Shown: positions 1 to 64,000 of the stretch, one piece after another
Position numbering within the stretch: the stretch's first letter is position 1
Layout: the number at the start of each line of letters is the position of its first letter
Origin: an uncultured Planctomycetales bacterium
Lineage (GTDB): Bacteria > Planctomycetota > Planctomycetia > Pirellulales > S012-138
Direction of reading: 5' to 3'
NCBI GenBank assembly: GCA_937927735.1
Contig: CALBRZ010000046.1
Location: 1,809-65,808 of the forward strand
DNA length: 64,000 nt
Made by a program: the position numbers and the translations under genes
The notes under the pieces: model-generated
Databases searched by the model: none
The model's input: only the letters and a program-made list of their open reading frames with translations
Told to the model about the DNA's origin: nothing

Positions 1-54
1 GTCGCCGTGATGGTCGTGGGTCGCGGCAGCTTCCGGTTCGACAATGCTCGCCAT
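1..54 (-). CDS. 5' end of an unidentified gene running off the window (possibly a further oxidase subunit)
   Basis: ATG at 54..52 (minus) opens MASIVEPEAAATHDHHGD with no stop before position 1. It lies about 106 nt downstream of ctaD in the same orientation. Identity cannot be determined from 18 codons. Confidence 0.25.
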   Translation of the reverse strand, partial: MASIVEPEAAATHDHHGD

Positions 55-160
55 GGATCCAGTCTCAAGCGGTGGTTTTCACTGGCAGACGCGGCGCGGG
101 TGCCAAGCGCTGCATGTTGGGATTGATCGATCAGTTGCCGGATGGTGCTCCCGCCCGCCG

Positions 161-1870
<1,710 letters not shown>

Positions 1871-1958
1871 GATTCTTCAGATCGCTTAGTGGGGGGCGAT
1901 GGAAATCGCGTGATTTTCAGGGGCAGGGGGGTAGGGCCATGGCCGCCCTGGGCCGCCG

Positions 1959-2933
1959 CTATTTGAGCGACTTGATGAACTCGATAATCGCCGAAATCTC
2001 GGCGTCCTTCAGTTGGCCGCGGTAGGTCGGCATCACCGGCCGGTAACCGGCACGCACCTTGGTCAGCGGCTCCAGAATCGATTCGCGGATGTAGTTCTCG
2101 TCGACCGTCACCGTGCTGCCGTCGGCCAGCGGCTGCTGCGTGCCGAAGATGCCACGGAAGCTGGGGCCCGTCTTGGACGTGCCGTCGATCGTGTGGCACT
2201 GGATGCAGCCGCGGCGTTCGTACAGCAGCTTGCCGGCTTCAGCCGGAGGCATCTTGTCGAGGAAGTTGCTGGCGTCTTCGAGCCAGGCTTCAAACTCGCC
2301 CGGCTCGTGCACGACGACGTTGGCCGTCATGTTGGAGTGCTCGGTGCCGCAGTACTCGGCGCAGTAAAGCCGGTAGGTACCCGGCCGGGTGGCTTCAAAC
2401 CAGGCCTTGGTATAGCGTTCGGGCACCAGGTCCATCTTCACCCGGAATGCCGGGATATACAGGCTGTGGATCACGTCTTCCGACGTCATCACCAGCCGCA
2501 CCGGCACGCCCATCGGCACGTGCAGGTTGTTCTCCACGTGGCCGTTGGGGTACTGGAAGGCCCAGTTCCACTTGCGGCCGGTCACGCGGATTTCATAGGC
2601 GTCATCGGGCGGGTTGCGCAGGTCCAGGTAGCCCAGCACACCTTCGACGAAGATCACCACCACCAGAATGATCGGGATGATCGACCAGGCGGCTTCCAGC
2701 AGCAGGTTGTGGTGCGCCGTCTTTTGGGCCTCGACGCCGTTCCGGCGACGGTACTTCACCACGAACAGCACCATCAGCCCGACGATCAACGCGAAGAAGA
2801 ACGCTGAGATCCAGAAAATCAGGCTGAACAGGCTGTCCACCATCGGCGCAACGGTGGAGCTGGGCGGCGACAAAAACAGCGAGCCGCCTTCGGACTGGGC
2901 AAACAGCATGGACGATGCCCAATTGCTGAACAT
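1959..2933 (-). CDS. ctaC: cytochrome c oxidase subunit II with fused C-terminal cytochrome c domain (caa3 type)
   Basis: Two N-terminal TM helices, CuA motif CAEYCGTEHSNM, and a C-terminal CIQCH heme-c binding site. Sits directly upstream of ctaD. Confidence 0.93.
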   Translation of the reverse strand: MFSNWASSMLFAQSEGGSLFLSPPSSTVAPMVDSLFSLIFWISAFFFALIVGLMVLFVVKYRRRNGVEAQKTAHHNLLLEAAWSIIPIILVVVIFVEGVLGYLDLRNPPDDAYEIRVTGRKWNWAFQYPNGHVENNLHVPMGVPVRLVMTSEDVIHSLYIPAFRVKMDLVPERYTKAWFEATRPGTYRLYCAEYCGTEHSNMTANVVVHEPGEFEAWLEDASNFLDKMPPAEAGKLLYERRGCIQCHTIDGTSKTGPSFRGIFGTQQPLADGSTVTVDENYIRESILEPLTKVRAGYRPVMPTYRGQLKDAEISAIIEFIKSLK

Positions 2934-2944
2934 GTTTTCGACTC

Positions 2945-3925
2945 TTAATTCTCTGGGAACCGGCCGGGCTGGTCACTGCGGCCGCTGGCTGGGGTTGGTT
3001 CGTGATCGGACAGTTCGGCGGAAGCGCTATCCGCGGCGTCGTTGGCGGGCTTTTGCGAGCGGCGCCACCAGTAGGGCACCAGCACGCCGCCCAGCACCAA
3101 CACCGTCAGCAGGCCGCCGACCTTCATCAAGTTGCGGGCCGTGGGGCCGTACCGCCCCTTGGTGGCGTCGTAGTGGAAGCAAAACAGCAGAACCTGGTCG
3201 AGCGTGCTGCCGATCTTGCCTTCAGCCGCCTCGACCAGCGACAACCGCAGCGTCTGAGGGTCGTAGTTCACGCCGTACAGATAGCGCGAGATGCGCCCTT
3301 CAGGCGTGCAGACCACCATCACCGCGGCATGGATGTATTCATCGCGATCCTTGTCGTAGCGGTATCCAAAGCCCACGGTCGAGGCCACGCGCTGGATGGC
3401 CTCCTGGTCGCCGACCAGGAAGTTCCACCCGTCGCCTGCCTCCGGCCGGCCGTACTGCTGCAGGTACTTCTGCTTCGTTTCGTTGGCCCGGGCGGGCGTC
3501 TCCCGCGGGTCGATGCTGATCGAAACAATCTTGTATTCCTGGCCCGCGGTCCATTGCCACTGGCTCACCGCTTCCACCAACCCGTTGAGCTGCACCCGGC
3601 ACAGCATCGGGCAATTGGAATAGTTGAGCGAGAGGATCACGGGCCGCTCGCCGTCGAACAACTGACCCAGGGTGATCGCCTGGCCCGAGTCGTTCACAAA
3701 CTGGGTATCCAGCGGCAACTGGGCGTCGAGGTGCTCCTCGACGGTCACTCCTTCCAGTTCCTTGGGCAGCGGTTCGATCCGCTGCGCGAGCGCCTGCGAT
3801 GCCCCGGCCTGCACGGCCAGCACAGCCGCGCACAGCGCCAGCATCGCCACTGCGCCGCGGTGGCAAGCACCGCCGCAGCGTACCCCCAGGAAACCACTCA
3901 GGATGGACTTACCGCGAATGGTCAT
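2945..3925 (-). CDS. SCO1/SenC family copper chaperone (thioredoxin-like)
   Basis: N-terminal signal/TM segment, CxxxC motif in LNYSNCPMLC, and a position between the ACIII and oxidase genes. Confidence 0.85.
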   Translation of the reverse strand: MTIRGKSILSGFLGVRCGGACHRGAVAMLALCAAVLAVQAGASQALAQRIEPLPKELEGVTVEEHLDAQLPLDTQFVNDSGQAITLGQLFDGERPVILSLNYSNCPMLCRVQLNGLVEAVSQWQWTAGQEYKIVSISIDPRETPARANETKQKYLQQYGRPEAGDGWNFLVGDQEAIQRVASTVGFGYRYDKDRDEYIHAAVMVVCTPEGRISRYLYGVNYDPQTLRLSLVEAAEGKIGSTLDQVLLFCFHYDATKGRYGPTARNLMKVGGLLTVLVLGGVLVPYWWRRSQKPANDAADSASAELSDHEPTPASGRSDQPGRFPEN

Positions 3926-4280
3926 GCTTCACGGGACCTTCGGTCACGCGGGGATAAGCCTGCTGCGATTCGGCAACCACAAGCTCCATCGCCCGCTCGA
4001 TCGGGATAGCCACCACGCCCTGGCTGCGATCGACCCAGCCGTACTGCGACAGTTTGGCGATCTGATGATGCAGCACGTCGTTCGCCTTGATGTCGGTCAC
4101 CGCGATTTCCTTGCGGAACGACTCCTGCGCGGCGTAGTACCCGTACAGCGCCTGGATCCCGACGATCAACGCGAACACGATCACGGCGCTGACAAAGCCG
4201 AACAGGGCCAGCTTGCCGGTTTCCAGGTCGTCGTAACGCGGGCGGTCCTCAGCAGCATGCGGCGTGGCAGTGGCACTCAT
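3909..4280 (-). CDS. small single-TM membrane protein associated with the ACIII/oxidase cluster
   Basis: 123 aa from ATG 4280 with one hydrophobic helix (LALFGFVSAVIVFALIVGIQALYGYY). Overlaps the SCO start by 17 nt. The 163-aa track version from 4400 would overlap the end of actF. Confidence 0.55.
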   Translation of the reverse strand: MSATATPHAAEDRPRYDDLETGKLALFGFVSAVIVFALIVGIQALYGYYAAQESFRKEIAVTDIKANDVLHHQIAKLSQYGWVDRSQGVVAIPIERAMELVVAESQQAYPRVTEGPVKHDHSR

Positions 4281-4353
4281 CGTCGTCAATACTCCTTGTA
4301 CCGTCGTGGCAATCGGCCAATTTCTGTCAAACGACGCGTCGAACGGATCTCGA

Positions 4354-5574
4354 TCAATAAGGCACGTGGAACGCCAGCGACTCGGGCAGCCGCGGGTCAT
4401 GCACGGGAATCAGGGCATGCTTGGCGGCCACCTTCGACCATGCAGCGACCAGCAAACCGCCAAACGCGGCCAAGCAGCCCAGCTCGGTCAAACCGATGCT
4501 CGGCGAAGGCAGCACCTCGGGCATGGCCACCCAGTACAGGTCCACCCAGTGCATCACCAGCAGCCAGGCGGCCCAGCCGGCCAGCAGCTTGGGTGTCCGC
4601 TTCACGTGGCGGGACATCAAGCCCAGGAACGGCACGAGAAAGTTGCCGAACAACAGCAGCAGCGACACCCACTGCCAGCCATTCTCCATACGCTTGAGAT
4701 ACCAGATGGTTTCTTCCGGGATGTTCGCGTACCAGATCAGCAGGAACTGGCTGAACGCGATGTAGGCCCAGAAGAAGGTGAATCCAAACAGCAGCTTGCC
4801 CAGGTCGTGGTAATGCTCCACGTTCACCGTGTGCGTCAGGCGGCCCGAAGCCTGCAGCGCCCGCGTCATCACGATCAGCAGCGCCAGGGCACCGACCACG
4901 CAGCCGGCAAAGTAGTACACGCCGAAGATCGTGCTGAACCAGTGCGGGCTCAGCGACATCAGCCAGTCGAACGAGGCGAAGGTGAGCGTGATGCCGAAGG
5001 CGAACATCGTCGGGGCGCTCACCGCCTGCATCCGCAGGGTCAGTTGCACGTCATCGGTCGCGTCCTGTTGGACCGAGCGGCTCCAGAAGAACCTGGCCAA
5101 GGCCACCCACACGCCCAGGTAAACCAGGGCGCGGATGGTGAAGAACGTGGCGTTCAGGTACGGCGCCTTGTGCTGGATCAGGTGATCGGTCGCTTGCGCT
5201 TCGGCGCTGGCCCAGGGGAACAGTTGGCCGCTGCCGGCGATCACCGACAGCACGATCGGCAGGGCCGTAACGGCCAAGGGCACCATCAGCACGGACACCG
5301 TTTCGGCCAGACGGCGAACCACGACGCCCCAACCGGTCCGCGTCAGGTGATACAGGGCCACCAGAAACAGGCAGCCCAGCACCAGGCTGACGAAGTAGCA
5401 GAACGTCGTCAGGTAAGCGAACTGCAGGCGCCGCCAGCCATCGGTATGGATCGCGGCACCGATCAGGGCCACAACCAGCCCACCGCCGCCCACGGCCGCG
5501 CCGTACCGCAGCAGCTTGTCCGCGGCGGAGCCCAGTTGCAGCTCGCTCGAGTTAGCTTGAATCGGATGGTTCAT
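4354..5574 (-). CDS. actF: Alternative Complex III subunit ActF (polytopic quinol-oxidoreductase membrane subunit)
   Basis: 406 aa with about 10 hydrophobic helices. Follows actD/E as in actABCDEF clusters. Confidence 0.8.
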   Translation of the reverse strand: MNHPIQANSSELQLGSAADKLLRYGAAVGGGGLVVALIGAAIHTDGWRRLQFAYLTTFCYFVSLVLGCLFLVALYHLTRTGWGVVVRRLAETVSVLMVPLAVTALPIVLSVIAGSGQLFPWASAEAQATDHLIQHKAPYLNATFFTIRALVYLGVWVALARFFWSRSVQQDATDDVQLTLRMQAVSAPTMFAFGITLTFASFDWLMSLSPHWFSTIFGVYYFAGCVVGALALLIVMTRALQASGRLTHTVNVEHYHDLGKLLFGFTFFWAYIAFSQFLLIWYANIPEETIWYLKRMENGWQWVSLLLLFGNFLVPFLGLMSRHVKRTPKLLAGWAAWLLVMHWVDLYWVAMPEVLPSPSIGLTELGCLAAFGGLLVAAWSKVAAKHALIPVHDPRLPESLAFHVPY

Positions 5575-5639
5575 CGTCGGGTTAGTAACTTACGGTGTGT
5601 TGAATTGCGGGTTTACCGGCCGGGTGATGCGGTCATGCC

Positions 5640-7046
5640 TCAGGGCAGGTCGCGCAGTTGCGGAACCAGATCCTCAGGTACGTCACCCACCGTGGCGTGG
5701 CGGCTGCGCTGGAGGGCTCGCACGTACAGCACGATCGCCCAGCGGTCTTCGGTCGTAATCTGCGATGCGTAGCCGGGCATCTTGCGGATGCCGTTGGTGA
5801 CCGTGTTGAACAGCTTGCCCACCGGCTGCTCACGCACCGGCGGCGAGTGCAGCGACGTGGGCGGCACCCAGGTGCTTTGCTGCAGTTCCATCGCCCGGCG
5901 AGCCACCAGACCATCGCCGTCGCCGGCCAGGCCGTGGCAGACCGCGCAGTAGATGTTGTAGCGCTGCCGACCACGCTCCATCAGTTCGCTGGTGACGGGC
6001 AGCGGGAACTGCGTCACCCAGTCGGGCTCGGGTTCTTCCATCGGATTGGCGCCCGGCTCAGCCTGTTGAGGCGGGGCGGCCGGAGCCTTATCGTCGCTGG
6101 CGGCGCTGCCTGCTGCGGACTCGTCGGAGGCTTTCTCTTCGGCAGCGCCGCCTTCGAACGAGGCAGGGCGGGCAGGAACCGGCTGCTCGCCGCCAGGCCG
6201 GATCCCGCGGTAATAGGCGTCATCTTCTTCCAAGTCACCCCAGGCCACGGTGCCTTCCACCTGCGGCCGGGCGGCGCGGCCATCGGAGAAGAACGGCGAC
6301 GGGTTCTGCGGCTTGGCCTGCGGCTGGAAGTCCATGTTGGGCACAATGTGTACGCGAGGCTCTTCCGAGTGCTCGTTCATCGCCTTGAGGACCATCAACG
6401 GCGGAACCATCGCCAGCGTGCCGAGGATGATCAGGCCATACTTCACCACCGTGGGCAGCGGACCCGCCGGTTCATCTTCGTGGATCTCGTGCACCCCCTG
6501 CACCTCGGTGGCATCGAGCAGCTTGGTCAGTTGCTCCGAGGTATCGCAGGCGGTTTGCCGCGGGATGTACAGGAAGAACGCATCGTCGGTCACGCGACGG
6601 AACTCCGGCTGACGGAACAGCGGGTTCCGCAACCGCGGCAGACCGTTGAACGCCAGCATCCCGAAAAATGCGGCAAACGCGGCGAGCAGAATCGTCAGTT
6701 CGAACGCCACCGGAATATTGGCCGGCAGGCTGAACAGCGGCTTGCCGCTGATCAGGAACGGATAGTCCACCGCATTAGTCCACCATTGCAGCAGAATGGC
6801 GATGATGGTCCCGCTCAGTCCGGCGCCCAGCACCAGCCACGGCAGCCGGGTGCGCCGCATGCCCACGGCCGCGTCCAGCCCGTGAATCGGGTAAGGGCTG
6901 AACGCGTCCAGGTCTTTCAAGCCGGCAGCGTTGGTCTTCTTGGCGGCATCCAGAAGCTGCTGCGCGTCGGCAAACTGCACCAGCCAGCCGGCGACGGGCT
7001 GCGTCTTGGGCTGTTTCGTGGTGAGCGGTTCAACGACGGTAGCCAT
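5640..7046 (-). CDS. actD: Alternative Complex III ActD-ActE fusion (DUF3341 membrane domain plus monoheme cytochrome c)
   Basis: N-terminal ActD/DUF3341-like region (FADAQQLLDAAKK...AFSPYPIHGLD, 2 TM helices). An Ala/Pro/Glu-rich linker follows, then a C-terminal CAVCH cytochrome c domain. Confidence 0.8.
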   Translation of the reverse strand: MATVVEPLTTKQPKTQPVAGWLVQFADAQQLLDAAKKTNAAGLKDLDAFSPYPIHGLDAAVGMRRTRLPWLVLGAGLSGTIIAILLQWWTNAVDYPFLISGKPLFSLPANIPVAFELTILLAAFAAFFGMLAFNGLPRLRNPLFRQPEFRRVTDDAFFLYIPRQTACDTSEQLTKLLDATEVQGVHEIHEDEPAGPLPTVVKYGLIILGTLAMVPPLMVLKAMNEHSEEPRVHIVPNMDFQPQAKPQNPSPFFSDGRAARPQVEGTVAWGDLEEDDAYYRGIRPGGEQPVPARPASFEGGAAEEKASDESAAGSAASDDKAPAAPPQQAEPGANPMEEPEPDWVTQFPLPVTSELMERGRQRYNIYCAVCHGLAGDGDGLVARRAMELQQSTWVPPTSLHSPPVREQPVGKLFNTVTNGIRKMPGYASQITTEDRWAIVLYVRALQRSRHATVGDVPEDLVPQLRDLP

Positions 7047-7130
7047 CGTTACGATTCCTTCGGTGCTTTATTTGGGAGTCGCCGGTTACGGCGTCTGTCG
7101 TCGGGTCAGCAGGGCCGGAGCAGGGGAGGA

Positions 7131-8528
<1,398 letters not shown>

Positions 8529-8587
8529 GGGTGGTGGTATCTACGAGGCTCGTTGTGCGAGTGATCTGCGGCTGTGCGGACAAATCC

Positions 8588-11500
8588 TCAAGCGTGGTGC
8601 GAACCGGCCGCGGCGGCTTCGCCGTCGATCAAGGCCGGGTGCGGGTTGCGGATCCGGGCCAAGTACCGCGTCCGCGGCTTGATGTTCAGCTCCTCGAGCA
8701 TGGCGTACGCCCGAGGATTGCGGTGCGCCTGGGCCACCTTCGATTCCGGACGGTTCAGGTCGCCAAACTCGATCGCCTTGGTGGCGCACGCCTGCTGGCA
8801 GGCGGTGACGATTTCTTCCGGCCCCAGCGGCCGACCTTCGCGACGGGCCGCAATCTTGGCGTTCTGGATCCGCTGCACGCAGTAGGTGCACTTCTCCATC
8901 ACGCCCCGCATGCGAACCGTGACTTCGGGGTTGAGCAGCAGCGACGTGAGGTCGTCGTTGGCCTGCTGGAGCCGCGGATCGTGGGCACGGAAGTCGAAGA
9001 AGTTGAACCGCCGCACCTTGTACGGGCAGTTGTTGGCGCAGTACCGCGTGCCGATGCAGCGGTTGTACGCCATGTCGTTGAGGCCTTCGTTGCTGTGCAC
9101 CGTGGCCGCCACCGGGCACACCTGCTCGCAGGGAGCGTTCTCGCAGTGGTGGCAGGTGACCGGCTGCGTGACGACCTGCGGCTCCTCGGTATCGCCGCTG
9201 AAGTAGCGGTCGATGCGGAGCCAGTGCATCTCGCGGCCCATCTCGACCTGTTCCTTGCCCACCACCGGCACGTTGTTTTCAGCCTGGCAGGCGACCATGC
9301 AGGCGTTGCAGCCCAGGCACTTGTTCAGGTCGATCGACATGCCCCAGGCCTGGCCTTCGTACGAGACCTCTTCCCAGAGCGAGAACAGCGGCGGGTGGTG
9401 ATGCTCCTGCGGCGGGAACGTCGCATGGTGCTCGCCGTGGCCATCACCGTGGTGAGCGTCATCGTGCTTGTGCGCGTCGTCGCTCTTGGCGGCCACCGGC
9501 ACCACGTTGGCCTCGTGGGCAATCGTGCCGGCCGGCACGGCCGCGGCGGCCTTCAAAGCCGGATGGTTCGGGTAATGCTCTTCGAGGAACCGGCGGTAAT
9601 CGTCGAAGGTGCCTTCGCGGACCAGTTGGCCGATGCGATGGCCAATGGCTTCCAGGCCAACCGTGTCGATTGCCTGGTGGTCCTGCGTGGTGGCCAGCGT
9701 CGCGGCACGCGTGCGAACCGCGGTGGCCTTGGCCTCGGGAGCAATGTACCAGGTGCTCCGGGTACGAAGCGGGGCGACGTTCACGCCCACCGTTTCGATC
9801 CCCAGCGCTTCGCTGCCGCCCACGTGACCGGCGGCGGTGCGGCCGTAACCGAGCACTAAACCGACGGTACCGCGAGCCATGCCCGGCAGCAGGTAGACCG
9901 GCACATCGACGCTGGCGCCGTTGAGCTCCACCCGCAGGTTCTGCCCCTGCGAAACTTTCAGCGCCGCGGCGGTCGCCGGACCAACCAGGGCAGCGTTCCC
10001 CCAGGTGACCTTGGTGAGCCGATCAGGCAATTCCTGGAGCCAGCTGAGATTGGCATAGCGGCCGTCGTACACGCTGTTGCTGCCCAGGAACACCACCTCG
10101 ACCTTGTCGGTGGCGATGTCGGCCTTGCGCCAGGCAGCACCGGAGTCGTCGGCCGGCACTTCCAATGAGGCCAGCGCTTCCAGCTTGACGTCGGCCGCGG
10201 CCGGACGGCTGTCTTCGGCAAAGCCGTCGTGCACGAGCCTCCGCCAGGCGCGATCCGAGGCGTTGCCTTGCCGGGCAGCCCAGGTGCGGCGAACCAGGTC
10301 GCGACCGCTGGTGCGCTCGTCGCCGATCAGCAGGGCCAGCAGCTCAATCTGCGACTTGCCGTCGAACAGCGGGTCGATCAGCGGCTGGGCCACCGAGTAG
10401 ATGCCCTGCTCGCTGAGGGCGTCGCCCCAGCTTTCCAGACCGTGAGCCTGCGGCAGATACCACTGGCATGCCTGGGCGGTTTCGTTCTCGTACAGGCCCA
10501 GGTAGGCCGAGCCTTTGATGTTGAGCACCACCTGGCCGAAGTTCAGTTCGGCGGGGGCGTCGTAGACCGGGTTGCCATCGAGCACCAGCAGCGTGCTGAT
10601 GTCGCCATTGCCGGCGGCGTCGGCCAGCTCTTCGATGGTGCCGGCCTGCGAGTCGACGTCGGCTTCCCAAAATTCGATCGTCTTGCCGATGTTGCCCAGG
10701 CGGCTGTTGATGCGGTGCGCCCGAGCGTGCACGTGCGCCGGCTGCTGCGGCCCCACGACCACCAGGCTCTCGCCGGCGTGCTCGACCAGGTCGGCGGCCA
10801 GCACATCGAGGAACCGTTCGCGGCGCGCCACCACGTCGCTGGCTTCCGGCATTGGTCCAGAGGGCAGGGCGGGCTTCTTGCCGTCCTTGGTTTCCTCAAG
10901 CAGCTTCTGCACGCGGGCTTCGAGCGAAGCCAGGAAGCTGTCGATCTGGCTGCTGGCCAGCGGCAAACGGTGATCGGCGGCCACGCCGGTGGTGCTGTAG
11001 TTGGCTTCCACGGCGTACAGCCGGTTCATGCGGCCGTTGTCGACATCGCGGCCAGCCACGTAGTCGCGGGCATACGTCACCGAACCGGGATGATTGCCCA
11101 GCGGGTCGGCGTCGAAGCAGGCAATCACCGCGGCCTTGTCCAAGAGCAGCCGCGGACGATACGGTTTGCCGAAGGCCTCGATGATGCCCAGTTGTTCGTT
11201 GCGGTTGTCGAGCGAGGTGTGCTCGAACCAGCGGGCTTGCGGGAACCGCTTCTCAAACTGCTTGCGCAACTGCAGCCGCGTGGGAGAGCTGGACGGCGTG
11301 GCGAGCACGGCCACACCGGCCCCGTCGTTGCCGGCCTGCTTGGCGAACCAGTCGATGAACTGTTCCCAAGTGCGGGTGTAGTCGGTGCCCACCTCGCGCT
11401 GCCGCACCCGGCTTCCGCGATCCGGGTCGTACAGCTCAAGCACGGCGGCTTGCGAGAAGGCGTCGGTACCGCCACGGCTGTCCGGATGGTTGGGGTTACC

Positions 11501-11845
11501 CTCCACCTTCAGCGGGCGGCCGTCCAGGCTCGTCACCAGCAGCGGCCGGGCACCGCCTGCCACTTCCAGCGTGGTGGCAAAACGCTGCGGGTTGCCCGGC
11601 GTGCGGTTGGCGGGCCGCTTGGCAAGCGGCACGATCGTTTCTTTTTCCCAGCGGCAGCCGGCCAGGGTGCCCAGCGCCAGCGACGCCCCCATCACCTGGA
11701 GCCACCGACGGCGCGAGATGCCGGTCGGAAACTCCGAGGCAGCCTGGGGGAATTCGCGGGCCAGAAACTCGCGGAACTGCGGCGTGTCGGCGAGTTCTTC
11801 GAGGCTCCGCCAGTAGTTGTTGTGTGGTCCGGTCGAAGGCTTCAT
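8588..11845 (-). CDS. actB: Alternative Complex III subunit ActB (molybdopterin-oxidoreductase-like domain fused to 4Fe-4S ferredoxin domain)
   Basis: Start reset to ATG 11845, which overlaps the actA TGA as ATGA. Tat-type signal SRRRWLQVMGASLALG. Cys clusters CLGCNACMVAC, CHHCENAPCEQVCP and CIGTRYCANNCP. The track start at 12067 would overlap actA by 225 nt. Confidence 0.9.
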   Translation of the reverse strand: MKPSTGPHNNYWRSLEELADTPQFREFLAREFPQAASEFPTGISRRRWLQVMGASLALGTLAGCRWEKETIVPLAKRPANRTPGNPQRFATTLEVAGGARPLLVTSLDGRPLKVEGNPNHPDSRGGTDAFSQAAVLELYDPDRGSRVRQREVGTDYTRTWEQFIDWFAKQAGNDGAGVAVLATPSSSPTRLQLRKQFEKRFPQARWFEHTSLDNRNEQLGIIEAFGKPYRPRLLLDKAAVIACFDADPLGNHPGSVTYARDYVAGRDVDNGRMNRLYAVEANYSTTGVAADHRLPLASSQIDSFLASLEARVQKLLEETKDGKKPALPSGPMPEASDVVARRERFLDVLAADLVEHAGESLVVVGPQQPAHVHARAHRINSRLGNIGKTIEFWEADVDSQAGTIEELADAAGNGDISTLLVLDGNPVYDAPAELNFGQVVLNIKGSAYLGLYENETAQACQWYLPQAHGLESWGDALSEQGIYSVAQPLIDPLFDGKSQIELLALLIGDERTSGRDLVRRTWAARQGNASDRAWRRLVHDGFAEDSRPAAADVKLEALASLEVPADDSGAAWRKADIATDKVEVVFLGSNSVYDGRYANLSWLQELPDRLTKVTWGNAALVGPATAAALKVSQGQNLRVELNGASVDVPVYLLPGMARGTVGLVLGYGRTAAGHVGGSEALGIETVGVNVAPLRTRSTWYIAPEAKATAVRTRAATLATTQDHQAIDTVGLEAIGHRIGQLVREGTFDDYRRFLEEHYPNHPALKAAAAVPAGTIAHEANVVPVAAKSDDAHKHDDAHHGDGHGEHHATFPPQEHHHPPLFSLWEEVSYEGQAWGMSIDLNKCLGCNACMVACQAENNVPVVGKEQVEMGREMHWLRIDRYFSGDTEEPQVVTQPVTCHHCENAPCEQVCPVAATVHSNEGLNDMAYNRCIGTRYCANNCPYKVRRFNFFDFRAHDPRLQQANDDLTSLLLNPEVTVRMRGVMEKCTYCVQRIQNAKIAARREGRPLGPEEIVTACQQACATKAIEFGDLNRPESKVAQAHRNPRAYAMLEELNIKPRTRYLARIRNPHPALIDGEAAAAGSHHA

Positions 11846-12642
11846 CGATGGCACGTCGAGCAGTTGGTCGATGTCTTGATGTTCAGTTGCTGATGCACTT
11901 CGCGGCCGACTTCCACCGGGTCGCGCTCGGGCACCCAATCCATTTGCGTGATGGCGTCCAGCGGCCGCAGATGCGGCGTGGGATCGCGGTGGCAGTCCAG
12001 GCACCAGGCCATCGACAACGGCTGAGCCTGGTACACCTGGTCCATGCGATCGACACGGCCGTGGCACGACACGCAGCCCACCCCGCGGTTGACGTGCGCG
12101 CTGTGATCGAAGTAAGCGAAGTCCGGCAAGTCATGGACACGAACCCAGGGGATCGACTTGCCGGTGGCCAGGCTCTCGCGCACCAGAGCCAGCCGAGGGC
12201 TGTCGGCCAGCACCGACGCGTACGGCACCGTGCCGTCGCCCTGCGTACCGCTGTGGCAGTTGCCGCAGGTTTGCGTGGGCGGAATGGCCGCGTGTGCCGA
12301 CCGCTCCACCGTGTTGTGGCAGTAGCGACAGTCGAGCCTGAGCTTGCCCGCGTGGGTCTTGTGGCTGAACGGCAACGGCTGCTTGGGCGAATAGCCCACG
12401 TTGACCGTCCGCGGCTCGGTGGCGATGTAGGCCACCGCCACGCCGTACAGCACCGTGACACCAACGACGCCGGCCAGGACCGCTACCACGCGGTTGGTCC
12501 AGCGGGGGAACTCCCAATTGGCGCCGGAGCCATCGTGACCATCACCGCTGCCGTGCAGCGCTGCGCCATTGCCGTCCGTTTCCGGCTGGGCAGGCACCGG
12601 CTGGCCGTGCGCAGGAGAAGAAGAATCGTGAGACGCAGCCAT
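11842..12642 (-). CDS. actA: Alternative Complex III subunit ActA (pentaheme cytochrome c)
   Basis: Five CxxCH motifs (CRYCH, CGNCH, CVSCH, CLDCH, CSTCH) and one N-terminal TM helix. First gene of the cluster. Confidence 0.9.
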   Translation of the reverse strand: MAASHDSSSPAHGQPVPAQPETDGNGAALHGSGDGHDGSGANWEFPRWTNRVVAVLAGVVGVTVLYGVAVAYIATEPRTVNVGYSPKQPLPFSHKTHAGKLRLDCRYCHNTVERSAHAAIPPTQTCGNCHSGTQGDGTVPYASVLADSPRLALVRESLATGKSIPWVRVHDLPDFAYFDHSAHVNRGVGCVSCHGRVDRMDQVYQAQPLSMAWCLDCHRDPTPHLRPLDAITQMDWVPERDPVEVGREVHQQLNIKTSTNCSTCHR

Positions 12643-13756
12643 TGGAAAATTGTCGAGCGAGTTCGTTCGGGTCCAGGCTTGTCAGGCAAGAGCCAAAACG
12701 ACTGCGGCTGGCGGGGGATTCCGAAGAGGCAGGCCGCCCGGCGGCACGCAGCAGCTTGGCTTATGGGTTTCGTCTGATTTCCGTCGGGGTGCTGAACGCT
12801 AACGTCGCACTGCGGCCGACTTCTGCCCCGACGCCAGCGCGCACTTTGAGCGCGAACCGCCACAGTGGGCGTTTTTCATTTCAATCGCGTGCAGAGCAGA
12901 AACGCTGGGCGGGCGAAGCGGGGTGTGACCGCGGGTTGGGGCGGCCTCCGTGTTTTTTCCGGGGTACTCTGCTGGTCCCGGTACCATCGGCGGCCGCTCA
13001 GTTACCTGTCGGTGAAATGATAGTCACAATCCAAGCTGTGTTTTAGGTGGTAAATCGTCGCACTCGATCGGGGGGGTATACCCCAGACAATAAACACAAC
13101 CCTTTCGTCAAAAAACACTTAAATTGTGTCCAATCCCGCAAGATTTAGCGCCGGGCGCGGCGCTATGGGCCACCAATCCAGGGCGAGCAATCCGCCAAAA
13201 CCGCCACAATCATCCGCCTCCGAGAACATTTCGCCATTCGCCCCAGCCAACCTATTCAACCACCCCCACTTGACGATCTCCAGGCCGTCCGCTGCCCGGC
13301 GCAGCTCCCAATGGCTACGGTTCAGGCGTTCCTGTACCTGGCGTCGAATCGGGCCGCGGCCCCCCGTCATGTGCCGCGCCACCGCAAACGCAACCCCATC
13401 AGGCACATGGCCCTAGCCGCCCCCTATGCGATGGTGGCCACGGCTGGTACCTTGGCGGTTTATTCGGTGTTTGCCTCTAGTCCCCTTGCTGCCAAGATTA
13501 CGTGTTCCGTGGACCTTGGCAGTCACCGAGGACACGTGCCCCAGAACCTCACCATCGGCACGCGGTGTTTTCCTCGCTGGGCACGTACATCGTCTTCCCA
13601 ATGGGGCAACCGCAAACCGGGCCCGGCACGTAACCGGCCAGGCCGGCGAGTGGTCAGCGGGGCCACCCTCCCTGGATTTTGTGGCGAATAGGCCGGCGGC
13701 TTGCTGGCTGTCGATATGTTCCGTCCGACGCACCGTGTCGGCGAAGGATCCTCCGC

Positions 13757-16291
13757 ATGAATCAACGTTTCGCGCTCTTCTTGTTGTTGTCGGGTGCGTT
13801 GTTCCTGGCCAATGTCGCCTATCTGGCCATGAACCAGCAGAACCGGCCCCAAGCCGAACAGGCCGACGCCCAGCGGCCCCGGCAACAGCAAGCCAAGCAG
13901 CCGCCCGCCGAACTGGAAATCGCTCCGTTCTTCGATCCTCGGCAGGAACTCACCGAAGCGCCCGAGCGGTGGCTCACGCTGGGCTCGGCCGATCCCAGCA
14001 CCGGCTACCGCCTGCTGCTGACGTTTACCAGCCGCGGGGCTTCGCTCTATCGGGCGGAATCGAACCTGCCGCGGTACCTCGACCTGGAAGCCCGACAAAA
14101 TGAGAAAGGCTACCTGGGCGAGCTCGCCTTGCGCGTGGCTCCCGGTGGCAATGGCGTCGAAGTCCGCGTGGTCGGCCCCGGCACGGCTGCCCAGCAGGCC
14201 GGCCTGCAAGTGGGCGACGTCATCACCGGCATCACCGGTCCTGATCAGCAATTGGTGCCTATCAAGACGCCGGCCGAGTACAGCCGGGCACTCGCGAAGT
14301 TCGAGGTCAAAGATCAGATCACGCTGCACGTTCAGCGGCCCCAGGAAGGCGGCACGACCGAGCTGACGCTCAAGGCCACCTTGGTGCCGGTGCAGCTCAG
14401 CATCCTCGATCCCGATCAACCGTACGCGGCCTACAATCCGCACTCGATGCTGCTCACCCTGCAGCGGTTCGACGATCAAACCATTCCCGCCGTGGTGGCC
14501 GATCTGTCGCCCATCGGGCTGGAAGCCACCACAAGCGATGAGGCCGGCGTACTGGTCGCCAACGTGATGCCCAATTCGCCGGCTTCCCGGGCGGGCTTGC
14601 GGCCGGGCGATTTAATCACGGCCGTCGATAACACCGAGATCGAAACCGTTACCGACCTGGTGCAGAAGCTGCACGAGACGCCATCGGCGATGCGGGTGCC
14701 GCTCACGTATCGCCGTAACGATCTGGTCACGCTGACTACGCTGGAAATGCCGGCTGAGATCGCGGCTGGCCCCGCCGGCCCCGCGATCGAGCTGCGGGAC
14801 GCCAACTGGACGGTGCACCACGTCACCGAGTCGACCGTGGAGTTTCGCCGCGAGTTGATCGGCCGGGGCGTCACGGCCGTCAAACGCTACACGCTGGGCA
14901 AGGTGGCTGACCGCAACGAGGCCCCAGCCTACACGGTCAACCTGGAGTTTGAGTTCATCAACCAGTCGGATCGGCCGCACACCGTCGCCTATCAACTCGA
15001 TGGCCCCCGCGGGCTGCCGATCGAAGGCTGGTGGTACTCCAACAAGATCGGCCGCCAATGGGGCGCCGTGGGCGTCCGCGACGTGGCGTTCTACGTGCAA
15101 GACAACTCACCGCAGATGGTGAGCGCTTACAGCCTTGCCCAGGGTAACCCTACGCCGATCCAACCGGCCGAACCGCTCTGGTACGTGGGCGTCGATGGGC
15201 ATTACTTCGCCTCGGCGCTGCTGCCCACCTCGCAGTCGGCGCTGCTGCCCGCCACCATGCTTCCGCTGCGGGTAGGCCCCGTCCCGGCCAACTCCAAAGA
15301 GCACAAGCTGGTCAACACGTCGTTTCGGCTGATTGGCAAGCCGGTTGAACTGCCGCCGGGGCAACAACTGGGCGACGAGTGGCGGCCCGGTCCCACGGCG
15401 CAAAGCCTGCGGCTGTTCATCGGCCCCAAGGCTCCGGCCCTGCTGGCGCAAGAAGGCGACAACCTTTCCGAGCTGGTCTACTACGGCTGGTTTGGCTGGG
15501 TTGCCCGACCGATGCTCGCCATCCTGCGGATCTTCTACGGGATCGTGGGCAACTACGGCATCGCGATCATCCTGCTGACGGTGCTGGTGCGGGCGGCCAT
15601 GTTCCCGCTGAGCCGCAAGCAGGCCCTCAGCGCCCAGAAAATGCAGGAGCTGCAGCCGGAGCTGCGCCGCATCAACGAGAAGTACAAGAAGAACTATGAA
15701 GCCCGCACCAAGGCCACGCAGGAACTGTTCCGCAAGCACAACTACAACCCGTTCGGCGGCTGCTTGCTGTTGTTCATTCAGTTGCCGATCTTCGTGGGCT
15801 TATATCGCGGGCTGATGGTGAATGTGGAACTGCGTCAGGCTCCGCTGATTCCGGGCATTTCGTGGTGCTCCAACCTGGCCGCTCCCGACATGCTGTTCCG
15901 CTGGGACGGTTTCATGCCCGCCTTCATTGCGAGCGAAACCGGCTGGCTGGGGCCGTACTTCAACATCCTGCCGATCATCACGATCAGCCTGTTCATCGTG
16001 CATCAGAAGCTGTTCATGCCGCCTCCGGCGGACGAGCAGCAAGCCATGCAGCAGAGCATGATGAAGTACATGATGATCGTCTTCGGCCTGTTGTTCTTCT
16101 GCGTGCCGAGCGGACTGTGCATCTACTTCATCGCGTCCAGCCTGTGGGGCATCGCCGAGCGCAAGCTGTTGCCCAAGACGCAGCATGCCACAGCCGCCAT
16201 GCCGGCCGCCACCGAGCGCGCCGCCAAGGGCGGCAATCCCAATGGCTCGCCTCCGGGCGGCAGCCGCAAGACGCAGCGGGGCGGTAAGTAA
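13757..16291 (+). CDS. yidC: membrane protein insertase YidC with extended periplasmic region containing two PDZ-like domains
   Basis: ATG 13757 gives MNQRFALFLLLSGALFLANVAYL. C-terminal YidC/Oxa1 core (AIILLTVLVRAAMFPLSRKQ, NPFGGCLLLFIQLPIFVGLY). PDZ-like segments lie at about 14108..14383 and 14510..14749. Confidence 0.9.
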   Translation: MNQRFALFLLLSGALFLANVAYLAMNQQNRPQAEQADAQRPRQQQAKQPPAELEIAPFFDPRQELTEAPERWLTLGSADPSTGYRLLLTFTSRGASLYRAESNLPRYLDLEARQNEKGYLGELALRVAPGGNGVEVRVVGPGTAAQQAGLQVGDVITGITGPDQQLVPIKTPAEYSRALAKFEVKDQITLHVQRPQEGGTTELTLKATLVPVQLSILDPDQPYAAYNPHSMLLTLQRFDDQTIPAVVADLSPIGLEATTSDEAGVLVANVMPNSPASRAGLRPGDLITAVDNTEIETVTDLVQKLHETPSAMRVPLTYRRNDLVTLTTLEMPAEIAAGPAGPAIELRDANWTVHHVTESTVEFRRELIGRGVTAVKRYTLGKVADRNEAPAYTVNLEFEFINQSDRPHTVAYQLDGPRGLPIEGWWYSNKIGRQWGAVGVRDVAFYVQDNSPQMVSAYSLAQGNPTPIQPAEPLWYVGVDGHYFASALLPTSQSALLPATMLPLRVGPVPANSKEHKLVNTSFRLIGKPVELPPGQQLGDEWRPGPTAQSLRLFIGPKAPALLAQEGDNLSELVYYGWFGWVARPMLAILRIFYGIVGNYGIAIILLTVLVRAAMFPLSRKQALSAQKMQELQPELRRINEKYKKNYEARTKATQELFRKHNYNPFGGCLLLFIQLPIFVGLYRGLMVNVELRQAPLIPGISWCSNLAAPDMLFRWDGFMPAFIASETGWLGPYFNILPIITISLFIVHQKLFMPPPADEQQAMQQSMMKYMMIVFGLLFFCVPSGLCIYFIASSLWGIAERKLLPKTQHATAAMPAATERAAKGGNPNGSPPGGSRKTQRGGK

Positions 16292-16342
16292 GTTGCCGCG
16301 TTTTGAATGATCCCAGCCTCCTAACCAGATCGAGAAACAAAC

Positions 16343-16774
16343 ATGAAGGTCGCCACCATCGAAACCCAGCGCGGCACCATCCGCCTGCAACTGTTCGACG
16401 ACAAGGCTCCCAAGACCGTCGCCAACTTCGAGAAGCTGGCCAAGCAAGGCTTCTACGATGGCCTGAAGTTCCATCGCGTGATCGCCGACTTCATGATCCA
16501 GGGCGGCTGCCCCAAGGGCACCGGCACCGGCGGCCCCGGCTACACATTCGAGGATGAGTTCCACCCCGACCTCAAGCACGACGGGCCGGGCGTATTGTCG
16601 ATGGCCAACGCGGGCCCCAACACCAACGGTTCGCAGTTCTTCATCACTCACGTGGCCACGCCGTGGCTGGACGGCAAGCACTCGGTGTTTGGCCGCGTGC
16701 TGGAAGGCCAGGACGTAGTCGACGCGATCCGCCAAGGCGACATCATGGAGAAGGTGACCGTCACCGACGAATAG
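16343..16774 (+). CDS. ppiB: cyclophilin-type peptidyl-prolyl cis-trans isomerase
   Basis: 143 aa with the motif [31 protein letters not shown] and no signal peptide. Confidence 0.93.
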
Positions 16775-16933
16775 TCGCCCCGGCGGCCGATTCTGCCCAG
16801 TTTGCCAGGCGTCGCGGCCAGGCATCTTCGATCGATCAATGTATTGCCTAGCGCCGTGGCCGATGTGTTACACTGGTAGCCACGGCGGGGGGCAGCGTCT
16901 GCGCGTGCGCCGTCCAATCCATGTCCTTGGCTA

Positions 16934-19429
16934 TTGGCCCATCTACGGCAGATGCGATCGAAGCGCCCATCTTCTGCGCCCAGGAAACCAGGCCTTGGCC
17001 TTAGCGGCCATCGCCGCCCCGATCCATTTGTGGCCGCTCGCTGGACCGCGTGGCTCATCCTTGTGCTGGCAATCGCCGGGGCAGGGCGGTACACGCTGGT
17101 CGCGCAGCCCCCTGGCAGCCAGGCCCAACCAGCGCCCTTGGGTGCCGCCTCGTCGGATGCCGCGGCAACGCCGGCCAATCCTCAAAACGCTGGTAGCGAT
17201 CCGTTCTCATCGGAGACGACCGGCAAGTTCTACGAGCAGGAACCGTTCGAAGAGTTGCGGTTCACCACCGGCGAAGTGGCCCGCATCGTGCCGCTCAAGC
17301 CCGGTCAGATTCCCGCGAACGTCCGCCGTACGACGCCCATCACCGTGCAACTGCTTGGCGATGAGCAGCAGTACACGGTGGAGTGGGGCAAGATCCAGCG
17401 GCACCTCACCTTCCCCGAACTGATCCTCGAAAAGGCCGAGCAACTGGTCGACGCCGAAAACTACGAACAGGCGTACGACTACTACCAGTACCTGCTCAAG
17501 GCCTACCCGCGCCTGCAAGGATTGGAAGAATCGATCCAGCGTTGGCTCTTCCACGAAGCGACCACCTGGCATCGCCGCAACAATCCGGCCCAGGTGCTCA
17601 CCGTTTTGCGCGAGCTGTACGACCGCAACCCCAAGTACCCCAACCTCGATGCCGGCATGGCCACGGCCACCGATCGGCTGATCACCGCCGAGATCGAGCA
17701 AGGCAATTACGCCGCCGCGCGTGCGCTGCTGGCCAACCTGCAAGCCTGCTTCCCCAAGCACGAGGTCGCCACCAGTTGGCAGCAGCGGCTCACCGACGAG
17801 GCCACCGAGAAGCTGGCCGCCAGCCGCGAACACCTGGCGGCGGGCCGCACCCACGAAGCCCGCGAATTGGCACTGCAATCGGTCACGATCTGGCCGCTGG
17901 ATGAAGCGGTGGATTTTCTGAAAGAAGCGCAGCGTCAGTCGCCGCGGGTAGTTGTCGGCGTGACCTCGCCGGCCACGTCATTCGATCCGGCCTCGCTCGA
18001 CAACTGGTCCGCGCGTCGGGCCGGCGCACTGCTGGATCGCCCGCTACTCACATACCTGGGTCCGGGCGCTCGCGGCGGCCGGTATCATTCGCCACTGGGT
18101 ACGCACGAGAAACTGGGCCTCGGGCGGCAGATTCGCTTCCGGCTCAGCCCCGATCTGCGGTACAGCAACGGCGCAGCCGGCCCCACCGGTTATGACCTGA
18201 GCCGCCGGCTGATCACGCTGGCCGATCCGTACGCGCCCGAGTTCCAGGCCGATTGGGCATCGTTGTTCGAAAGCTGCCAGGTGGAGAACATCTACACGGT
18301 GACGATCACCTTGCGGCACCCGCACGTTCACCCCGACGGCCTGTTTCAGATCGTTCTACCCACGACCGATCCCACGGCCACGCTCGGCCCCTACGCGATC
18401 CACGCGCAAAACGAGCGAGAGATCCGCTACCGCATCACCGGCACGCTGGACGCCAGCGGCTCACAGCCTGCCGAGATCATCGAACGGCATTTCGACGACG
18501 GCCGCGCGGCGGCCCGGGCGTTGCGATTGGGCGAGATTGCGGCCCTGGACCGCGTGAACCCGTGGGACGTGCCCCCTCTGCGGCAGGTCTATCACGTCAA
18601 CGTGGCCGCGTATTCGGTGCCCACGGTGCACGTGCTGGTGCCTAACTTCGAGCGGCCGCTCATGCGGCAGCGGACGTTCCGCCGGGCGTTGCTCCTGGCG
18701 ATCCATCGGCAGGCGATTCTCAACCAGCTCCTGGGCACTGCCGTGATCGAGGGTTGCCGCGTGCTCAGCGGTCCCATTCCCGCGGGCGTCGATGGCGACG
18801 ATCCGGTCGGGTATGCGTACGACCGCACCCTGGAGCCGCGTTCATACGCGCCGCGGCTGGCACTGACGCTATCGGGCCTCTCGCTCGCCCAGGAGAACAT
18901 GCGGCTCAAGAAGCGCGGGGAGCCGCCGCTGGAAGCCGTCCCGCCCCTGGTGATCGTGCACCCGGCGACCGATCCTGCCCGCGTCGCCTGCCGCGCCATC
19001 GCCAAGCGGCTGGAACTGCTCAAGTTCAACGTCACGCTTCGCGAGTTGCCGCCGGGCGAAACGCGTCCCACCGACGACGATTACGATCTGCTGTATGCCG
19101 AGTGGATCATCACGGAGCCGATCACCGACTTGAGGGCCTTGTTCGGCAGTGGCGGGTTGGTGCCGCACAATAACCCGTACCTGGAACCGGCGTTGCTGGA
19201 ACTGGACCGCTCGCAAAACTGGAAACAAGCCCGCGAACGGCTGCACCAGGTTCACCGTCTGCTGCACGAGGACGTGACCGTGCTGCCGCTGTGGCAGATC
19301 GTGGAGCACTACGCCTGGCACCGCGATTTGCAAGGGTTGGCCGAGCATCCGGTCACGCTCTATCAACAGGTCGAACGTTGGCAAAGCCCGCCCGCCATTC
19401 TTTCCACCGAAGCACTCGCCCAGCCGTGA
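16934..19429 (+). CDS. membrane-anchored protein with a TPR-like helical region and an ABC-type family-5 (peptide/nickel) solute-binding-like domain
   Basis: N-terminal TM segment (WLILVLAIAGAG), helical repeat region, then an SBP_bac_5-like body (VVVGVTSPATSFDPASLDNWSARRAGALLDRPLLTY). The exact start is uncertain. Confidence 0.65.
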   Translation: MAHLRQMRSKRPSSAPRKPGLGLSGHRRPDPFVAARWTAWLILVLAIAGAGRYTLVAQPPGSQAQPAPLGAASSDAAATPANPQNAGSDPFSSETTGKFYEQEPFEELRFTTGEVARIVPLKPGQIPANVRRTTPITVQLLGDEQQYTVEWGKIQRHLTFPELILEKAEQLVDAENYEQAYDYYQYLLKAYPRLQGLEESIQRWLFHEATTWHRRNNPAQVLTVLRELYDRNPKYPNLDAGMATATDRLITAEIEQGNYAAARALLANLQACFPKHEVATSWQQRLTDEATEKLAASREHLAAGRTHEARELALQSVTIWPLDEAVDFLKEAQRQSPRVVVGVTSPATSFDPASLDNWSARRAGALLDRPLLTYLGPGARGGRYHSPLGTHEKLGLGRQIRFRLSPDLRYSNGAAGPTGYDLSRRLITLADPYAPEFQADWASLFESCQVENIYTVTITLRHPHVHPDGLFQIVLPTTDPTATLGPYAIHAQNEREIRYRITGTLDASGSQPAEIIERHFDDGRAAARALRLGEIAALDRVNPWDVPPLRQVYHVNVAAYSVPTVHVLVPNFERPLMRQRTFRRALLLAIHRQAILNQLLGTAVIEGCRVLSGPIPAGVDGDDPVGYAYDRTLEPRSYAPRLALTLSGLSLAQENMRLKKRGEPPLEAVPPLVIVHPATDPARVACRAIAKRLELLKFNVTLRELPPGETRPTDDDYDLLYAEWIITEPITDLRALFGSGGLVPHNNPYLEPALLELDRSQNWKQARERLHQVHRLLHEDVTVLPLWQIVEHYAWHRDLQGLAEHPVTLYQQVERWQSPPAILSTEALAQP

Positions 19430-20922
19430 CATCACCCCATCGCTGCCCACGTCTGCTGTCGCGTGTGAAGTCCGCCGCTCTGCTGAGCGGGCAACGCTGG
19501 CTCCGCGCGGCCTCTATAGCCGCGGTCCTGCTGGCAAGCTGTGCCGCGGCGCAAGCCCAGGCGCTGTTGGAACGCTCGCCCTATCGCGTCTGCCTGGTGG
19601 TCACAACCGATAACAGTCCCGGTTTACTTGCGCGCGATGCGGCGGCTTTGGAAGAACGGCTGCTGCAAGAGATCCCATCGCGGCTGGGCGGCGTGTGGCA
19701 AGTCGAGCTGCCGGCCGAGGCCGCTTCGTCAACGGAGGACGATCAACGCCCGGCCGTATCGCTCAAGCAATTGGCTCGACGAGGGCTGCGCAAGCTGGAT
19801 CAGGTGGAACCCGAGCATCTGGCCGCCACGGCGGCGGGGCTGGATAAGATACTGTTTGCACATATCGCCACCACGACGTGGGGCGCGTACGAGATCACTG
19901 CGCGCGAGTTCGATGTCCGCACACATGCGCTCGGCACCCTAGTAAGCCTGGAATGCGCGCAGCTGCCGCTGCTGACCTCCGTGGCATTTCAGGCACTTTG
20001 GCAAGCGTTCTCGCCACTGGCCGAGGTGGAAGACGTATCGGGCAACGAAGCCACGCTGCGCGTTAAAGCGGCCGCCTTGCCGCTGCCCGATCGGCAATTG
20101 CAACTGGTGGAACCCGGCGACATCTTTCGGGCAACGGTGCGGTTCAACTATCGCGACGGCAGTTTGCGCCGGCTGCATCCCATCGAGTGGACCTTTCTGA
20201 TCGCCCGGCAGATCGAAGGCCCGGTGGCGACGTGCGAGATCTTCACCGGCCTGCGCAGCCCCTTGAGTGCCCGACGGCGAGGCCTGGTCGAGCAGTTGGC
20301 CGTGGTGGTCCGCCCCACCTATGGCGAAACGCAATTGAAGCTGGTCGCGGCAGGCGCGCAGAGCGAACCGCTGCCAGGCTACACCGTGCACGCCCAGGTG
20401 CCGGGCGAGCCGGCCACGACGCAACTGGGCGTCACCGACCGGCAAGGCCAGATCGTGGTGCCGCCGGATCAAGCACCGCTGCGCATCCTGCTGATCATGC
20501 ATGGCGGTGAACTGCTCGCCCGGCTGCCGATCGTGCCGGGCCTGGAACCGCAACTGGTCGCCCAGGTGCCCGACGATCGCATCCGCTTCCAGATCGAGGC
20601 GGCCATGGCCGGGATTCAGGAGCAGGTGATCGACGTGTACGTCCGCCGCACCGTGCTGCTGTCGCAATGCGAGGCGCAGCTCGAAGCCGGCAACCTGGAG
20701 CTTGCCCAGCGACTGCTGGAAGAACTGCGCAAGCTCAAAACGGCCGAGGCCTTTCAGGCGGAACTCAACCAGTTGGAGCGCCGCACCTTCGTCAACGATC
20801 CGCGGATGAAACGGCGGATCGACAAGCTGATTGGCGACACGCGGCAAGTGGTGCAGAACCAACTCGGCGACGGCGAAATCGACCGCCTGGCCGCGGAGCT
20901 CCAGAAACGCAAACAGCCGTAG
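19426..20922 (+). CDS. hypothetical secreted protein with a C-terminal coiled-coil-like region
   Basis: GTG 19426 overlaps the upstream TGA as GTGA. A signal-like LRAASIAAVLLASCAAAQA follows. The track start 19291 lies inside the upstream gene. I recognise no family. Confidence 0.6.
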   Translation: MTSPHRCPRLLSRVKSAALLSGQRWLRAASIAAVLLASCAAAQAQALLERSPYRVCLVVTTDNSPGLLARDAAALEERLLQEIPSRLGGVWQVELPAEAASSTEDDQRPAVSLKQLARRGLRKLDQVEPEHLAATAAGLDKILFAHIATTTWGAYEITAREFDVRTHALGTLVSLECAQLPLLTSVAFQALWQAFSPLAEVEDVSGNEATLRVKAAALPLPDRQLQLVEPGDIFRATVRFNYRDGSLRRLHPIEWTFLIARQIEGPVATCEIFTGLRSPLSARRRGLVEQLAVVVRPTYGETQLKLVAAGAQSEPLPGYTVHAQVPGEPATTQLGVTDRQGQIVVPPDQAPLRILLIMHGGELLARLPIVPGLEPQLVAQVPDDRIRFQIEAAMAGIQEQVIDVYVRRTVLLSQCEAQLEAGNLELAQRLLEELRKLKTAEAFQAELNQLERRTFVNDPRMKRRIDKLIGDTRQVVQNQLGDGEIDRLAAELQKRKQP

Positions 20923-21438
20923 CCGTTGTCATCGCTTCGCAGCGACGCTGCGCGGACCTGGCATATCAGCTCTCGATATGCCGTCTCTCATAGGCCGACG
21001 CGCCATCGAGCGTTCTCCTTCCACTTCCGTCGGGTACGCGCGTCTACACGCGCATTGTTGAAGCCATCAACGCAAGCTCCCCCCTCATCGGCCTATGGAT
21101 GCTGTGTTGTTCTCGCCCGCCCGTCGAGTGGCCCGGGAAGCAACGAAAAGAAGAGATTTTGATGGTCGTTTCAAACAACCATTCAGCGTTGGTGCCTATT
21201 CAGGAGGTTCCCATCAACGCGTGTGCATCCCCCCGGCATAACGGACGTCATCGATAGCATCCATTAAATGCCGCACTTATTGTTGGTTGCGCTCAAAATG
21301 TACGCTGCAACGACCCAAAATGCCTACAAATTCAGGCTCCCGTTGGTCGCCTGCGGTCATTGGCGGCGCAACGATCAATACGATGCGCAGAACTGTGGTC
21401 ATGCATCAATATTGATGGGTAAATTAGAAAAAATTCTA

Positions 21439-21466
21439 TTGCAATTTAAATGAATTTTCTTAATCT
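21439..21466 (+). promoter_or_regulatory. sigma-70-like promoter candidate (TTGCAA-N16-TAATCT) in an AT-rich island
   Basis: TTGCAA at 21439..21444 and TAATCT at 21461..21466, inside the most AT-rich stretch of the window. It points toward the DUF1559 gene about 540 nt downstream. Confidence 0.3.
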
Positions 21467-22004
21467 CACTGATGCAGGGGCCCTATTGCGCGTATCCATG
21501 GGGAACCGATCGCTCATTTCTCAGAAGGCTTCTGGCTCACGGGGGCCTGCCTCAGTTCGTCGCCCTTGTGCCCTGCGGCGCTGACCGCCGCAAGTTCGGG
21601 CAGGCCGACCAGCGCAACCGCCGCTACTCGCCATCTCTCGCTGGGACCGTGCGATTTGTCGTCGTGCCTTTGCAAACTGCCAAGGCACCGTGGAGCCGCT
21701 GCACGCCCTCCGGGAAGGTCAAGCGGTTGCCGAACCATTCATCAACTCATGTCGTCCGCTGTCCCCACCTGTCACGTTCCGGGGACGCCCAAGTGCCCGT
21801 TGGCTCGGCGCGTGGTTCAGTCTGCTTCGCCGACGCCTGAATAGCCGGAGTCGTCCGGCCTACTCCAACCTGCAACAACCCGCGATGTCACTGGCGGGCA
21901 GGGATCGCTGCGTACCACGGCGACCTGCTTGATCCGTTATTCGTTCGTGCGCCCGTACCGCCCCCGGTACGGCCTTACTCCGTTTTTCTGAAGGGAGGTT
22001 CTCC

Positions 22005-23003
22005 ATGCGTGGTCGTGCTCAATCAGGCTTCACGCTGGTAGAGCTGCTCGTGGTGATCGCCATCATCGGCATTCTCATCGCCATGCTGCTGCCGGCCATT
22101 CAGGCCGCGCGCGAATCGGCTCGCCGCGCCAACTGCGCCAGTAACTTGCGACAGATTGCGACAGCGATCCAAACGTATGCCGACCGGAACAGCGAGCAGA
22201 TTCCGCCGTTTGGCGTGGTCGGCAACAGCAGCACCGGTGGCGATTGGGCCCATAGCTGGTTCGCATTCTTGATGCCGCTGATGGAAAGCCAGAACACCCT
22301 GTACCAGCTTGATATTCACACGGCTCCTCACGCTGGTACCAATGGGCAGGTCAATGCGAACTACCGCACGGATGTTACGTTGTGTCCGACACGCGGTTAC
22401 CGCACCAATGGCTGGGGCAACTACGATTCCCAGACCATGGACTACGTGTCGGTGAGCATGATCGAATTGCCCAGCGACTATTCGGCGGCCTCGAACCTAC
22501 GTCTGACGGCCTGGCACAGCTCGTACTGCTTCCCCAAGTCCGGCGAACTGGCCGGACCGATCGTGAGCCCTGCCGCGGCCCCGAACAACAACAGTGTCCG
22601 TTCCCGCAAGACGCTGGGCATGGTCACCGACGGCCTCACGTACACGGCATTTGTCGGTGAAAAGCACATCACGCCGGATCGGGCCGGAATACGGTACTAC
22701 GACTATCCCGTTCCCGGCTCGACGCATTACGACTACCGTGGCGGCATGCGCTGCCTGGGCGGTGCCGTGGAGGGCCTGGCCCAGCGTCCCGACACACCGG
22801 CCATGCCGTTCGCCGACACGGAGATCTATCTGACGCATAACCCCGAAGTGGTCGGCGGCTACTACTTCGGCAGTTGGCATCCCGGCATCTGCCAGTTTGT
22901 GTTCGGTGATACCCGCGTGGTCGCTGTCAAAAACCACACCGACAAAGCCACGCTGGTAAGCATGGGTGCAACGGGCGATGGCGAACCGTACAGCCTGCCG
23001 TGA
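22005..23003 (+). CDS. DUF1559 family protein with prepilin-type N-terminal cleavage/methylation domain
   Basis: N-terminus GFTLVELLVVIAIIGILIAMLLPAIQAARESARRANCASNLRQI is the hallmark of planctomycete DUF1559 pseudopilin-like proteins. GGGAGG RBS upstream. Confidence 0.9.
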   Translation: MRGRAQSGFTLVELLVVIAIIGILIAMLLPAIQAARESARRANCASNLRQIATAIQTYADRNSEQIPPFGVVGNSSTGGDWAHSWFAFLMPLMESQNTLYQLDIHTAPHAGTNGQVNANYRTDVTLCPTRGYRTNGWGNYDSQTMDYVSVSMIELPSDYSAASNLRLTAWHSSYCFPKSGELAGPIVSPAAAPNNNSVRSRKTLGMVTDGLTYTAFVGEKHITPDRAGIRYYDYPVPGSTHYDYRGGMRCLGGAVEGLAQRPDTPAMPFADTEIYLTHNPEVVGGYYFGSWHPGICQFVFGDTRVVAVKNHTDKATLVSMGATGDGEPYSLP

Positions 23004-23035
23004 GGTGATTGAGAACAGACCGCCGCAAACGCAAC

Positions 23036-23076
23036 AGGCCCTGGTGAGTACGACACTCACCAGGGCCTGATTTGAT
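23036..23076 (+). terminator. intrinsic terminator-like hairpin between convergent genes
   Basis: Perfect 14-bp stem AGGCCCTGGTGAGT / ACTCACCAGGGCCT (23036..23049 and 23055..23068), 5-nt loop, then a T-rich GATTTGATT. Confidence 0.6.
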
Positions 23077-23111
23077 TGACATAAGTTACATGCTGGTTGC
23101 GAGCAACCAAC

Positions 23112-26100
23112 CTACTCCGTTGACTCCGGCTTGCCGTAGCCCCCGCCGCCGGGCGTTTCCACCCAGAGGATGTCGCCGGCGTCGGCCGTGAACTCGGCCC
23201 CATAGGGCAGTTCCACCACGGTGCCGTCCTTCTTTACCAGGCGATTGCGGCCCGGCGCGCCTGGCTCGCCGCCTTCCAAGCCATACGGCCGATACGGCCC
23301 ACGGCGGCCCGTCAGCAGCGAGACATCGAGCGTGCGCAGGAACTCCAGCCGGCGGATGATACCGTCGCCGCCGCGGAACTTGCCGGCACCGCCCGAGCCG
23401 CGGCGGATGGAGAACTCGCGCACCCGCACCGGGTAGCGTTTCTCGATCACTTCCGGATCGGTGAGGCGGGTGTTGGTCATGTGCGTATGCACGGCGTCGG
23501 CGCCGTTGGCATAGGGCGTGGCGCCGGCTCCGCCGCACACGGTTTCGTAATAGCCGAACGACTTGTCGCCAAAGAGCGTATTGTTCATCGTGCCCTGGCT
23601 GGCGGCCGCCAGGCCCAGAGCCCCCAGCACCACGTCGACGATCCGCTGGCTCGTTTCCACGTTGCCGCCGACCACAGCCGCGCACTCCTCGGGCCGATCC
23701 TTGCGGGGCGGATTGAGCAGGCAGTTCTCCGGCAGGATGATCTCAACCGGCGCCAACACGCCTTCGTTCAGCGGGATGTCTTCGTCGATCAGGCACCGCA
23801 GGCAGTACAGCACCGCAGCGGTGACGATCGCCCGATTGGCGTTGAGGTTGCCGGCGGATACCGGTCCGGTGCCGGTGAAATCGATCGTGGCGGTTTCGCC
23901 GTGGACGGTGATGGTCACCTGGATCTTGGTGCCATCGTCCATGTGATCGCTGAAGGTCCGCTTGCCCGGCTTCAGGCGAGCCAAAGCCCGCCGCATCTTC
24001 GTTTCGGCCGCCTGTTGGATGAAGCCCATGTAGGCTTCGACGGTTTCCAGCCCATACCGGCGAATCAGCGCTGCCAGGTCAGCTGCGCCTTGCTGGTTAG
24101 CAGCCACCTGGGCCGCGATGTCCGAGAGGTTGTCATCAACCGAGCGGCTGGGATACGGGCCCGAGAGCAGCAGTTGCCGCAACTCGTCAATCCGCGACTC
24201 GCCACCGGCCACCAGCTTGAAGTTGCGGATCAGCACGCCTTCTTCAGCCAGGTTGCGCGAGAACGGCGGCATGGAGCCGGGCCGGATACCGCCAATCTCG
24301 GCGTGGTGGGCCCGCGACGCCGTGAAGAACAGCAGCCGCGGATTTTCCTCGCCCACGAACACCGGCGTGACCGTGGTCACGTCGGGCAGGTGCGAGCCGC
24401 CGCCGTACGGGTCGTTGGTCACGAACACGTCGCCCGGCTTCATGTCCGGGTTATCGGCCAGCACCTGTTTGACGGTCTGGCTCATGGCGCCCAGGTGCAC
24501 GGGAATGTGCGGGGCGTTCACCACCAGGTCGCCCTTGGCGGTGAACAGGGCGCAGCTGAAGTCGAGCCGCTCCTTCACGTTGACGCTGCTGGACGTGTTC
24601 CGCAGCGTGATGCCCATCTGCTCGGCAATGCCGGCAAACTGGTTGTTGAAGATTTCGAGCATCACCGGGTCTGGCTCGGTGAGCTTGATGGCGGCCGGCT
24701 TGGCGCTGCCGGTTGCCTGGATGATGCCGGACTTGGGCGCGGCGGCATCTTCGGCAGCGCTGCTGGTGGCCATATCGGTCAACAGCAGTTCGCCCGCCTT
24801 GTATACCTCGGCCTGCCAATGCGGATCGATAACGGTGGTCGACACCGTTTCGTAGATGATCGCCGGGCCCTCGATGATATCGCCCGCCTGGAGCTTGCTG
24901 CGGTCGTAGACCGCCGTGCGGTGTGGCTTGGCGTCAAACCAGGTTTCAGTCCACGATTCGGGCTCGGGACGGCGGCCCGACTCGCCGGGCTTCAACACCG
25001 AACCGCTGGGCTGCTGCTCGGCGGACGTCTTGCCGATCACCTCGACGCGGGCAGCCACGATCTCCAGCGGCCGTCCCTGGTGGCGGTAGCCGTAAAGCTG
25101 CTGGTGCTTGGCCTCGTAGGCCGCCTGGTAGTCGCCGTCCTCGGGCTCCTCGATGGTCAGCCAGGCATCCAGACCACGGTAGCGCAGATCAAGCGACCGG
25201 CGGACCGAGATCCGTTCGTCGGGCACGCCTTCGTTGCGAACTTCTTCGCGCGAGGCGGCAGCCAACTGCTCGAACACCGGCTCCAGTTCCTGCACGGTTT
25301 CGCGAGAGTACGGCTGGTACACGCCCTGGGCCTGGTGCCGCACCACGTCGGCCATCCCAATGCCATAGGCGCTGAGGATGCCGGCATCGGGATGGACCAG
25401 CACCTTGGGCATGCCCAACTCGCGGGCCACCGCACAGATATGCTGGGCAGCCGCACCGCCGAACGAAACCAGCAGGTAATCGCGGGGATCGTAGCCCTTG
25501 GCCAGGCTGATCGAGCGGATCGGCTTGACCATGTTGGCGTTCGCCACCCGGAGGAAGCCATCGCACAGCTCGATCGGCGTGTACTTCCGGCCGGTAGCGG
25601 CCTCGATCTCCGCGGCCAGCGTTTGCAGCCGGTTCTCCACCGCCGCACGATCCAGCGGGAAGGGGAATCGCTCGGGCAGAATCTTGCCCAGGTAGAAGTT
25701 CAAGTCGGTCACAGCCAACGGACCGCCGCGGCCGTAGCAGGCCGGACCGGGATCGGCGCCGGCGCTGTCGGGGCCGACGACCAGTTTGACACCGTCGAAG
25801 CTGCACACCGAGCCGCCGCCGGCGGCCACGGTTTCAATCGCCATCATGGGGGCGACCACGCGCACACCGGCTTTTTCGGTTTCGAACTCCAGGTCGTACC
25901 GGCCGTCGTAACGCGATACATCGGTCGACGTGCCGCCCATGTCGAAACCGATCGCCCGCTTGAACCCGGCGGCCTCGGCCACGCGCGAGAAGCCCACCAC
26001 ACCACCCGCCGGGCCAGACAGAGTGCTGTCCTTGCCGACAAAGCTTTCAGCCTCCAGCAGGCCGCCCGCCGACGTCATGATCTTCAGCTTGCTGTCGCGC

Positions 26101-27053
26101 AAAGCCCGCCGCAGGCCGGCCACGTACGCCCGCAGGATCGGGTTCAGGTAGGCGTCCATCACCGTGGTATCGCCACGGGCCACGATCTTGATCAACCGGG
26201 CCAGGCGATGGCTCACGCTGATTTCTTCGAAGCCGACCTCGCGGGCGATGGCCTCCACCTGCAATTCGTGGTCGGGGTACTCAAACGCGTGCAACAGGCA
26301 GATGGCCAACGACTGGATGCCGCGTTCGCGCAGAGCCTTGAGGCCTTCGCGGACCTGCTCCACGTTCAGCGGGACGAGCACCTGACCGTCGACGCTCATC
26401 CGCTCTTCGACTTCGAAGGTTTCGGTAAACAGCGACTCCGGCTTGTGGATCGCCAGGTCGAAGAGCCGGGGCCGGTTCTGATAGCCGATGCGGAGAATGT
26501 CCCCGAAGCCGACGGTGGTCACAAACGCCGTCTTGGCGCCGCGGCGGGTGATCAGGGCGTTGGTGCCGCGGGTAGTACCGAGCTTGACGACCACGCCTTT
26601 GATCGGGTCGGTGAGTTTCAGGCCGAGCATATAGCGGATGGCCACGATCGGCGAACCTTCGTCCGACCGCAGCTCGTAGCCCTGGCCCGGCTGGGGTGGC
26701 TGCGGCAGCGGCGGATCGAGCGTCAACTCGCCCGTGGCGTTGTTGAAACCGCGGACGGTGGACGTTGCCGCGAGGTTGCCTGCCGCATCGAGCAGCTGGA
26801 AGGTGTAGCCGATCCAGAAATCGGCCGGATCGCGGCGGCGGGCAGGGTCGACCACCACCTGAGCCGTGGAACCTCCGGCCGCGGCTCCCTTGGTTGCTCC
26901 GCTACTGAGCAGCTTATGGCGGATCAACGTGCCGTCGGGACGACGGCCAAAACAGTCGGTGAACGTGCCACCGACGTCGATCCAAAACTCCCACGGAGTG
27001 TCGTGCGAAGAGGGCGTGTGCGACGGGGCGGGATTCGGTGTTGCTGTGCTCAT
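23112..27053 (-). CDS. fused hydantoinase A/B family protein, 5-oxoprolinase (ATP-hydrolysing)-like
   Basis: 1313 aa from ATG 27053. N-terminal WEFWIDVGGTFTDCFG (HyuA) and a C-terminal HyuB-like half (DPYGGGSHLPD). It is a single polypeptide, as in eukaryote-type oxoprolinases. Confidence 0.88.
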   Translation of the reverse strand: MSTATPNPAPSHTPSSHDTPWEFWIDVGGTFTDCFGRRPDGTLIRHKLLSSGATKGAAAGGSTAQVVVDPARRRDPADFWIGYTFQLLDAAGNLAATSTVRGFNNATGELTLDPPLPQPPQPGQGYELRSDEGSPIVAIRYMLGLKLTDPIKGVVVKLGTTRGTNALITRRGAKTAFVTTVGFGDILRIGYQNRPRLFDLAIHKPESLFTETFEVEERMSVDGQVLVPLNVEQVREGLKALRERGIQSLAICLLHAFEYPDHELQVEAIAREVGFEEISVSHRLARLIKIVARGDTTVMDAYLNPILRAYVAGLRRALRDSKLKIMTSAGGLLEAESFVGKDSTLSGPAGGVVGFSRVAEAAGFKRAIGFDMGGTSTDVSRYDGRYDLEFETEKAGVRVVAPMMAIETVAAGGGSVCSFDGVKLVVGPDSAGADPGPACYGRGGPLAVTDLNFYLGKILPERFPFPLDRAAVENRLQTLAAEIEAATGRKYTPIELCDGFLRVANANMVKPIRSISLAKGYDPRDYLLVSFGGAAAQHICAVARELGMPKVLVHPDAGILSAYGIGMADVVRHQAQGVYQPYSRETVQELEPVFEQLAAASREEVRNEGVPDERISVRRSLDLRYRGLDAWLTIEEPEDGDYQAAYEAKHQQLYGYRHQGRPLEIVAARVEVIGKTSAEQQPSGSVLKPGESGRRPEPESWTETWFDAKPHRTAVYDRSKLQAGDIIEGPAIIYETVSTTVIDPHWQAEVYKAGELLLTDMATSSAAEDAAAPKSGIIQATGSAKPAAIKLTEPDPVMLEIFNNQFAGIAEQMGITLRNTSSSVNVKERLDFSCALFTAKGDLVVNAPHIPVHLGAMSQTVKQVLADNPDMKPGDVFVTNDPYGGGSHLPDVTTVTPVFVGEENPRLLFFTASRAHHAEIGGIRPGSMPPFSRNLAEEGVLIRNFKLVAGGESRIDELRQLLLSGPYPSRSVDDNLSDIAAQVAANQQGAADLAALIRRYGLETVEAYMGFIQQAAETKMRRALARLKPGKRTFSDHMDDGTKIQVTITVHGETATIDFTGTGPVSAGNLNANRAIVTAAVLYCLRCLIDEDIPLNEGVLAPVEIILPENCLLNPPRKDRPEECAAVVGGNVETSQRIVDVVLGALGLAAASQGTMNNTLFGDKSFGYYETVCGGAGATPYANGADAVHTHMTNTRLTDPEVIEKRYPVRVREFSIRRGSGGAGKFRGGDGIIRRLEFLRTLDVSLLTGRRGPYRPYGLEGGEPGAPGRNRLVKKDGTVVELPYGAEFTADAGDILWVETPGGGGYGKPESTE

Positions 27054-27204
27054 GGCCCGATTGTAATGGCTCACTAACGGTAGCCAACTCCCCGCCAGGC
27101 GGAGGACCCAAATTCGCTTGCCGACCTCGACCAATGGGGGGATTACCGATCACGGCGACGCGGCCCATGCAACGTGCGGCGCCGGGCGAGAGAACGCCTG
27201 CGGG

Positions 27205-28425
27205 CTAAGCCTTACTGTCACCGTCCTGGCTGGGCATGACAAACCGCAGGAGCTGCATCAGCAAGAAGGCGACAAGCGTTCCCAGCAAGACATACGGCCA
27301 GTAGTCGGCCGCACGGAAACCCAGCCGGCCGGCCACGGCGGCCGCGATCATCAGCACCAGCCCAGCCAGCAGCACGCCGCAGCCCAGCGACGTCATGGTG
27401 CCTTTGAACGTGTTTTCTTCGGTGTAGTCTTCAAAGTGCAGTTCGACGACGCGGCCTTTGTTCAGGCTGCGTTCGATGGTGTCGGCCAGTTCGACGCTGC
27501 GGCAGGCGTCCAGCCACGTTGGCTCCACTTCCTGGCCGGCGATGGCATCTTCCAGCGTGGCAAGAGCTTCCTGATAAACGTCGGCCTGGAACGTGAACGC
27601 TTCGCTGCCGGTTGGGGTTTGCCAGTACAGGGTAGCGGCGTCGGTAACTTTCGCAGGCAAGGTGAGTTTTGCGCTGCCGCCGGTTGCCCGGATGGTCAGT
27701 TCGGCCCGCTCGTCGGCCGGCTCGGCAGGCACCACCAGCCACCGCGCGGCTACGCCCTCGGGGCCGGAAAGATGTAACCCCAAGTTGGCAAAATCGGCAA
27801 CCAGGTCGCTGGAAGTACCATCGACGCGAGGGCTGACGCCCATGGCCGCCAAGCGGCTCTGTTCGCCGAAAAGCTGCCGCAGCAGATCGGCGTCACAGGC
27901 AAAATGCGTCTGGACGGCGGTTCGCGAACGATCGGCCAGATGCCGCTCCAGCACGGCCTGTTCGACCACGCCCAATTCGCCCTGGGCCAGCCACGATGCC
28001 AGTTGGGCCACGGCGGGCTGCCAACGGGTGGGAATGAACGGCACGGCCACGCAGCCGGTGTCGCGGCGAATCATGTCCAGTTCGTAGTACACGAGCATGG
28101 AACTGCAGGCCGGATGGCTGACCAGCACCGGCACGCCGGCCTGGAAAAGTTTGCGCAACTGTTCCGCTCGGAGGTCTTCGCCGGCCAGCCACTGGTCGTC
28201 GGCCGGCGCGGCGGCCGAGGCATCGGCCACAATCAGGGCCTCCACCTCACTTGTCGATAGCACCGTCTCCCAATAAGGTGCCAATATGAGACCAGGGCAA
28301 CGACGGGTGACCTCGTCGGCCAGGGGCCCCAACTCGCAGGCCCATGTCACGGCGTGGCCCGCCGCGGTCGCCGCCGCGACCAGGCCGAGCGTGTGTTGGT
28401 CGTGTCCCAACAAGCCGATCTTCAT
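27205..28425 (-). CDS. hypothetical protein, Rossmann-like N-terminus with C-terminal TM helices
   Basis: MKIGLLGHDQHTLGLVAAATAAGH resembles a Gfo/Idh/MocA N-terminus but lacks a clear GxGxxG motif. Two hydrophobic helices close to the C-terminus. Confidence 0.6.
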   Translation of the reverse strand: MKIGLLGHDQHTLGLVAAATAAGHAVTWACELGPLADEVTRRCPGLILAPYWETVLSTSEVEALIVADASAAAPADDQWLAGEDLRAEQLRKLFQAGVPVLVSHPACSSMLVYYELDMIRRDTGCVAVPFIPTRWQPAVAQLASWLAQGELGVVEQAVLERHLADRSRTAVQTHFACDADLLRQLFGEQSRLAAMGVSPRVDGTSSDLVADFANLGLHLSGPEGVAARWLVVPAEPADERAELTIRATGGSAKLTLPAKVTDAATLYWQTPTGSEAFTFQADVYQEALATLEDAIAGQEVEPTWLDACRSVELADTIERSLNKGRVVELHFEDYTEENTFKGTMTSLGCGVLLAGLVLMIAAAVAGRLGFRAADYWPYVLLGTLVAFLLMQLLRFVMPSQDGDSKA

Positions 28426-28669
28426 GGAGCACCCGCCAAAAAATCGTATGATAGGTCGCCCTAGCTTAGCAGAAAACGAACCACGCCGGTCCGCCGGCGT
28501 AGCGTATGCGTAGATGAAATCTTATGGGAGCGGTGCCGGTGCTGCCGCAGCAGGCATGCCCGGCAAACGTGCCCCCTACAGCGGCATGGCCGGCGCGCCG
28601 GCAGGCCGCATACATTGAAGCGCTTTCACGGCAACAAACTTTCCTGGAAACAGCATTGGAGAAAATGCG

Positions 28670-29062
28670 ATGGGTGCCGAAGGGCACGGTCCGTTTGACA
28701 ACGACGACGCCATGGATTGGGTGGCCGAACTGGCCGACGCCGACGACGATTCGGTCCTGGCCGAGGCCCTCGAAGCGGTTTCCCTCGACGAGGACGAGTA
28801 CGTCGAAGCGGCCGACGCGTCCGTCGCGATTGCCGCCGCCGAAGTCGTGGCGGCCCTGCTTGATCAACCGGCCGACGAGCTGCCGGAAGAGGTCTGGGAG
28901 TATGTTGAACGCCAGCGGGGCGTGAAGCCCAGCCTGGTCAAGCTCGCGCGCAAGGCCGTTACCCGCGTGCTCAAAGACTCGGAATTGCGCGAGATTTGGG
29001 AAGACAGCGATCACTTTGAAGCCTGGAAGGACAGCCTCGAGGATCTGCTGTCCCGGCTCTAA
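28670..29062 (+). CDS. DUF4259-like small acidic protein
   Basis: 130 aa. N-terminus MGAEGHGPFDNDDAMDWVAEL matches the DUF4259 pattern as I recall it. Confidence 0.7.
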   Translation: MGAEGHGPFDNDDAMDWVAELADADDDSVLAEALEAVSLDEDEYVEAADASVAIAAAEVVAALLDQPADELPEEVWEYVERQRGVKPSLVKLARKAVTRVLKDSELREIWEDSDHFEAWKDSLEDLLSRL

Positions 29063-29155
29063 CGGCGGCCACCGTACAGCGCCGCCGCCGCGACCGCGCG
29101 TCGCGCCGGCGGCCCCGCCATCCCCGCTGCCTGCCTGGCTTCTCGCCAACCATCC

Positions 29156-30790
29156 GTGCCGGAGGCGACAGTTGCAGTGAACGATGCGACACGGATCATC
29201 GAGAAGCTCCAGCGGGCGGAGGCGTTCGACCACCCAATCCAGCAGTTTGAGCTGCTGGAAACCCACATCTCTTGGGTGCTGCTGACAGGCCCGGCGGCTT
29301 ACAAGATCAAGAAGCCGGTCAACCTGGGCTTTGTCGATTTCACCACGCTGGAGCGGCGGCGGCATTTCTGCCTGGAAGAATTGCGGCTCAACCGCCGCTT
29401 GGCCCCGGATCTGTACCTGTCGGTACGGCCCATCCTGGGGCCAGCCGCGGCCCCGCGGATCGGTCCGCCCCTGACCGCGGCCAACGCCGACCAGCAGCCG
29501 GCCGACGGCGAGATCCTCGAATACGCCGTGCAGATGCGGCAGTTCGCCCACGAGCAACTGGCCCCGGCCGCCCTGGCTCAGGGGCTGTTGCAGCCGTGGC
29601 ACTGGGACCGCCTGGCAGCGGACGTGGCTGGGTTTCACGCCGCGGTCGACCGGGCACCGGCCGGAAGCCCGCTGGGAAGCCCCGAGGTGGCCGGCCGCTT
29701 CATGCTCGAAAACTTCGATCAGTTGGCAGCGTGCAGCGGGGATGCCGCCTTCACTGCCACCGTGGAGGAACTGCGCCGCTGGACGGAAAGCCGGCTGGCG
29801 GAGCTGGCGCCGGCCATTATCCGGCGGCAGGCCGAGGGCTATGTCCGCGAATGCCACGGCGACATGCACCTGGGCAACATGGTCCTCTTGGACGACACCC
29901 TGGTGGTGTTCGACTGCATCGACTTCAACGAGCAGTTGCGGTGGATCGACGTGCTGAGCGAAATCGCCTTTACGGTGATGGACCTGGAGGACCGCGGCCA
30001 GCAGGCGGCTGCCTACCGGTTCCTGAACGAATATCTCCAGCAGACCGGCGATTACGCCGATTTGGCGTTGCTGCCGCTGTTCATGGCCTACCGGGCGATG
30101 GTCCGGGCCAAAGTAGCGTTTCTCCGTGGGCAGCAAAGCGATGTGACGCCAGACGAATTGGAGCGGCTCCAGCACGAGTGCCGCGAGTACGTTCAGCAGG
30201 CACAGCGGTACGCCGCCCCCCGCTCACCGCACCTGGTGCTGATGCACGGCCTCTCAGGCAGCGGCAAAACCACCTGGAGCAGCCGCCTGGTCGAAGCCGC
30301 CGGGGCCATCCGCATCCGTTCCGACGTCGAACGCAAACGGATGTACGGGCTTTGGCCCGAGGGCGGGGCAGGGCAGGGGGCCGCCAGAGCCCTCACGGAG
30401 CTTTACAGCAGCGAAGCCGGCCAGCGGACCTACCAGCGGCTGCTGGAACTGGCCGAGTCGATCCTGGCCGCTGGCTACACGGTGATCGTCGATGCCACCT
30501 TCTTGCGGCAACCTCAGCGGCAGCCGTTCTTGGATCTGGCTGCGCGGCTAGGCGTGCCGGCCACCATCGCCCAGTGCACGGCCCCGCTGGAGGAGCTGCG
30601 GCGCCGCGTGGAGCTGCGTGCGTCGGCAGGGCGCGATGCGTCGGACGCCGATACCAAGGTGCTCGAATCGCAGGTGCGGCAGTTAGAACCCCTTACAGCC
30701 CAAGAGCAGGCCCTGGCCGTCACGCTCGGGCCGGATGAACAGGGCTGGGACGCCCTCCGCCACCGGGTGTGCGGCGGGCACGTCGCGTAA
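29156..30790 (+). CDS. bifunctional aminoglycoside-phosphotransferase-like / P-loop kinase protein
   Basis: APH-type catalytic region [26 protein letters not shown], then a Walker A motif [15 protein letters not shown] start at 29156. Confidence 0.8.
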
Positions 30791-30944
30791 ACGGCGCATC
30801 GCAAGCAGTGTGCGGGCGGCGTTTTGCGCCCCTTCCCCGTTTCACGCCTGTCGGGGTAGAATCAGCCACTTATCAACCGCCGGCACTGATTTGGTCTGCT
30901 TTCTTTTTCGGCGGTGCGGTACCCAGCGCCAGCAGGTAGACGGG

Positions 30945-33860
30945 ATGCCTCGTTACAACCCCAGCGTGATCGAACCGAAGTGGCAGAATTACTGGGAAAG
31001 CAACGCGACGTTCCAGACGCCGCGGCTGCCCAAGGAACGCAAGCTCTACGTGCTCGACATGTTCCCTTACCCCAGCGGTGAAGGGCTGCACGTAGGCCAT
31101 CCCGAAGGCTACACGGCCACCGATATCGTGTGCCGGCACCAGCGAATGCGCGGCGTGAGCGTGCTGCACCCGATGGGCTTTGACGCCTTTGGTCTGCCCG
31201 CCGAAGAGCACGCCATCAAGACCAACACGCCGCCGCGGGTCCAAACCGAAAAGAACATCGCCACGTTCCGCCGGCAGCTCAAGATGCTGGGCTTCAGCTA
31301 CGACTGGAGCCGCGAGCTGGCCACCACCGACGTGGACTACTTCCGCTGGACGCAGTGGATCTTCCTCAAGCTGTACGACACCTGGTACGACCCGGCCACC
31401 GGTCGCGGCCGGCCGATCTCCGAGCTGCCGATTCCGCCCGAGGTCCAGGCCCAGGGCGAAGCCGCCGTCGAAGCCTACCGCGACGATCACCGCCTGGCGT
31501 ACCAGTCGTACGCGCCGGTGAACTGGTGCCCGGCCCTGGGCACGGTGCTGGCCAACGAAGAAGTGATCGACGGCAAGAGCGAGCGCGGCGGCCACCCGGT
31601 GATCCGGATGCCGATGCGGCAGTGGATGCTGCGGATCACCGCGTACGCCGAGCGGCTTGAGAAGGATCTGGAACTGCTGGACTGGCCCGAAAGCGTCAAG
31701 GCGCTCCAGCGCAACTGGATCGGCCGCAGCACGGGGGCCGAGGTCGACTTCTATATCGGTGCCGGCGCGGCGGCCACCGCCGACGAACAGCTCGCCGCCT
31801 TCAGCACCTGGAAAGAGAACCGGAAACAGAGCGGCTTCCCGCGCAAGCCCGAGGAAAATGTCCTGCGGATCTACACCACGCGGCCCGATACGCTGTTCGG
31901 CGCCACGTACATGGTGATCGCGCCGGAGCACCCGGCGGTGGAGCGGCTCACCACGCCCGAGCAGCGCGAAGCCGTCAAGCTGTACTGCGAGCAGGCCGCC
32001 CGCAAGAGCGACCTGGACCGTACCGAACTGGCCAAGGAAAAGACCGGCGTGTTCACCGGCAGCTACGCGGTGAACCCGGTGAACGGCCAACGGGTTCCCA
32101 TCTGGATCGCCGACTACGTGCTGATCAGCTACGGCACCGGTGCGATCATGGCGGTGCCGGCGCACGACGAGCGCGACTTCGAGTTCGCTCAGAAGTTCGG
32201 CATCCCGGTCATTGCCGTGGTCGATCCCGGCCCGGCGGCCGATGCCGGCGGCGCGGCACTGCATCGCGAGGACGTGCTGGCCGGAAAAGCCGTGTTCACC
32301 GGTGACGGCACGGCGATCAACTCCGGATCGTACGATGGCCTGGCCACGCCGCAGTTCAAGCAGAAGATCACCGAGGACCTGGCTGCCGCCGGCTTGGGCC
32401 GCGGCGCCGTCAATTACAAGCTGCGCGACTGGCTTTTCAGCCGGCAGCGGTTCTGGGGCGAACCGTTCCCGCTGCTGCACGAGCTGGACGAGAACGGCAA
32501 TCCTACCGGCCGCGTGCGTCCGGTGCCCGAGGATCAACTGCCGGTCGACCTGCCGCCCTTGGACGACTTCAAGCCCCACGGCCGCCCGGAACCGCCGCTG
32601 GACAAGGCTCCGGCCGAGTGGTTGTACCCGGTGATCGACGGCAAAAAGTACAAGCGCGAAACCAACACCATGCCGCAGTGGGCCGGTAGCTGCTGGTACT
32701 ACCTGCGGTTCATCGACCCCAAGAACGACAAGGCGCCGGTCGATCCCGAGCTGGAAAAGGCCTGGATGCCGGTCGACCTGTACATCGGCGGCGCCGAGCA
32801 CGCGGTGCTGCACCTGCTGTATGCCCGGTTCTGGCACAAGGTGCTGTACGACCGCGGCGTGGTCAGCACGCCCGAACCGTTCAAGAAACTGGTCAACCAG
32901 GGCATGATCCTGGGCGAGGTGGAGTACACCGCCTACCGCTGCGGCGATGTGTGGATCTCGGCCCAGGACGTGCAAGAAGACGGCGAAGGCAACCTGACCG
33001 TCAGCGATCACACCCGGTACCCCGAACTGTTCCATCAGCCCGAGCACAAGCTGCCGGTGGAACGGGTCACGCTCGACGAATCGCTCGTCGAGAAGCAGGG
33101 CGTGCACTTCGTGCTCCGCGAGGATCCCCGGATCCGCGTCGAGCACCGCGCGTTCAAGATGAGCAAGAGCCGCGGCAACGTGATTAACCCCGACGACATC
33201 GTCCGCGAGTACGGGGCCGATTCGCTGCGACTGTACGAAATGTTCATGGGCCCGCTGGAAGCCACCAAGCCCTGGAGCATGGACGGCGTGAACGGCGTCC
33301 GCGGCTTCCTCGACCGCGTGTGGCGGATGATCGTCAACGATCGGGCGGAGGAAAACACCCTGAACGAGGCCGTGCAGGACGTGGAGCCCACCGAGGACCA
33401 ACGCCGCGTGCTGCACCGCACCATCAAGGCCGTGACCGAGGATATTGAAAGCCTGGGCTTCAACACGGCCATCGCCCGCATGATGGAGTTCACCAACTTC
33501 TTCACCAAGGAATCGGTGCGTCCGCGGTCGTGCATGGAAGCGTTCGTGCTGCTGCTCAGCCCGTTCGCTCCGCACATCGCCGAGGAACTGTGGCAGATCC
33601 TGGGGCACAACAACACGCTGGCCTACGAGCCGTGGCCCACCTGGGATGAAGAAGCGATCAAAGAGTCGCTGGTGGAGATCCCGGTGCAGATCAACGGCAA
33701 AGTGCGGGCCAAGGTGATGGTACCGCCCGACGCCGACAAGGACGCCATCGAACAAGCCGCCCGGTCCGAACAGCGAATCGCCGAGCAACTGGCCAAGGTG
33801 CAGGTGATCAAGACGGTGGTCGTGCCCGGCCGGCTGGTGAACTTTGTGGTCAAAGGCTAG
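30945..33860 (+). CDS. leuS: leucine--tRNA ligase
   Basis: ATG 30945 gives [22 protein letters not shown]-type motif [13 protein letters not shown] and KMSKS motif FKMSKSRGN. 971 aa. Confidence 0.96.
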
Positions 33861-34324
33861 AGCAGACCGCCGGTTTCGCTCGCAGTGTATCGCCCGAGTC
33901 TTCGTACGTCGGGCACCGCCCGACGGAACGGCCAAAAGTAGGCCGGGTGCTCGCCCCCGGCAACGAAATCGGCGCGTGGTGCCACGAACCAACGGGGAGA
34001 TATATTTTCGCGTTGGCACCGCAGCCGAGTGGCGCCTGCCCTACAAACACTGGTTACGTTTGTTAACACGTCCCAATGAACCACCTGCCCGCGTGAAGCG
34101 TCAGTTGCTGATGTTGCACGCGGGCTGTTTTGTTGCCGGCGCATTGACAACCGCGAATGCTTAAGGGTGGTTTGCGTGCGGACCATCATTTGCCTCGGCA
34201 ACGATTTCTGAACCGCACGGGCGGGCATAGTCGCCACCGATTGCCGGTTTCGCCAGGCGGTGCCTGGCCTACAAGAAATTCCCTCCGATGGGAGTTCCGC
34301 GAGGCAGTGCCTGGCCTACGAACA

Positions 34325-34380
34325 CAAAAAAAACTCGCGTGAAGCACCCGATTGCGGACACTCCACGCGAGTTGATTTTT
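34325..34380 (-). terminator. intrinsic terminator downstream of the PVC-type heme-binding protein gene (bidirectional shape)
   Basis: 10-bp stem AACTCGCGTG / CACGCGAGTT (34332..34341 and 34364..34373), flanked by an A8 run (U8 on the minus strand) and by GATTTTT. Confidence 0.6.
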
Positions 34381-34402
34381 AACGGCTCAGTTACCTGGCA
34401 CC

Positions 34403-37400
34403 TTAGGGCTTAAGTGACCGCAGGTAGGCGATCAGGTGGGCCAGCTCTTCTTCGGTCATGGTCTTTTCCAGACCTTCCGGCATGACCGAGATGTTGCTGG
34501 GCTGCATCTCCTCGATATCGGCCCGGCGGATGCGGACTTCCGACCGATCAGCCGTACGGAGGTAGATCATGTCGGGCGTTTCGCGATGGATCACGCCCAC
34601 ATAGTTGTGACCGTCAGCCGTGAGGATGGAGTAGCTCTCGTACCCGCGGGCAAACGAGATGCTGGGGAACAGCACGGCTTCGAGCAGGTCGCGGCCAGTG
34701 CGGACTTCGCCGATCCGGCTGAGGTCGGGCCCGATGTTACCGCCCTCGTTCTCCGCCCGGTGGCACGCGGCACAGGCGGTCTTGTTGCTCTTGAAGATCG
34801 CCTTACCCAGCGCCGGGTTACCGCCAGCCAAACGCTGCTCGTAATAGGCCAGCTTGGCCAGTTGCTCTTCGCGTCCCACCTGCGACCGGGCGGCCAGCTT
34901 GCCGGCGGCCTCGCGAATGGCAGCGGGGAACTTACCCAGTGCCCGCTCCAGATCTTGTGGCCGCAGGCCGGACAGTCCCGGCGACTTCTCAAGCGAAGCC
35001 ACCACCAACCGCCCCAATTCCTCATCGCTGGAGTTGGCAAAGGCCGGCAGCAGCGTGGGCAGTTCCAGCGGACTGGCATCGGTCAACAGTTGGGCCAGTT
35101 GACGAAGCTGAGCCGGCGACAGCGAGGCATTGGCCACGGCCTGGGCAGCCGCCATGCGGTCCAGCGGCAACACGTCGTCGGCCAGCTGCGAAGCCAGCAG
35201 CTTGAACTCGGCATCGGTCAGCTTACTTCCCAGCCGGGCCGCGGCCACCAAGGCAGCCGCACGCAGCGAGCGAGCATGCTTGTCGTTGCCGGCGATTTCA
35301 CGCAGGCGATCGACATAGCCCGGCCACGAGGTCGCAGCCACCGTGGCCACCGCCTGCCGCAGCAAGGCGCCCTCGCTGTTCTTCAGCAGCGAGTCGAGTG
35401 CCTCGCGCCACGCGGCCGGCACCTGGCTACTGTCGTCGAACTCGCTCCGCGCGAGCACTTCGAGCATTAACTGCTTGTGCTCGGCGCTGCCGTCCTTGAG
35501 CCCTTGGATCACGACCTTCTGCACGGCCGGATCGTTCTTGAACGCCAGCAGCACGCCGCGAGCGGTGGCTGCCCGTTGGCCCAGCGGCTTGCCGTCGGTG
35601 AGCCAGCTTTGCATCAGGCCGACGATCTGTTGTCCCCAGCCCTCGTGGCGCGAAATCACCTCCAGCGCCGCGGCTTGCAGTTGCTCGTCCTCGGTATCCA
35701 GCAGCGAGCCCACGATCTCTTGCGTGAGATTGCCCGAGTCCATCTGGTCCAAGGCAATCAAGGCGCCACGACGCACGGCAGGGCTATCATCTTTAAGCCC
35801 CGCCAGCGTGGCTTCGCGGTTGTCAATTTCGATCAAGGCGTAAATCAGGGCGTGCTCCACGTGGCGGTCGACGCTATTGCGCAAACCGGCCAGCAGGTTC
35901 GGCACGGCCTGAACCGCGCGAAGTTGGCCCAGCGAAGCAGCCGCCATTGCCCGCACTTGCGGCAATTCGCCCTGCTGCCCATCGCTGGCGGCAGCCCGGG
36001 CAACCCAATCGCCCTTGGCCATCTTGCCCAGCGTGGTGATCGCCTGTTCGGCCAACGGGCCGCGCACGCCCATCACGCCCAAGCTGCGGGCGGCGGCTTG
36101 CCGCACGTCCTCGTGCGGATTGGTCAGGGCGAAAATGACGGCCGATTCGACCACGTCGCGCAGGGCCGGTTCCTTGATCCGCGAGAGCGTCCACACCGCG
36201 CGGCGACGCAGGTCGTGATTGTTCGACGTCTTAAGCTGCTCGGTCAGGGCGGCCACGGTGGCGTGGTCGGACTTGTCCACCAGTTCCTCGCGGGCCCGAT
36301 CGCGCACCGCCGGCCAGTTACTTGCCAGGAGTGCAACCAACTGCTCCGGCTTGAGCTGCTGCCAGGGAAGCTTGAGGCCGCGGGGATCGTCGACCGAACC
36401 GTCCAGTTCGCCGGCCGCATTCTTGGCCTGGGCCGCCTGTTGGCCGCGGTCGCCCACGTAACGAATCCGGTAAATGGCCCCGGCAATCTCCGGCTTGGCC
36501 ACCTGCGACGTGGGGCAGCCCAAGCGGAACCAACCACCGGTATCGATCACCAGCAGGCTGCCGTCGGCATCTTCCAGGACGTCGGTCGGGTGGAAGTCGG
36601 GATCGGTCGAAACCAGGAAGTCGTGATCCTCGCAGCGGAAGGTGGCGCCGTCGCGCGTGAGCACGTGCCGCAGCACCTTGTGCGTATTGAACTGCACGGA
36701 GAACAGGTTGTTCACGTACTCCGGACCGAACTGCTGGCCGCGATACCGGGTCAAGCCCGAGGGGGCCACCACGCCAAACTTGCTCAAAGCCGGCATCAGC
36801 GGCCCGGTGCGTTTGAACTCGGCCAGGCACGGATGAATCCGCGGGTACACACCGCCGTAGGCGTAATGCACCAAGGCGTCGTGACGTTCCTGGTCCGGAT
36901 TGTAGAACGTCATCGTGCCGAACATTTCGCCGGTGGGGCCGAACACGACTTCCACCGGGTTATCCATGCCGCCGCCGGCAAACACCTGCGGATCGCTACC
37001 ATCTTCGTTGATCGAGAACACTCGGGCGGCCAGGCCTTTGCTGGTGACCTTGCCGGTTTCGTCGGTGAACTCGTGACCGTGGCGGCCGTCGCACCAGTAG
37101 ATCCGCCCGTTGGGGCCGAGGAAGCAGCCGTGCACGTCGGCGGCATTGCCGATGTAGCCGAACTTGCCCACCAGGATCTCACGCTGATCGGCCACGCCGT
37201 CGCCGTCGGTATCTTTCAGCCGCCAGATGTACGGCGGGCTGGCGACGTACAGCGCCCCGCGATGCCAGAGGGCGCCCATGGGGAAGGTCATCTTGTCGGC
37301 AAAGACCGTGCTGCGGTCGAAGCGGCCATCGCCGTCGGTGTCTTCGAGCATGCGGATGCCGTTGGGAAGCTGCTGCTCGAGGTCGCCGGCGCGAAGATTC

Positions 37401-37654
37401 ATGCCGGCACTCTCGGCCACGAACAGCCGGCCGCGCTCGTCGAAGCCGGCCATCATCGGGTGGCGAACCAAGTCAGGACCGGCAGCGATGGTGACTTCAA
37501 AGCCCGGCGGAACCTGGAATGGCGGCCGCGTTACCTTGGCCTCGCCCTGAGGCTGATCGCCTTCCGCCGCCGCAGACGGCGACACCATCAGTCCGATTGT
37601 CAATAACAGGCAGCCCAGGCTGCGTCCCCAGTACGCTAAGAATTTTGACCGCAT
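34403..37654 (-). CDS. PVC-type heme-binding CxxCH protein (membrane-bound dehydrogenase-like beta-propeller, HEAT repeats, C-terminal cytochrome c)
   Basis: Signal peptide from ATG 37654 (alternative start 37693). N-terminal dehydrogenase-like region, long HEAT-like helical repeats, and a C-terminal CAACH with a downstream Met ligand region. Confidence 0.85.
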   Translation of the reverse strand: MRSKFLAYWGRSLGCLLLTIGLMVSPSAAAEGDQPQGEAKVTRPPFQVPPGFEVTIAAGPDLVRHPMMAGFDERGRLFVAESAGMNLRAGDLEQQLPNGIRMLEDTDGDGRFDRSTVFADKMTFPMGALWHRGALYVASPPYIWRLKDTDGDGVADQREILVGKFGYIGNAADVHGCFLGPNGRIYWCDGRHGHEFTDETGKVTSKGLAARVFSINEDGSDPQVFAGGGMDNPVEVVFGPTGEMFGTMTFYNPDQERHDALVHYAYGGVYPRIHPCLAEFKRTGPLMPALSKFGVVAPSGLTRYRGQQFGPEYVNNLFSVQFNTHKVLRHVLTRDGATFRCEDHDFLVSTDPDFHPTDVLEDADGSLLVIDTGGWFRLGCPTSQVAKPEIAGAIYRIRYVGDRGQQAAQAKNAAGELDGSVDDPRGLKLPWQQLKPEQLVALLASNWPAVRDRAREELVDKSDHATVAALTEQLKTSNNHDLRRRAVWTLSRIKEPALRDVVESAVIFALTNPHEDVRQAAARSLGVMGVRGPLAEQAITTLGKMAKGDWVARAAASDGQQGELPQVRAMAAASLGQLRAVQAVPNLLAGLRNSVDRHVEHALIYALIEIDNREATLAGLKDDSPAVRRGALIALDQMDSGNLTQEIVGSLLDTEDEQLQAAALEVISRHEGWGQQIVGLMQSWLTDGKPLGQRAATARGVLLAFKNDPAVQKVVIQGLKDGSAEHKQLMLEVLARSEFDDSSQVPAAWREALDSLLKNSEGALLRQAVATVAATSWPGYVDRLREIAGNDKHARSLRAAALVAAARLGSKLTDAEFKLLASQLADDVLPLDRMAAAQAVANASLSPAQLRQLAQLLTDASPLELPTLLPAFANSSDEELGRLVVASLEKSPGLSGLRPQDLERALGKFPAAIREAAGKLAARSQVGREEQLAKLAYYEQRLAGGNPALGKAIFKSNKTACAACHRAENEGGNIGPDLSRIGEVRTGRDLLEAVLFPSISFARGYESYSILTADGHNYVGVIHRETPDMIYLRTADRSEVRIRRADIEEMQPSNISVMPEGLEKTMTEEELAHLIAYLRSLKP

Positions 37655-38152
37655 TCCGATCCCAATCACCGCAGGCAACTCCAGTTGAAGCATCGGTGCG
37701 CCCTTGGTTCGACCACGCCGAACAACCAGCGTTTTTTGCCGTGCCTGGCGGCAACCGGCACGGCACGTTTGGGACGCTACGTTGCCGGCGAGCCAGGACC
37801 TACCACCCAGGGCACAGGTGTTTTGCGCGGCAAGCAGCCCCCCATCGGGTGAGTCGCCAGCCGCAACCAAGTAATGTACAGCTTATCTCCCGGGCGTACG
37901 ACCGCCAGCAATTAGCCGGCGTCTGCCAAGAAGCGGCATTTCCCTGAAGCCGCGGAACGCAACAATGGATCGAACGAACTACCCCGCCTGCCCGTACTGC
38001 CTGCAGGGCCCGATGACATCGGCCCGCCGCGCCCGCCAGCCTTCCCGGGGGCTTCCAACCACCTGCCAGCACTGCCGCGTTCCGCAAGGTAGCGTTGCAC
38101 TGGGAGCTTCCCCCGCCCAAGACCGTGTCCTGCCGTTAACTTCGGTTCAGCC

Positions 38153-40204
38153 ATGCACACCGCGTACGAAACGACGGAAACATCCGCACAACTGTCAACT
38201 TCGTCGGTGGCAGGCGACGCGGACCGGGGCACCTGGAACGTGACCACCGCCCGGTCGCTGGAGCCAATGCTCGAGCTTGAAAGCCTGTGGCGTCGGCTCG
38301 GCGATCGCTGCGGCGGCCCGATCGAACAGTTCGATTGGGCGGTGGCCTGCGCCCGGTGCAAGCCGGAGCAGCCGGTCGAGGCGATCCTGGTCAGCCGTGG
38401 CGACGAACCGGCCGCGCTGGCGGCTCTGGCCGTGAGGCGGTTCTACGGCGTGCGCCGCAAGGCGATGCTGGGCGTGGATGACCACCACGAACCGATGGAT
38501 CTGCTCTTTGCCGACGAAGCGGCCGCGAATCGCTTGGCACAAGCCATCGCCGACCTGCGCTGGCCCTTGCAGTTCGGACGGATGCCGGCCAACTCGGCCA
38601 GTGTCGAAGCATTGCGGCGGGCGTTTCGCGGCCGGGGCCTGGTCGTCGTACGGCCGCAAGCCACGTTCCCCTACATTCCGCTCAGCGACGCCTGGCAAGA
38701 ACCAGAGTCGCAGCTCAGCTCGCGGCGTCGTTCCGATTTTCGCCGGGCACGGCGGAAAGCCGACAAAGCCGGCCAGATCACGGCCGAAATCCTGTGCCCG
38801 GAACTCGATCAGCTCGATGGGCTGCTGGACGAAGCCTTTGCCGTGGAGGCCAAGTCGTGGAAAGGTCGGGCTGGTACGGCCTTGGCCTGCAATCCCGAGG
38901 AGGCCCACTTCTGCCGGACCTATGCCGAGGCGGCTTGCCAACAGGGCATCCTGCGGATCGCGTTTCTGCGGATCGACGGCCAGGCCATCGCCATGCAAAT
39001 CGCGATGCAGCAGGGCGGCGGCTACTGGCTGCTGAAGATCGGCTACGATGCCGACTTCGCCCACTGCTCGCCCGGCCTGCTACTGCTCCGTGAGTCGATC
39101 GCCTACGCGGCACGAGAAGGCTTGAAGACCTTCGAGTTCCTCGGCCAGACCGAGCCGTGGATCGAAGTTTGGACCAGCCACAAGCGCGAGTGCGTATCGC
39201 TGCGGGCGTACCCGTACAGCCTTCGCGGGGCCGCAGCCCTGGCGGCCGATGCCACGGTGCGGACCGGTCAAAAAGCCAGGGCAATCGCACGCCGCGTGGC
39301 AGGCGGGCTGCGCGCCGGTTTGAAAGCGTGCGCCCAGCCGCTGCTTCGCCGCGCCTCGCGCAACTACATCGCCGGCGATACGCTGTCCGACGCCGTGCGG
39401 GTAAAAGAGAAACTGGCGGCCCAAGGCCTGGCCGCGACGATCGGCTTCTGGGATGGCGACAACGACCATCCCCGCGGCGTCGCCGACCAATACCTGGCCG
39501 GGTTGGAAGCCCTGGCGGCCAGCGGCCGCCAGGACTATCTCTCGATCAAGCTGCCGGCGCTCGGCTATCAGATGGACTTGATGCGGCAGGTGGCCCACAA
39601 GGCGGCTGAGTTGGGCGTGCGGATTCACTTCGACGGCATGGAGCCGGAATCGGTCGAACGCACCAAGGCCGTGATCGAGGAACTGAAAACCGAGCTGCCC
39701 CACCTGGCCGTCAGTTGCACGCTGCCGGGCCGCTGGCTGTGCAGTGTCCAGGACGCCGACTGGGTCGCCAAGTGGCAATTGCCGGTACGCGTGGTCAAAG
39801 GCGAATGGCCCGACCCCAAAGCACCTGACCGCGATCTGCGGGCCGGCTACCTGGAAGTGATCGACGCCCTGGCCGGCAAGGCGGCCTGGGTCCACGTCGC
39901 CACGCACGATCCGCCGCTGGCACGGGAAGCTATTCTGCGGCTCCAGAAAGCCGGCACGCCCTGCGATCAAGAGCTGCTTTACGGCCTGCCCACGCGGACA
40001 CAAATCCGGCAAGCCCGGGAGCTGGGGCTCAACATCCGCATGTACATTCCTTACGGGGAAGCGTACATGCCGTACGCGCTCTCGAAGGTGCGGCGCAAAC
40101 CGCAGATCCTGTGGTGGCTGGCCCGCGACCTGGTCGTTTCGCTGTTCCGCAAGCGCGAGCCCCACGGCTCGCTGGCGGCGGGCAAGCCTTCATCATCGGC
40201 TTAG
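38153..40204 (+). CDS. fusion protein: CelD/BioF2-like GNAT acetyltransferase domain plus proline dehydrogenase-like TIM-barrel domain
   Basis: The N-terminal half carries a GNAT-like core (SWKGRAGTAL...LRIDGQAIAMQIAMQQGGGYWLLKIGYDADFAHCSPG). The C-terminal half aligns by eye to monofunctional PRODH (RNYIAGDTLSDAV, YLSIKLPALG, RVVKGEW, VATHD, YIPYGEAYMPYALSKVRRKP). Confidence 0.8.
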   Translation: MHTAYETTETSAQLSTSSVAGDADRGTWNVTTARSLEPMLELESLWRRLGDRCGGPIEQFDWAVACARCKPEQPVEAILVSRGDEPAALAALAVRRFYGVRRKAMLGVDDHHEPMDLLFADEAAANRLAQAIADLRWPLQFGRMPANSASVEALRRAFRGRGLVVVRPQATFPYIPLSDAWQEPESQLSSRRRSDFRRARRKADKAGQITAEILCPELDQLDGLLDEAFAVEAKSWKGRAGTALACNPEEAHFCRTYAEAACQQGILRIAFLRIDGQAIAMQIAMQQGGGYWLLKIGYDADFAHCSPGLLLLRESIAYAAREGLKTFEFLGQTEPWIEVWTSHKRECVSLRAYPYSLRGAAALAADATVRTGQKARAIARRVAGGLRAGLKACAQPLLRRASRNYIAGDTLSDAVRVKEKLAAQGLAATIGFWDGDNDHPRGVADQYLAGLEALAASGRQDYLSIKLPALGYQMDLMRQVAHKAAELGVRIHFDGMEPESVERTKAVIEELKTELPHLAVSCTLPGRWLCSVQDADWVAKWQLPVRVVKGEWPDPKAPDRDLRAGYLEVIDALAGKAAWVHVATHDPPLAREAILRLQKAGTPCDQELLYGLPTRTQIRQARELGLNIRMYIPYGEAYMPYALSKVRRKPQILWWLARDLVVSLFRKREPHGSLAAGKPSSSA

Positions 40205-40465
40205 CCACCAGAACCCGCCGGCAACGAACCGGCCTGCGAAGATACGGCCGAGCAGATCACCACGCCCGCCGCAAACTAGGCAAACTGCGGAAACCGCGAC
40301 CACCACCCCAACTTTTGCGGGGCTCACCGTTGGCCCTGGACCGATCTGCTCGTATGATACAGCGGGCGATGGATCCGCTGGCGGCGGTCGTCCGCCATGC
40401 GCCGGCGGCAACGCACGTAACCGTTCAAGCAGGGCAAGCCGCGCCGACGAATCAGCGAGAGTTCG

Positions 40466-40858
40466 ATGGCCAAGAAAGGTCCCCGCAAAAAAGTTCCCAA
40501 GGAACTCGCGGTCATCAATGCCGATAACTGCACCGGCTGCGAGTCCTGCCTGGAAGTCTGCCCGGTCGATTGCATCCAACTGGTGAAGCTCGGCCCGGTG
40601 AAGGGCACGCAGCAGTGGTGCGAGATCGACCTGGAGCGCTGCGTCGGCTGCGAAGTCTGCGTTCATATCCCGCAGAAGAAGACCAATCCCTACGAGCTGA
40701 CCGTCTGCCCTTGGGATGCCATCGAGATGGTGCCCACCGAGATGGTCGCCCAAGTGGTGGCCCAGATCGGCGGCCCACCCGAGTACATCCAAGAACACTG
40801 GGATCGCCTGGTCGGCACGGCCCAACACCTGGCCGAGTTGCGGGCGAGCAGTGTCTAG
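40466..40858 (+). CDS. 4Fe-4S dicluster ferredoxin-domain protein
   Basis: CTGCESCLEVCP and CVGCEVC...CP cysteine clusters. 130 aa. Confidence 0.85.
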   Translation: MAKKGPRKKVPKELAVINADNCTGCESCLEVCPVDCIQLVKLGPVKGTQQWCEIDLERCVGCEVCVHIPQKKTNPYELTVCPWDAIEMVPTEMVAQVVAQIGGPPEYIQEHWDRLVGTAQHLAELRASSV

Positions 40859-41220
40859 TCACACAGGCGTCTTTCTCACAGGCCTAATAAAGCGTTCCAT
40901 CGGCCGCTCCTTTATTTGCGACGTGGTTGTCAAAAAATTTGTCGCATCCCCAAGTGGGTGGTACGATGAGCGGCGCCTGGGCGGGTCGCCTATGGCCCGC
41001 GTGGGCAGCATTTCGACTCGTCCATTCATTGGCATCGTTGGCACCTTGCACTCTGGTTGAAGTGGGCAGAATCTCGCTGGTTTGGCGACGATCGTCACGC
41101 GCCAACCGGTAGGCGATGCAGGCCGGTGGCAGGGTACGTCGTGTGCTTACGGCAATCTGCCAGTCCTAGGGCTGGAAGCAGGCTCAGCGGTGTGCTAACG
41201 ACCGTGCAGGATCGAGAACC

Positions 41221-43461
41221 ATGTCGATTCCGGTGACCTGCCAACACTGCCAGGCCTCGTTCAAAGTCAAAGACGAACTGGCCGGTAAGCGCCGACGCTG
41301 CCCCAACTGCCAAGAGCCATTCACCGTCCCCGAGCCCGGCAATCCTCCCCAAACCGAACCAGCCAGCGCTGCCAAATCGGCTGCTGCCGGCACTGGGAAA
41401 CCGCCAACCGCTCCTCAAGGCATGCCTGCCGGGGTAGGGCCGCGCAGGCCGCCGTTACCGCACCCGCCGTTGCCACCAGGCCTGCGTCCCGGCCCTCCTG
41501 GTCACGCACCGACGCCGGTCGGTCCCCCTGGGCCTTTTCCAGCCCCGCATCCCGCACCGCATGGCCAACGCCCTCCGGGACCAGGCCCCATGGGACCTGG
41601 TCAGCCACCGGGTGCATTTGGCAACGTGCCCGGGCCTGGATTTCCGGGCCCAGCCTTCGGAGGACCTGCGGCAGCGCCGCCGGGCTTTGGACCGCCAGGT
41701 GCGTTCCCCGGCGGACCGAACCCCGGTCTGGGCCCCGCCATTGCCAACCCCATGCTGGGCGCAAATGCCGCCCCCCTTGGTTCCTCGGGCGGAGCGCGTG
41801 CCCGCTCCGGCGAGAAATCCCTCCCGATCGTGATGTGGGGCGCCGGCGGCGCGGCCGTGCTGCTGGTGGTGGCCACGTTGATGTTCATGGTCGGCCGCGG
41901 CAGCTCGCCCAATCCGCAACCGGTGGCGTTAGCCAATGGCAAACCGGCCACGACGCCCGAACCACGGCGTTCTGAGTCGCCGCGTACGACCAGCCACACG
42001 CCGCGAGAACCAACGTCTCAGCCGACCGATCCAGCAATGATGGCGGGCGTTGAACAACCGGCCATTACGCCTCCTTCCCCCGCTTCGCCATCGGGCAGCA
42101 GCACCAGACCATCGCCGCCTCGCATTGAATCACCCGAGGACATCTACAAGCTGGCCAAGTGCTCGGTCGTCAAGATCGACGTGTTCAGCGACACGTTCAA
42201 TCCCCGCACGGGCTTGGGCTCAGGCTTCATCATCGATACCGAGCGTCGCTTCATCGCGACCAACTATCACGTTGTCTCCGACGCCGCCAAGGCCGACATC
42301 GTGTTCGATGACGGCACACGCTTCGACATCGAAGGCTACGTGCTGGTCGAGCCTGAAATGGACCTTGCCGTGCTCAAGGCCAAAGGGCTGCCGCCCTACG
42401 CCCAGGCACTGCAACTGGCTTCGGACCTTGATCCCAATCCCGGCAGCCAGGTGTACTCCATCGGCCACCCCAAGGACTACAAGCTGACCATGCGTTCGGG
42501 CTTGATCAGCTCGGTGGCCAATACCGAGGAGCTGCCCGAGGATGCCCAGCTATTTCTGAAAGCTGAAGGCACCACCCGCAAAGACAACCGCTGGATTCAG
42601 CACGAGGCCGAGATCTTCGGCGGCAACAGCGGCGGCCCACTGCTCAACCAGCACGGCCTGGTGCTCGGCATCAACACCTGGAAGGATGAGTCGATCAACG
42701 GCCACTTCGCCCTACACAGCAAAGCGCTTGCGCAACTGCTCAAGCGGCCGATCGAGCGGGTGGAACCGCTCACCAAGTACCGGCAGCGCGAAACGACGCC
42801 GATCGACAAGCTGGCCAGGTTGTTCGATATGGAAACCATCCGCTCCCTCTTCACGCGGCTGGAACTGAACAACTGGAGCCCGCAAAGCCGCGAAGATTAT
42901 GAAGGCTACAGCATCCTGGCGGTGGCCCTCACCATGATGTCCATGGCCGAATTCGACGCCGAAGATCCCCGTACCCAAGCCTGGCTTGCCCAGCTCAAGG
43001 AGTTCTACGCCAAGCTCAAGAAGGAGAACTGGCACCAGAACTCGGACCGATCGAAGAAACTGAACACGTATGCCCAGGGCGTACTCGAAGAAGCCACAAC
43101 CGGCCACGGTGTCCTCATGGTCATGAGGGTGGGCCAAACCGTTGTCGGACCGGGTGTCTACATGATGCATGGCCACGTGGATGGCCGCCGGGTCATGGTA
43201 AGGCTGCTCAATCTCGAACAGCGTTTACCGCCCACCGGTTACTTCCTGGTGCCAGGCGTGATCGTGGGCACGGCCGTCATGTACAACGAAGAGGCCACGG
43301 TTGTTGTCACGGCGGAGCCCATTTTCATCGGCAGCCCCACGTCGCCACCGCGCCCCGATTCGCGTCCCCAAACACAGCCGCCGCGCACGGAACCTCGTCC
43401 GCCCATGCGCAATCAGCCGCGCCCGCGATTGAGCCCGCCGCAGCCACAGCCTTCGCGGTAG
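41221..43461 (+). CDS. membrane-anchored trypsin-like serine protease with N-terminal zinc ribbon and Pro/Gly-rich linker
   Basis: N-terminal CQHC...CPNC zinc ribbon, about 150 aa of P/G low-complexity sequence, one TM helix, a Trypsin_2-like core (GLGSGFIID...NYHVV, GNSGGPLLN), and a Pro-rich tail. Confidence 0.85.
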   Translation: MSIPVTCQHCQASFKVKDELAGKRRRCPNCQEPFTVPEPGNPPQTEPASAAKSAAAGTGKPPTAPQGMPAGVGPRRPPLPHPPLPPGLRPGPPGHAPTPVGPPGPFPAPHPAPHGQRPPGPGPMGPGQPPGAFGNVPGPGFPGPAFGGPAAAPPGFGPPGAFPGGPNPGLGPAIANPMLGANAAPLGSSGGARARSGEKSLPIVMWGAGGAAVLLVVATLMFMVGRGSSPNPQPVALANGKPATTPEPRRSESPRTTSHTPREPTSQPTDPAMMAGVEQPAITPPSPASPSGSSTRPSPPRIESPEDIYKLAKCSVVKIDVFSDTFNPRTGLGSGFIIDTERRFIATNYHVVSDAAKADIVFDDGTRFDIEGYVLVEPEMDLAVLKAKGLPPYAQALQLASDLDPNPGSQVYSIGHPKDYKLTMRSGLISSVANTEELPEDAQLFLKAEGTTRKDNRWIQHEAEIFGGNSGGPLLNQHGLVLGINTWKDESINGHFALHSKALAQLLKRPIERVEPLTKYRQRETTPIDKLARLFDMETIRSLFTRLELNNWSPQSREDYEGYSILAVALTMMSMAEFDAEDPRTQAWLAQLKEFYAKLKKENWHQNSDRSKKLNTYAQGVLEEATTGHGVLMVMRVGQTVVGPGVYMMHGHVDGRRVMVRLLNLEQRLPPTGYFLVPGVIVGTAVMYNEEATVVVTAEPIFIGSPTSPPRPDSRPQTQPPRTEPRPPMRNQPRPRLSPPQPQPSR

Positions 43462-44082
43462 TTACCGCATCGCCACCATCACGAACATGCCGATGATGGC
43501 GATGCCCACCAATACGGCCGTGATGATCGCCCACTTGAGAGCGTTCTGGCTGAACTGTTCTTCGCGGCGTTGTTTTTCGCGTTCTTGTTCTTCCTTGTAT
43601 TCCAGCGTGTCTTCGTAGCGCAGGCGGAACTGCACGTTACACTGCGGGCACATGGCGTCCGTACCGATCATCGACATCGGTGTTTCCAGCTCGCAGCCGG
43701 TGGGGCAAATCACCGTCACCACGCGGTTGGGATCGTCCTGCGGGTTGGTCAGGTCAAACTCCGGCGCCGGCGGGGAAGGCACGTGGATCTCGGCCACGGC
43801 CGGAGGCGGAGCGGCATACCCCGGAACATATGCCTGGCCGGGCGGAGGAGGCGGGGCGTACGGCTGCGGTGGTGGAGCATACGGCGGCGCGACTTGCCCC
43901 GACGCCGGTGGGTAGCTCCCGTAGCCGGCCATCTGGCCGGCGGCTGCCTGGTTAGGATCAGGATGGGGAACGATGAACTGCAGCCCACAAGTCGGGCAAA
44001 GGCACTGCTGCCCAACCTGCGACGTATCGCTCTCCATCAGGATATTTTTTGGGCAGGGGCAATAGAACCTGAATGGTGCCAT
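43462..44082 (-). CDS. double zinc-ribbon protein with Pro-rich linker and C-terminal TM anchor
   Basis: CPCP...CPTC and CPTGC...CPQC ribbons, PPPQPYAPPPPPGQ linker, and a C-terminal helix WAIITAVLVGIAIIGMFVMVAM. Confidence 0.75.
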   Translation of the reverse strand: MAPFRFYCPCPKNILMESDTSQVGQQCLCPTCGLQFIVPHPDPNQAAAGQMAGYGSYPPASGQVAPPYAPPPQPYAPPPPPGQAYVPGYAAPPPAVAEIHVPSPPAPEFDLTNPQDDPNRVVTVICPTGCELETPMSMIGTDAMCPQCNVQFRLRYEDTLEYKEEQEREKQRREEQFSQNALKWAIITAVLVGIAIIGMFVMVAMR

Positions 44083-44537
44083 CTCGTTCCTCGTTGCTCA
44101 TCGCGCTGGGGGCGACTGGTGGTTCGATGGCCGCTCGCTGGCTGCCACCGATCACCGCAACCACCATTGGCAGTTGGATCCGGCTGGAGGGACAGGGCCA
44201 TTGCCACCGCCTGGCCGATGGATGGCCACGGTAGCTTCCCTGCCGCTGATGGAGCCCCCCTCCGTACTGGCCGACTGTTCTCGCCGTAGCCTCGCGTCGA
44301 GCAACGTTCGCCATCAGCGCCGCTGGATTCCATTTTGCTGCATGCGCGGCCCGCCGTAAATGACCCCGGGCTGCTCCGCTGGAGTCTTGCCACCGGCATC
44401 TGGCCCACTTAGCCTACACCGTAACTTTAGGTCGATTTCACCACCGCCGGCATCGGGAGGCGGCCGGTTGCCGCCAACGGTCACAACCGCCAGCCGCGCG
44501 GCAAGCTCGTATTCTCACCAGCAGAGGACAAACCACC

Positions 44538-45713
44538 GTGGTACGTGCCGTCTGGTCCGCCGTTGCCGGTTTGCTCGCGTTGGCCGCTCCGCTTGCCGCG
44601 GCCCAGCCCAATACGCTCACGGCCGAAGAAATCGCCGACGGCTGGATCCTGCTGTTCGACGGCGAAACGCTCTTTGGCTGGACGCCTACCTCGAAGGCCG
44701 ATTGGAAAGCGGCCGACGGCCTGATCAGCGTCAGCGGCGGCGAGCAGGGCTTTCTGCGGACAACCAGCCAGTTTGGCGACTTCGAGCTGAAGGTCGACTT
44801 CCGCAGCCCCGCAGGCACCAACAGCGGCGTGTTTCTGCGCACCAGCCCCAATCCTAAGGATCCCACGCGCGACTGCTACGAACTGAACATTGCCGACGAA
44901 GGCACCAGCCCGTTCCCGACCGGCAGCTTCGTAGGCCGCCAGAAGGCCGAAGGCAAGCACGACAGCACCGATTGGCAGACCTTCCATGTGAAAGCGGAAG
45001 GCGGCCACTTCACGGTTTCCATCGACGGCCAGCAGGTCCTCGACTACACCGATCCCAAGCCGCTGGGGCGGGGCTACATCAGCCTGCAGTACAACCAGGG
45101 CCCGGTTCAGTTCCGCAATATCAAGCTCAAACCGCTGGGTCTCAAACCGTTGTTCAACGGTAAGGACCTCACCGGCTGGAAGGAATTCCCCGGCAAGGCC
45201 AGCAAGTTCTCCGTTACCGAAAACGGCGAGCTATCGGTGATCGACGGCAACGGCCAACTGGAATCCGAGGCTCAGTTCGCCGACTTCATCCTCCAGATCG
45301 ACGTCAAGACGCAGGGTAAGCACCTCAACTCAGGCATCTTCTTCCGCAGCATCCCCGGCGAGTTCTGGAACGGCTACGAAAGCCAGATCCATAACGGCTA
45401 CGAAGACGACGACCGCACCAAACCGCTGGACTTTGGTACCGGCGGGTTCTATCGCCGCAAGCCGGCCCGCAAGGTGGTGGCCAACGACTTCGAATGGTTC
45501 ACCAAGACGCTGGTCGTGACCGGCAGCCACATGGCCGTGTGGGTCAACGGGTATCAGGTGAGCGATTGGACCGACAGCCGCAAGCCCGATCCCAACCCGC
45601 GCCGCGGCCTGCGTACCGAGCCAGGCACGCTCATCATTCAGGGGCACGATCCGACGACCAACCTGCTGTTTCGCAATATCAAGGCTGCCGAACTGCCGCC
45701 GCGCGGCAAGTAA
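44538..45713 (+). CDS. secreted protein with two DUF1080 (3-keto-disaccharide hydrolase-like) domains
   Basis: GTG start, signal peptide, and two copies of the pattern LFDG/LFNGKDL..GW...GDFEL/ADFIL..D...NSG(V/I)F(L/F)R. Confidence 0.85.
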   Translation: MVRAVWSAVAGLLALAAPLAAAQPNTLTAEEIADGWILLFDGETLFGWTPTSKADWKAADGLISVSGGEQGFLRTTSQFGDFELKVDFRSPAGTNSGVFLRTSPNPKDPTRDCYELNIADEGTSPFPTGSFVGRQKAEGKHDSTDWQTFHVKAEGGHFTVSIDGQQVLDYTDPKPLGRGYISLQYNQGPVQFRNIKLKPLGLKPLFNGKDLTGWKEFPGKASKFSVTENGELSVIDGNGQLESEAQFADFILQIDVKTQGKHLNSGIFFRSIPGEFWNGYESQIHNGYEDDDRTKPLDFGTGGFYRRKPARKVVANDFEWFTKTLVVTGSHMAVWVNGYQVSDWTDSRKPDPNPRRGLRTEPGTLIIQGHDPTTNLLFRNIKAAELPPRGK

Positions 45714-45837
45714 CCGCTTGGCGGCGTAAACCGCCATGTCAGCAGAACCGGCGCACCTTAATTGCCGAGAGCTGTCATCCGCCGCGCGGCGTCTTGAGCC
45801 ATGTTGTGTGGTGTCCATGATCCGTCGGCAAGAGGCG

Positions 45838-46170
45838 CTATCCGCCCAGGACCACACCGCGCTGCTTGGCGACCTTCTCCATCATCACCTGGAAGTACGG
45901 GAAGGGGAAACGCGGGTTGTAGCTGCGGGCCCGGTACGCCAGAGCCAGGACGACGTCGTCCTTCAGCTCGCCTTCGCTCACGGCCTTGATCACCTTGCTG
46001 AGGAAGATCCGTTCCTGCTCCATCCGGACCAGCAGCAGGTATTCAAGCTGTTCGCCCAGCTTGATCAGCTTGGGTGGAATCTCCGGATCCTGGGCAGCCA
46101 GCGGCGCGTGGCTCCCGGCAACCAGGCAGCAGACGGCGGCCAGCAATAGCCATCGCAGCGGTTTCATCAC
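45838..46170 (-). CDS. hypothetical small secreted protein
   Basis: 110 aa with signal peptide MMKPLRWLLLAAVCCLVAGS. Lies 28 nt downstream of the DUF11 gene on the same strand. No family recognised. Confidence 0.6.
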   Translation of the reverse strand: MMKPLRWLLLAAVCCLVAGSHAPLAAQDPEIPPKLIKLGEQLEYLLLVRMEQERIFLSKVIKAVSEGELKDDVVLALAYRARSYNPRFPFPYFQVMMEKVAKQRGVVLGG

Positions 46171-46197
46171 GATCTCACTCCTGCCAACAATGCGAGG

Positions 46198-48576
46198 CTA
46201 CTGGTCCAGGTACACCCGGGTGCTTTCTTCCTTGGTGACCGGCAGTTCCATTTCCGCGGTCTTCAACTGCACCTCGGTCCGCAGGTCGCCCGGCCGTTCG
46301 CCACGCACCCGCACGCGGTAGGTGGTATCAGCTCGCGGCGCCAAAGCTCCCAGCGGCTCGAAGAACACCTTGTTGCCCTGGATGCGCCCTTGCGTGGGAC
46401 CATCGGCCGAAAGCGGTTTCAACTCCGGCGGCAACGTGACCATCAGCTCGACGTGCGTGGCTGTCTTGGAACCCTGGTTGACCACCCGAATCTCGTACGA
46501 CGTTTCCGCGCCCACTTCGACCGGGTCGGCCACATCGAGCACCTGGAACAGAATGGCCGAGACGCCTTCGACCGTCACCGTTTGTTCGTTACGTGCCGAC
46601 AGGTCGTGCTCGGCGCGGCTCTCCACGGCCAGCATGTGCTGCCCGGTTTCCACAGGCAGCAGGTTCAACGTAACCACGCCGCGCTGATTGGCCGGCAGTT
46701 CCTCAAGCGACCAGTACACGGCACCGGTCTGCGGATCGTACTCGCCGTAGTTGTCGGCGTTGATGAACTTGAAGCCCTTGGGGATGTAGGTCACCAGGCT
46801 CACGTCGCGGGCAGGCGCGGTACCGGGGTTGGCAACCTCGATCGTGTAGGTGGCCTGCCGTTCCAGATACCGTTTCTTGGGACCGCTCAGCACCACTTCC
46901 AGCGCCGGCGAAACAACCTCGATCTGGGCCCGGCCTTCGGCTCGCAGCGTGCCGTCAGCCCGGGCGTGCAACACGTTGGTCACCTGGCCCGCCTTGGTCG
47001 CCCGCAGCGTCAGCTCCAGCTCGCGCGACTCGTTGGGCATGAGCGTACCGACTTCGTACTCGAGCACGCCGCCGGCCGCATGTTGCAAGCCGGGCGGAAC
47101 ATGCTCGCTGAGCACCACACCGGTGGCCGGGCCGGTACCGGGGTTCGAGACGCGAATCTTGAACGTCACGTCGTTGCCGATCATCACCTGGCTGGGCGCC
47201 TCGATGTCAATCCGCAGCTCGGGCCGCGTCGCCAGGCTGCGGGCGGAAGCCTCGGCCGCATAGGTCACCGTGGCCACCGAACCGATTTCGCCTTCGGTGG
47301 TGGGCATCAATTCCATCTTCACGACGCGTTCATCGTCGGGCCGCAAAACATCGAGCGTCCAGAGCAACTCGCCCTGCGGCAGCACCTGGGCCGGCGGCGT
47401 CGCGCCGATGAACTGGGTGCCCTTGGGCACGAAGTCGCGCACCTGCACATTGCGGACCGTTGACTTGCCGACGTTGCGAACCAGGATTTCGAATACGGCC
47501 GGCTTGCCAACCTGAACCTCGGCCGGAGCCAGCTTTTGAATCTGAATGGCCGGAATCTGGGCGCCTTCCAGGGCCCGATCGCCCGGGCGGCCCGTCCCCT
47601 CGATCACGGTGCTACCGGGAGCGTACGCGCTATCGCCCGCCGCGATGGGCATCGGGCCGCGTCCAGCGCCCACGGCCGGTTCACCTGCCGAGCCGGGGAA
47701 CGGCGCCGGTTCCGTACGGCTGGCGCCATGCAGTGGCACTCGTCCCGCGCCGGCATCCGTAGGCCCATGACTGCCAAAGCCGAGCGGAGCCTGCGGATCC
47801 GTCATCGCTTGAGGCCCGGCCGGATACTCCAGTTCCTGCGGCTGGGCCGGCGTGGGGCGCAGTTCGTTTTCCATGCCTTGCGGGGCGAAGTCGCGGGCAG
47901 GCTGACCGCGGTCGGCGTCAAACGCCACTTCGGGTTGAGCCGCCTGCGGCTGGAATCGATCGCGGTAACGATCTGCCGCTTCGGCGGCCGGTTCCACATC
48001 GCTCGCAGCCGGCATCCGTTCATTGCCGCCAGCCGGAGTCGGTGTCGAGCGCTCGAATGGATCGGCCACCGCCGGAGCCGCATAGCGAGACGCGCCGGCC
48101 GACGCATCGGCCGTACGCGCTACGGGGCGATCGTAATCGTCTTGGGCAACATCACCCGCCGGACGTGTGCTAAGGGAGCTGCGTGCCCTGGCTGCCGCGA
48201 ACGGATCCGCATTGCCGGCCGGCGTGCTGCGCAGCGCCGAACGGGTGCCGTCCGTGGCCGTGTCGTCTTGTTGTTGATGCGAAATCAGCCGAGTCGAAGG
48301 GAAGGGGTCGCGCGCCGCCGGGTAGTTGTTCTCGGGCGGCAAGCGGCGTGGCTCGTCCAGCACCTGCGCGCGGTTGCGCTCCTTCACCGGCGGTGCGCCG
48401 GCAAATGGATCGGCAGGGCCAACCAGGTGGCTTTCGGCCCCCTGGAACGGGTCGAACTGCGGGTCCTCGCCGGCCTTCGGCGTCGCGGCGCTACCCCGCT
48501 GCGATTGCGCAAAGGCGATCACACCTGCTGCTACCAGGATGCCCAGGGCAAATAGCCGAACCAGAAACCGCTTCAT
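46198..48576 (-). CDS. DUF11 (conserved repeat domain) surface/secreted protein with disordered N-terminal region
   Basis: ATG 48576 gives signal peptide MKRFLVRLFALGILVAAGVIAFA. About 300 aa of disordered sequence with DPF motifs follow, then repeated Ig-like DUF11 modules (V.N.G...A..V.L...P). Confidence 0.8.
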   Translation of the reverse strand: MKRFLVRLFALGILVAAGVIAFAQSQRGSAATPKAGEDPQFDPFQGAESHLVGPADPFAGAPPVKERNRAQVLDEPRRLPPENNYPAARDPFPSTRLISHQQQDDTATDGTRSALRSTPAGNADPFAAARARSSLSTRPAGDVAQDDYDRPVARTADASAGASRYAAPAVADPFERSTPTPAGGNERMPAASDVEPAAEAADRYRDRFQPQAAQPEVAFDADRGQPARDFAPQGMENELRPTPAQPQELEYPAGPQAMTDPQAPLGFGSHGPTDAGAGRVPLHGASRTEPAPFPGSAGEPAVGAGRGPMPIAAGDSAYAPGSTVIEGTGRPGDRALEGAQIPAIQIQKLAPAEVQVGKPAVFEILVRNVGKSTVRNVQVRDFVPKGTQFIGATPPAQVLPQGELLWTLDVLRPDDERVVKMELMPTTEGEIGSVATVTYAAEASARSLATRPELRIDIEAPSQVMIGNDVTFKIRVSNPGTGPATGVVLSEHVPPGLQHAAGGVLEYEVGTLMPNESRELELTLRATKAGQVTNVLHARADGTLRAEGRAQIEVVSPALEVVLSGPKKRYLERQATYTIEVANPGTAPARDVSLVTYIPKGFKFINADNYGEYDPQTGAVYWSLEELPANQRGVVTLNLLPVETGQHMLAVESRAEHDLSARNEQTVTVEGVSAILFQVLDVADPVEVGAETSYEIRVVNQGSKTATHVELMVTLPPELKPLSADGPTQGRIQGNKVFFEPLGALAPRADTTYRVRVRGERPGDLRTEVQLKTAEMELPVTKEESTRVYLDQ

Positions 48577-49006
48577 TGATGTTCTCCCGCCGATCATGCA
48601 GTGCAGGGCGGAAACGGAACCATCGAGAGGGGGAACGCTGGCTGCGCGGAATCTCCGTCTTCCAGCGTGGGGGGCTTCATTAACAAAAACCACGCCACGA
48701 CAAAAGGCCGGAATGCCACGGCTCCCGCCCATTCCACCGCAAAAGCCACCTCAACGGTGTGGATGCAGCAAAGCCTGTGGATATGTAATGCGGTCCAAAG
48801 AAGTAATGTCTTAGCCGGGAACGCTGTCCCCGCCGATTGCCAGCACCGCTAGCCACGGCAACGTTTCACCGAGAGCCGACCCCAAAAACGTTGCGAAACG
48901 GCCTGTCGGCCGTCCATGATTGGGGCGCGCGCCGGTGCATGGCCCGGCTTGCTCTTGGCTACGCCGCGCAAGCTCTCACCCCATCCAATAAGCCCAGTAT
49001 GTTGCT

Positions 49007-50449
49007 ATGACGCCCTGCGATTCCCCCCAGCCGCTTCGCCGACCGCATCGGCTCATCGGAAACCTCTTAGCCATTGCTGCCTGGTTCGCCTGCGGCGGCC
49101 TCGCCTGGAATACGCCCGTCGTGGCCGACGAGGGCGGCAACCAGCGGCCCAACATCATCCTGATCATGGCCGACGACTTGGGCATCGAAGGGCTAAGCTG
49201 CTATGGCAGCCGCAGCTATCGCACGCCGAACCTGGATCGCCTGGCGGCATCGGGCTTGCGGTTTACCCATGCCTACTCGCAGCCGCTGTGCACGCCTACC
49301 CGGCTGCAAGTGATGACCGGCAAGTACAACCACCGCAATTGGATCTGCTTTGGCATCCTCGACCCGGCCGAAAAGACGTTCGGCCACCTGATGAGCGCGG
49401 CGGGCTACCGCACCTGCATCGCCGGCAAATGACAATTGCAGTCGTACGATCCGCCCGACTATCCCGGAGCCGCCAAGCGACGCGGTATCGGCATGCACCC
49501 CCGCGACGCCGGCTTTGATGAGTACTCGCTGTTTCACGCCCTGCACACCGAAGACAAGGGCTCGCGGTACGCCAACCCGACCTTCCTTCGCAACGGCACA
49601 CTGCACCGCGACGTGACCGGCAAGTACGGCGAGGACCTGAACGTGGATTTCATCGCCGACTTCATGCGGCGGCATCGCGATGAGCCGATGTTCATCTACT
49701 ACCCTATGGCGCTACCCCACTGGCCGATGGTGCCGACGCCGCGTTCGGCGGTTTGGGCGGATCCTGCACGTCGGCTGGAAGAAAGCACCGAGTACTTCCC
49801 CGACATGGTCGAGTACATGGACGAGCTCGTCGGCCGGTTGGTAGGCCACGTCGATGCCCTGGGCCTTCGGAAGCGGACGCTCATCTTGTTCTACAGCGAT
49901 AACGGCACCGACCGCCGCATCATTTCCAAGCTGGGTGACCAGCAAGTGACCGGCGGCAAGAACCAGCCCACGCAAAACGGCATCCGCGTGCCGCTGATTG
50001 CCTCGTGGCCGGGCAGAATCAAGCCGGGCACGTGCGACGACCTGGTCGATTCGTCCGACTTCCTGCCGACCATCGCCCAGGTGGCCGGCGTGACGATCCC
50101 CAGTTCCTGGCATGTCGACGGCCGCAGCTTCGCCGGCTCGATGCTCAAGGAGTTTCCGCACCAGCCGCGTGAGTGGTGTTTCTTCTGGTATGATCCGCGG
50201 CCCGGCTGGGACAAGGAGAAGCTCACGCGGCATATCTTCGCCTTGGATCACGATTACAAACTGTATAGCGACGGGCGGTTGTTCCGCATCACCGGGGTAG
50301 GGGTCGATGAAACGCCCGTGCCCGACGCCGCTTCGCCGGGTGCCGCCGCGGCACGCCGAAAACTGCAGCAGGTCATCGACCGCATGATGCAGCCGCCGCT
50401 CTCGCAGGCGGCCCTGACCGATGCCGCCGAGTTCGGAAAGCCCGAGTAG
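49007..50449 (+). pseudogene. formylglycine-type sulfatase interrupted by one in-frame TGA
   Basis: The track ORFs 49007..49432 and 49436..50449 are in the same frame. Sulfatase motifs are [12 protein letters not shown] and the FGly site [17 protein letters not shown] at 49430..49432 sits where the conserved GKW(H/Q)L Trp codon (TGG) is expected (IAGK*QLQ). Confidence 0.8.
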
Positions 50450-50634
50450 CGATTTCTCGCAGCAAGCCGCAAGGTCGCCCCCCTTCGAACCGTTCCGAAG
50501 GAATCAACTTTTTCGGACCACCCGACCGCGGCGGATTATAATGGCAGCTTGTTCCTGCCCCCCGCGGCATACCGGTTTTCAACCGTGGGGCCGTCAGACC
50601 TGGTAACTCATGAATCGACATCTTTGAGGTGCTC

Positions 50635-51552
50635 ATGCGGATCTGGATTACAGGTTTCGTTGTTCTCGCAGGGTTGGTTGCCGCGCAGCCCGTCGTAACC
50701 ACGCGTACCGCGGCTCAAGAAACGGACACCGCCCCCAAGCCGCGAACGCTCGTCACGTTCTCCGCCATGGGCGACATTCCCTACGATCCGTATGAGGATG
50801 AGATCCTCAAGAAGCAGGTCGCCGAGTTGCCGGAAGAAGCCGAGTTCGTGATCCACGTTGGCGACATCAAACGAGGCCAATCAGTGCCGTGCGAAGAACC
50901 GGTGTACGCCAAGGTGGCCGGCATGCTGGCGGCCTCGACCAAGCCGGTGCTCATCATTCCCGGAGACAACGAGTGGAACGACTGCTTGGATCCCGAGCTG
51001 GGCTGGAAGAACTGGACCAAGCACTTCATGCGGTTTGATGAGCGCTGGCCGCAGCGGTTACGGGTGTTCCGGCAATTGGAGCGTGAAGAAAACTTTGCCT
51101 TCGTGCGGAATGGGGTGCTGTTCATCGGCATCAACATTGTCGGCGGCCGCGTTCACGACGCAGAAGAATGGCAGCGCCGGTTGACCGAAGACCTGATCTG
51201 GGTCCGCCGCAACCTGGAGCGGTTCGGCAACGAAGTCAGCTCGGTGGTCGTGTTTGGCCACGCGACGCCCACCGCCAAGCACGAGGCGTTCTTTACCGGC
51301 TTCGTGGAAGAAGCCCAGAAGTTCGGCCAGCCGGTGCTGTACCTGCACGGCGATGGCCATCGCTGGAAGCATGACCGGCCGTTCGCGGCCAAGAACATTT
51401 TGCGGGTTGAAGTGGATCAGGGCGCCATCGCGGCCCCCGTGACGGTCACCGTGACCGACGATCCGCAAAACCCGTTCAACTTCGACCGCCGCTTGCACCT
51501 CGCGCCGCAGCAGCCGGAGAACCAGTCGTCGCCTACCCCGGCTGCGAAATAG
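50635..51552 (+). CDS. calcineurin-like metallophosphoesterase, secreted
   Basis: Signal peptide and metallophosphoesterase motifs GDIPYD, HVGDI and GDNEWND. ATG 50635 lies two codons after the track GTG at 50629. Confidence 0.85.
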   Translation: MRIWITGFVVLAGLVAAQPVVTTRTAAQETDTAPKPRTLVTFSAMGDIPYDPYEDEILKKQVAELPEEAEFVIHVGDIKRGQSVPCEEPVYAKVAGMLAASTKPVLIIPGDNEWNDCLDPELGWKNWTKHFMRFDERWPQRLRVFRQLEREENFAFVRNGVLFIGINIVGGRVHDAEEWQRRLTEDLIWVRRNLERFGNEVSSVVVFGHATPTAKHEAFFTGFVEEAQKFGQPVLYLHGDGHRWKHDRPFAAKNILRVEVDQGAIAAPVTVTVTDDPQNPFNFDRRLHLAPQQPENQSSPTPAAK

Positions 51553-51567
51553 GCTTCGTCCGTAGAT

Positions 51568-51625
51568 GAAAAACAAAACCGGCGACGGAAGCAGCGTGAA
51601 AACGCTTCCGTCGCCGGTTGTTTTT
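51568..51625. terminator. bidirectional intrinsic terminator between convergent genes
   Basis: Perfect 16-bp stem AACCGGCGACGGAAGC / GCTTCCGTCGCCGGTT (51577..51592 and 51604..51619), flanked by an A-rich run upstream and GTTTTT downstream. Confidence 0.8.
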
Positions 51626-51656
51626 GGGAGTCAGCCGGCAAGCGGCAACGACCAAC

Positions 51657-52694
51657 TTACGCCATGGCCGTGGCGGTGCTGCCCAGCGTGCGGCCAACGG
51701 CGTCGGCCACGCGGCGGGCAGTTTCCATGGCCGCGGCGAACTGCTCGAAGTTCAGCGATTGGTAACCGTCGCTCAGGGCCGTTTCCGGCGTCGGATGCAC
51801 TTCGATGATCAAGCCGTCGGCCCCGGCGGCCACGCTGGCGGCGATCATGTCGGGGATCAGGTAGGTATGGCCGGTGCCGTGGCTGGGATCGACCACCACC
51901 GGCAGGTGCGTCTTGGCGTGCAGGTACGGCACCGAAGCCAGCGGCAGCGTGAACCGCGTGTGCGACTCGTAGGTGCGGATGCCGCGTTCGCACAGCATCA
52001 CGTTGGGATTGCCGGCATCGAGAATGTACTCGGCGGCCAGCAGCAATTCGTCCATGGTGGCGCTGGGACCGCGTTTCAGCAGCACCGGGCGCCGCGTCTC
52101 GCCTACGGCCGCCAGCAACCGGTAGTTCTGCATGTTCCGGGCACCGATCTGCAGCACGTCGGCGTACTCGGCCACCAGCTCCACGTCCTCACTGGCGACC
52201 ACTTCGGTGACGACGGCCAGGCCGGTCGCCTCGCGAGCCGCGGCCAGCAGCTTCAGGCCTTCTTCCTTCAACCCCTGGAAGCTGTAGGGGCTGGTGCGAG
52301 GCTTGAAGGCGCCGCCCCGCAAGGCCGTGGCACCGGCGGCCCGCACCGCCTCGGCCGTGGCCAGAAGCTGTTCTTCGTTCTCGACCGAACAGGGGCCGGC
52401 GATCACGCCCACCCGGCCGCCGCCCACCGTCAGGCTGCCGGCGGTAATCACGGTCGGCTCGGACTTGACCTCACGGCTGGCCACCTTGTAGGGCGCCAGG
52501 ATCGGCATCACTTGGGCGACGCCGGGGCAGTTCTCCAGCGCTTCCTTATAGGCTTCGCGCTTCTCGCCAATCGCCGCAACAACCGTCCGCTCCGTGCCCT
52601 CGATCACGTGCGGCTTCAGCCCGAAGCTCGCCACGCGCTCGACCACATGCTTGATTTCTTCCTTCGAGGCACCTTTGTTCATCACGACGATCAT
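51657..52694 (-). CDS. aroF: 3-deoxy-7-phosphoheptulonate (DAHP) synthase, type I-beta with N-terminal ferredoxin-like regulatory domain
   Basis: ATG 52694 preceded by AGGAG. An N-terminal domain of about 70 aa ([21 protein letters not shown]...) precedes the core [15 protein letters not shown]...[16 protein letters not shown]. The track start 52796 is a TTG extension. Confidence 0.92.
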
Positions 52695-52819
52695 GGAGTG
52701 AGGCTCCTGGTGGCAGGGCAGGGGGGCGATCGGCGAGCCGAGACTACGGGGCAGGCGCCGGCGATCCTGCGGCGGGGATGTTACGGTGATGCTCAATGGA
52801 AAATCTCTGCAACTGCAAC

Positions 52820-52856
52820 AAAAAAAGCCCCGAGGTCCTTTTCCGGGCCTCGGGGC
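52820..52856 (-). terminator. intrinsic terminator 126 nt upstream of aroF (candidate attenuator terminator)
   Basis: Minus-strand GCCCCGAGG (52856..52848) pairs with CCUCGGGGC (52835..52827) as a 9-bp GC-rich stem. Seven U follow immediately (52826..52820). Confidence 0.75.
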
Positions 52857-52885
52857 TATGGTTTGCGTTTATGCAGGAGGCAGAC

Positions 52886-52957
52886 TTAGCGACCTCCTCC
52901 AAGCCCGGGGCCAGGAGGGCTAAAGTAAAACCAGTAATAGGTCGCAAAGGTTGCCAT
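52886..52957 (-). CDS. candidate aromatic-rich leader peptide (23 aa, MATFATYYWFYFSPPGPGLGGGR)
   Basis: ATG 52957..52955 and TAA 52888..52886. Codons 7-12 are TAT TAC TGG TTT TAC TTT. The ORF ends 30 nt upstream of the terminator hairpin that precedes aroF. Confidence 0.5.
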   Translation of the reverse strand: MATFATYYWFYFSPPGPGLGGGR

Positions 52958-52963
52958 GCTTCG

Positions 52964-52992
52964 ATTCTGCGCTTCACACGGCGGCGATTCAA
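52964..52992 (-). promoter_or_regulatory. sigma-70-like promoter candidate TTGAAT-N17-CAGAAT for the leader transcript
   Basis: -35 TTGAAT at 52992..52987 and -10 CAGAAT at 52969..52964. The predicted start falls at or next to the leader AUG, giving a leaderless or near-leaderless transcript. Confidence 0.3.
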
Positions 52993-53068
52993 GAGCGAAG
53001 TTTTGCTTTTTCCGCGGCTTGTCCTGGTGCAGTCGCCCCGTCCGCCTGCCGGTCGACACTGCCAGCGT

Positions 53069-53236
53069 TCAATCGCACCGGCTGCAAGAGTGAACCGTAA
53101 AGCAGGTGTCACACAGGTGGAACACCAGTTGCACCCAGCGGTTGAAGCTGCCGTTGCTCTGGTTGACCGTCTCCAGCGTTTCAATCATCGGCAAACCGAC
53201 CGGCGGATCATTGCAGACCGCCGCTAGAATCTTCAT
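53069..53236 (-). CDS. hypothetical small Cys-rich protein (55 aa, C-terminal CxxC-x5-CxxC)
   Basis: The ORF reads MKILAAVCNDPPVGLPMIETLETVNQSNGSFNRWVQLVFHLCDTCFTVHSCSRCD. Third codon positions are mostly G/C, like the neighbouring genes. No family recognised. An alternative start at the internal ATG (MIETL) is possible. Confidence 0.4.
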   Translation of the reverse strand: MKILAAVCNDPPVGLPMIETLETVNQSNGSFNRWVQLVFHLCDTCFTVHSCSRCD

Positions 53237-53395
53237 CAGCACCCGAGGTTTCTCCCCCGCGGAGCGAGGGCAGGCCGGGAAGGGTGGTTCCTGCGTTCCT
53301 GCTTTCGCTAGCCGCGGATCGCCGCAATTCAACTGCCAGATGCGCAATAGCGGCTGATGGCAACTGCAACCTGATCGAGCACCGCGGGCGGAAGT

Positions 53396-53920
53396 TCAGA
53401 CGTGCTTGATCCGCCGCACCACCACGTAGATGGCCGCCACAGTAAACAGAACGCCAAAGTAGGCGCGCGTCACGCCACCCTCAAAGACCATCGTGGCGTT
53501 GAACGCCATGAACAGAAAAAACGCAACCCAGGCCAGCCGGATCGCCGGGGCGCGCAGCATGGCCAGCCAGCGGGGGCGTCCCACGTCGGCGCGCTGAGCC
53601 AGTCGCAGATCCACGCCCCACAATACTACGTCGGCCAGCCAGACCAGGGTAAAGCCGTAATTGATCCAGATCCCAATGCCGGTGGCGACGCCTACCACTT
53701 CGTACGTCCGCTTGACGGCGTGTTCGAACGCTTCGGCGTGGCTCCAATGGTGGACGAAGTGAAACGCGGCCGCCACGTGCAGCAGGTATGCGCCTGCCGC
53801 GGCCGTCCAGAGCCGCCAGGCCAGCATCGACCATTCGCCGCGGGGCGCCAGCCGCAGGGCCAGCGCCGGCAATGCCAGGGTCAAGGCAACATCGGCCGTA
53901 ATCCGCGTGGGGTCCAGCAT
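53396..53920 (-). CDS. hypothetical polytopic membrane protein
   Basis: 174 aa from ATG 53920 (the track start 53950 is a TTG). Five hydrophobic helices and a His-rich motif HVAAAFHFVHHWSH. Confidence 0.7.
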   Translation of the reverse strand: MLDPTRITADVALTLALPALALRLAPRGEWSMLAWRLWTAAAGAYLLHVAAAFHFVHHWSHAEAFEHAVKRTYEVVGVATGIGIWINYGFTLVWLADVVLWGVDLRLAQRADVGRPRWLAMLRAPAIRLAWVAFFLFMAFNATMVFEGGVTRAYFGVLFTVAAIYVVVRRIKHV

Positions 53921-53972
53921 GTTCACGTTCACCCAAGAACCGCCTGCCAAACCCGCGCGGCGGTGTTCGTCG

Positions 53973-55106
53973 TTACGTCAACCGAGGATGGGGGCCCGCG
54001 TCCTTCAGTTCGGCTACCATCTGCTGGGCCAGGTTGTGATAGTCCTCCAGGACCTGGATGCCCAGGCGATAAGTTAAGAGATACCCCAGCGATCCGGCAA
54101 CCAGTTGCCCCACGATCGGGAACCACTTGGCGACGGTCTTACCGGCTTCGCGCTTGGCGAACTGCCGCATGACGCCTTCCACGGCGATTGGCGTCCCGTA
54201 CTTGGCCGCCAGCGCCGCCGCCCGCCCGGCGATGGCCTTGGTCTTGAGCGAGGCCAGGTCGACCGACGGCGGTTGGTGCAGATGGTACAGATCCTGGATC
54301 TTGTGGATCATGGCCAGCAGGATGCCCAGGTCGACCGAGACATCCAGCCCCGGGATCGGGTTCATGCCGTTGGCCGCGGCCGCCAGCGCATGCCAGTGCA
54401 CCATGTGGCGACCAACACGCAGCTTTCGCTCCAGCCCCTCGGGCGTCCAGGCGGCCAAGGCGGCTTCGACACGTTCGCGTTTCATGCCTTCCAGGCAGTC
54501 GCAAACGTCTTCCAGCAGCCGCGGCAGATCGTACCGGGCAGGGTACCGCGAAGAAACCAGGTACAGCTTCTTAAGCCCATCGTCGCCGAGATAAATTCGC
54601 AGGTTGTCTTCGATCTTGGCGCGGACTTCGACTTCGGTGAGGCCGTGATCGAGCTGCCCGTCGAGCACCGCCAGATCGAACTTGGTGCGGACGATGAAGT
54701 ACGGCACCTTTAACTCGTGGATGATCTGCTCCAGCAGCGCGGCGTCATCCTCAAACCAGCGGTCGGTTACGACCAGGATGAGCGCGTCGTACGTGTCCAG
54801 CCGCATCGTGCCGGCGTAGTCCTTGGCCGGGAACGTGGGCGTGCCGCAGCCCGGCAAGTCGACCAGGACCAGCCCGTTGTATTCGAACTCCTCAGGCTCC
54901 ATCGTCGTCTCGACCACGCCCACCTGGGCCAGCTTCTCGCCGACCATGGCGTTGATCAACGACGATTTTCCGGTGCCGCTGCGGCCGATGATGCCCACCC
55001 GTACCCGCGTCTGTTCGAAGGCCAACTGCTGCTGCGCGGCCTCCTTGATGTACGCGTCCAACGACTTGGGCTGGGGTACGTTGCGCGAGGGGAGCGAATC
55101 AATCAT
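53973..55106 (-). CDS. P-loop GTPase with C-terminal DUF697-like helical/membrane-associated region
   Basis: G1 GRSGTGKSS, G3 DLPGCG, G4 RTKFD. The C-terminal region (NPIPGLDVSVDLGILLAMIHKI...WFPIVGQLVAGSLGYLLTYRLG) resembles DUF697. Confidence 0.8.
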   Translation of the reverse strand: MIDSLPSRNVPQPKSLDAYIKEAAQQQLAFEQTRVRVGIIGRSGTGKSSLINAMVGEKLAQVGVVETTMEPEEFEYNGLVLVDLPGCGTPTFPAKDYAGTMRLDTYDALILVVTDRWFEDDAALLEQIIHELKVPYFIVRTKFDLAVLDGQLDHGLTEVEVRAKIEDNLRIYLGDDGLKKLYLVSSRYPARYDLPRLLEDVCDCLEGMKRERVEAALAAWTPEGLERKLRVGRHMVHWHALAAAANGMNPIPGLDVSVDLGILLAMIHKIQDLYHLHQPPSVDLASLKTKAIAGRAAALAAKYGTPIAVEGVMRQFAKREAGKTVAKWFPIVGQLVAGSLGYLLTYRLGIQVLEDYHNLAQQMVAELKDAGPHPRLT

Positions 55107-55192
55107 GGGCGGCTCACCAGTTTATGATGGACGCGGTGCGGCGTACGCTAGCTACACCTCGGCAGTTATTGAGAGGCGACAGAAAATACCAA

Positions 55193-55245
55193 GGGATTTC
55201 CCTATAGGGATCTCCCCATAGGGAATCCCCTCAAAGGGATTTCCC
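55193..55245. repeat. four tandem GGGA-N(1-2)-TCCC palindromic units with 14-15 bp period
   Basis: The units are GGGATTTCCC (55193), GGGATCTCCC (55207), GGGAATCCCC (55221) and GGGATTTCCC (55236). The junction CCCTATAGGG is itself a perfect 10-bp palindrome. They lie 87-140 nt upstream of the GTPase start. Confidence 0.85.
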
Positions 55246-55339
55246 TAATGCATTATAGGAGCCGCGGTGAGCTGGGCAGCGAAACTGCGCCGGCCAACGA
55301 CAACACTAGTGGGTACGTCCCCCCTTCCTACGGCGGCAC

Positions 55340-56275
55340 CTAGAACCTGTGCGGCCGGCCCGCGGCACATAGCTCGCGCCAGAAATCCAGGGCCGTCGGC
55401 GTGCGATGCCATACGCGGCGGCGCAATGCCCGGGCAATCGGCTGTGCGTAAGGCGAAGGCAGCGACTCGGCAAACATCCGCGGCCGCCCCGCGATGATCT
55501 CCTCGCGAGTGAAGTTCAAATCGGTGGGTGACAGCAGCCGCAGCAGCAACAAGCCCGCGTGGTAAATGTCGACGCGGCGATCGAGCACCCCCAACTGGGG
55601 ATCGAGGAACTCGGGCGGCAACATCCACTGGGCAAACACGGTGTCGTAGGCGACCTCGAACTCGGGCTTGCTGATGCCCAGGTCGCCTAGCTTGAACGTC
55701 CAGCCGCGCATGCCGGGTGTGCTGCCATCCTGTCGCGGCGACAAGTACACGTTGCCGGGGTGCAGGTCTTTATGGACGTAGCCGGCCCCGTGCAGGTAAT
55801 CGAGGGCCTGGAGCACGTCGCTGGCCACAAACGGCAGCCATCGTTCGCGGTCGATCCCCTCCCAGCGAAGAAATTCCTGGAGCGAATGCGGGCAGCGTTC
55901 CAACACCAGGTAGAACGTGTCGCCATATTCGAAGGCGTCGTACACGTAGGTGATGTTGGGGTGCCGAAATTGCGTGAGATTGACGAACTCGCGATACCAG
56001 TCGGCCTGCACCTGCGAGTACGTGCGCTGCTGCGGCACGATCACCTTGGCCACCTGGTAGTTGCCCCACTCGTCGGTGCACTCGTAGACGGCTCCGTAGT
56101 ACCCGCGGCCTATCGGCTGGCCCAGGTAGTAATGACGCCCGCTTGGAGTCACCAGCACGTCGCCCGCCCGCGGGGGCCGGAACGTTTTGCCCGTCTGCGG
56201 GGGCGTGAAATAGGGCGGCTGCTGCATTGAAGGCGCGGGCGTTTTGGAGGGGTAGGGGCGTTTCCCGAAGAACAT
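55340..56275 (-). CDS. serine/threonine protein kinase (compact, kinase domain only)
   Basis: ATG 56275. Gly-rich loop IGRGYYGAVY, VAKV lysine, catalytic loop HKDLHPGNVYL, and DLG (DFG-like) motif GDLGISK. Confidence 0.85.
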   Translation of the reverse strand: MFFGKRPYPSKTPAPSMQQPPYFTPPQTGKTFRPPRAGDVLVTPSGRHYYLGQPIGRGYYGAVYECTDEWGNYQVAKVIVPQQRTYSQVQADWYREFVNLTQFRHPNITYVYDAFEYGDTFYLVLERCPHSLQEFLRWEGIDRERWLPFVASDVLQALDYLHGAGYVHKDLHPGNVYLSPRQDGSTPGMRGWTFKLGDLGISKPEFEVAYDTVFAQWMLPPEFLDPQLGVLDRRVDIYHAGLLLLRLLSPTDLNFTREEIIAGRPRMFAESLPSPYAQPIARALRRRVWHRTPTALDFWRELCAAGRPHRF

Positions 56276-56381
56276 GGCCAGCCAAGCACGAACCTTCTGA
56301 CCCAAACGGGGGACCGTGTGTATTATACGGGGCGTGCCGACCTTAGCAGCCTCTTCGTCCCCCAGCCGAATGCAGCCCCGC

Positions 56382-57131
56382 ATGAGCAAGCAGGTATTAC
56401 TGGTAACGGGTGGTAGCCGCGGGATTGGCGCGGCCACGGCGCTTTTGGCCGCCGAGCAAGGCTACGCCGTGTGCGTGAATTACCGCAGCAATCAGGCCGC
56501 GGCGGAAAACGTGGTGCGGCAGATCCAAGAGCGCGGCGGCGAAGCCGTCGCCGTTCAGGCCGACGTCGCCCACGAAGATGAGGTGCTCCGGCTCTTCGCG
56601 GCCGTGGATACCATGCCCGGCCGGCTCACGGCCCTCGTCAACAATGCCGGCATCCTCGAACGTCAGATGCGCGTCGAGGAGATGGATGCAGACCGCATCA
56701 ATCGCATCCTGACCACCAACGTCACCAGCTACTTTCTCTGTGCCCGCGAGGCCATCAAGCGGATGTCCACCCGGCATGGTGGGCAGGGCGGGGCGATTGT
56801 GAACGTGTCGTCGGTGGCTGCCCGCACCGGGTCGCCCGGCGAGTACGTGGACTACGCGGCTTCCAAGGGGGCGATCGACGCCATGACGATCGGGCTGGCG
56901 CAAGAGGTCGCCCAGGAAGGCATCCGGGTGAACGGCGTGCGGCCGGGTTTCATCTACACCGACATTCACGCCGCCGGTGGCGAGCCCAACCGGGTGGAAC
57001 GTGTCAAGCAGTTCGTGCCGATGCGCCGCGGCGGTACGGCCGACGAAGTAGCCAGGGCAATCCTGTGGCTGTTGTCGGACGAGGCATCGTTCTCAACCGG
57101 TACGTTTATTGACGTGGCAGGCGGTAAATAG
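56382..57131 (+). CDS. short-chain dehydrogenase/reductase (SDR) family oxidoreductase
   Basis: ATG 56382 gives MSKQVLLVTGGSRGIGAATA (TGxxxGxG), NNAG, and YxxxK (YAASKGA). Divergent from the kinase gene. Confidence 0.9.
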   Translation: MSKQVLLVTGGSRGIGAATALLAAEQGYAVCVNYRSNQAAAENVVRQIQERGGEAVAVQADVAHEDEVLRLFAAVDTMPGRLTALVNNAGILERQMRVEEMDADRINRILTTNVTSYFLCAREAIKRMSTRHGGQGGAIVNVSSVAARTGSPGEYVDYAASKGAIDAMTIGLAQEVAQEGIRVNGVRPGFIYTDIHAAGGEPNRVERVKQFVPMRRGGTADEVARAILWLLSDEASFSTGTFIDVAGGK

Positions 57132-57225
57132 CGCCGTCGCGCGACAAGCTCATTAAGCGAGCGGCCAGGCGCTGCGCGCGTGGCATAGGGCATTCCCCAA
57201 TCCACTTCACCACGAACGTGCCGCC

Positions 57226-58092
57226 ATGTACTATGAGCAACTGCTCGACGGTTTCCCCCACGACGAGTTCATCCAGCGGTTCTTCCGACATCAACCACTG
57301 GCCCGGCGCGGCGTGCAAGGCGATTGGCTGCGCTGGGGAAACTGGGACACCGTGGCCGCGATCCTCGCGCACCCCCAAGTCGATGTATTGGCGGCGCGTG
57401 CCGGCGAGTTATGGCCGGGCAACACACCCCTGACATACGAGCTTGCCCGGCAGCTGCACGCCGAGGGTTACACCATCGCCATCCGGCATGCCGAGCGCTG
57501 CTTCCCTCCGCTGGCCGCGGTGGCCGCTGAGTTCGCGCATTGGTTTTGCGGGGCGGTCAACATCCATCTCTATTGCACGCCCGAGCGGCAGTATGGCTTC
57601 GGCTGGCATTATGATGCCGAGGATGTATTCATCATCCAAACGGAGGGTACCAAAAATTACTCGCTCCGTAAGAATACAGTAAATCCGTGGCCCACCGCGG
57701 AAACCCTGCCGCTCGATATGCAGTTCGAGCGCGAAATCTCACCATTGATGAAATGCCAACTGACGGCCGGTGACTGGCTCTATGTTCCGGCCGGCTACTG
57801 GCACGTTGCCCAGGCGGAGGAGGCGGCCATATCGCTGGCCATCGGCATCACGACGCCTACCGCGTTGGACCTGTTGGACCATCTGCGCGGTGAGCTGCTT
57901 CGCGATCTTCGCTGGCGTCAGCGTCTCCCTGTTTTGGGGGCAGGCAACACACAATCGCCCCGGGAATTACGGGACGAACTGGCCGCGCTTGCGCAAAGTC
58001 TGGCCCAAGATCTCACGCTGCGTCTGGCCGATTCGGCCTACCTGGAACGTTTCTTGAACGATGTTCAAAAAAAACTTCACAACCGGGAATAA
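57226..58092 (+). CDS. JmjC/cupin-4 domain protein (ribosomal oxygenase YcfD/RoxA-like)
   Basis: Core NIHLYCTPERQYGFGWHYDAEDVFIIQTEGTKNYSL with an HxD iron motif, and a distal His in YVPAGYWHVA. Confidence 0.8.
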   Translation: MYYEQLLDGFPHDEFIQRFFRHQPLARRGVQGDWLRWGNWDTVAAILAHPQVDVLAARAGELWPGNTPLTYELARQLHAEGYTIAIRHAERCFPPLAAVAAEFAHWFCGAVNIHLYCTPERQYGFGWHYDAEDVFIIQTEGTKNYSLRKNTVNPWPTAETLPLDMQFEREISPLMKCQLTAGDWLYVPAGYWHVAQAEEAAISLAIGITTPTALDLLDHLRGELLRDLRWRQRLPVLGAGNTQSPRELRDELAALAQSLAQDLTLRLADSAYLERFLNDVQKKLHNRE

Positions 58093-58495
58093 CCGTGCCG
58101 CGCGCCACGAACTTAAGTAGTGTTGGTCGCGTAGATTAGGCATGTGTTATCAACGGAATAGATATAACCCGGAAGCCTATCAAGCTGCCGGAACAAACCT
58201 ACCCCCCAAAGATCAGCCTGTACCGGTTATGAGACCTATAGTGCAGGCTCCCCCCTAATGCCGACCCGCCGGCACGTCAAGCGTCACGTTGACGCTCCGC
58301 AACCTGTGACGTAGATAAACTGCGACAGCCAATCGGCTCCTCCCCACCGTCTTGGCGTCCCTAAGCGCCCGGTGCCGGGAAAATCCGATCCCGCCTCGCA
58401 GTGTGCCCGCGGCCCCCGCCTGATCGCCGCGCGGCCTCATCGCTCAAAAGAACGATCCGTCGCACGTCGACGTCGAAGGAACAGGGAACAGTGTG

Positions 58496-59857
58496 ATGAA
58501 GAAGGGGATGTTGTTGCTGGTGGACGACGATCGCCACCTGTGCGAATCCATGGCCGATTGGCTGCGCGAACAAGGCCACCGGGTCGATACGGCCCATAGC
58601 GTGGCTGAGGGCCGGGCGCACATCGACCGTAAGACTTATGATGTGGTGCTGACCGATATCCGCCTGGGCGATGGCGAAGGCTTCGAACTGCTGCAACACT
58701 GCCAACGCCACGCGCCGCACACTCAGGTGGTGTTGATCACCGGGTACGGCACCGTTGAAACCGCCGTGGAAGCCATCCGCGCCGGCGCGTTCGACTTCCT
58801 CACCAAGCCGCTGATCGACGACGAGCTGGAAATGGCCATCCAGCGGGCACTCAGCCAGCGCGAAGTGCTGGCCGAGAACCGCAATCTCAAGGCTCAGCTC
58901 GACCTGCGGTTCGGCCTCGAAAACATCATCGGCCAGGACAGCCGCATGCGACGCGTGTACGACCTGGTCGAAAGCATCGCCGACACCAAAGCCACGGTGC
59001 TGATCACCGGCGAAAGCGGCACCGGCAAGTCGCTGATCGCCCGGGCAATCCACCGCCAGAGCGCTCGCCGCGACAAGCCGTTCATCGAAGTCGCGTGCGG
59101 TGCCCTGCCGGAGAACCTGCTGGAAAGCGAGCTGTTCGGTCACGTGGCCGGCGCGTTCACCGGCGCCACGGTCGACAAGCTCGGCAAGTTCAAGCAGGCC
59201 GACGGCGGCACGATCTTCCTCGACGAGATCGGCACGGCCAGCCCCGGCTTGCAGGTCAAGCTGCTGCGTGTGTTGCAGGAGTTTGAGTTCGAGCAGGTAG
59301 GCGGTACGGAGACGTTCCACGTCGACACCCGCGCCATCCTGGCCACCAACGAGAACCTGGCTGAGCGCGTGGCCGAAGGCAAGTTCCGCCAGGACCTCTA
59401 CTACCGTATCAACGTCATCAATATCGAACTGCCGCCGCTCCGCGAACGGATCTCCGATATTCCGCTGCTGGCGCGGCACTTCCTCCGCAAGGTTTGCGAG
59501 GAGTCGGGCAAGCGCGTCCGCGACTTCAGCGAAGATGCCATTGCGGCGCTCCAGCGGTATCGTTGGCCCGGCAATGTCCGCGAGCTGCAGAACGTGGTCG
59601 AACGGGCCGTGCTGCTGGGCAAGAGCGACTTGATCATGCTCGACGACCTGCCGCCCGCCGTGGCCGCCGATCAGCCCACGGTGCCGGTCGCTGCCGGTCG
59701 CCGGACGCTGCGTGAAGCCCTGGCTGATCCTGAGCGGCGCATCATCCGCGAGGTGCTGGAAGCCAACGGCTGGAACCGCAGCCTCACCGCCGATGCGCTG
59801 GGCATCAACCGCACCACGCTCTACAAGAAGATGAAGCGGCTGGGTCTGGAACCGTAA
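58496..59857 (+). CDS. sigma-54-dependent response regulator (NtrC family: receiver, AAA+, Fis-type HTH)
   Basis: Receiver LLVDDD...[12 protein letters not shown], Walker [15 protein letters not shown] loop ([10 protein letters not shown]), and a C-terminal [19 protein letters not shown]. Confidence 0.92.
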
Positions 59858-59888
59858 ACAACTCGCCCTCCCGCCGAGCGAACCGTAC

Positions 59889-59926
59889 AAGGCGCTAGCC
59901 TGGCCGATGCCATGCTAGCGCCTTTT
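59889..59926 (+). terminator. terminator-like hairpin after the activator gene
   Basis: Perfect 11-bp inverted repeat AAGGCGCTAGC / GCTAGCGCCTT (59889..59899 and 59914..59924) with a 14-nt loop, then TT. The T-tract is short. Confidence 0.5.
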
Positions 59927-60269
59927 CGTATGCGCTCCGTCATCCTGCCGCGGCACGTAGAGAGCTTCAGCGCCAAGCTGTCGCTTCGCATATCGTGTGC
60001 TAGCATCGACCATTCCCTATCCGCTAGCGCGAGGACAGGAATCTCGCACTTATCACGATGCACGCTTGATGAGCTGCGCACCTGAAGCGGCTCGCACAAT
60101 GGCCCCGCAGTTCGCCCGGTTCCTCTCGCCGGTGTTTCCTCGCAAGTTGCCGCAGCGTTCCAACGCTCGAAAGGCGCCGCCGAGCCGCCGCCAGGAGTGC
60201 AGGAGACCGTTATCGCCATGGCGTCCAGCGGGTTACAGGCGGTCGCCGTGTTTCTTCGTGCCATGCTTC

Positions 60270-60285
60270 GGGCACGCCATTTGCC
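60270..60285 (+). promoter_or_regulatory. sigma-54 (-24/-12) promoter candidate
   Basis: gGGCACGccatTTGCc places GGCACG at 60271..60276 and TTGC at 60281..60284 with consensus spacing (TGGCACG-N4-TTGCW). It lies downstream of the sigma-54 activator gene and 327 nt upstream of the YTV gene ATG. Confidence 0.6.
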
Positions 60286-60611
60286 CCGCCAGCGGCAAAG
60301 CTTTCCCAACTTTACAACCGCATCGCACTCGCTGGGGTTATTTCGTTCTCCCCGAGCGTGGCAGGTATTTCGCCCAGTTGTTGCAAGCTCCGAGTTGGCG
60401 AGGATTATCTCACCTTCGGCAACTATTTAGTTTACACATTCATCAGCACTGTTATATTCATCGCAACTTGCACGGCACTGCATCGCTTGGCCTTGCCACA
60501 ATTGACCGCACCAGGTGTGGGGGGCAGAACGCGTCGCGGTTACTGCTAGCACTCAACGGTTCAGCGTGTTCCGTTACTCGAGGAATGGCATTGCGAAAGA
60601 AGGAGTTCAGA

Positions 60612-62174
60612 ATGCACCGCTACGCATGGATACTACTGTTGGCGGCGGCTCCGCTGACCACCGCAGCGCATGCAGGTGGCCATGCCTGCAAAAACGGCTG
60701 TAATCACGGGGGTGGGGCTTATTGCGGGCCCACGTACCAAACCGTTCAAAAGACGATCTACGTACCGCAGTACGTTTGGGAACAGCGCACGGTCCAGGTG
60801 ACCCGCTATCGGCCCGAACAGCGTCAACGCACCGTGACCGTGACCCGCTGCGTGCCGGAGACCAGCGAGGTCACCGAAACCTACACGGTGATGGTTCCCC
60901 AGACCGTGAGCAAAACGGTCAACTACACCGTCGCCAAGCCGGTCGTGCGGCAGGTGGAGCAGCAGTACACGGTGATGGTGCCCCACGTTGAAACCCGGCA
61001 GGGTACCCGCCAGGTCGTACAGCCGGTGACGCGGCAGGTCGAGCAGCAATACACCGTGCTCGTGCCCCACACCGAAACCCGCCAGGGCGTGCGCCACGTG
61101 AGCAAGCCGGTGGTGAAACAGGTTGAGCAGCAATACACGGTCTTGGTGCCCCATACCGAAACGCGCCAGGGCACCCGCATCGTGTGCCAGCCGGTCACCA
61201 AGCAGGTGGAGCAGCAGTACACCGTGCTGGTCCCCCATACGGAAACCCGCCAGGGCACCCGCATCGTGTGCCAGCCGGTCACCAAGCAGGTGGAACAGCA
61301 GTACACCGTGCTCGTGCCCCATACGGAAACCCGCCAGGGAGTCCGCACTCGCTGCGTGCCGGTGCAGACCACCGAGCAGCGCACCGTCTGCGTGAACCAG
61401 GGTTACTGGGTTGAAAACGGCCACTGTGGTTACCGCGGCTGCAATAGCTGCGGCTCGTGCTACGGTGGCGGTTGCCGCAAGTGGGTGAACCAGGTGGTGC
61501 AGAAGGTGATCGATGTCAACGTGTGGCGGTACCAACAGGTGCAAGAGCCTTACCAGTACACCGTCACGGTTTGCAAGCCGGAAACCCGCACCGTCAACGT
61601 GGTCTCGTACCAGCAGGTCCAGCAGCCCTACGAGTACCAGGTCACGGTTTGCAAGCCCGAGACCCGTACGCGTACGGTGAACCTGGTTTCGTACCAACAG
61701 GTGCAGCAGCCGTATGAATACCAGGTGACCGTTTGCAAGCCGGAAACGCGTACCCGCACCGTCAACGTGTGCGAGTACCGGATCGAGGAGCAGCCGTACG
61801 AGTACCAGGTGACCGTCTGCAAGCCGGAAACCCGCACGCGGACCGTCACCGTGTGCGAATACCAGACGGTTACCCAGCCGTACGAGTACCAGGTGACCGT
61901 CTGCAAGCCGGAAACCCGCACCCGCACCGTCAACGTGTGCGAGTACGTCAACGAGCAGCAGCAGCGCGAGGTGCACTACACCGTGATGAAGCCCGAGCAG
62001 CGGACGCGCACTCGCCAAGTGGTGCGGTACCGCCAGGTGGCCGAGGAACAGGTGCAGACCTACACGGTGATGGTACCCTACACCGAAGAGCAGACGGTCA
62101 ATGTTCGCGTCTGCCGCCTGGTACCCAAGACGGTGTGCTACAACGTGCCGGTGGGCGGCGTTTGCTGCAACTAA
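60612..62174 (+). CDS. secreted Cys-rich YTV-repeat protein
   Basis: ATG 60612 with AGGAG 6 nt upstream and signal peptide MHRYAWILLLAAAPLTTAAHA. Two families of 28-aa repeats containing YTV/YQVTV motifs. The upstream 205 codons of the track ORF are low-GC and lack any protein-like pattern. Confidence 0.85.
   Translation: MHRYAWILLLAAAPLTTAAHAGGHACKNGCNHGGGAYCGPTYQTVQKTIYVPQYVWEQRTVQVTRYRPEQRQRTVTVTRCVPETSEVTETYTVMVPQTVSKTVNYTVAKPVVRQVEQQYTVMVPHVETRQGTRQVVQPVTRQVEQQYTVLVPHTETRQGVRHVSKPVVKQVEQQYTVLVPHTETRQGTRIVCQPVTKQVEQQYTVLVPHTETRQGTRIVCQPVTKQVEQQYTVLVPHTETRQGVRTRCVPVQTTEQRTVCVNQGYWVENGHCGYRGCNSCGSCYGGGCRKWVNQVVQKVIDVNVWRYQQVQEPYQYTVTVCKPETRTVNVVSYQQVQQPYEYQVTVCKPETRTRTVNLVSYQQVQQPYEYQVTVCKPETRTRTVNVCEYRIEEQPYEYQVTVCKPETRTRTVTVCEYQTVTQPYEYQVTVCKPETRTRTVNVCEYVNEQQQREVHYTVMKPEQRTRTRQVVRYRQVAEEQVQTYTVMVPYTEEQTVNVRVCRLVPKTVCYNVPVGGVCCN
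60939..61358 (+). repeat. five tandem 84-nt coding repeats (PV[TV][KR]QVEQQYTV[LM]VPH[TV]ETRQG.R....)
   Basis: Units start at 60939, 61023, 61107, 61191 and 61275. Units 3-5 are nearly identical at the DNA level. Confidence 0.9.
61530..61943 (+). repeat. five tandem 78-84-nt coding repeats (Y..V.QPYEYQVTVCKPETRTRTVNV...)
   Basis: Units start at 61530 (78 nt), 61608, 61692, 61776 and 61860. Confidence 0.9.
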
Positions 62175-62278
62175 CCTGACGGCATGTGCCCCGCAACCGC
62201 GGTTCGCCTCGTAAGCCCGCACTTGCCAGGCGACGCGTAGAACCCAGGGCCGTTGCAAGCGGCCGGCAAGAAGTAACT

Positions 62279-62325
62279 CAGCGGGCCGTCCCCAGCCATG
62301 TGCCGGGGGCGGCCCGCTGTTTTTT
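62279..62325 (+). terminator. intrinsic terminator after the YTV-repeat gene
   Basis: 10-bp stem CAGCGGGCCG / CGGCCCGCTG (62279..62288 and 62310..62319), 21-nt loop, then TTTTTT (62320..62325). Confidence 0.65.
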
Positions 62326-62384
62326 GCCCAGATCCAAGCAACATTCCAGCCGGTCGTCGCGCGATCAGCCTGGCGTCATCGGGC

Positions 62385-64000
62385 TCATGCCTCTGCTTGT
62401 TCCTTCGGCTCAAACCAGCGGTAAATGGCCGGTAGCACCAGCAGCGTAAGAATTGTGCAAGTGACCAGGCCGCCGATCACCACCGTGGCCAGAGGGCGTT
62501 GCACCTCAGCGCCGGCGCTGGTCGAGAGGGCCATCGGCACAAAGCCCAGCGCGCCGCACGTGGCGGTCATCAGCACCGGCCGCAACCGGTCGATCGAGCC
62601 CTGCACGACGCTGTCCCACTGGCTGTGCCCATGCAGCCGCAGATGGCGGATGTGCTCGATCAGCACCACACCGTTCATCACCGCGATACCAAACAGGGCA
62701 ATGAAGCCCACGCCAGCCGAAATGGAGAACGGCATGTCCCGCATCCACAGGGCGAAGATCCCACCGGTGGCCGCAATCGGCACATTCAAATAGATCAGCA
62801 GCGTGAGCTTCACCGAGCCGAAGGTGATGAACAGCAGCGAGAAAATCAGGAACAAGGCCACCGGCACGGCGATCATCAATCGGGCGGTCGCCTGCTGCAG
62901 GTTCTGGAACTGGCCGCCCCATTCCAGCGTATAACCCGCCGGCAGCTTCACGCCTTCGGCCACTTTGCGCTGGGCGTCGGCCACGAAACCGGCCAGGTCG
63001 CGTCCGCGGACGTTGCATTGCAGCAACAAGCGCCGCCGCACCGAGTCGCGGCTGATTTCCGCCGGGCCGTCTTCCACCTGAATATCGGCCAATTGCGAGA
63101 TCGGAATCTGCCGGCCGCGCGGATCGGCAATCTTCAGCTGCCGCAGCTTGTCGACGTCCTGCCGCCAGTCCGGAGCAATCCGCACCTGGAGCGGGAACCG
63201 CCGCTGGCCTTCAAACACTTCGCCCACTACCGTGCCCCCCACAGCGCTCACGGCATCGAGTACGTCCTTGGCGTTGATGCCGTATCGGGCAATTGCGTCG
63301 CGTCGCACTTGCACTCGCAGGTATGGCAAGCCCGCAATCTGCTGTGCCTGCACATCGGCAGCTCCTTCCACCTGGCTGAGCACCTGCACGATCTGATCGC
63401 CCACGGTCTTGAGCGTATCCAGGTCGTCGCCGTACAGGCTGAGCCCCACGTCCGATCGCACGCCGGCCACCAGTTCCTGCACACGCAGCTCAATGGGCTG
63501 AGTGAAACCGTACGAGTTGCCCGGCACTTCGCGTTCCAGGGCTTGCTGCATGGCCGCAACCAGCTCTTCCTTGGAGATCGGTTCCGGCCATTCGCTTACC
63601 GGCTTCATGCGGATGAGGATATCGGTCTGATGCACGCCCATCGGGTCGTTGGCGATTTCGGGACGCCCCGTCTTGGAAACCACGCTTTCGACCTGCGGAA
63701 ACTTCAACAGCGTGCGTTCCATCGCCTTGGTCATTTCGAGCGAGGTTTCCAGCGACACACTGGGCAGCCGCACCGCCTGGATGGCGATATCGCCTTCATC
63801 GAGCTTGGGCACGAACTCCACGCCAAAGCCGGCCGCCGCCACCACGCTCAGGGCGAAAATGGCCGCCGCCGACGTGATCATCACCGCCGGCCGGCCCATG
63901 GCGAACATCAACAGCGGACGGTAACCGCGTTTGAGCCACCGCACAAGGAACGTATCGCGGGCTTGCACCTTGCGGGCCAGAAACAGCGAGGCCATCACCG
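62385..64000 (-). CDS. RND efflux permease, CusA/CzcA heavy-metal-efflux-like (C-terminal part; 5' end beyond the window)
   Basis: The ORF is open to the window edge. It shows typical RND periplasmic/TM alternation and CzcA-like stretches (VVSKTGRPEIANDPMGVHQTDILIRMKP, FALWMRDMPFSISAGVGFIALFGIAVMNGVVL). Confidence 0.85.
   Translation of the reverse strand, partial: VMASLFLARKVQARDTFLVRWLKRGYRPLLMFAMGRPAVMITSAAAIFALSVVAAAGFGVEFVPKLDEGDIAIQAVRLPSVSLETSLEMTKAMERTLLKFPQVESVVSKTGRPEIANDPMGVHQTDILIRMKPVSEWPEPISKEELVAAMQQALEREVPGNSYGFTQPIELRVQELVAGVRSDVGLSLYGDDLDTLKTVGDQIVQVLSQVEGAADVQAQQIAGLPYLRVQVRRDAIARYGINAKDVLDAVSAVGGTVVGEVFEGQRRFPLQVRIAPDWRQDVDKLRQLKIADPRGRQIPISQLADIQVEDGPAEISRDSVRRRLLLQCNVRGRDLAGFVADAQRKVAEGVKLPAGYTLEWGGQFQNLQQATARLMIAVPVALFLIFSLLFITFGSVKLTLLIYLNVPIAATGGIFALWMRDMPFSISAGVGFIALFGIAVMNGVVLIEHIRHLRLHGHSQWDSVVQGSIDRLRPVLMTATCGALGFVPMALSTSAGAEVQRPLATVVIGGLVTCTILTLLVLPAIYRWFEPKEQAEA

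Follow-up and report, generated by a model that had tools for sequence, protein, structure and literature searches.

Organization of the leader

The window, which is the whole 64-kb stretch of DNA analysed here, carries on its minus strand a gene for a type Iβ DAHP synthase that starts at 52694. By sequence reading, a leader ORF begins 263 nt upstream of this start. Read 5' to 3' on the minus strand, a σ70-like promoter is followed by the 23-codon ORF and then by an intrinsic terminator consisting of a hairpin and a U7 tract (52857..52820). The features are listed in Table 1. The product of the downstream gene matches the Pfam families DAHP_snth_FXD (4.9e-24) and DAHP_synth_1 (3.6e-75).

Inspection of the sequence bore out the coordinates given in the first-pass annotation for the ORF, its aromatic codons 7–12, the promoter hexamers and the DAHP synthase start. 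The 9-bp stem described there (52856..52848 with 52835..52827) is also correct, and grows to 10 bp with the pair A52857–U52826. The gap between ORF and hairpin had been given as 30 nt; the actual spacing is 28–29 nt from the stop codon.

Table 1. Features of the leader and of the gene that follows it in the window.
Feature	Position	Strand	Remarks
−35-like hexamer TTGAAT	52987..52992	−	Read from sequence
−10-like hexamer CAGAAT	52964..52969	−	17-nt spacer from TTGAAT; ends 6 nt 5' of leader ATG
Leader ORF, 23 codons + TAA, peptide MATFATYYWFYFSPPGPGLGGGR	52886..52957	−	ATG 52957; TAA 52888..52886
Aromatic run UAU UAC UGG UUU UAC UUU (Tyr Tyr Trp Phe Tyr Phe), codons 7–12	52922..52939	−	Proposed ribosome stall site
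Possible region 1, GCGACCU, partner AGGUCGC (52895..52889)	52939..52945	−	Candidate anti-antiterminator or pause helix; weak part
Region 2, antiterminator 5' strand UCCUGGCCCCGGGCUUGGAGGAGGU	52892..52916	−	Inside leader ORF; encodes PPGPGLGGG tail
GCCUCCU, pairs with AGGAGGU (52898..52892)	52875..52881	−	Helper helix stacking on antiterminator; stalled-ribosome folds
Region 3, terminator 5' arm AGCCCCGAGG (52857..52848) and flanking bases	52842..52861	−	Partner is region 2 or the 3' arm
Terminator 3' arm CCUCGGGGCU	52826..52835	−	10-bp stem
U7 tract of intrinsic terminator	52820..52826	−	Read from sequence
Match to covariance model R1, end of aromatic run to U tract	52820..52936	−	92.4 bits, E = 9e-25
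Shine–Dalgarno AGGAG of DAHP synthase gene	52704..52708	−	9 nt before ATG
Regulated gene, type Iβ DAHP synthase, N-terminal ferredoxin-like domain, 345 aa	51657..52694	−	Pfam PF18152 + PF00793

The leader ORF stands out in its surroundings. No other short ORF on either strand of the window has five or more aromatic codons in seven, and the run of six aromatic codons is the sole case in the 64 kb. The GC content of the window is 64%, and the U7 tract is one of three T≥7 runs on the two strands together. The 156-nt leader folds with z = −4.4 relative to dinucleotide shuffles, and the region 1 helix (GCGACCU/AGGUCGC) is present in its minimum free-energy fold. The ORF is unannotated, a small ORF overlooked by gene callers.

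Promoter and predicted start of the leader transcript

The motif TTGnnn-N16–18-nAnnnT was scanned at 181 offsets in 38 planctomycete leaders. In 16 of them its end lies 6 nt (nine loci) or 7 nt (seven loci) upstream of the leader ATG, and every other offset is occupied in two leaders at most. A promoter initiating transcription at or beside the leader AUG had been proposed at the outset, and its position is conserved in relatives. With a −10 box 6–7 nt from the ATG, transcription would begin at the AUG (A52957) or immediately beside it, and the leader mRNA would be leaderless. From the promoter geometry, translation of the leader peptide probably begins at a leaderless 5' end. The position of the promoter also supports an independent transcription unit, and it speaks against the hairpin being the terminator of an upstream gene.

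Distribution among relatives

Relatives were taken from a one-genome-per-species scan that gave 80 loci with a DAHP synthase, the alignments starting at residue 1. Their enzymes share 54–79% identity with that of the window; most are from Planctomycetota (60–79%) and the remainder from other phyla (54–59%). The first-pass annotation had made its reading depend on an aromatic uORF and a terminator recurring before DAHP synthase in relatives, and both were found. When the 400 nt upstream of the gene were searched at 77 loci for ORFs with at least five aromatic codons in seven, 36 of the 77 were positive in the sense orientation, compared with two of 77 reverse complements and six of 1540 shuffles, although statistics based on shuffling are inflated by the relatedness of the sequences. 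Equivalent leader ORFs are present in about 45 related loci. One carrier in culture is Roseimaritima sediminicola JC651 (locus L010), whose leader peptide starts with MSTRFWYDWRF and whose terminator has a 12-bp stem and a T9 run. In about 40 the geometry is the same, with a T-run 49–70 nt past the stop codon and a GC-rich hairpin before it.

A covariance model (R1) was seeded with 21 leaders. It has one full-length match in the window and 36 full-length sense copies in the related loci (E ≤ 1.4e-7), including 16 that were not part of the seed. Nearly all of the full-length copies end just upstream of DAHP synthase, and the antisense matches are confined to the palindromic hairpin. At least 36 other species-level genomes, most of them from Planctomycetota, thus have this layout before DAHP synthase; the element is missing from about 13 planctomycete loci. 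Strain-level copies of the window in metagenomes have an identical intergenic region and added no variation.

Leaders with an aromatic run before DAHP synthase also occur in Geomonas, Thermodesulfovibrio, Calditrichota, Acidobacteria, Ignavibacteriales and Anaerolineae, and in these distant leaders the run is the sole common feature. At three non-planctomycete loci (L065, L076 and L080) the leader lies upstream of a chorismate mutase–DAHP synthase pair.

Seven ORFs of the window that flank DAHP synthase were compared by tblastn with all of the loci, and none was found near the gene in any relative. The single match was spurious, coming from an antisense ORF that overlaps the conserved leader. 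Since the flanking genes are not syntenic, the element appears to travel with DAHP synthase.

Terminator and antiterminator

The terminator hairpin has a predicted energy of −24.8 kcal/mol, with two inner pairs (52846–45 / 52838–37) added to the 10-bp stem. A consensus terminator scan did not pick up this attenuator terminator in the window because the loop limit of the scan was 8 nt, and the hairpin was confirmed by folding instead. In 22 sequences 94% of the cells are paired, and the compensatory changes that had been sought in the terminators of relatives are present at seven of the ten pairs. Canonical terminators of hairpin and U tract are found at gene ends in the source organism. A strong terminator at 34333 was considered as another attenuator and is an ordinary gene-end terminator instead.

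The consensus of region 2, GGTCGCGGGGCCGGAGG, mimics the 3' arm of the terminator and is hence able to pair with the 5' arm. In the alignment of relatives this pairing is retained in 75% of the cells and is best at slide 0, with 14 double-change cells against 7.7 ± 2.1; column-wise, the covariation is moderate. Where the 5' arm changes class (GCCCCGAGACC, GGCCCTGAAATCC, ACCTCAAGGCC), region 2 changes in step. Duplexes of region 2 with its own 5' arm average −17.9 kcal/mol compared with −14.8 kcal/mol for swapped partners, a value reached in none of 5000 permutations. Compensatory behaviour of the antiterminator in relatives, a second expectation of the earlier reading, is thus seen as co-variation with the terminator arm. 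Mimicry of the 3' arm and co-variation with the 5' arm together identify region 2 as the antiterminator strand.

Folding of the window leader supports this assignment. With a ribosome placed on the aromatic codons, region 2 pairs with 52881..52875 and 52861..52842 (−28 to −35 kcal/mol), and with the ribosome at the stop codon the terminator alone forms. The upstream strand of the antiterminator is the one originally named; the helix is longer than had been proposed, with 52916..52892 pairing to 52857..52842 and to GCCUCCU at 52881..52875, and not merely to 52850..52843.

Two models of the ribosome were applied to relatives. In the first, everything 5' of the ribosome was masked in 45 leaders, and the sequestration of the terminator 5' arm was 0.76 with the ribosome stalled and 0.22 with it at the stop codon, against 0.51 for shuffles (mean z of −2.6). 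This model was too generous and the calculation was therefore redone with a 28-nt footprint, across which helices may bridge the ribosome. Sequestration then falls from 0.76 in the stalled state to just 0.60 at the stop codon (Wilcoxon p = 3e-4).

In the full-length window RNA the terminator is thermodynamically favoured even with a stalled ribosome, and the antiterminator must therefore act kinetically. For a transcript of the window starting at the AUG, the 1:2 helix is iso-energetic with the antiterminator (−41.2 versus −41.1 kcal/mol). This helix is not conserved, and ribosome-free relatives mostly fold the antiterminator (0.64–0.69), so that read-through would be the default state. The folding models suggest a default-ON design, unlike that of E. 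coli trp.

Selection on codons and on RNA

We note that the aromatic run and the peptide tail are conserved in different ways. Within the run, conservation among relatives is 0.91 at the first codon position (T) and 0.56 and 0.57 at the second and third. Of 274 in-frame codons that begin with T, 264 are aromatic; the Leu codons TTA and TTG are absent and Cys occurs once, while T-initial Leu and Cys codons are plentiful in the other two frames. The leaders contain Phe, Tyr and Trp in the ratio 128:78:58, with all three present in 32 of 43, and their order within the run is free among relatives. At the level of the sequences, the selected property of the run is 'any aromatic codon', that is, codon class only.

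Many relatives have a recognizable peptide tail, S/T-P-x-G-R-G-x-G-G (PGRGAGG). Its third codon positions (0.77–0.80) are as conserved as the first two (0.73–0.86), which indicates that selection acts on the RNA. The spacer past the stop codon has an identity of 0.45 and is unconstrained.

A second structured RNA in relatives

A second, unclassified structured RNA was noticed upstream of DAHP synthase at 13 loci. It stands alone in L032, L038 and L042, and in Gemmatales, Isosphaeraceae and others it precedes the aromatic leader in a tandem arrangement. Compensatory changes preserve 23 of its 41 predicted pairs, and it contains a AAAGGAGGUGAUC stretch and a conserved mini-ORF of 10–12 codons. 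It matches no Rfam family. In metagenomes, seven of the nine copies with enough downstream sequence lie before DAHP synthase. A search of the window for this RNA found no copy.

Proposed mechanism

We consider that the DAHP synthase gene is very probably subject to ribosome-mediated (leader-peptide) attenuation of its transcription, a reading that is well supported in silico by the comparative data and the folding models. A leader ORF, clustered codons for the end products, an intrinsic terminator and an antiterminator whose predicted formation depends on the ribosome are all found in the sequence. The one sequence-testable hallmark of the class that was not found is a conserved 1:2 helix.

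Our model supposes that a σ70-type promoter fires at or beside the leader AUG and that the ribosome translating the leader then meets six consecutive Tyr, Trp and Phe codons. If charged tRNA-Phe, -Tyr or -Trp were scarce, the ribosome would stall on the run, as is presumed for hungry codons. Nucleotides 52916..52892 would then be free, engaging both 52881..52875 and the 5' arm (52857..52842) and so preventing the terminator from forming, and RNA polymerase would enter the DAHP synthase gene. If the three charged tRNAs were plentiful, the ribosome would reach the UAA, unwinding and occupying region 2. The 5' arm would be left to pair with 52835..52826, and termination at the U7 tract would yield a transcript of about 138 nt. 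The choice between antiterminator and terminator would be a kinetic competition.

Alternative explanations

The alternative that survives best, although we regard it as improbable, accepts that attenuation is real and changes the signal or the termination factor. The leader might report general translation capacity, by coupling of the pyrBI kind or by EF-P-dependent pausing at Pro-Pro-Gly, or termination might involve Rho or another factor. The antiterminator strand of the window does encode Pro-Pro-Gly (52918..52910), as does that of four relatives (L002, L003, L009 and L023), and since most leaders fold the antiterminator when no ribosome is present, read-through would follow from any failure of translation. 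However, Pro-Pro-Gly is restricted to a minority of leaders, while the run of aromatic codons is the one universal feature of them all, other phyla included, and is under selection for codon class. The regulated genes, DAHP synthase and chorismate mutase, point in the same direction, and a canonical hairpin with U7 requires no Rho.

Could the ORF instead encode a functional aromatic-rich micropeptide, for example in the membrane or in signalling, that is co-transcribed with DAHP synthase, with the hairpin incidental or a stabilizer? The conserved tail seen in many relatives is what such a peptide might display. The equal conservation of its third codon positions places the selection at the level of the RNA and not of the protein, and the tail sequence complements the terminator 5' arm and co-varies with it. 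The order of Phe, Tyr and Trp is free, and distant leaders have only the aromatic run in common. We judge this explanation to be very unlikely.

A leader that binds a ligand, a tRNA or a protein (a riboswitch, a T-box or a TRAP-like system), with the ORF irrelevant, is given an equally low probability. The additional structured RNA upstream of the same gene in other planctomycete lineages implies that RNA control without a codon run exists there; that RNA, however, is absent from the window. Searches of Rfam at E ≤ 10 found no leader family (Trp, Phe, His, Leu, Thr and others) in 52400..53500 of the window and no T-box (RF00230) in the window region, and in 35 related loci (20 + 15) nothing reached the gathering score. 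A few weak sRNA and miRNA matches merely reflected the terminator hairpin. The spacer outside the two alternative helices is unconserved (0.45 identity), and a binding leader would leave the frame-specific conservation of aromatic codons unexplained.

Lastly, the notion of a chance short ORF next to the ordinary 3'-end terminator of an upstream minus-strand gene, with no link to DAHP synthase, could appeal to an upstream ORF (53069..53347) and a GTPase gene (53973..55106) that are on the same strand as the leader and are both predicted as genes on metagenome contigs from the source organism, and to the leader terminator lying 210 nt past the stop at 53069, but it is contradicted and its probability is minimal: a promoter of conserved position separates the upstream ORF from the leader, another terminator-like site farther upstream (53545..53516) could serve as the upstream gene's own, no related locus has the same neighbours, yet the uORF and terminator remain with DAHP synthase, and the enrichment of aromatic codons is far above chance.

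Implications

Gene regulation in Planctomycetota is almost uncharted, and the attenuator reading provides a conserved, testable regulatory unit for a central biosynthetic gene together with a model of promoters and terminators in the phylum. Control of the first enzyme in aromatic biosynthesis would be exerted at two levels, through an allosteric N-terminal domain and through a transcriptional sensor of three charged tRNAs. The seed alignment and covariance model suit a new Rfam family, and the element is a natural part responsive to aromatic amino acids that might be used in engineering.

More tentatively, and with somewhat less than even confidence, we propose that the leader may be the first representative of a phylum-wide RNA family absent from curated collections, namely a leaderless attenuator whose sensor combines Phe, Tyr and Trp codons and which precedes a ferredoxin-domain type Iβ DAHP synthase. 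Planctomycetota would thereby gain its first defined class of cis-regulatory attenuators, one that has analogues in Desulfobacterota, Nitrospirota, Chloroflexota, Bacteroidota (Ignavibacteriales), Calditrichota and Acidobacteriota. On this proposal the family would have a two-state, default-ON design that has no anti-antiterminator, in which termination occurs only when an unimpeded ribosome disrupts the antiterminator, and members in Gemmatales and Isosphaeraceae would join the second structured RNA in a composite leader.

Comparison with known systems

The closest mechanistic parallel is with trpL and pheL of Escherichia coli (the Yanofsky model), with which the window leader shares tandem regulatory codons, mutually exclusive helices, an intrinsic terminator and a ribosome that senses charged tRNA. 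In E. coli each of these leaders senses one amino acid and has an ORF led by a Shine–Dalgarno sequence, and a conserved 1:2 pause or anti-antiterminator helix brings about termination when the leader is untranslated. This is not the situation in the window, where the ORF is apparently leaderless, region 2 lies within it and the 1:2 helix is unconserved. The Rfam models of the Trp and Phe leaders do not match the window leader.

The first-pass annotation knew of no leader-peptide attenuation in Planctomycetota, and the literature search agrees. No attenuation, leaderless mRNAs or mapped transcription starts were found for the phylum, although an earlier mention in a broad survey (Lopatovskaya et al., 2010) is possible. 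As far as the literature was searched, the claim of novelty holds for Planctomycetota, and it does not extend to leader-peptide control of DAHP synthase as such, which is already known in Corynebacterium glutamicum and predicted in Acholeplasma. In C. glutamicum, aroR–aroF is described as leader-peptide attenuation of a DAHP synthase (Neshat et al., 2014, via PMC11802643; first predicted in PMC4046766), and the aroR peptide has a Phe-Tyr-Phe triplet that reportedly answers to Phe and not to Tyr (PMC11802643). The documented resemblance of aroR–aroF to the window leader is one of function, in that a short aromatic ORF precedes DAHP synthase and stalling raises transcription, and it differs in having one Phe-Tyr-Phe triplet where the window leader, from a different phylum, has an uninterrupted run of six codons for Phe, Tyr and Trp. 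The AroF of C. glutamicum is a type Iα enzyme, whereas the window DAHP synthase is of type Iβ with a ferredoxin-like domain.

The uORFC-13-1 motif of Acholeplasma is a predicted uORF upstream of aroF (PMC8632094). Like the window leader, it lies by an intrinsic terminator and is found exclusively upstream of the DAHP synthase gene, with sensing of Phe proposed (PMC8632094). Going by its description, it is set apart by being computational, confined to Acholeplasma and environmental sequences, and defined by at least one Phe codon in place of a mixed aromatic run (PMC8632094).

Leaderless leader peptides of attenuators, with a 5'-terminal AUG and no Shine–Dalgarno sequence, are on record for Deinococcus deserti and for Actinobacteria, including mycobacteria (PMC4007540; bioRxiv 10.1101/834739). 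Their transcription starts were mapped, while the leaderlessness of the window leader is deduced from promoter geometry, and the phyla and target genes differ. In Sinorhizobium meliloti the terminated attenuator leader rnTrpL is a discrete small RNA with a demonstrated trans-acting role (PMC6614838); unlike that RNA, which has been demonstrated, the terminated RNA of about 138 nt in the window is a prediction.

Judged from sequence, then, the mechanism would be a textbook one of the trpL/pheL kind, outside every curated family and new for Planctomycetota as far as the literature was searched. Its value accordingly lies in breadth and annotation and not in a new principle. What distinguishes the system is its breadth in a poorly studied phylum, a sensor of three amino acids, probable leaderless translation and a control layered on an allosteric enzyme.

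Leader variants and operon contexts

In loci from Anaerolineae and Ignavibacteriales, a type I chorismate mutase gene lies between the aromatic leader, the short Phe/Tyr/Trp-rich ORF with its intrinsic terminator, and the DAHP synthase gene, making up a leader–aroH–DAHP synthase operon. At one further locus, L020, the leader terminator is separated from DAHP synthase by an inserted gene for a 23S-rRNA-intervening-sequence protein, which widens the gap to 507 nt. Approximately 1.3 kb upstream of DAHP synthase, an Anaerolineales locus (L067) carries a weak match to the leader covariance model (21 bits, E 6e-4). The match includes the run Tyr-Tyr-Tyr-Phe and may be a leader heading a longer operon. 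Aromatic-rich leader ORFs also lie upstream of DAHP synthase in Geomonas propionica and Thermodesulfovibrio. No clear hairpin with a T-run was found at the usual distance from either, and these leaders may attenuate translation rather than transcription.

The tail of the window leader encodes Pro-Pro-Gly (CCU CCU GGC, positions 52910-52918, minus strand), a strong EF-P-dependent pause motif. These codons coincide exactly with the antiterminator strand (region 2), and S-P-P-G is shared by the leaders of four related loci (L002, L003, L009 and L023). The motif may be no more than a consequence of the sequence that pairs in the RNA; alternatively, it may serve to keep the ribosome on region 2.

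Other features of the window

About 20 nt past the stop codon of a 1155-aa ORF (34403..37870) is a strong hairpin followed by T8 (−26.9 kcal/mol), an ordinary gene-end terminator. Its presence shows that canonical intrinsic terminators are in use in this organism. Further runs of four or five consecutive aromatic codons occur, in some reading frame, at about 1108 and 2668 (both minus strand) and 50180 (plus strand); no short ORF surrounds any of the three.

Two ORFs called by metagenome gene callers lie upstream of the leader, neither with a Pfam match. The C-terminal end of the smaller is Cys-rich (CDTCFTVHSCSRCD). A terminator-like hairpin with T6 (53545..53516) falls within the larger, which casts doubt on that gene call. 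The GTPase listed with them has its best Pfam match in a family that is unusual in bacteria.

Locations of features in the window and in related loci
Feature	Location	Strand	Remarks
Gene-end terminator	window 34333-34380	minus	
ORF, 92 aa	window 53069-53347	minus	
ORF, 174-184 aa	window 53396-53950	minus	
GTPase, 377 aa	window 53973-55106	minus	interferon-inducible GTPase family, IIGP, PF05049, E 9.5e-33
Type I chorismate mutase	L065:1587-1973; L076:2630-3004; L080:2614-2988		Pfam CM_1, E 1e-40 to 1e-45
Inserted gene	L020:2568-2870		PF05635, E 6e-29
Weak leader match	L067:1617-1739		
Leader ORF, G. propionica	L060:2757-2843		begins MINTGYFTFTNFYFWYGFYF
Leader ORF, Thermodesulfovibrio	L072:2771-2860		begins MRKFAVNNFNFNWWWSFFF
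Second structured RNA, standalone	L032:2650-2885; L038:2635-2870; L042:2688-2927		
Second structured RNA, further copies	L030, L041, L043, L045-L049, L052, L054: about 2380-2740		

A second structured RNA

A second conserved structured RNA, with a core of about 190 nt, was observed upstream of DAHP synthase in related loci; the window is without it. At three loci it occurs by itself and has a terminator of its own; at ten it lies in tandem, 5' of the aromatic leader. DAHP synthase is downstream in seven of the nine metagenome copies with enough downstream sequence. Compensatory changes are seen in 23 of the 41 pairs of its hairpins, and AAAGGAGGUGAUC is present as a single-stranded stretch. 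The RNA also contains a mini-ORF that is conserved, 10-12 codons long (M-[CS]-[SN]-x-[ND]-Q-x-[RW]-L-x), in which indels are multiples of three. Compared with Rfam it matched no family, T-box included, and its novelty possibly exceeds that of the aromatic leader.

Follow-up and report, generated by a model that had tools for sequence, protein, structure and literature searches.

The window, a 64,000-nucleotide stretch of DNA from an uncultured Planctomycetales bacterium, contains an adjacent pair of forward-strand genes predicted to encode a sigma-54 enhancer-binding protein and a secreted YTV-domain protein. The activator gene (58496..59857) specifies an orphan NtrC-family response regulator of 453 aa. 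Translation could also begin at an in-frame GTG (58493); the ATG at 58496 is supported by close homologues, which are also 453 aa long. Pfam matches to Response_reg (2e-26), Sigma54_activat (4.8e-69), AAA_lid_14 and HTH_8, together with motif reading, bear out the original prediction of an intact receiver, an AAA+ domain with GAFTGA and a Fis-type helix-turn-helix. GAFTGA occurs at residue 219, Walker A reads GESGTGK, and neither the phospho-acceptor Asp nor the Lys is missing. Also as predicted, no kinase gene adjoins the activator: a Pfam scan of ~37 large ORFs of the window, a subset of the total, found neither a histidine kinase nor rpoN, a gene known from Pirellulales (R. baltica RB6491; PMC2754498). 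By sequence, the activator qualifies as a genuine enhancer-binding protein of the NtrC class, and as an orphan one. A promoter-like block, TTGACG-17 nt-TAGATA (58289..58317, + strand, within cgTTGACGctccGCAACctGTGACGTAGATAAact), precedes the gene and is invariant in 6/6 relatives (alignment A4), and of 63 distant Pirellulales loci, 44-48 have ACGTAGATA and GCGTTGAC in front of their activator orthologue. A terminator-like hairpin (59873..59940, + strand; GGCGCUAGC...GCUAGCGCC, then UUUUCGU) follows the stop codon, with a dG of -39 kcal/mol and z = -6.3; none of 200 shuffles folded equally well. Its sequence is poorly kept in relatives (9% invariant), and we saw no hairpin of equal strength in them.

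The YTV gene (60612..62174, + strand) encodes a 520-aa protein with 25 cysteines, a match to Pfam YTV of 75.9 bits (cut-off 21) and a signal-like N-terminus (MHRYAWILLLAAAPLTTAAHA). It contains two arrays of 84-nt (28-aa) repeats, at 60950-61339 and 61529-61946, and ends in ...VPVGGVCCN, without a PEP-CTERM anchor. A Shine-Dalgarno sequence, AAGGAG (60600..60605, + strand), lies 6 nt 5' of the ATG and is invariant in every aligned relative. The ATG at 60612 and the signal-like N-terminus are as originally predicted. The reading frame extends back in phase to 59997, an extension that we rejected as coding because relatives have frame-breaking indels. YTV proteins have been reported as abundant, cysteine-rich cell-wall proteins, one of them essential in Planctopirus limnophila (PMC8567305, PMC12673574, PMC10632474), so the statement that their function is wholly unknown was too strong. 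Passages in two of these papers (PMC8567305, PMC12673574) describe YTV wall proteins in Rhodopirellula baltica, Gemmata obscuriglobus and Tuwongella immobilis and name Hieu 2008, Sagulenko 2017 and Mahajan 2020 as sources. The window protein resembles them in its Pfam YTV repeats, cysteine richness, signal peptide and restriction to Planctomycetia. We know of no description of the regulation of any YTV gene.

The activator-YTV adjacency is kept in six related lineages, among whose loci the YTV orthologues share 66-87% identity; the closest YTV sequences outside this syntenic clade reach at most ~50%. The four closest lineages are the window, L095, L096/L124/L125 and L122, and these alone have a 330-400 bp upstream extension with three conserved islands. 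In the more distant L097 and L123, the spacer between the two genes cannot be aligned outside a single block, a sigma-70-type extended -10 promoter (TTTACA-16-TGtTATATT, 60431..60458, + strand) with 10/12 hexamer matches plus the TG. TTTACA, TG, TATATT and the 16-nt spacing are invariant in all six lineages while the letters of the promoter's own spacer vary (alignments A1 and A3), and the block is the sole match when the window and L097 spacers are compared by blastn. This promoter is the most deeply conserved feature of the spacer. It lies 5' of the YTV ATG, with a predicted start at ~60465 and a 5'UTR of ~145 nt, and sigma-70-like motifs with at least 9/12 matches also occur 5' of many other YTV genes. 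Low GC had been claimed for the spacer, and its content is indeed 59%, compared to 64% for the window, dropping to 51% at 60300-60500.

Island 1, an invariant 14-mer (GCCAAGCTGTCGCT, 59972..59985), is identical in the window, L095, L124 and L122 amid otherwise diverged sequence, and absent from L097 and L123. Island 2 (60105..60155), a candidate enhancer or operator found only in the closest lineages (group A), contains the palindrome CGCAAGTTGC at 60141-60150, and 67% of its columns are invariant, compared to 35% for the spacer overall. A second palindrome copy, CGCAACTTGC (60462..60471), is a candidate operator over the predicted sigma-70 start, and its direct repeat partner in repeat D1 is 60136-60150. 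This copy is invariant in the window, L095, L096 and L097 and has 1-2 mismatches in L123 and L122. Within the 64 kb window, sequences of the form CGCAASTTGC are confined to two copies, both in the activator-YTV spacer.

Island 3 (60271..60297, + strand) comprises a sigma-54-like -24/-12 element, GGCACG-N4-TTGC (60271..60284, + strand; GGCACGccatTTGC), and a conserved tail, CCCGCCAGCGGCA, with 85% of columns invariant. The element is exactly where it had been placed, 413 nt 3' of the activator stop and 5' of the sigma-70 block. Its core is exact, the spacing and orientation of GG-N10-GC are correct, and, if functional, it would direct initiation at ~60296. The consensus T at -26 and A/T at -11 are missing. 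The element lies 327 nt from the YTV ATG; Francke et al. 2011 required a distance of -50..300 nt, which it exceeds by 27 nt, and located the bulk of genuine sites within 0-200 nt upstream of the start (PMC3162934). Conservation of both the gene pair and the element in relatives had been proposed as a check: adjacency holds in six lineages and the element in four, but L097 and L123 have no such site in their spacers, where the best PWM scores are 7.7 and 4.5. Across the four lineages that keep it, the element scores 12.2-14.2 bits, and substitutions fall at -26, -21 (C/T) and the N4 spacer, sparing GG, CA, G and TTGC; those at -21 and N4 are tolerable, as the sigma-54 consensus allows variation there. 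The blastn footprint in L122 starts at the GG of the element. At its other end, island 3 runs 13 nt past the -12 element, and an alternative reading is that of GGCA/TGCC half-sites in alternation, which would form an operator for another factor. The inverted repeat CGTGCC-N8-GGCACG does overlap the -24 element as described, but it spans 60257..60276 rather than 60258..60276, and the palindrome is not kept in L124 or L122. As RNA structures, the hairpins of this palindromic region are not significant (z about -1).

By itself, the sigma-54-like motif is unremarkable at the level of the window. Dinucleotide-shuffled windows are expected to contain 0.62 exact 10-base cores, and one or more turn up in 44% of the shuffles. 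The element had been called the only good sigma-54 element in the window, which is true of the exact 10-base core but not of our PWM, an approximation of a published compilation, by which it ranks 5th; Markov-random windows contain 5.5 sites with at least its score. Chance does not, however, readily account for the position of the site, which lies within a conserved island of 27 nt in the spacer. Across 1.06 Mb of Pirellulales DNA we counted GGCAYG-N4-TTGC 10 times, three of these being orthologous copies of the site, and the other seven correspond to ~0.0025 expected per 754-nt spacer strand.

Elsewhere in Pirellulales, the activator is a conserved regulator. It belongs to a lineage-specific orthogroup of the order, with 80 orthologues at 67-77% identity that share a common promoter block. 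The recognition helix is invariant across the 80, and G[AS]FTGA, the Asp and the Lys are intact in 83/83 aligned orthologues. No YTV gene lies within 6 kb of any of the 80, and in 66 of the 80 genomes the activator is partnered with a divergently transcribed NarL/LuxR-type regulator, not a kinase. We found no enrichment of sigma-54-like sites beside the orthologues, nor could we define a palindromic motif to which the activator would bind. An invariant helix in 80 orthologues that never adjoin a YTV gene suggests that the activator is an unlinked regulator whose main regulon probably lies elsewhere. Conversely, none of 8 other YTV gene contexts has an adjoining activator, and a genuine upstream sigma-54-like site occurs at 1 of 24 other YTV genes, against 0.9 expected.

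The original prediction described a self-contained module, with sigma-54 transcription from a single promoter at 60271-60284 and no YTV protein unless the activator is phosphorylated. An intact activator, a correctly oriented exact core kept in four lineages and the adjacency of the pair in six all favor such a module. We nevertheless consider it very improbable. A better-conserved sigma-70 promoter, invariant in six lineages, intervenes between the site and the ATG; in two relatives the gene pair persists although the site is absent; and the activator is found order-wide with different neighbors, just as other YTV genes do without it. Furthermore, YTV proteins are abundant structural wall proteins, one of them essential (PMC8567305, PMC10632474), which fits basal expression. 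The idea of a dedicated sigma-54 switch is only partly right because the best-conserved promoter of the YTV gene is of the housekeeping type.

The reading we favor, tentatively and at a little under even confidence, is that the YTV gene is sigma-70-driven and that one clade has added an accessory sigma-54-type promoter ~160 bp upstream. Two separate transcription units would then lie side by side in one Pirellulales clade. A separate sigma-70-like promoter of deep conservation (58289-58317) would drive the activator gene, which in the window is followed by the strong hairpin, and the YTV gene would be expressed at a basal level from its core promoter at 60431-60458 through the ~145-nt 5'UTR. 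In the upstream extension of the closest relatives, GGCAYG-N4-TTGC would act as the enhancer-dependent promoter and give a conditional, phosphorylation-gated boost atop sigma-70 transcription, comparable to glnA. The candidate enhancer is island 2, which precedes the -24 GG by 115-166 bp, a classical distance for such elements, and the obvious but unproven driver is the neighboring activator. The sequence features, their pattern of conservation and the missing linkage outside the clade are observed, whereas the firing of either promoter, and the identity of the activator at work, we infer from sequence. The exact core, its 12.2-14.2 bits, the 85% invariant island, its rarity and the distance to island 2 argue for an accessory promoter. 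Window-level chance, the imperfect match, the 327 nt, absence in L097/L123, the operator-like island shape, the missing enhancer motif, the unlinked activator and the lack of enrichment argue against it.

Much of this second set is also consistent with the YTV gene being driven by sigma-70 alone, with GGCAYG-N4-TTGCC a look-alike operator of another transcription factor, its half-sites GGCA/TGCC alternating as in TTTGCC-N8-GGCAAA, and the adjacency inherited as synteny without regulatory meaning. Such an arrangement is a serious possibility, though we would not back it at even money. The sigma-70 block is the sole element conserved in six lineages, adjacency persists in L097 and L123 without the site, island 3 is palindromic and extends past the -12, and the motif is at chance across the window, unenriched beside the 80 YTV-free orthologues and as frequent as expected at other YTV genes. 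It would, however, require a coincidence, a core falling in the spacer after the window's only enhancer-binding-protein gene (~0.0025-0.03 expected). Substitutions that spare GG, CA, G and TTGC, the loss of CGTGCC-N8-GGCACG in L124 and L122, and hairpins that are insignificant as RNA also count against it. Between an accessory promoter and a look-alike operator, we regard the balance as roughly even. A working sigma-54-like promoter could also serve something other than the YTV gene, namely a short non-coding transcript at ~60296-60430, or interference with or occlusion of the sigma-70 promoter. The 160 nt that separate the site from the sigma-70 -35, the weak conservation of 60298-60420 (35% invariant) and a distance to the ATG that is atypically long for sigma-54 are compatible with this, but no Rfam family matches, no terminator-like site was found at 60296-60430 on the + strand, and the frame-breaking indels in relatives mean that there is no conserved small ORF. 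We think it very improbable.

Escherichia coli glnA is transcribed from tandem sigma-70 (glnAp1) and sigma-54 (glnAp2) promoters with an NtrC-type activator. The YTV gene is predicted to share this pairing of housekeeping and enhancer-dependent -24/-12 promoters on one gene, with an activator of the same REC, AAA+ (GAFTGA) and Fis-HTH architecture and conserved DNA ~115-166 bp upstream of the -24. Unlike in glnA, the sigma-54-like site precedes the sigma-70 promoter, at 327 nt from the ATG; no palindromic enhancer of the NtrC kind can be defined, no cognate kinase is linked, and the putative target is a wall protein rather than a metabolic enzyme. The activator shows full-length homology to AtoC (NF008469, 470 bits), NtrC (TIGR01818, 404) and ZraR (NF007689, 399), but it falls below every NCBIfam equivalog cut-off (714, 559 and 760 for these three). 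Its second-best NCBIfam match is PrsR of the PEP-CTERM-box system (TIGR02915; 415 bits, cut-off 502.6), a sigma-54-dependent regulator with the same three domains that is tied to secreted surface proteins; unlike PrsR, the activator has no adjacent PrsK kinase, and the YTV protein has no PEP-CTERM anchor. Francke et al. 2011 called sigma-54 the 'controller of the bacterial exterior' (PMC3162934), in a main text in which Planctomyc*, Rhodopirellula and Pirellula do not occur, and a candidate sigma-54 promoter 5' of an envelope protein gene fits that theme. In L115, a canonical TGGCATG-N4-TTGCT lies 5' of a PEP-CTERM-like surface-protein gene, so consensus sigma-54 sites do occur in planctomycete DNA.

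The activator gene and the YTV gene downstream of it (60612..62174, forward strand) had been predicted to form a self-contained module, in which a sole sigma-54 promoter in the spacer between them drives the repeat protein only on a phosphorylation signal. The features described in this original prediction are present, apart from the start of one inverted repeat and a limit on the statement that the sigma-54 element is the only good one in the window. Its exclusive regulatory reading is very improbable, because a conserved promoter of the housekeeping type lies upstream of the YTV gene.

The predicted architecture of the activator (receiver, AAA+ domain with GAFTGA loop, Fis-type HTH) is borne out by its sequence. 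The ORF at 58493/58496..59857 (+) codes for an NtrC-class protein of three domains, with Pfam matches to Response_reg (2e-26), Sigma54_activat (4.8e-69), AAA_lid_14 and HTH_8 (2.6e-14), and we favor ATG 58496 as its start because the closest homologues are all 453 aa long. Walker A (GESGTGK, residue 172), GAFTGA (residue 219) and DEIG (residue 243) are intact, as are the phospho-acceptor Asp and the Lys of the receiver. A set of 83 orthologues conserves LLVDDD, VLTDIRL and FLTKP, GAFTGA or GSFTGA is present in all 83, and the 17-residue recognition helix is invariant, implying, at the level of sequence, a conserved regulon. An exact-sequence look-up returned no identical protein on record. Every NCBIfam score fell below its equivalog cut-off, which rules out a family name; the score against PrsR (TIGR02915), for example, was 415 bits compared to a cut-off of 502.6. 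Unlike the PrsR/PrsK system, the window activator has no adjacent kinase, and the YTV protein has no PEP-CTERM tail. The activator is indeed an orphan with no cognate histidine kinase encoded alongside: Pfam scans found no such kinase domain in ~37 of the larger ORFs of the window, nor in the flanks of the relatives' loci. The same scans of the window ORFs did not find rpoN, a gene known in Pirellulales from R. baltica (RB6491; PMC2754498).

A promoter-like block, TTGACG-17-TAGATA (GCGTTGAC...GTGACGTAGATA), precedes the activator gene at 58289-58317. It is found in all six close relatives, and ACGTAGATA recurs in 44-48 of 63 distant Pirellulales loci. This unusually deep non-coding footprint may represent a promoter or a site where a regulator binds (GTGACGTAGATA), or may combine the two. 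When we sought a binding motif for the activator by k-mer counting in 63 orthologous intergenic regions, this block was all that emerged, and no palindromic enhancer could be derived from those regions. On the 3' side of the activator stop, the window has a very strong terminator-like hairpin (59873-59940; dG -39 kcal/mol, z -6.3). The relatives share neither the sequence nor the strength of this hairpin, and no conserved terminator was seen there at this position.

Full-length orthologues of the activator occur in 80 distant Pirellulales genomes at 67-77% identity, and we regard them as orthologous because the recognition helix is invariant and the upstream promoter-like block is shared. None of the 80 has a YTV homologue within 6 kb. 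In 66 of them, the activator's conserved partner is a NarL/LuxR-type response regulator of ~210 aa, encoded ~200-640 nt upstream on the opposite strand and transcribed divergently; this partner is missing from the window. Further upstream of it, 29 of the 66 paired genomes carry xerC. No histidine kinase is conserved near these orthologues, and sigma-54-like sites are not enriched beside them, the three downstream sites within 800 nt being, by our estimate, about the background rate. The activator is thus an order-wide orphan regulator whose adjacency to YTV is confined to one clade.

Within that clade, six syntenic lineages, including the window, keep the order JmjC - activator - YTV. We divide them into group A (the window and the loci L095, L096/L124/L125 and L122) and group B (L097 and L123). 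In group A, the activator and YTV proteins are 97% and 87% identical to those of the window in L095 (spacer 747 nt), 94% and 81-85% in L096/L124/L125 (776-779 nt), and 91% and 81% in L122 (894 nt). The corresponding sigma-54-like sites are GGGCACGCCATTTGCC in the window (12.2 PWM bits), AGGCACGCCATTTGCC in L095 (13.0), AGGCATGCTATTTGCC in L096/L124/L125 (14.0) and AGGCATGGCATTTGCC in L122 (14.2). In group B, identities fall to 85% and 74% in L097 (spacer 425 nt) and to 83% and 66% in L123 (364 nt), and neither spacer contains a sigma-54-like site (best 7.7 and 4.5 PWM bits, respectively). Because these two clade members keep the gene pair without the site, the pair is not a self-contained module. 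Just upstream of the activator (53973-58092) lie genes for an IIGP-like (interferon-inducible-GTPase-like) GTPase, a Ser/Thr protein kinase, a short-chain dehydrogenase and the JmjC/cupin protein, a conserved string that is syntenic in L122, L124 and L125. Downstream of YTV, the window, L095, L096, L124 and L125 have an RND (AcrB-type) transporter. L122 (8017-9362) and L123 (5013-6865) have a second sigma-54 activator (GAF, AAA+, HTH_8) downstream of YTV on the opposite strand, so that YTV is flanked by two enhancer-binding-protein genes.

As a definition of a sigma-54 promoter, we used GG and GC exactly 10 nt apart within TGGCAC-N5-TTGCW. The element at 60271-60284, GGCACGccatTTGC, has this spacing and points toward the YTV gene, with position and core exactly as predicted. 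Its leading T had been thought the sole departure from consensus; the core is exact, but C at -11 is a second mismatch, besides G at -26, to the 12-base consensus. Its standing as the only good sigma-54 element in the window holds if an exact core is demanded, but not by PWM score, where it ranks fifth. By the same PWM, an approximate matrix of our own, random Markov windows yield 5.5 sites as good as this 12.2-bit element, and 0.62 exact cores are expected per window from dinucleotide shuffles. Judged over the whole window, the motif alone is no better than chance. Unlike the motif, its location is informative. GGCAYG-N4-TTGC has 10 matches in 1.06 Mb of Pirellulales DNA, three of them orthologous copies of the window site, and the number expected on the right strand of the 754-nt spacer is ~0.0025 (from the seven non-orthologous matches per 1.06 Mb) or ~0.03 (from the matrix count). 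The element is conserved in the four group A lineages but not in L097 or L123. Among those four, the 16-mer differs at -26, at -21 (C/T) and at two N4 positions, a substitution pattern compatible with a functional sigma-54 promoter. The distance from -11 to the ATG is 327 nt in the window and 318-336 nt in the relatives; at 327 nt, the window element falls outside the -50..300 nt range used by Francke et al., who found most genuine promoters in the 0-200 nt before the start codon and who tie sigma-54 to control of the cell exterior (PMC3162934).

The spacer has, as predicted, lower GC than its surroundings: 59%, dipping to 51% at 60300-60500, compared to 64% for the window. Of its columns, 35% are invariant across group A, and conservation rises in three islands, all of them absent from group B. 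Island 1 (59972-59985) is the 14-mer GCCAAGCTGTCGCT, 100% invariant in four lineages amid unalignable surroundings. Island 2 (60105-60155), which contains CGCAAGTTGC and is 67% invariant, sits 115-166 bp upstream of the sigma-54-like element. Island 3 (60271-60297; 85% invariant) comprises the element itself and CCCGCCAGCGGCA; it runs 13 nt past -12 and can alternatively be parsed into GGCA/TGCC half-sites. The inverted repeat CGTGCC-N8-GGCACG that overlaps -24 is present as described, but starts at 60257 rather than 60258. A functional role for it as a hairpin or an operator was rejected, as it is not conserved in L124 or L122, and RNA structure at the palindromes flanking the element was likewise set aside (z ~ -1 in the window, L095 and L096). 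Another palindrome, CGCAA(G/C)TTGC, has two copies in the 64 kb window, both in the spacer and 321 bp apart (60141-60150 and 60462-60471); the second is nearly invariant in six lineages. The copies may serve as paired operators or as a site of DNA looping. Three further explanations for the upstream region failed. For the upstream module of 330-400 bp, searches by blastn against the window and all recovered loci gave orthologous matches alone, which rejects a repeat or mobile element. A 725-aa ORF that opens at 59997 in frame with the YTV gene is non-coding because relatives carry frame-breaking indels. Rfam recognized no known RNA element in 59700-60700, its two sub-threshold sRNA matches both lying over the terminator hairpin.

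The most deeply conserved feature of the spacer is of a different kind. A sigma-70-type promoter at 60430-60471 reads GTTTACA-N16-TGnTATATT, followed by CA(G/T)CGCAACTTGC. We looked for -35 and -10 hexamers 16-18 nt apart with a TG one base upstream of -10; here TTTACA-16-TGtTATATT gives 10 of 12 hexamer matches and an extended -10. All six lineages share the hexamers, the TG and the 16-nt spacing without change, with variable sequence between the hexamers, and blastn matched the window spacer to the L097 spacer in this block alone. The predicted start at ~60465, which the second CGCAA(G/C)TTGC copy overlaps, would leave a 5'UTR of ~145 nt, or ~77 nt in group B. Many other YTV genes likewise have an upstream sigma-70-like motif that matches at 9 or more of 12 positions.

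Few components of the unusual planctomycete cell wall are known, YTV proteins among them, and we know of no report on how YTV proteins are regulated. The gene in the window has AAGGAG before its ATG at 60612 and encodes a 520-aa product with a signal-like N-terminus, 25 cysteines (4.8%) and two arrays of 28-aa repeats. It matches Pfam YTV (PF07639) in five stretches at 75.9 bits (cut-off 21) and contains 10 YTV and four YQV motifs. Among homologues with a source name, nearly all are planctomycete, and one is labeled Calditrichaeota. The original prediction that such proteins have no known function was too strong, because they are reported as cell-wall components and one is essential. Published accounts describe them as cysteine-rich constituents of cell-wall preparations of R. 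baltica, Gemmata and Tuwongella that occur only in Planctomycetia, the essential one being from Planctopirus limnophila (PMC8567305, PMC12673574, PMC10632474); presence in the cell-wall fraction was shown only for homologues in other species (PMC8567305, PMC12673574). None of eight independent other YTV contexts has an enhancer-binding-protein gene next door. The upstream regions of 24 other YTV genes contain three sigma-54 sites of at least 11 bits, compared to 0.9 expected. Those in the loci L119 and L121 probably lie inside signal-peptide coding sequence, where CTGGCATTGGGATTGCTG reads as LALGLL, leaving a single genuine upstream site, in L084.

We tentatively propose, at just short of an even chance, that YTV transcription depends on both: the sigma-70 promoter would provide basal transcription, and the group A element would serve as a clade-specific, accessory sigma-54 promoter. 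An accessory role is suggested by an exact core at the sole place where an enhancer-binding-protein gene makes one expected, by a conservation pattern that fits sigma-54, and by a conserved island at enhancer distance. Other points weigh against it. The element is far from the ATG and missing in group B, its island is extended and palindromic, no enhancer motif could be defined, and scores across the window are at background level. Such features would suit a look-alike operator, with the YTV gene driven by sigma-70 alone, an explanation that we consider quite plausible, if somewhat less than evenly probable. On the narrower question of whether the group A element itself is an accessory sigma-54 promoter or a look-alike, the odds are roughly even. 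Extending the dual-promoter model, one Pirellulales clade may have grafted a sigma-54 promoter and enhancer islands upstream of an ancestral YTV housekeeping promoter, thereby recruiting the neighboring orphan NtrC-type regulator; this history we regard as rather unlikely. If it were true, the proteinaceous planctomycete wall would be remodeled on a phosphorylation signal, and YTV proteins would have their first described regulatory circuit; the arrangement would also represent a recent promoter gain, visible against sister lineages that lack the promoter.

Each component belongs to a known kind, whether the NtrC-family activator, the candidate -24/-12 promoter, the sigma-70 extended -10 promoter or the YTV wall protein. 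The value of the locus is that it gives a well-supported correction of the dedicated-switch reading and, possibly, a first handle on the regulation of YTV proteins. If the sigma-54 element works, it offers a tractable, signal-dependent handle on wall-protein expression, with the sister lineages that lack it as a natural comparison. If it fails, a planctomycete wall-protein gene still has a well-footprinted housekeeping promoter, and an orphan enhancer-binding protein has been recognized as conserved across the order. In either case, a dedicated, self-contained switch should no longer be claimed in its original form.

Several other sites came to light. Two intergenic sigma-54-like sites in the window have comparable PWM scores: TGGTTCGTTTTCTGCT at 28468-28483 (-), 43 nt upstream of ATG 28425, and TGGATTCCATTTTGCT at 44324-44339 (+), ~200 nt upstream of a 3-keto-disaccharide hydrolase gene at 44538. 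In L115, a small gene whose product has a signal peptide and a PEP-CTERM-like C-terminus is preceded by a near-perfect site, TGGCATGAGAATTGCT (2577-2592, minus strand; 18.6 bits); this gene is transcribed divergently from a distant YTV homologue. In L008, one of the distant activator loci, two tandem exact cores 45 nt apart (8909-8969, minus strand) were discounted as informative promoters; they lie upstream of an IS-type transposase ORF and probably belong to the end of a mobile element. A high-scoring site at 6648 in L097 is uninformative, since it overlaps the apparent start codon of an opposite-strand gene. Elsewhere in the window, a YidC (60KD_IMP) homologue at 13679-16291 has a PDZ domain ahead of its YidC periplasmic-domain match, an unusual fusion. 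A respiratory cluster at 161-12642 encodes cytochrome c oxidase subunits I and II and SCO1/SenC, together with components of alternative complex III (ActD, an NrfD-like protein, an Fe-S protein and a multihaem cytochrome).
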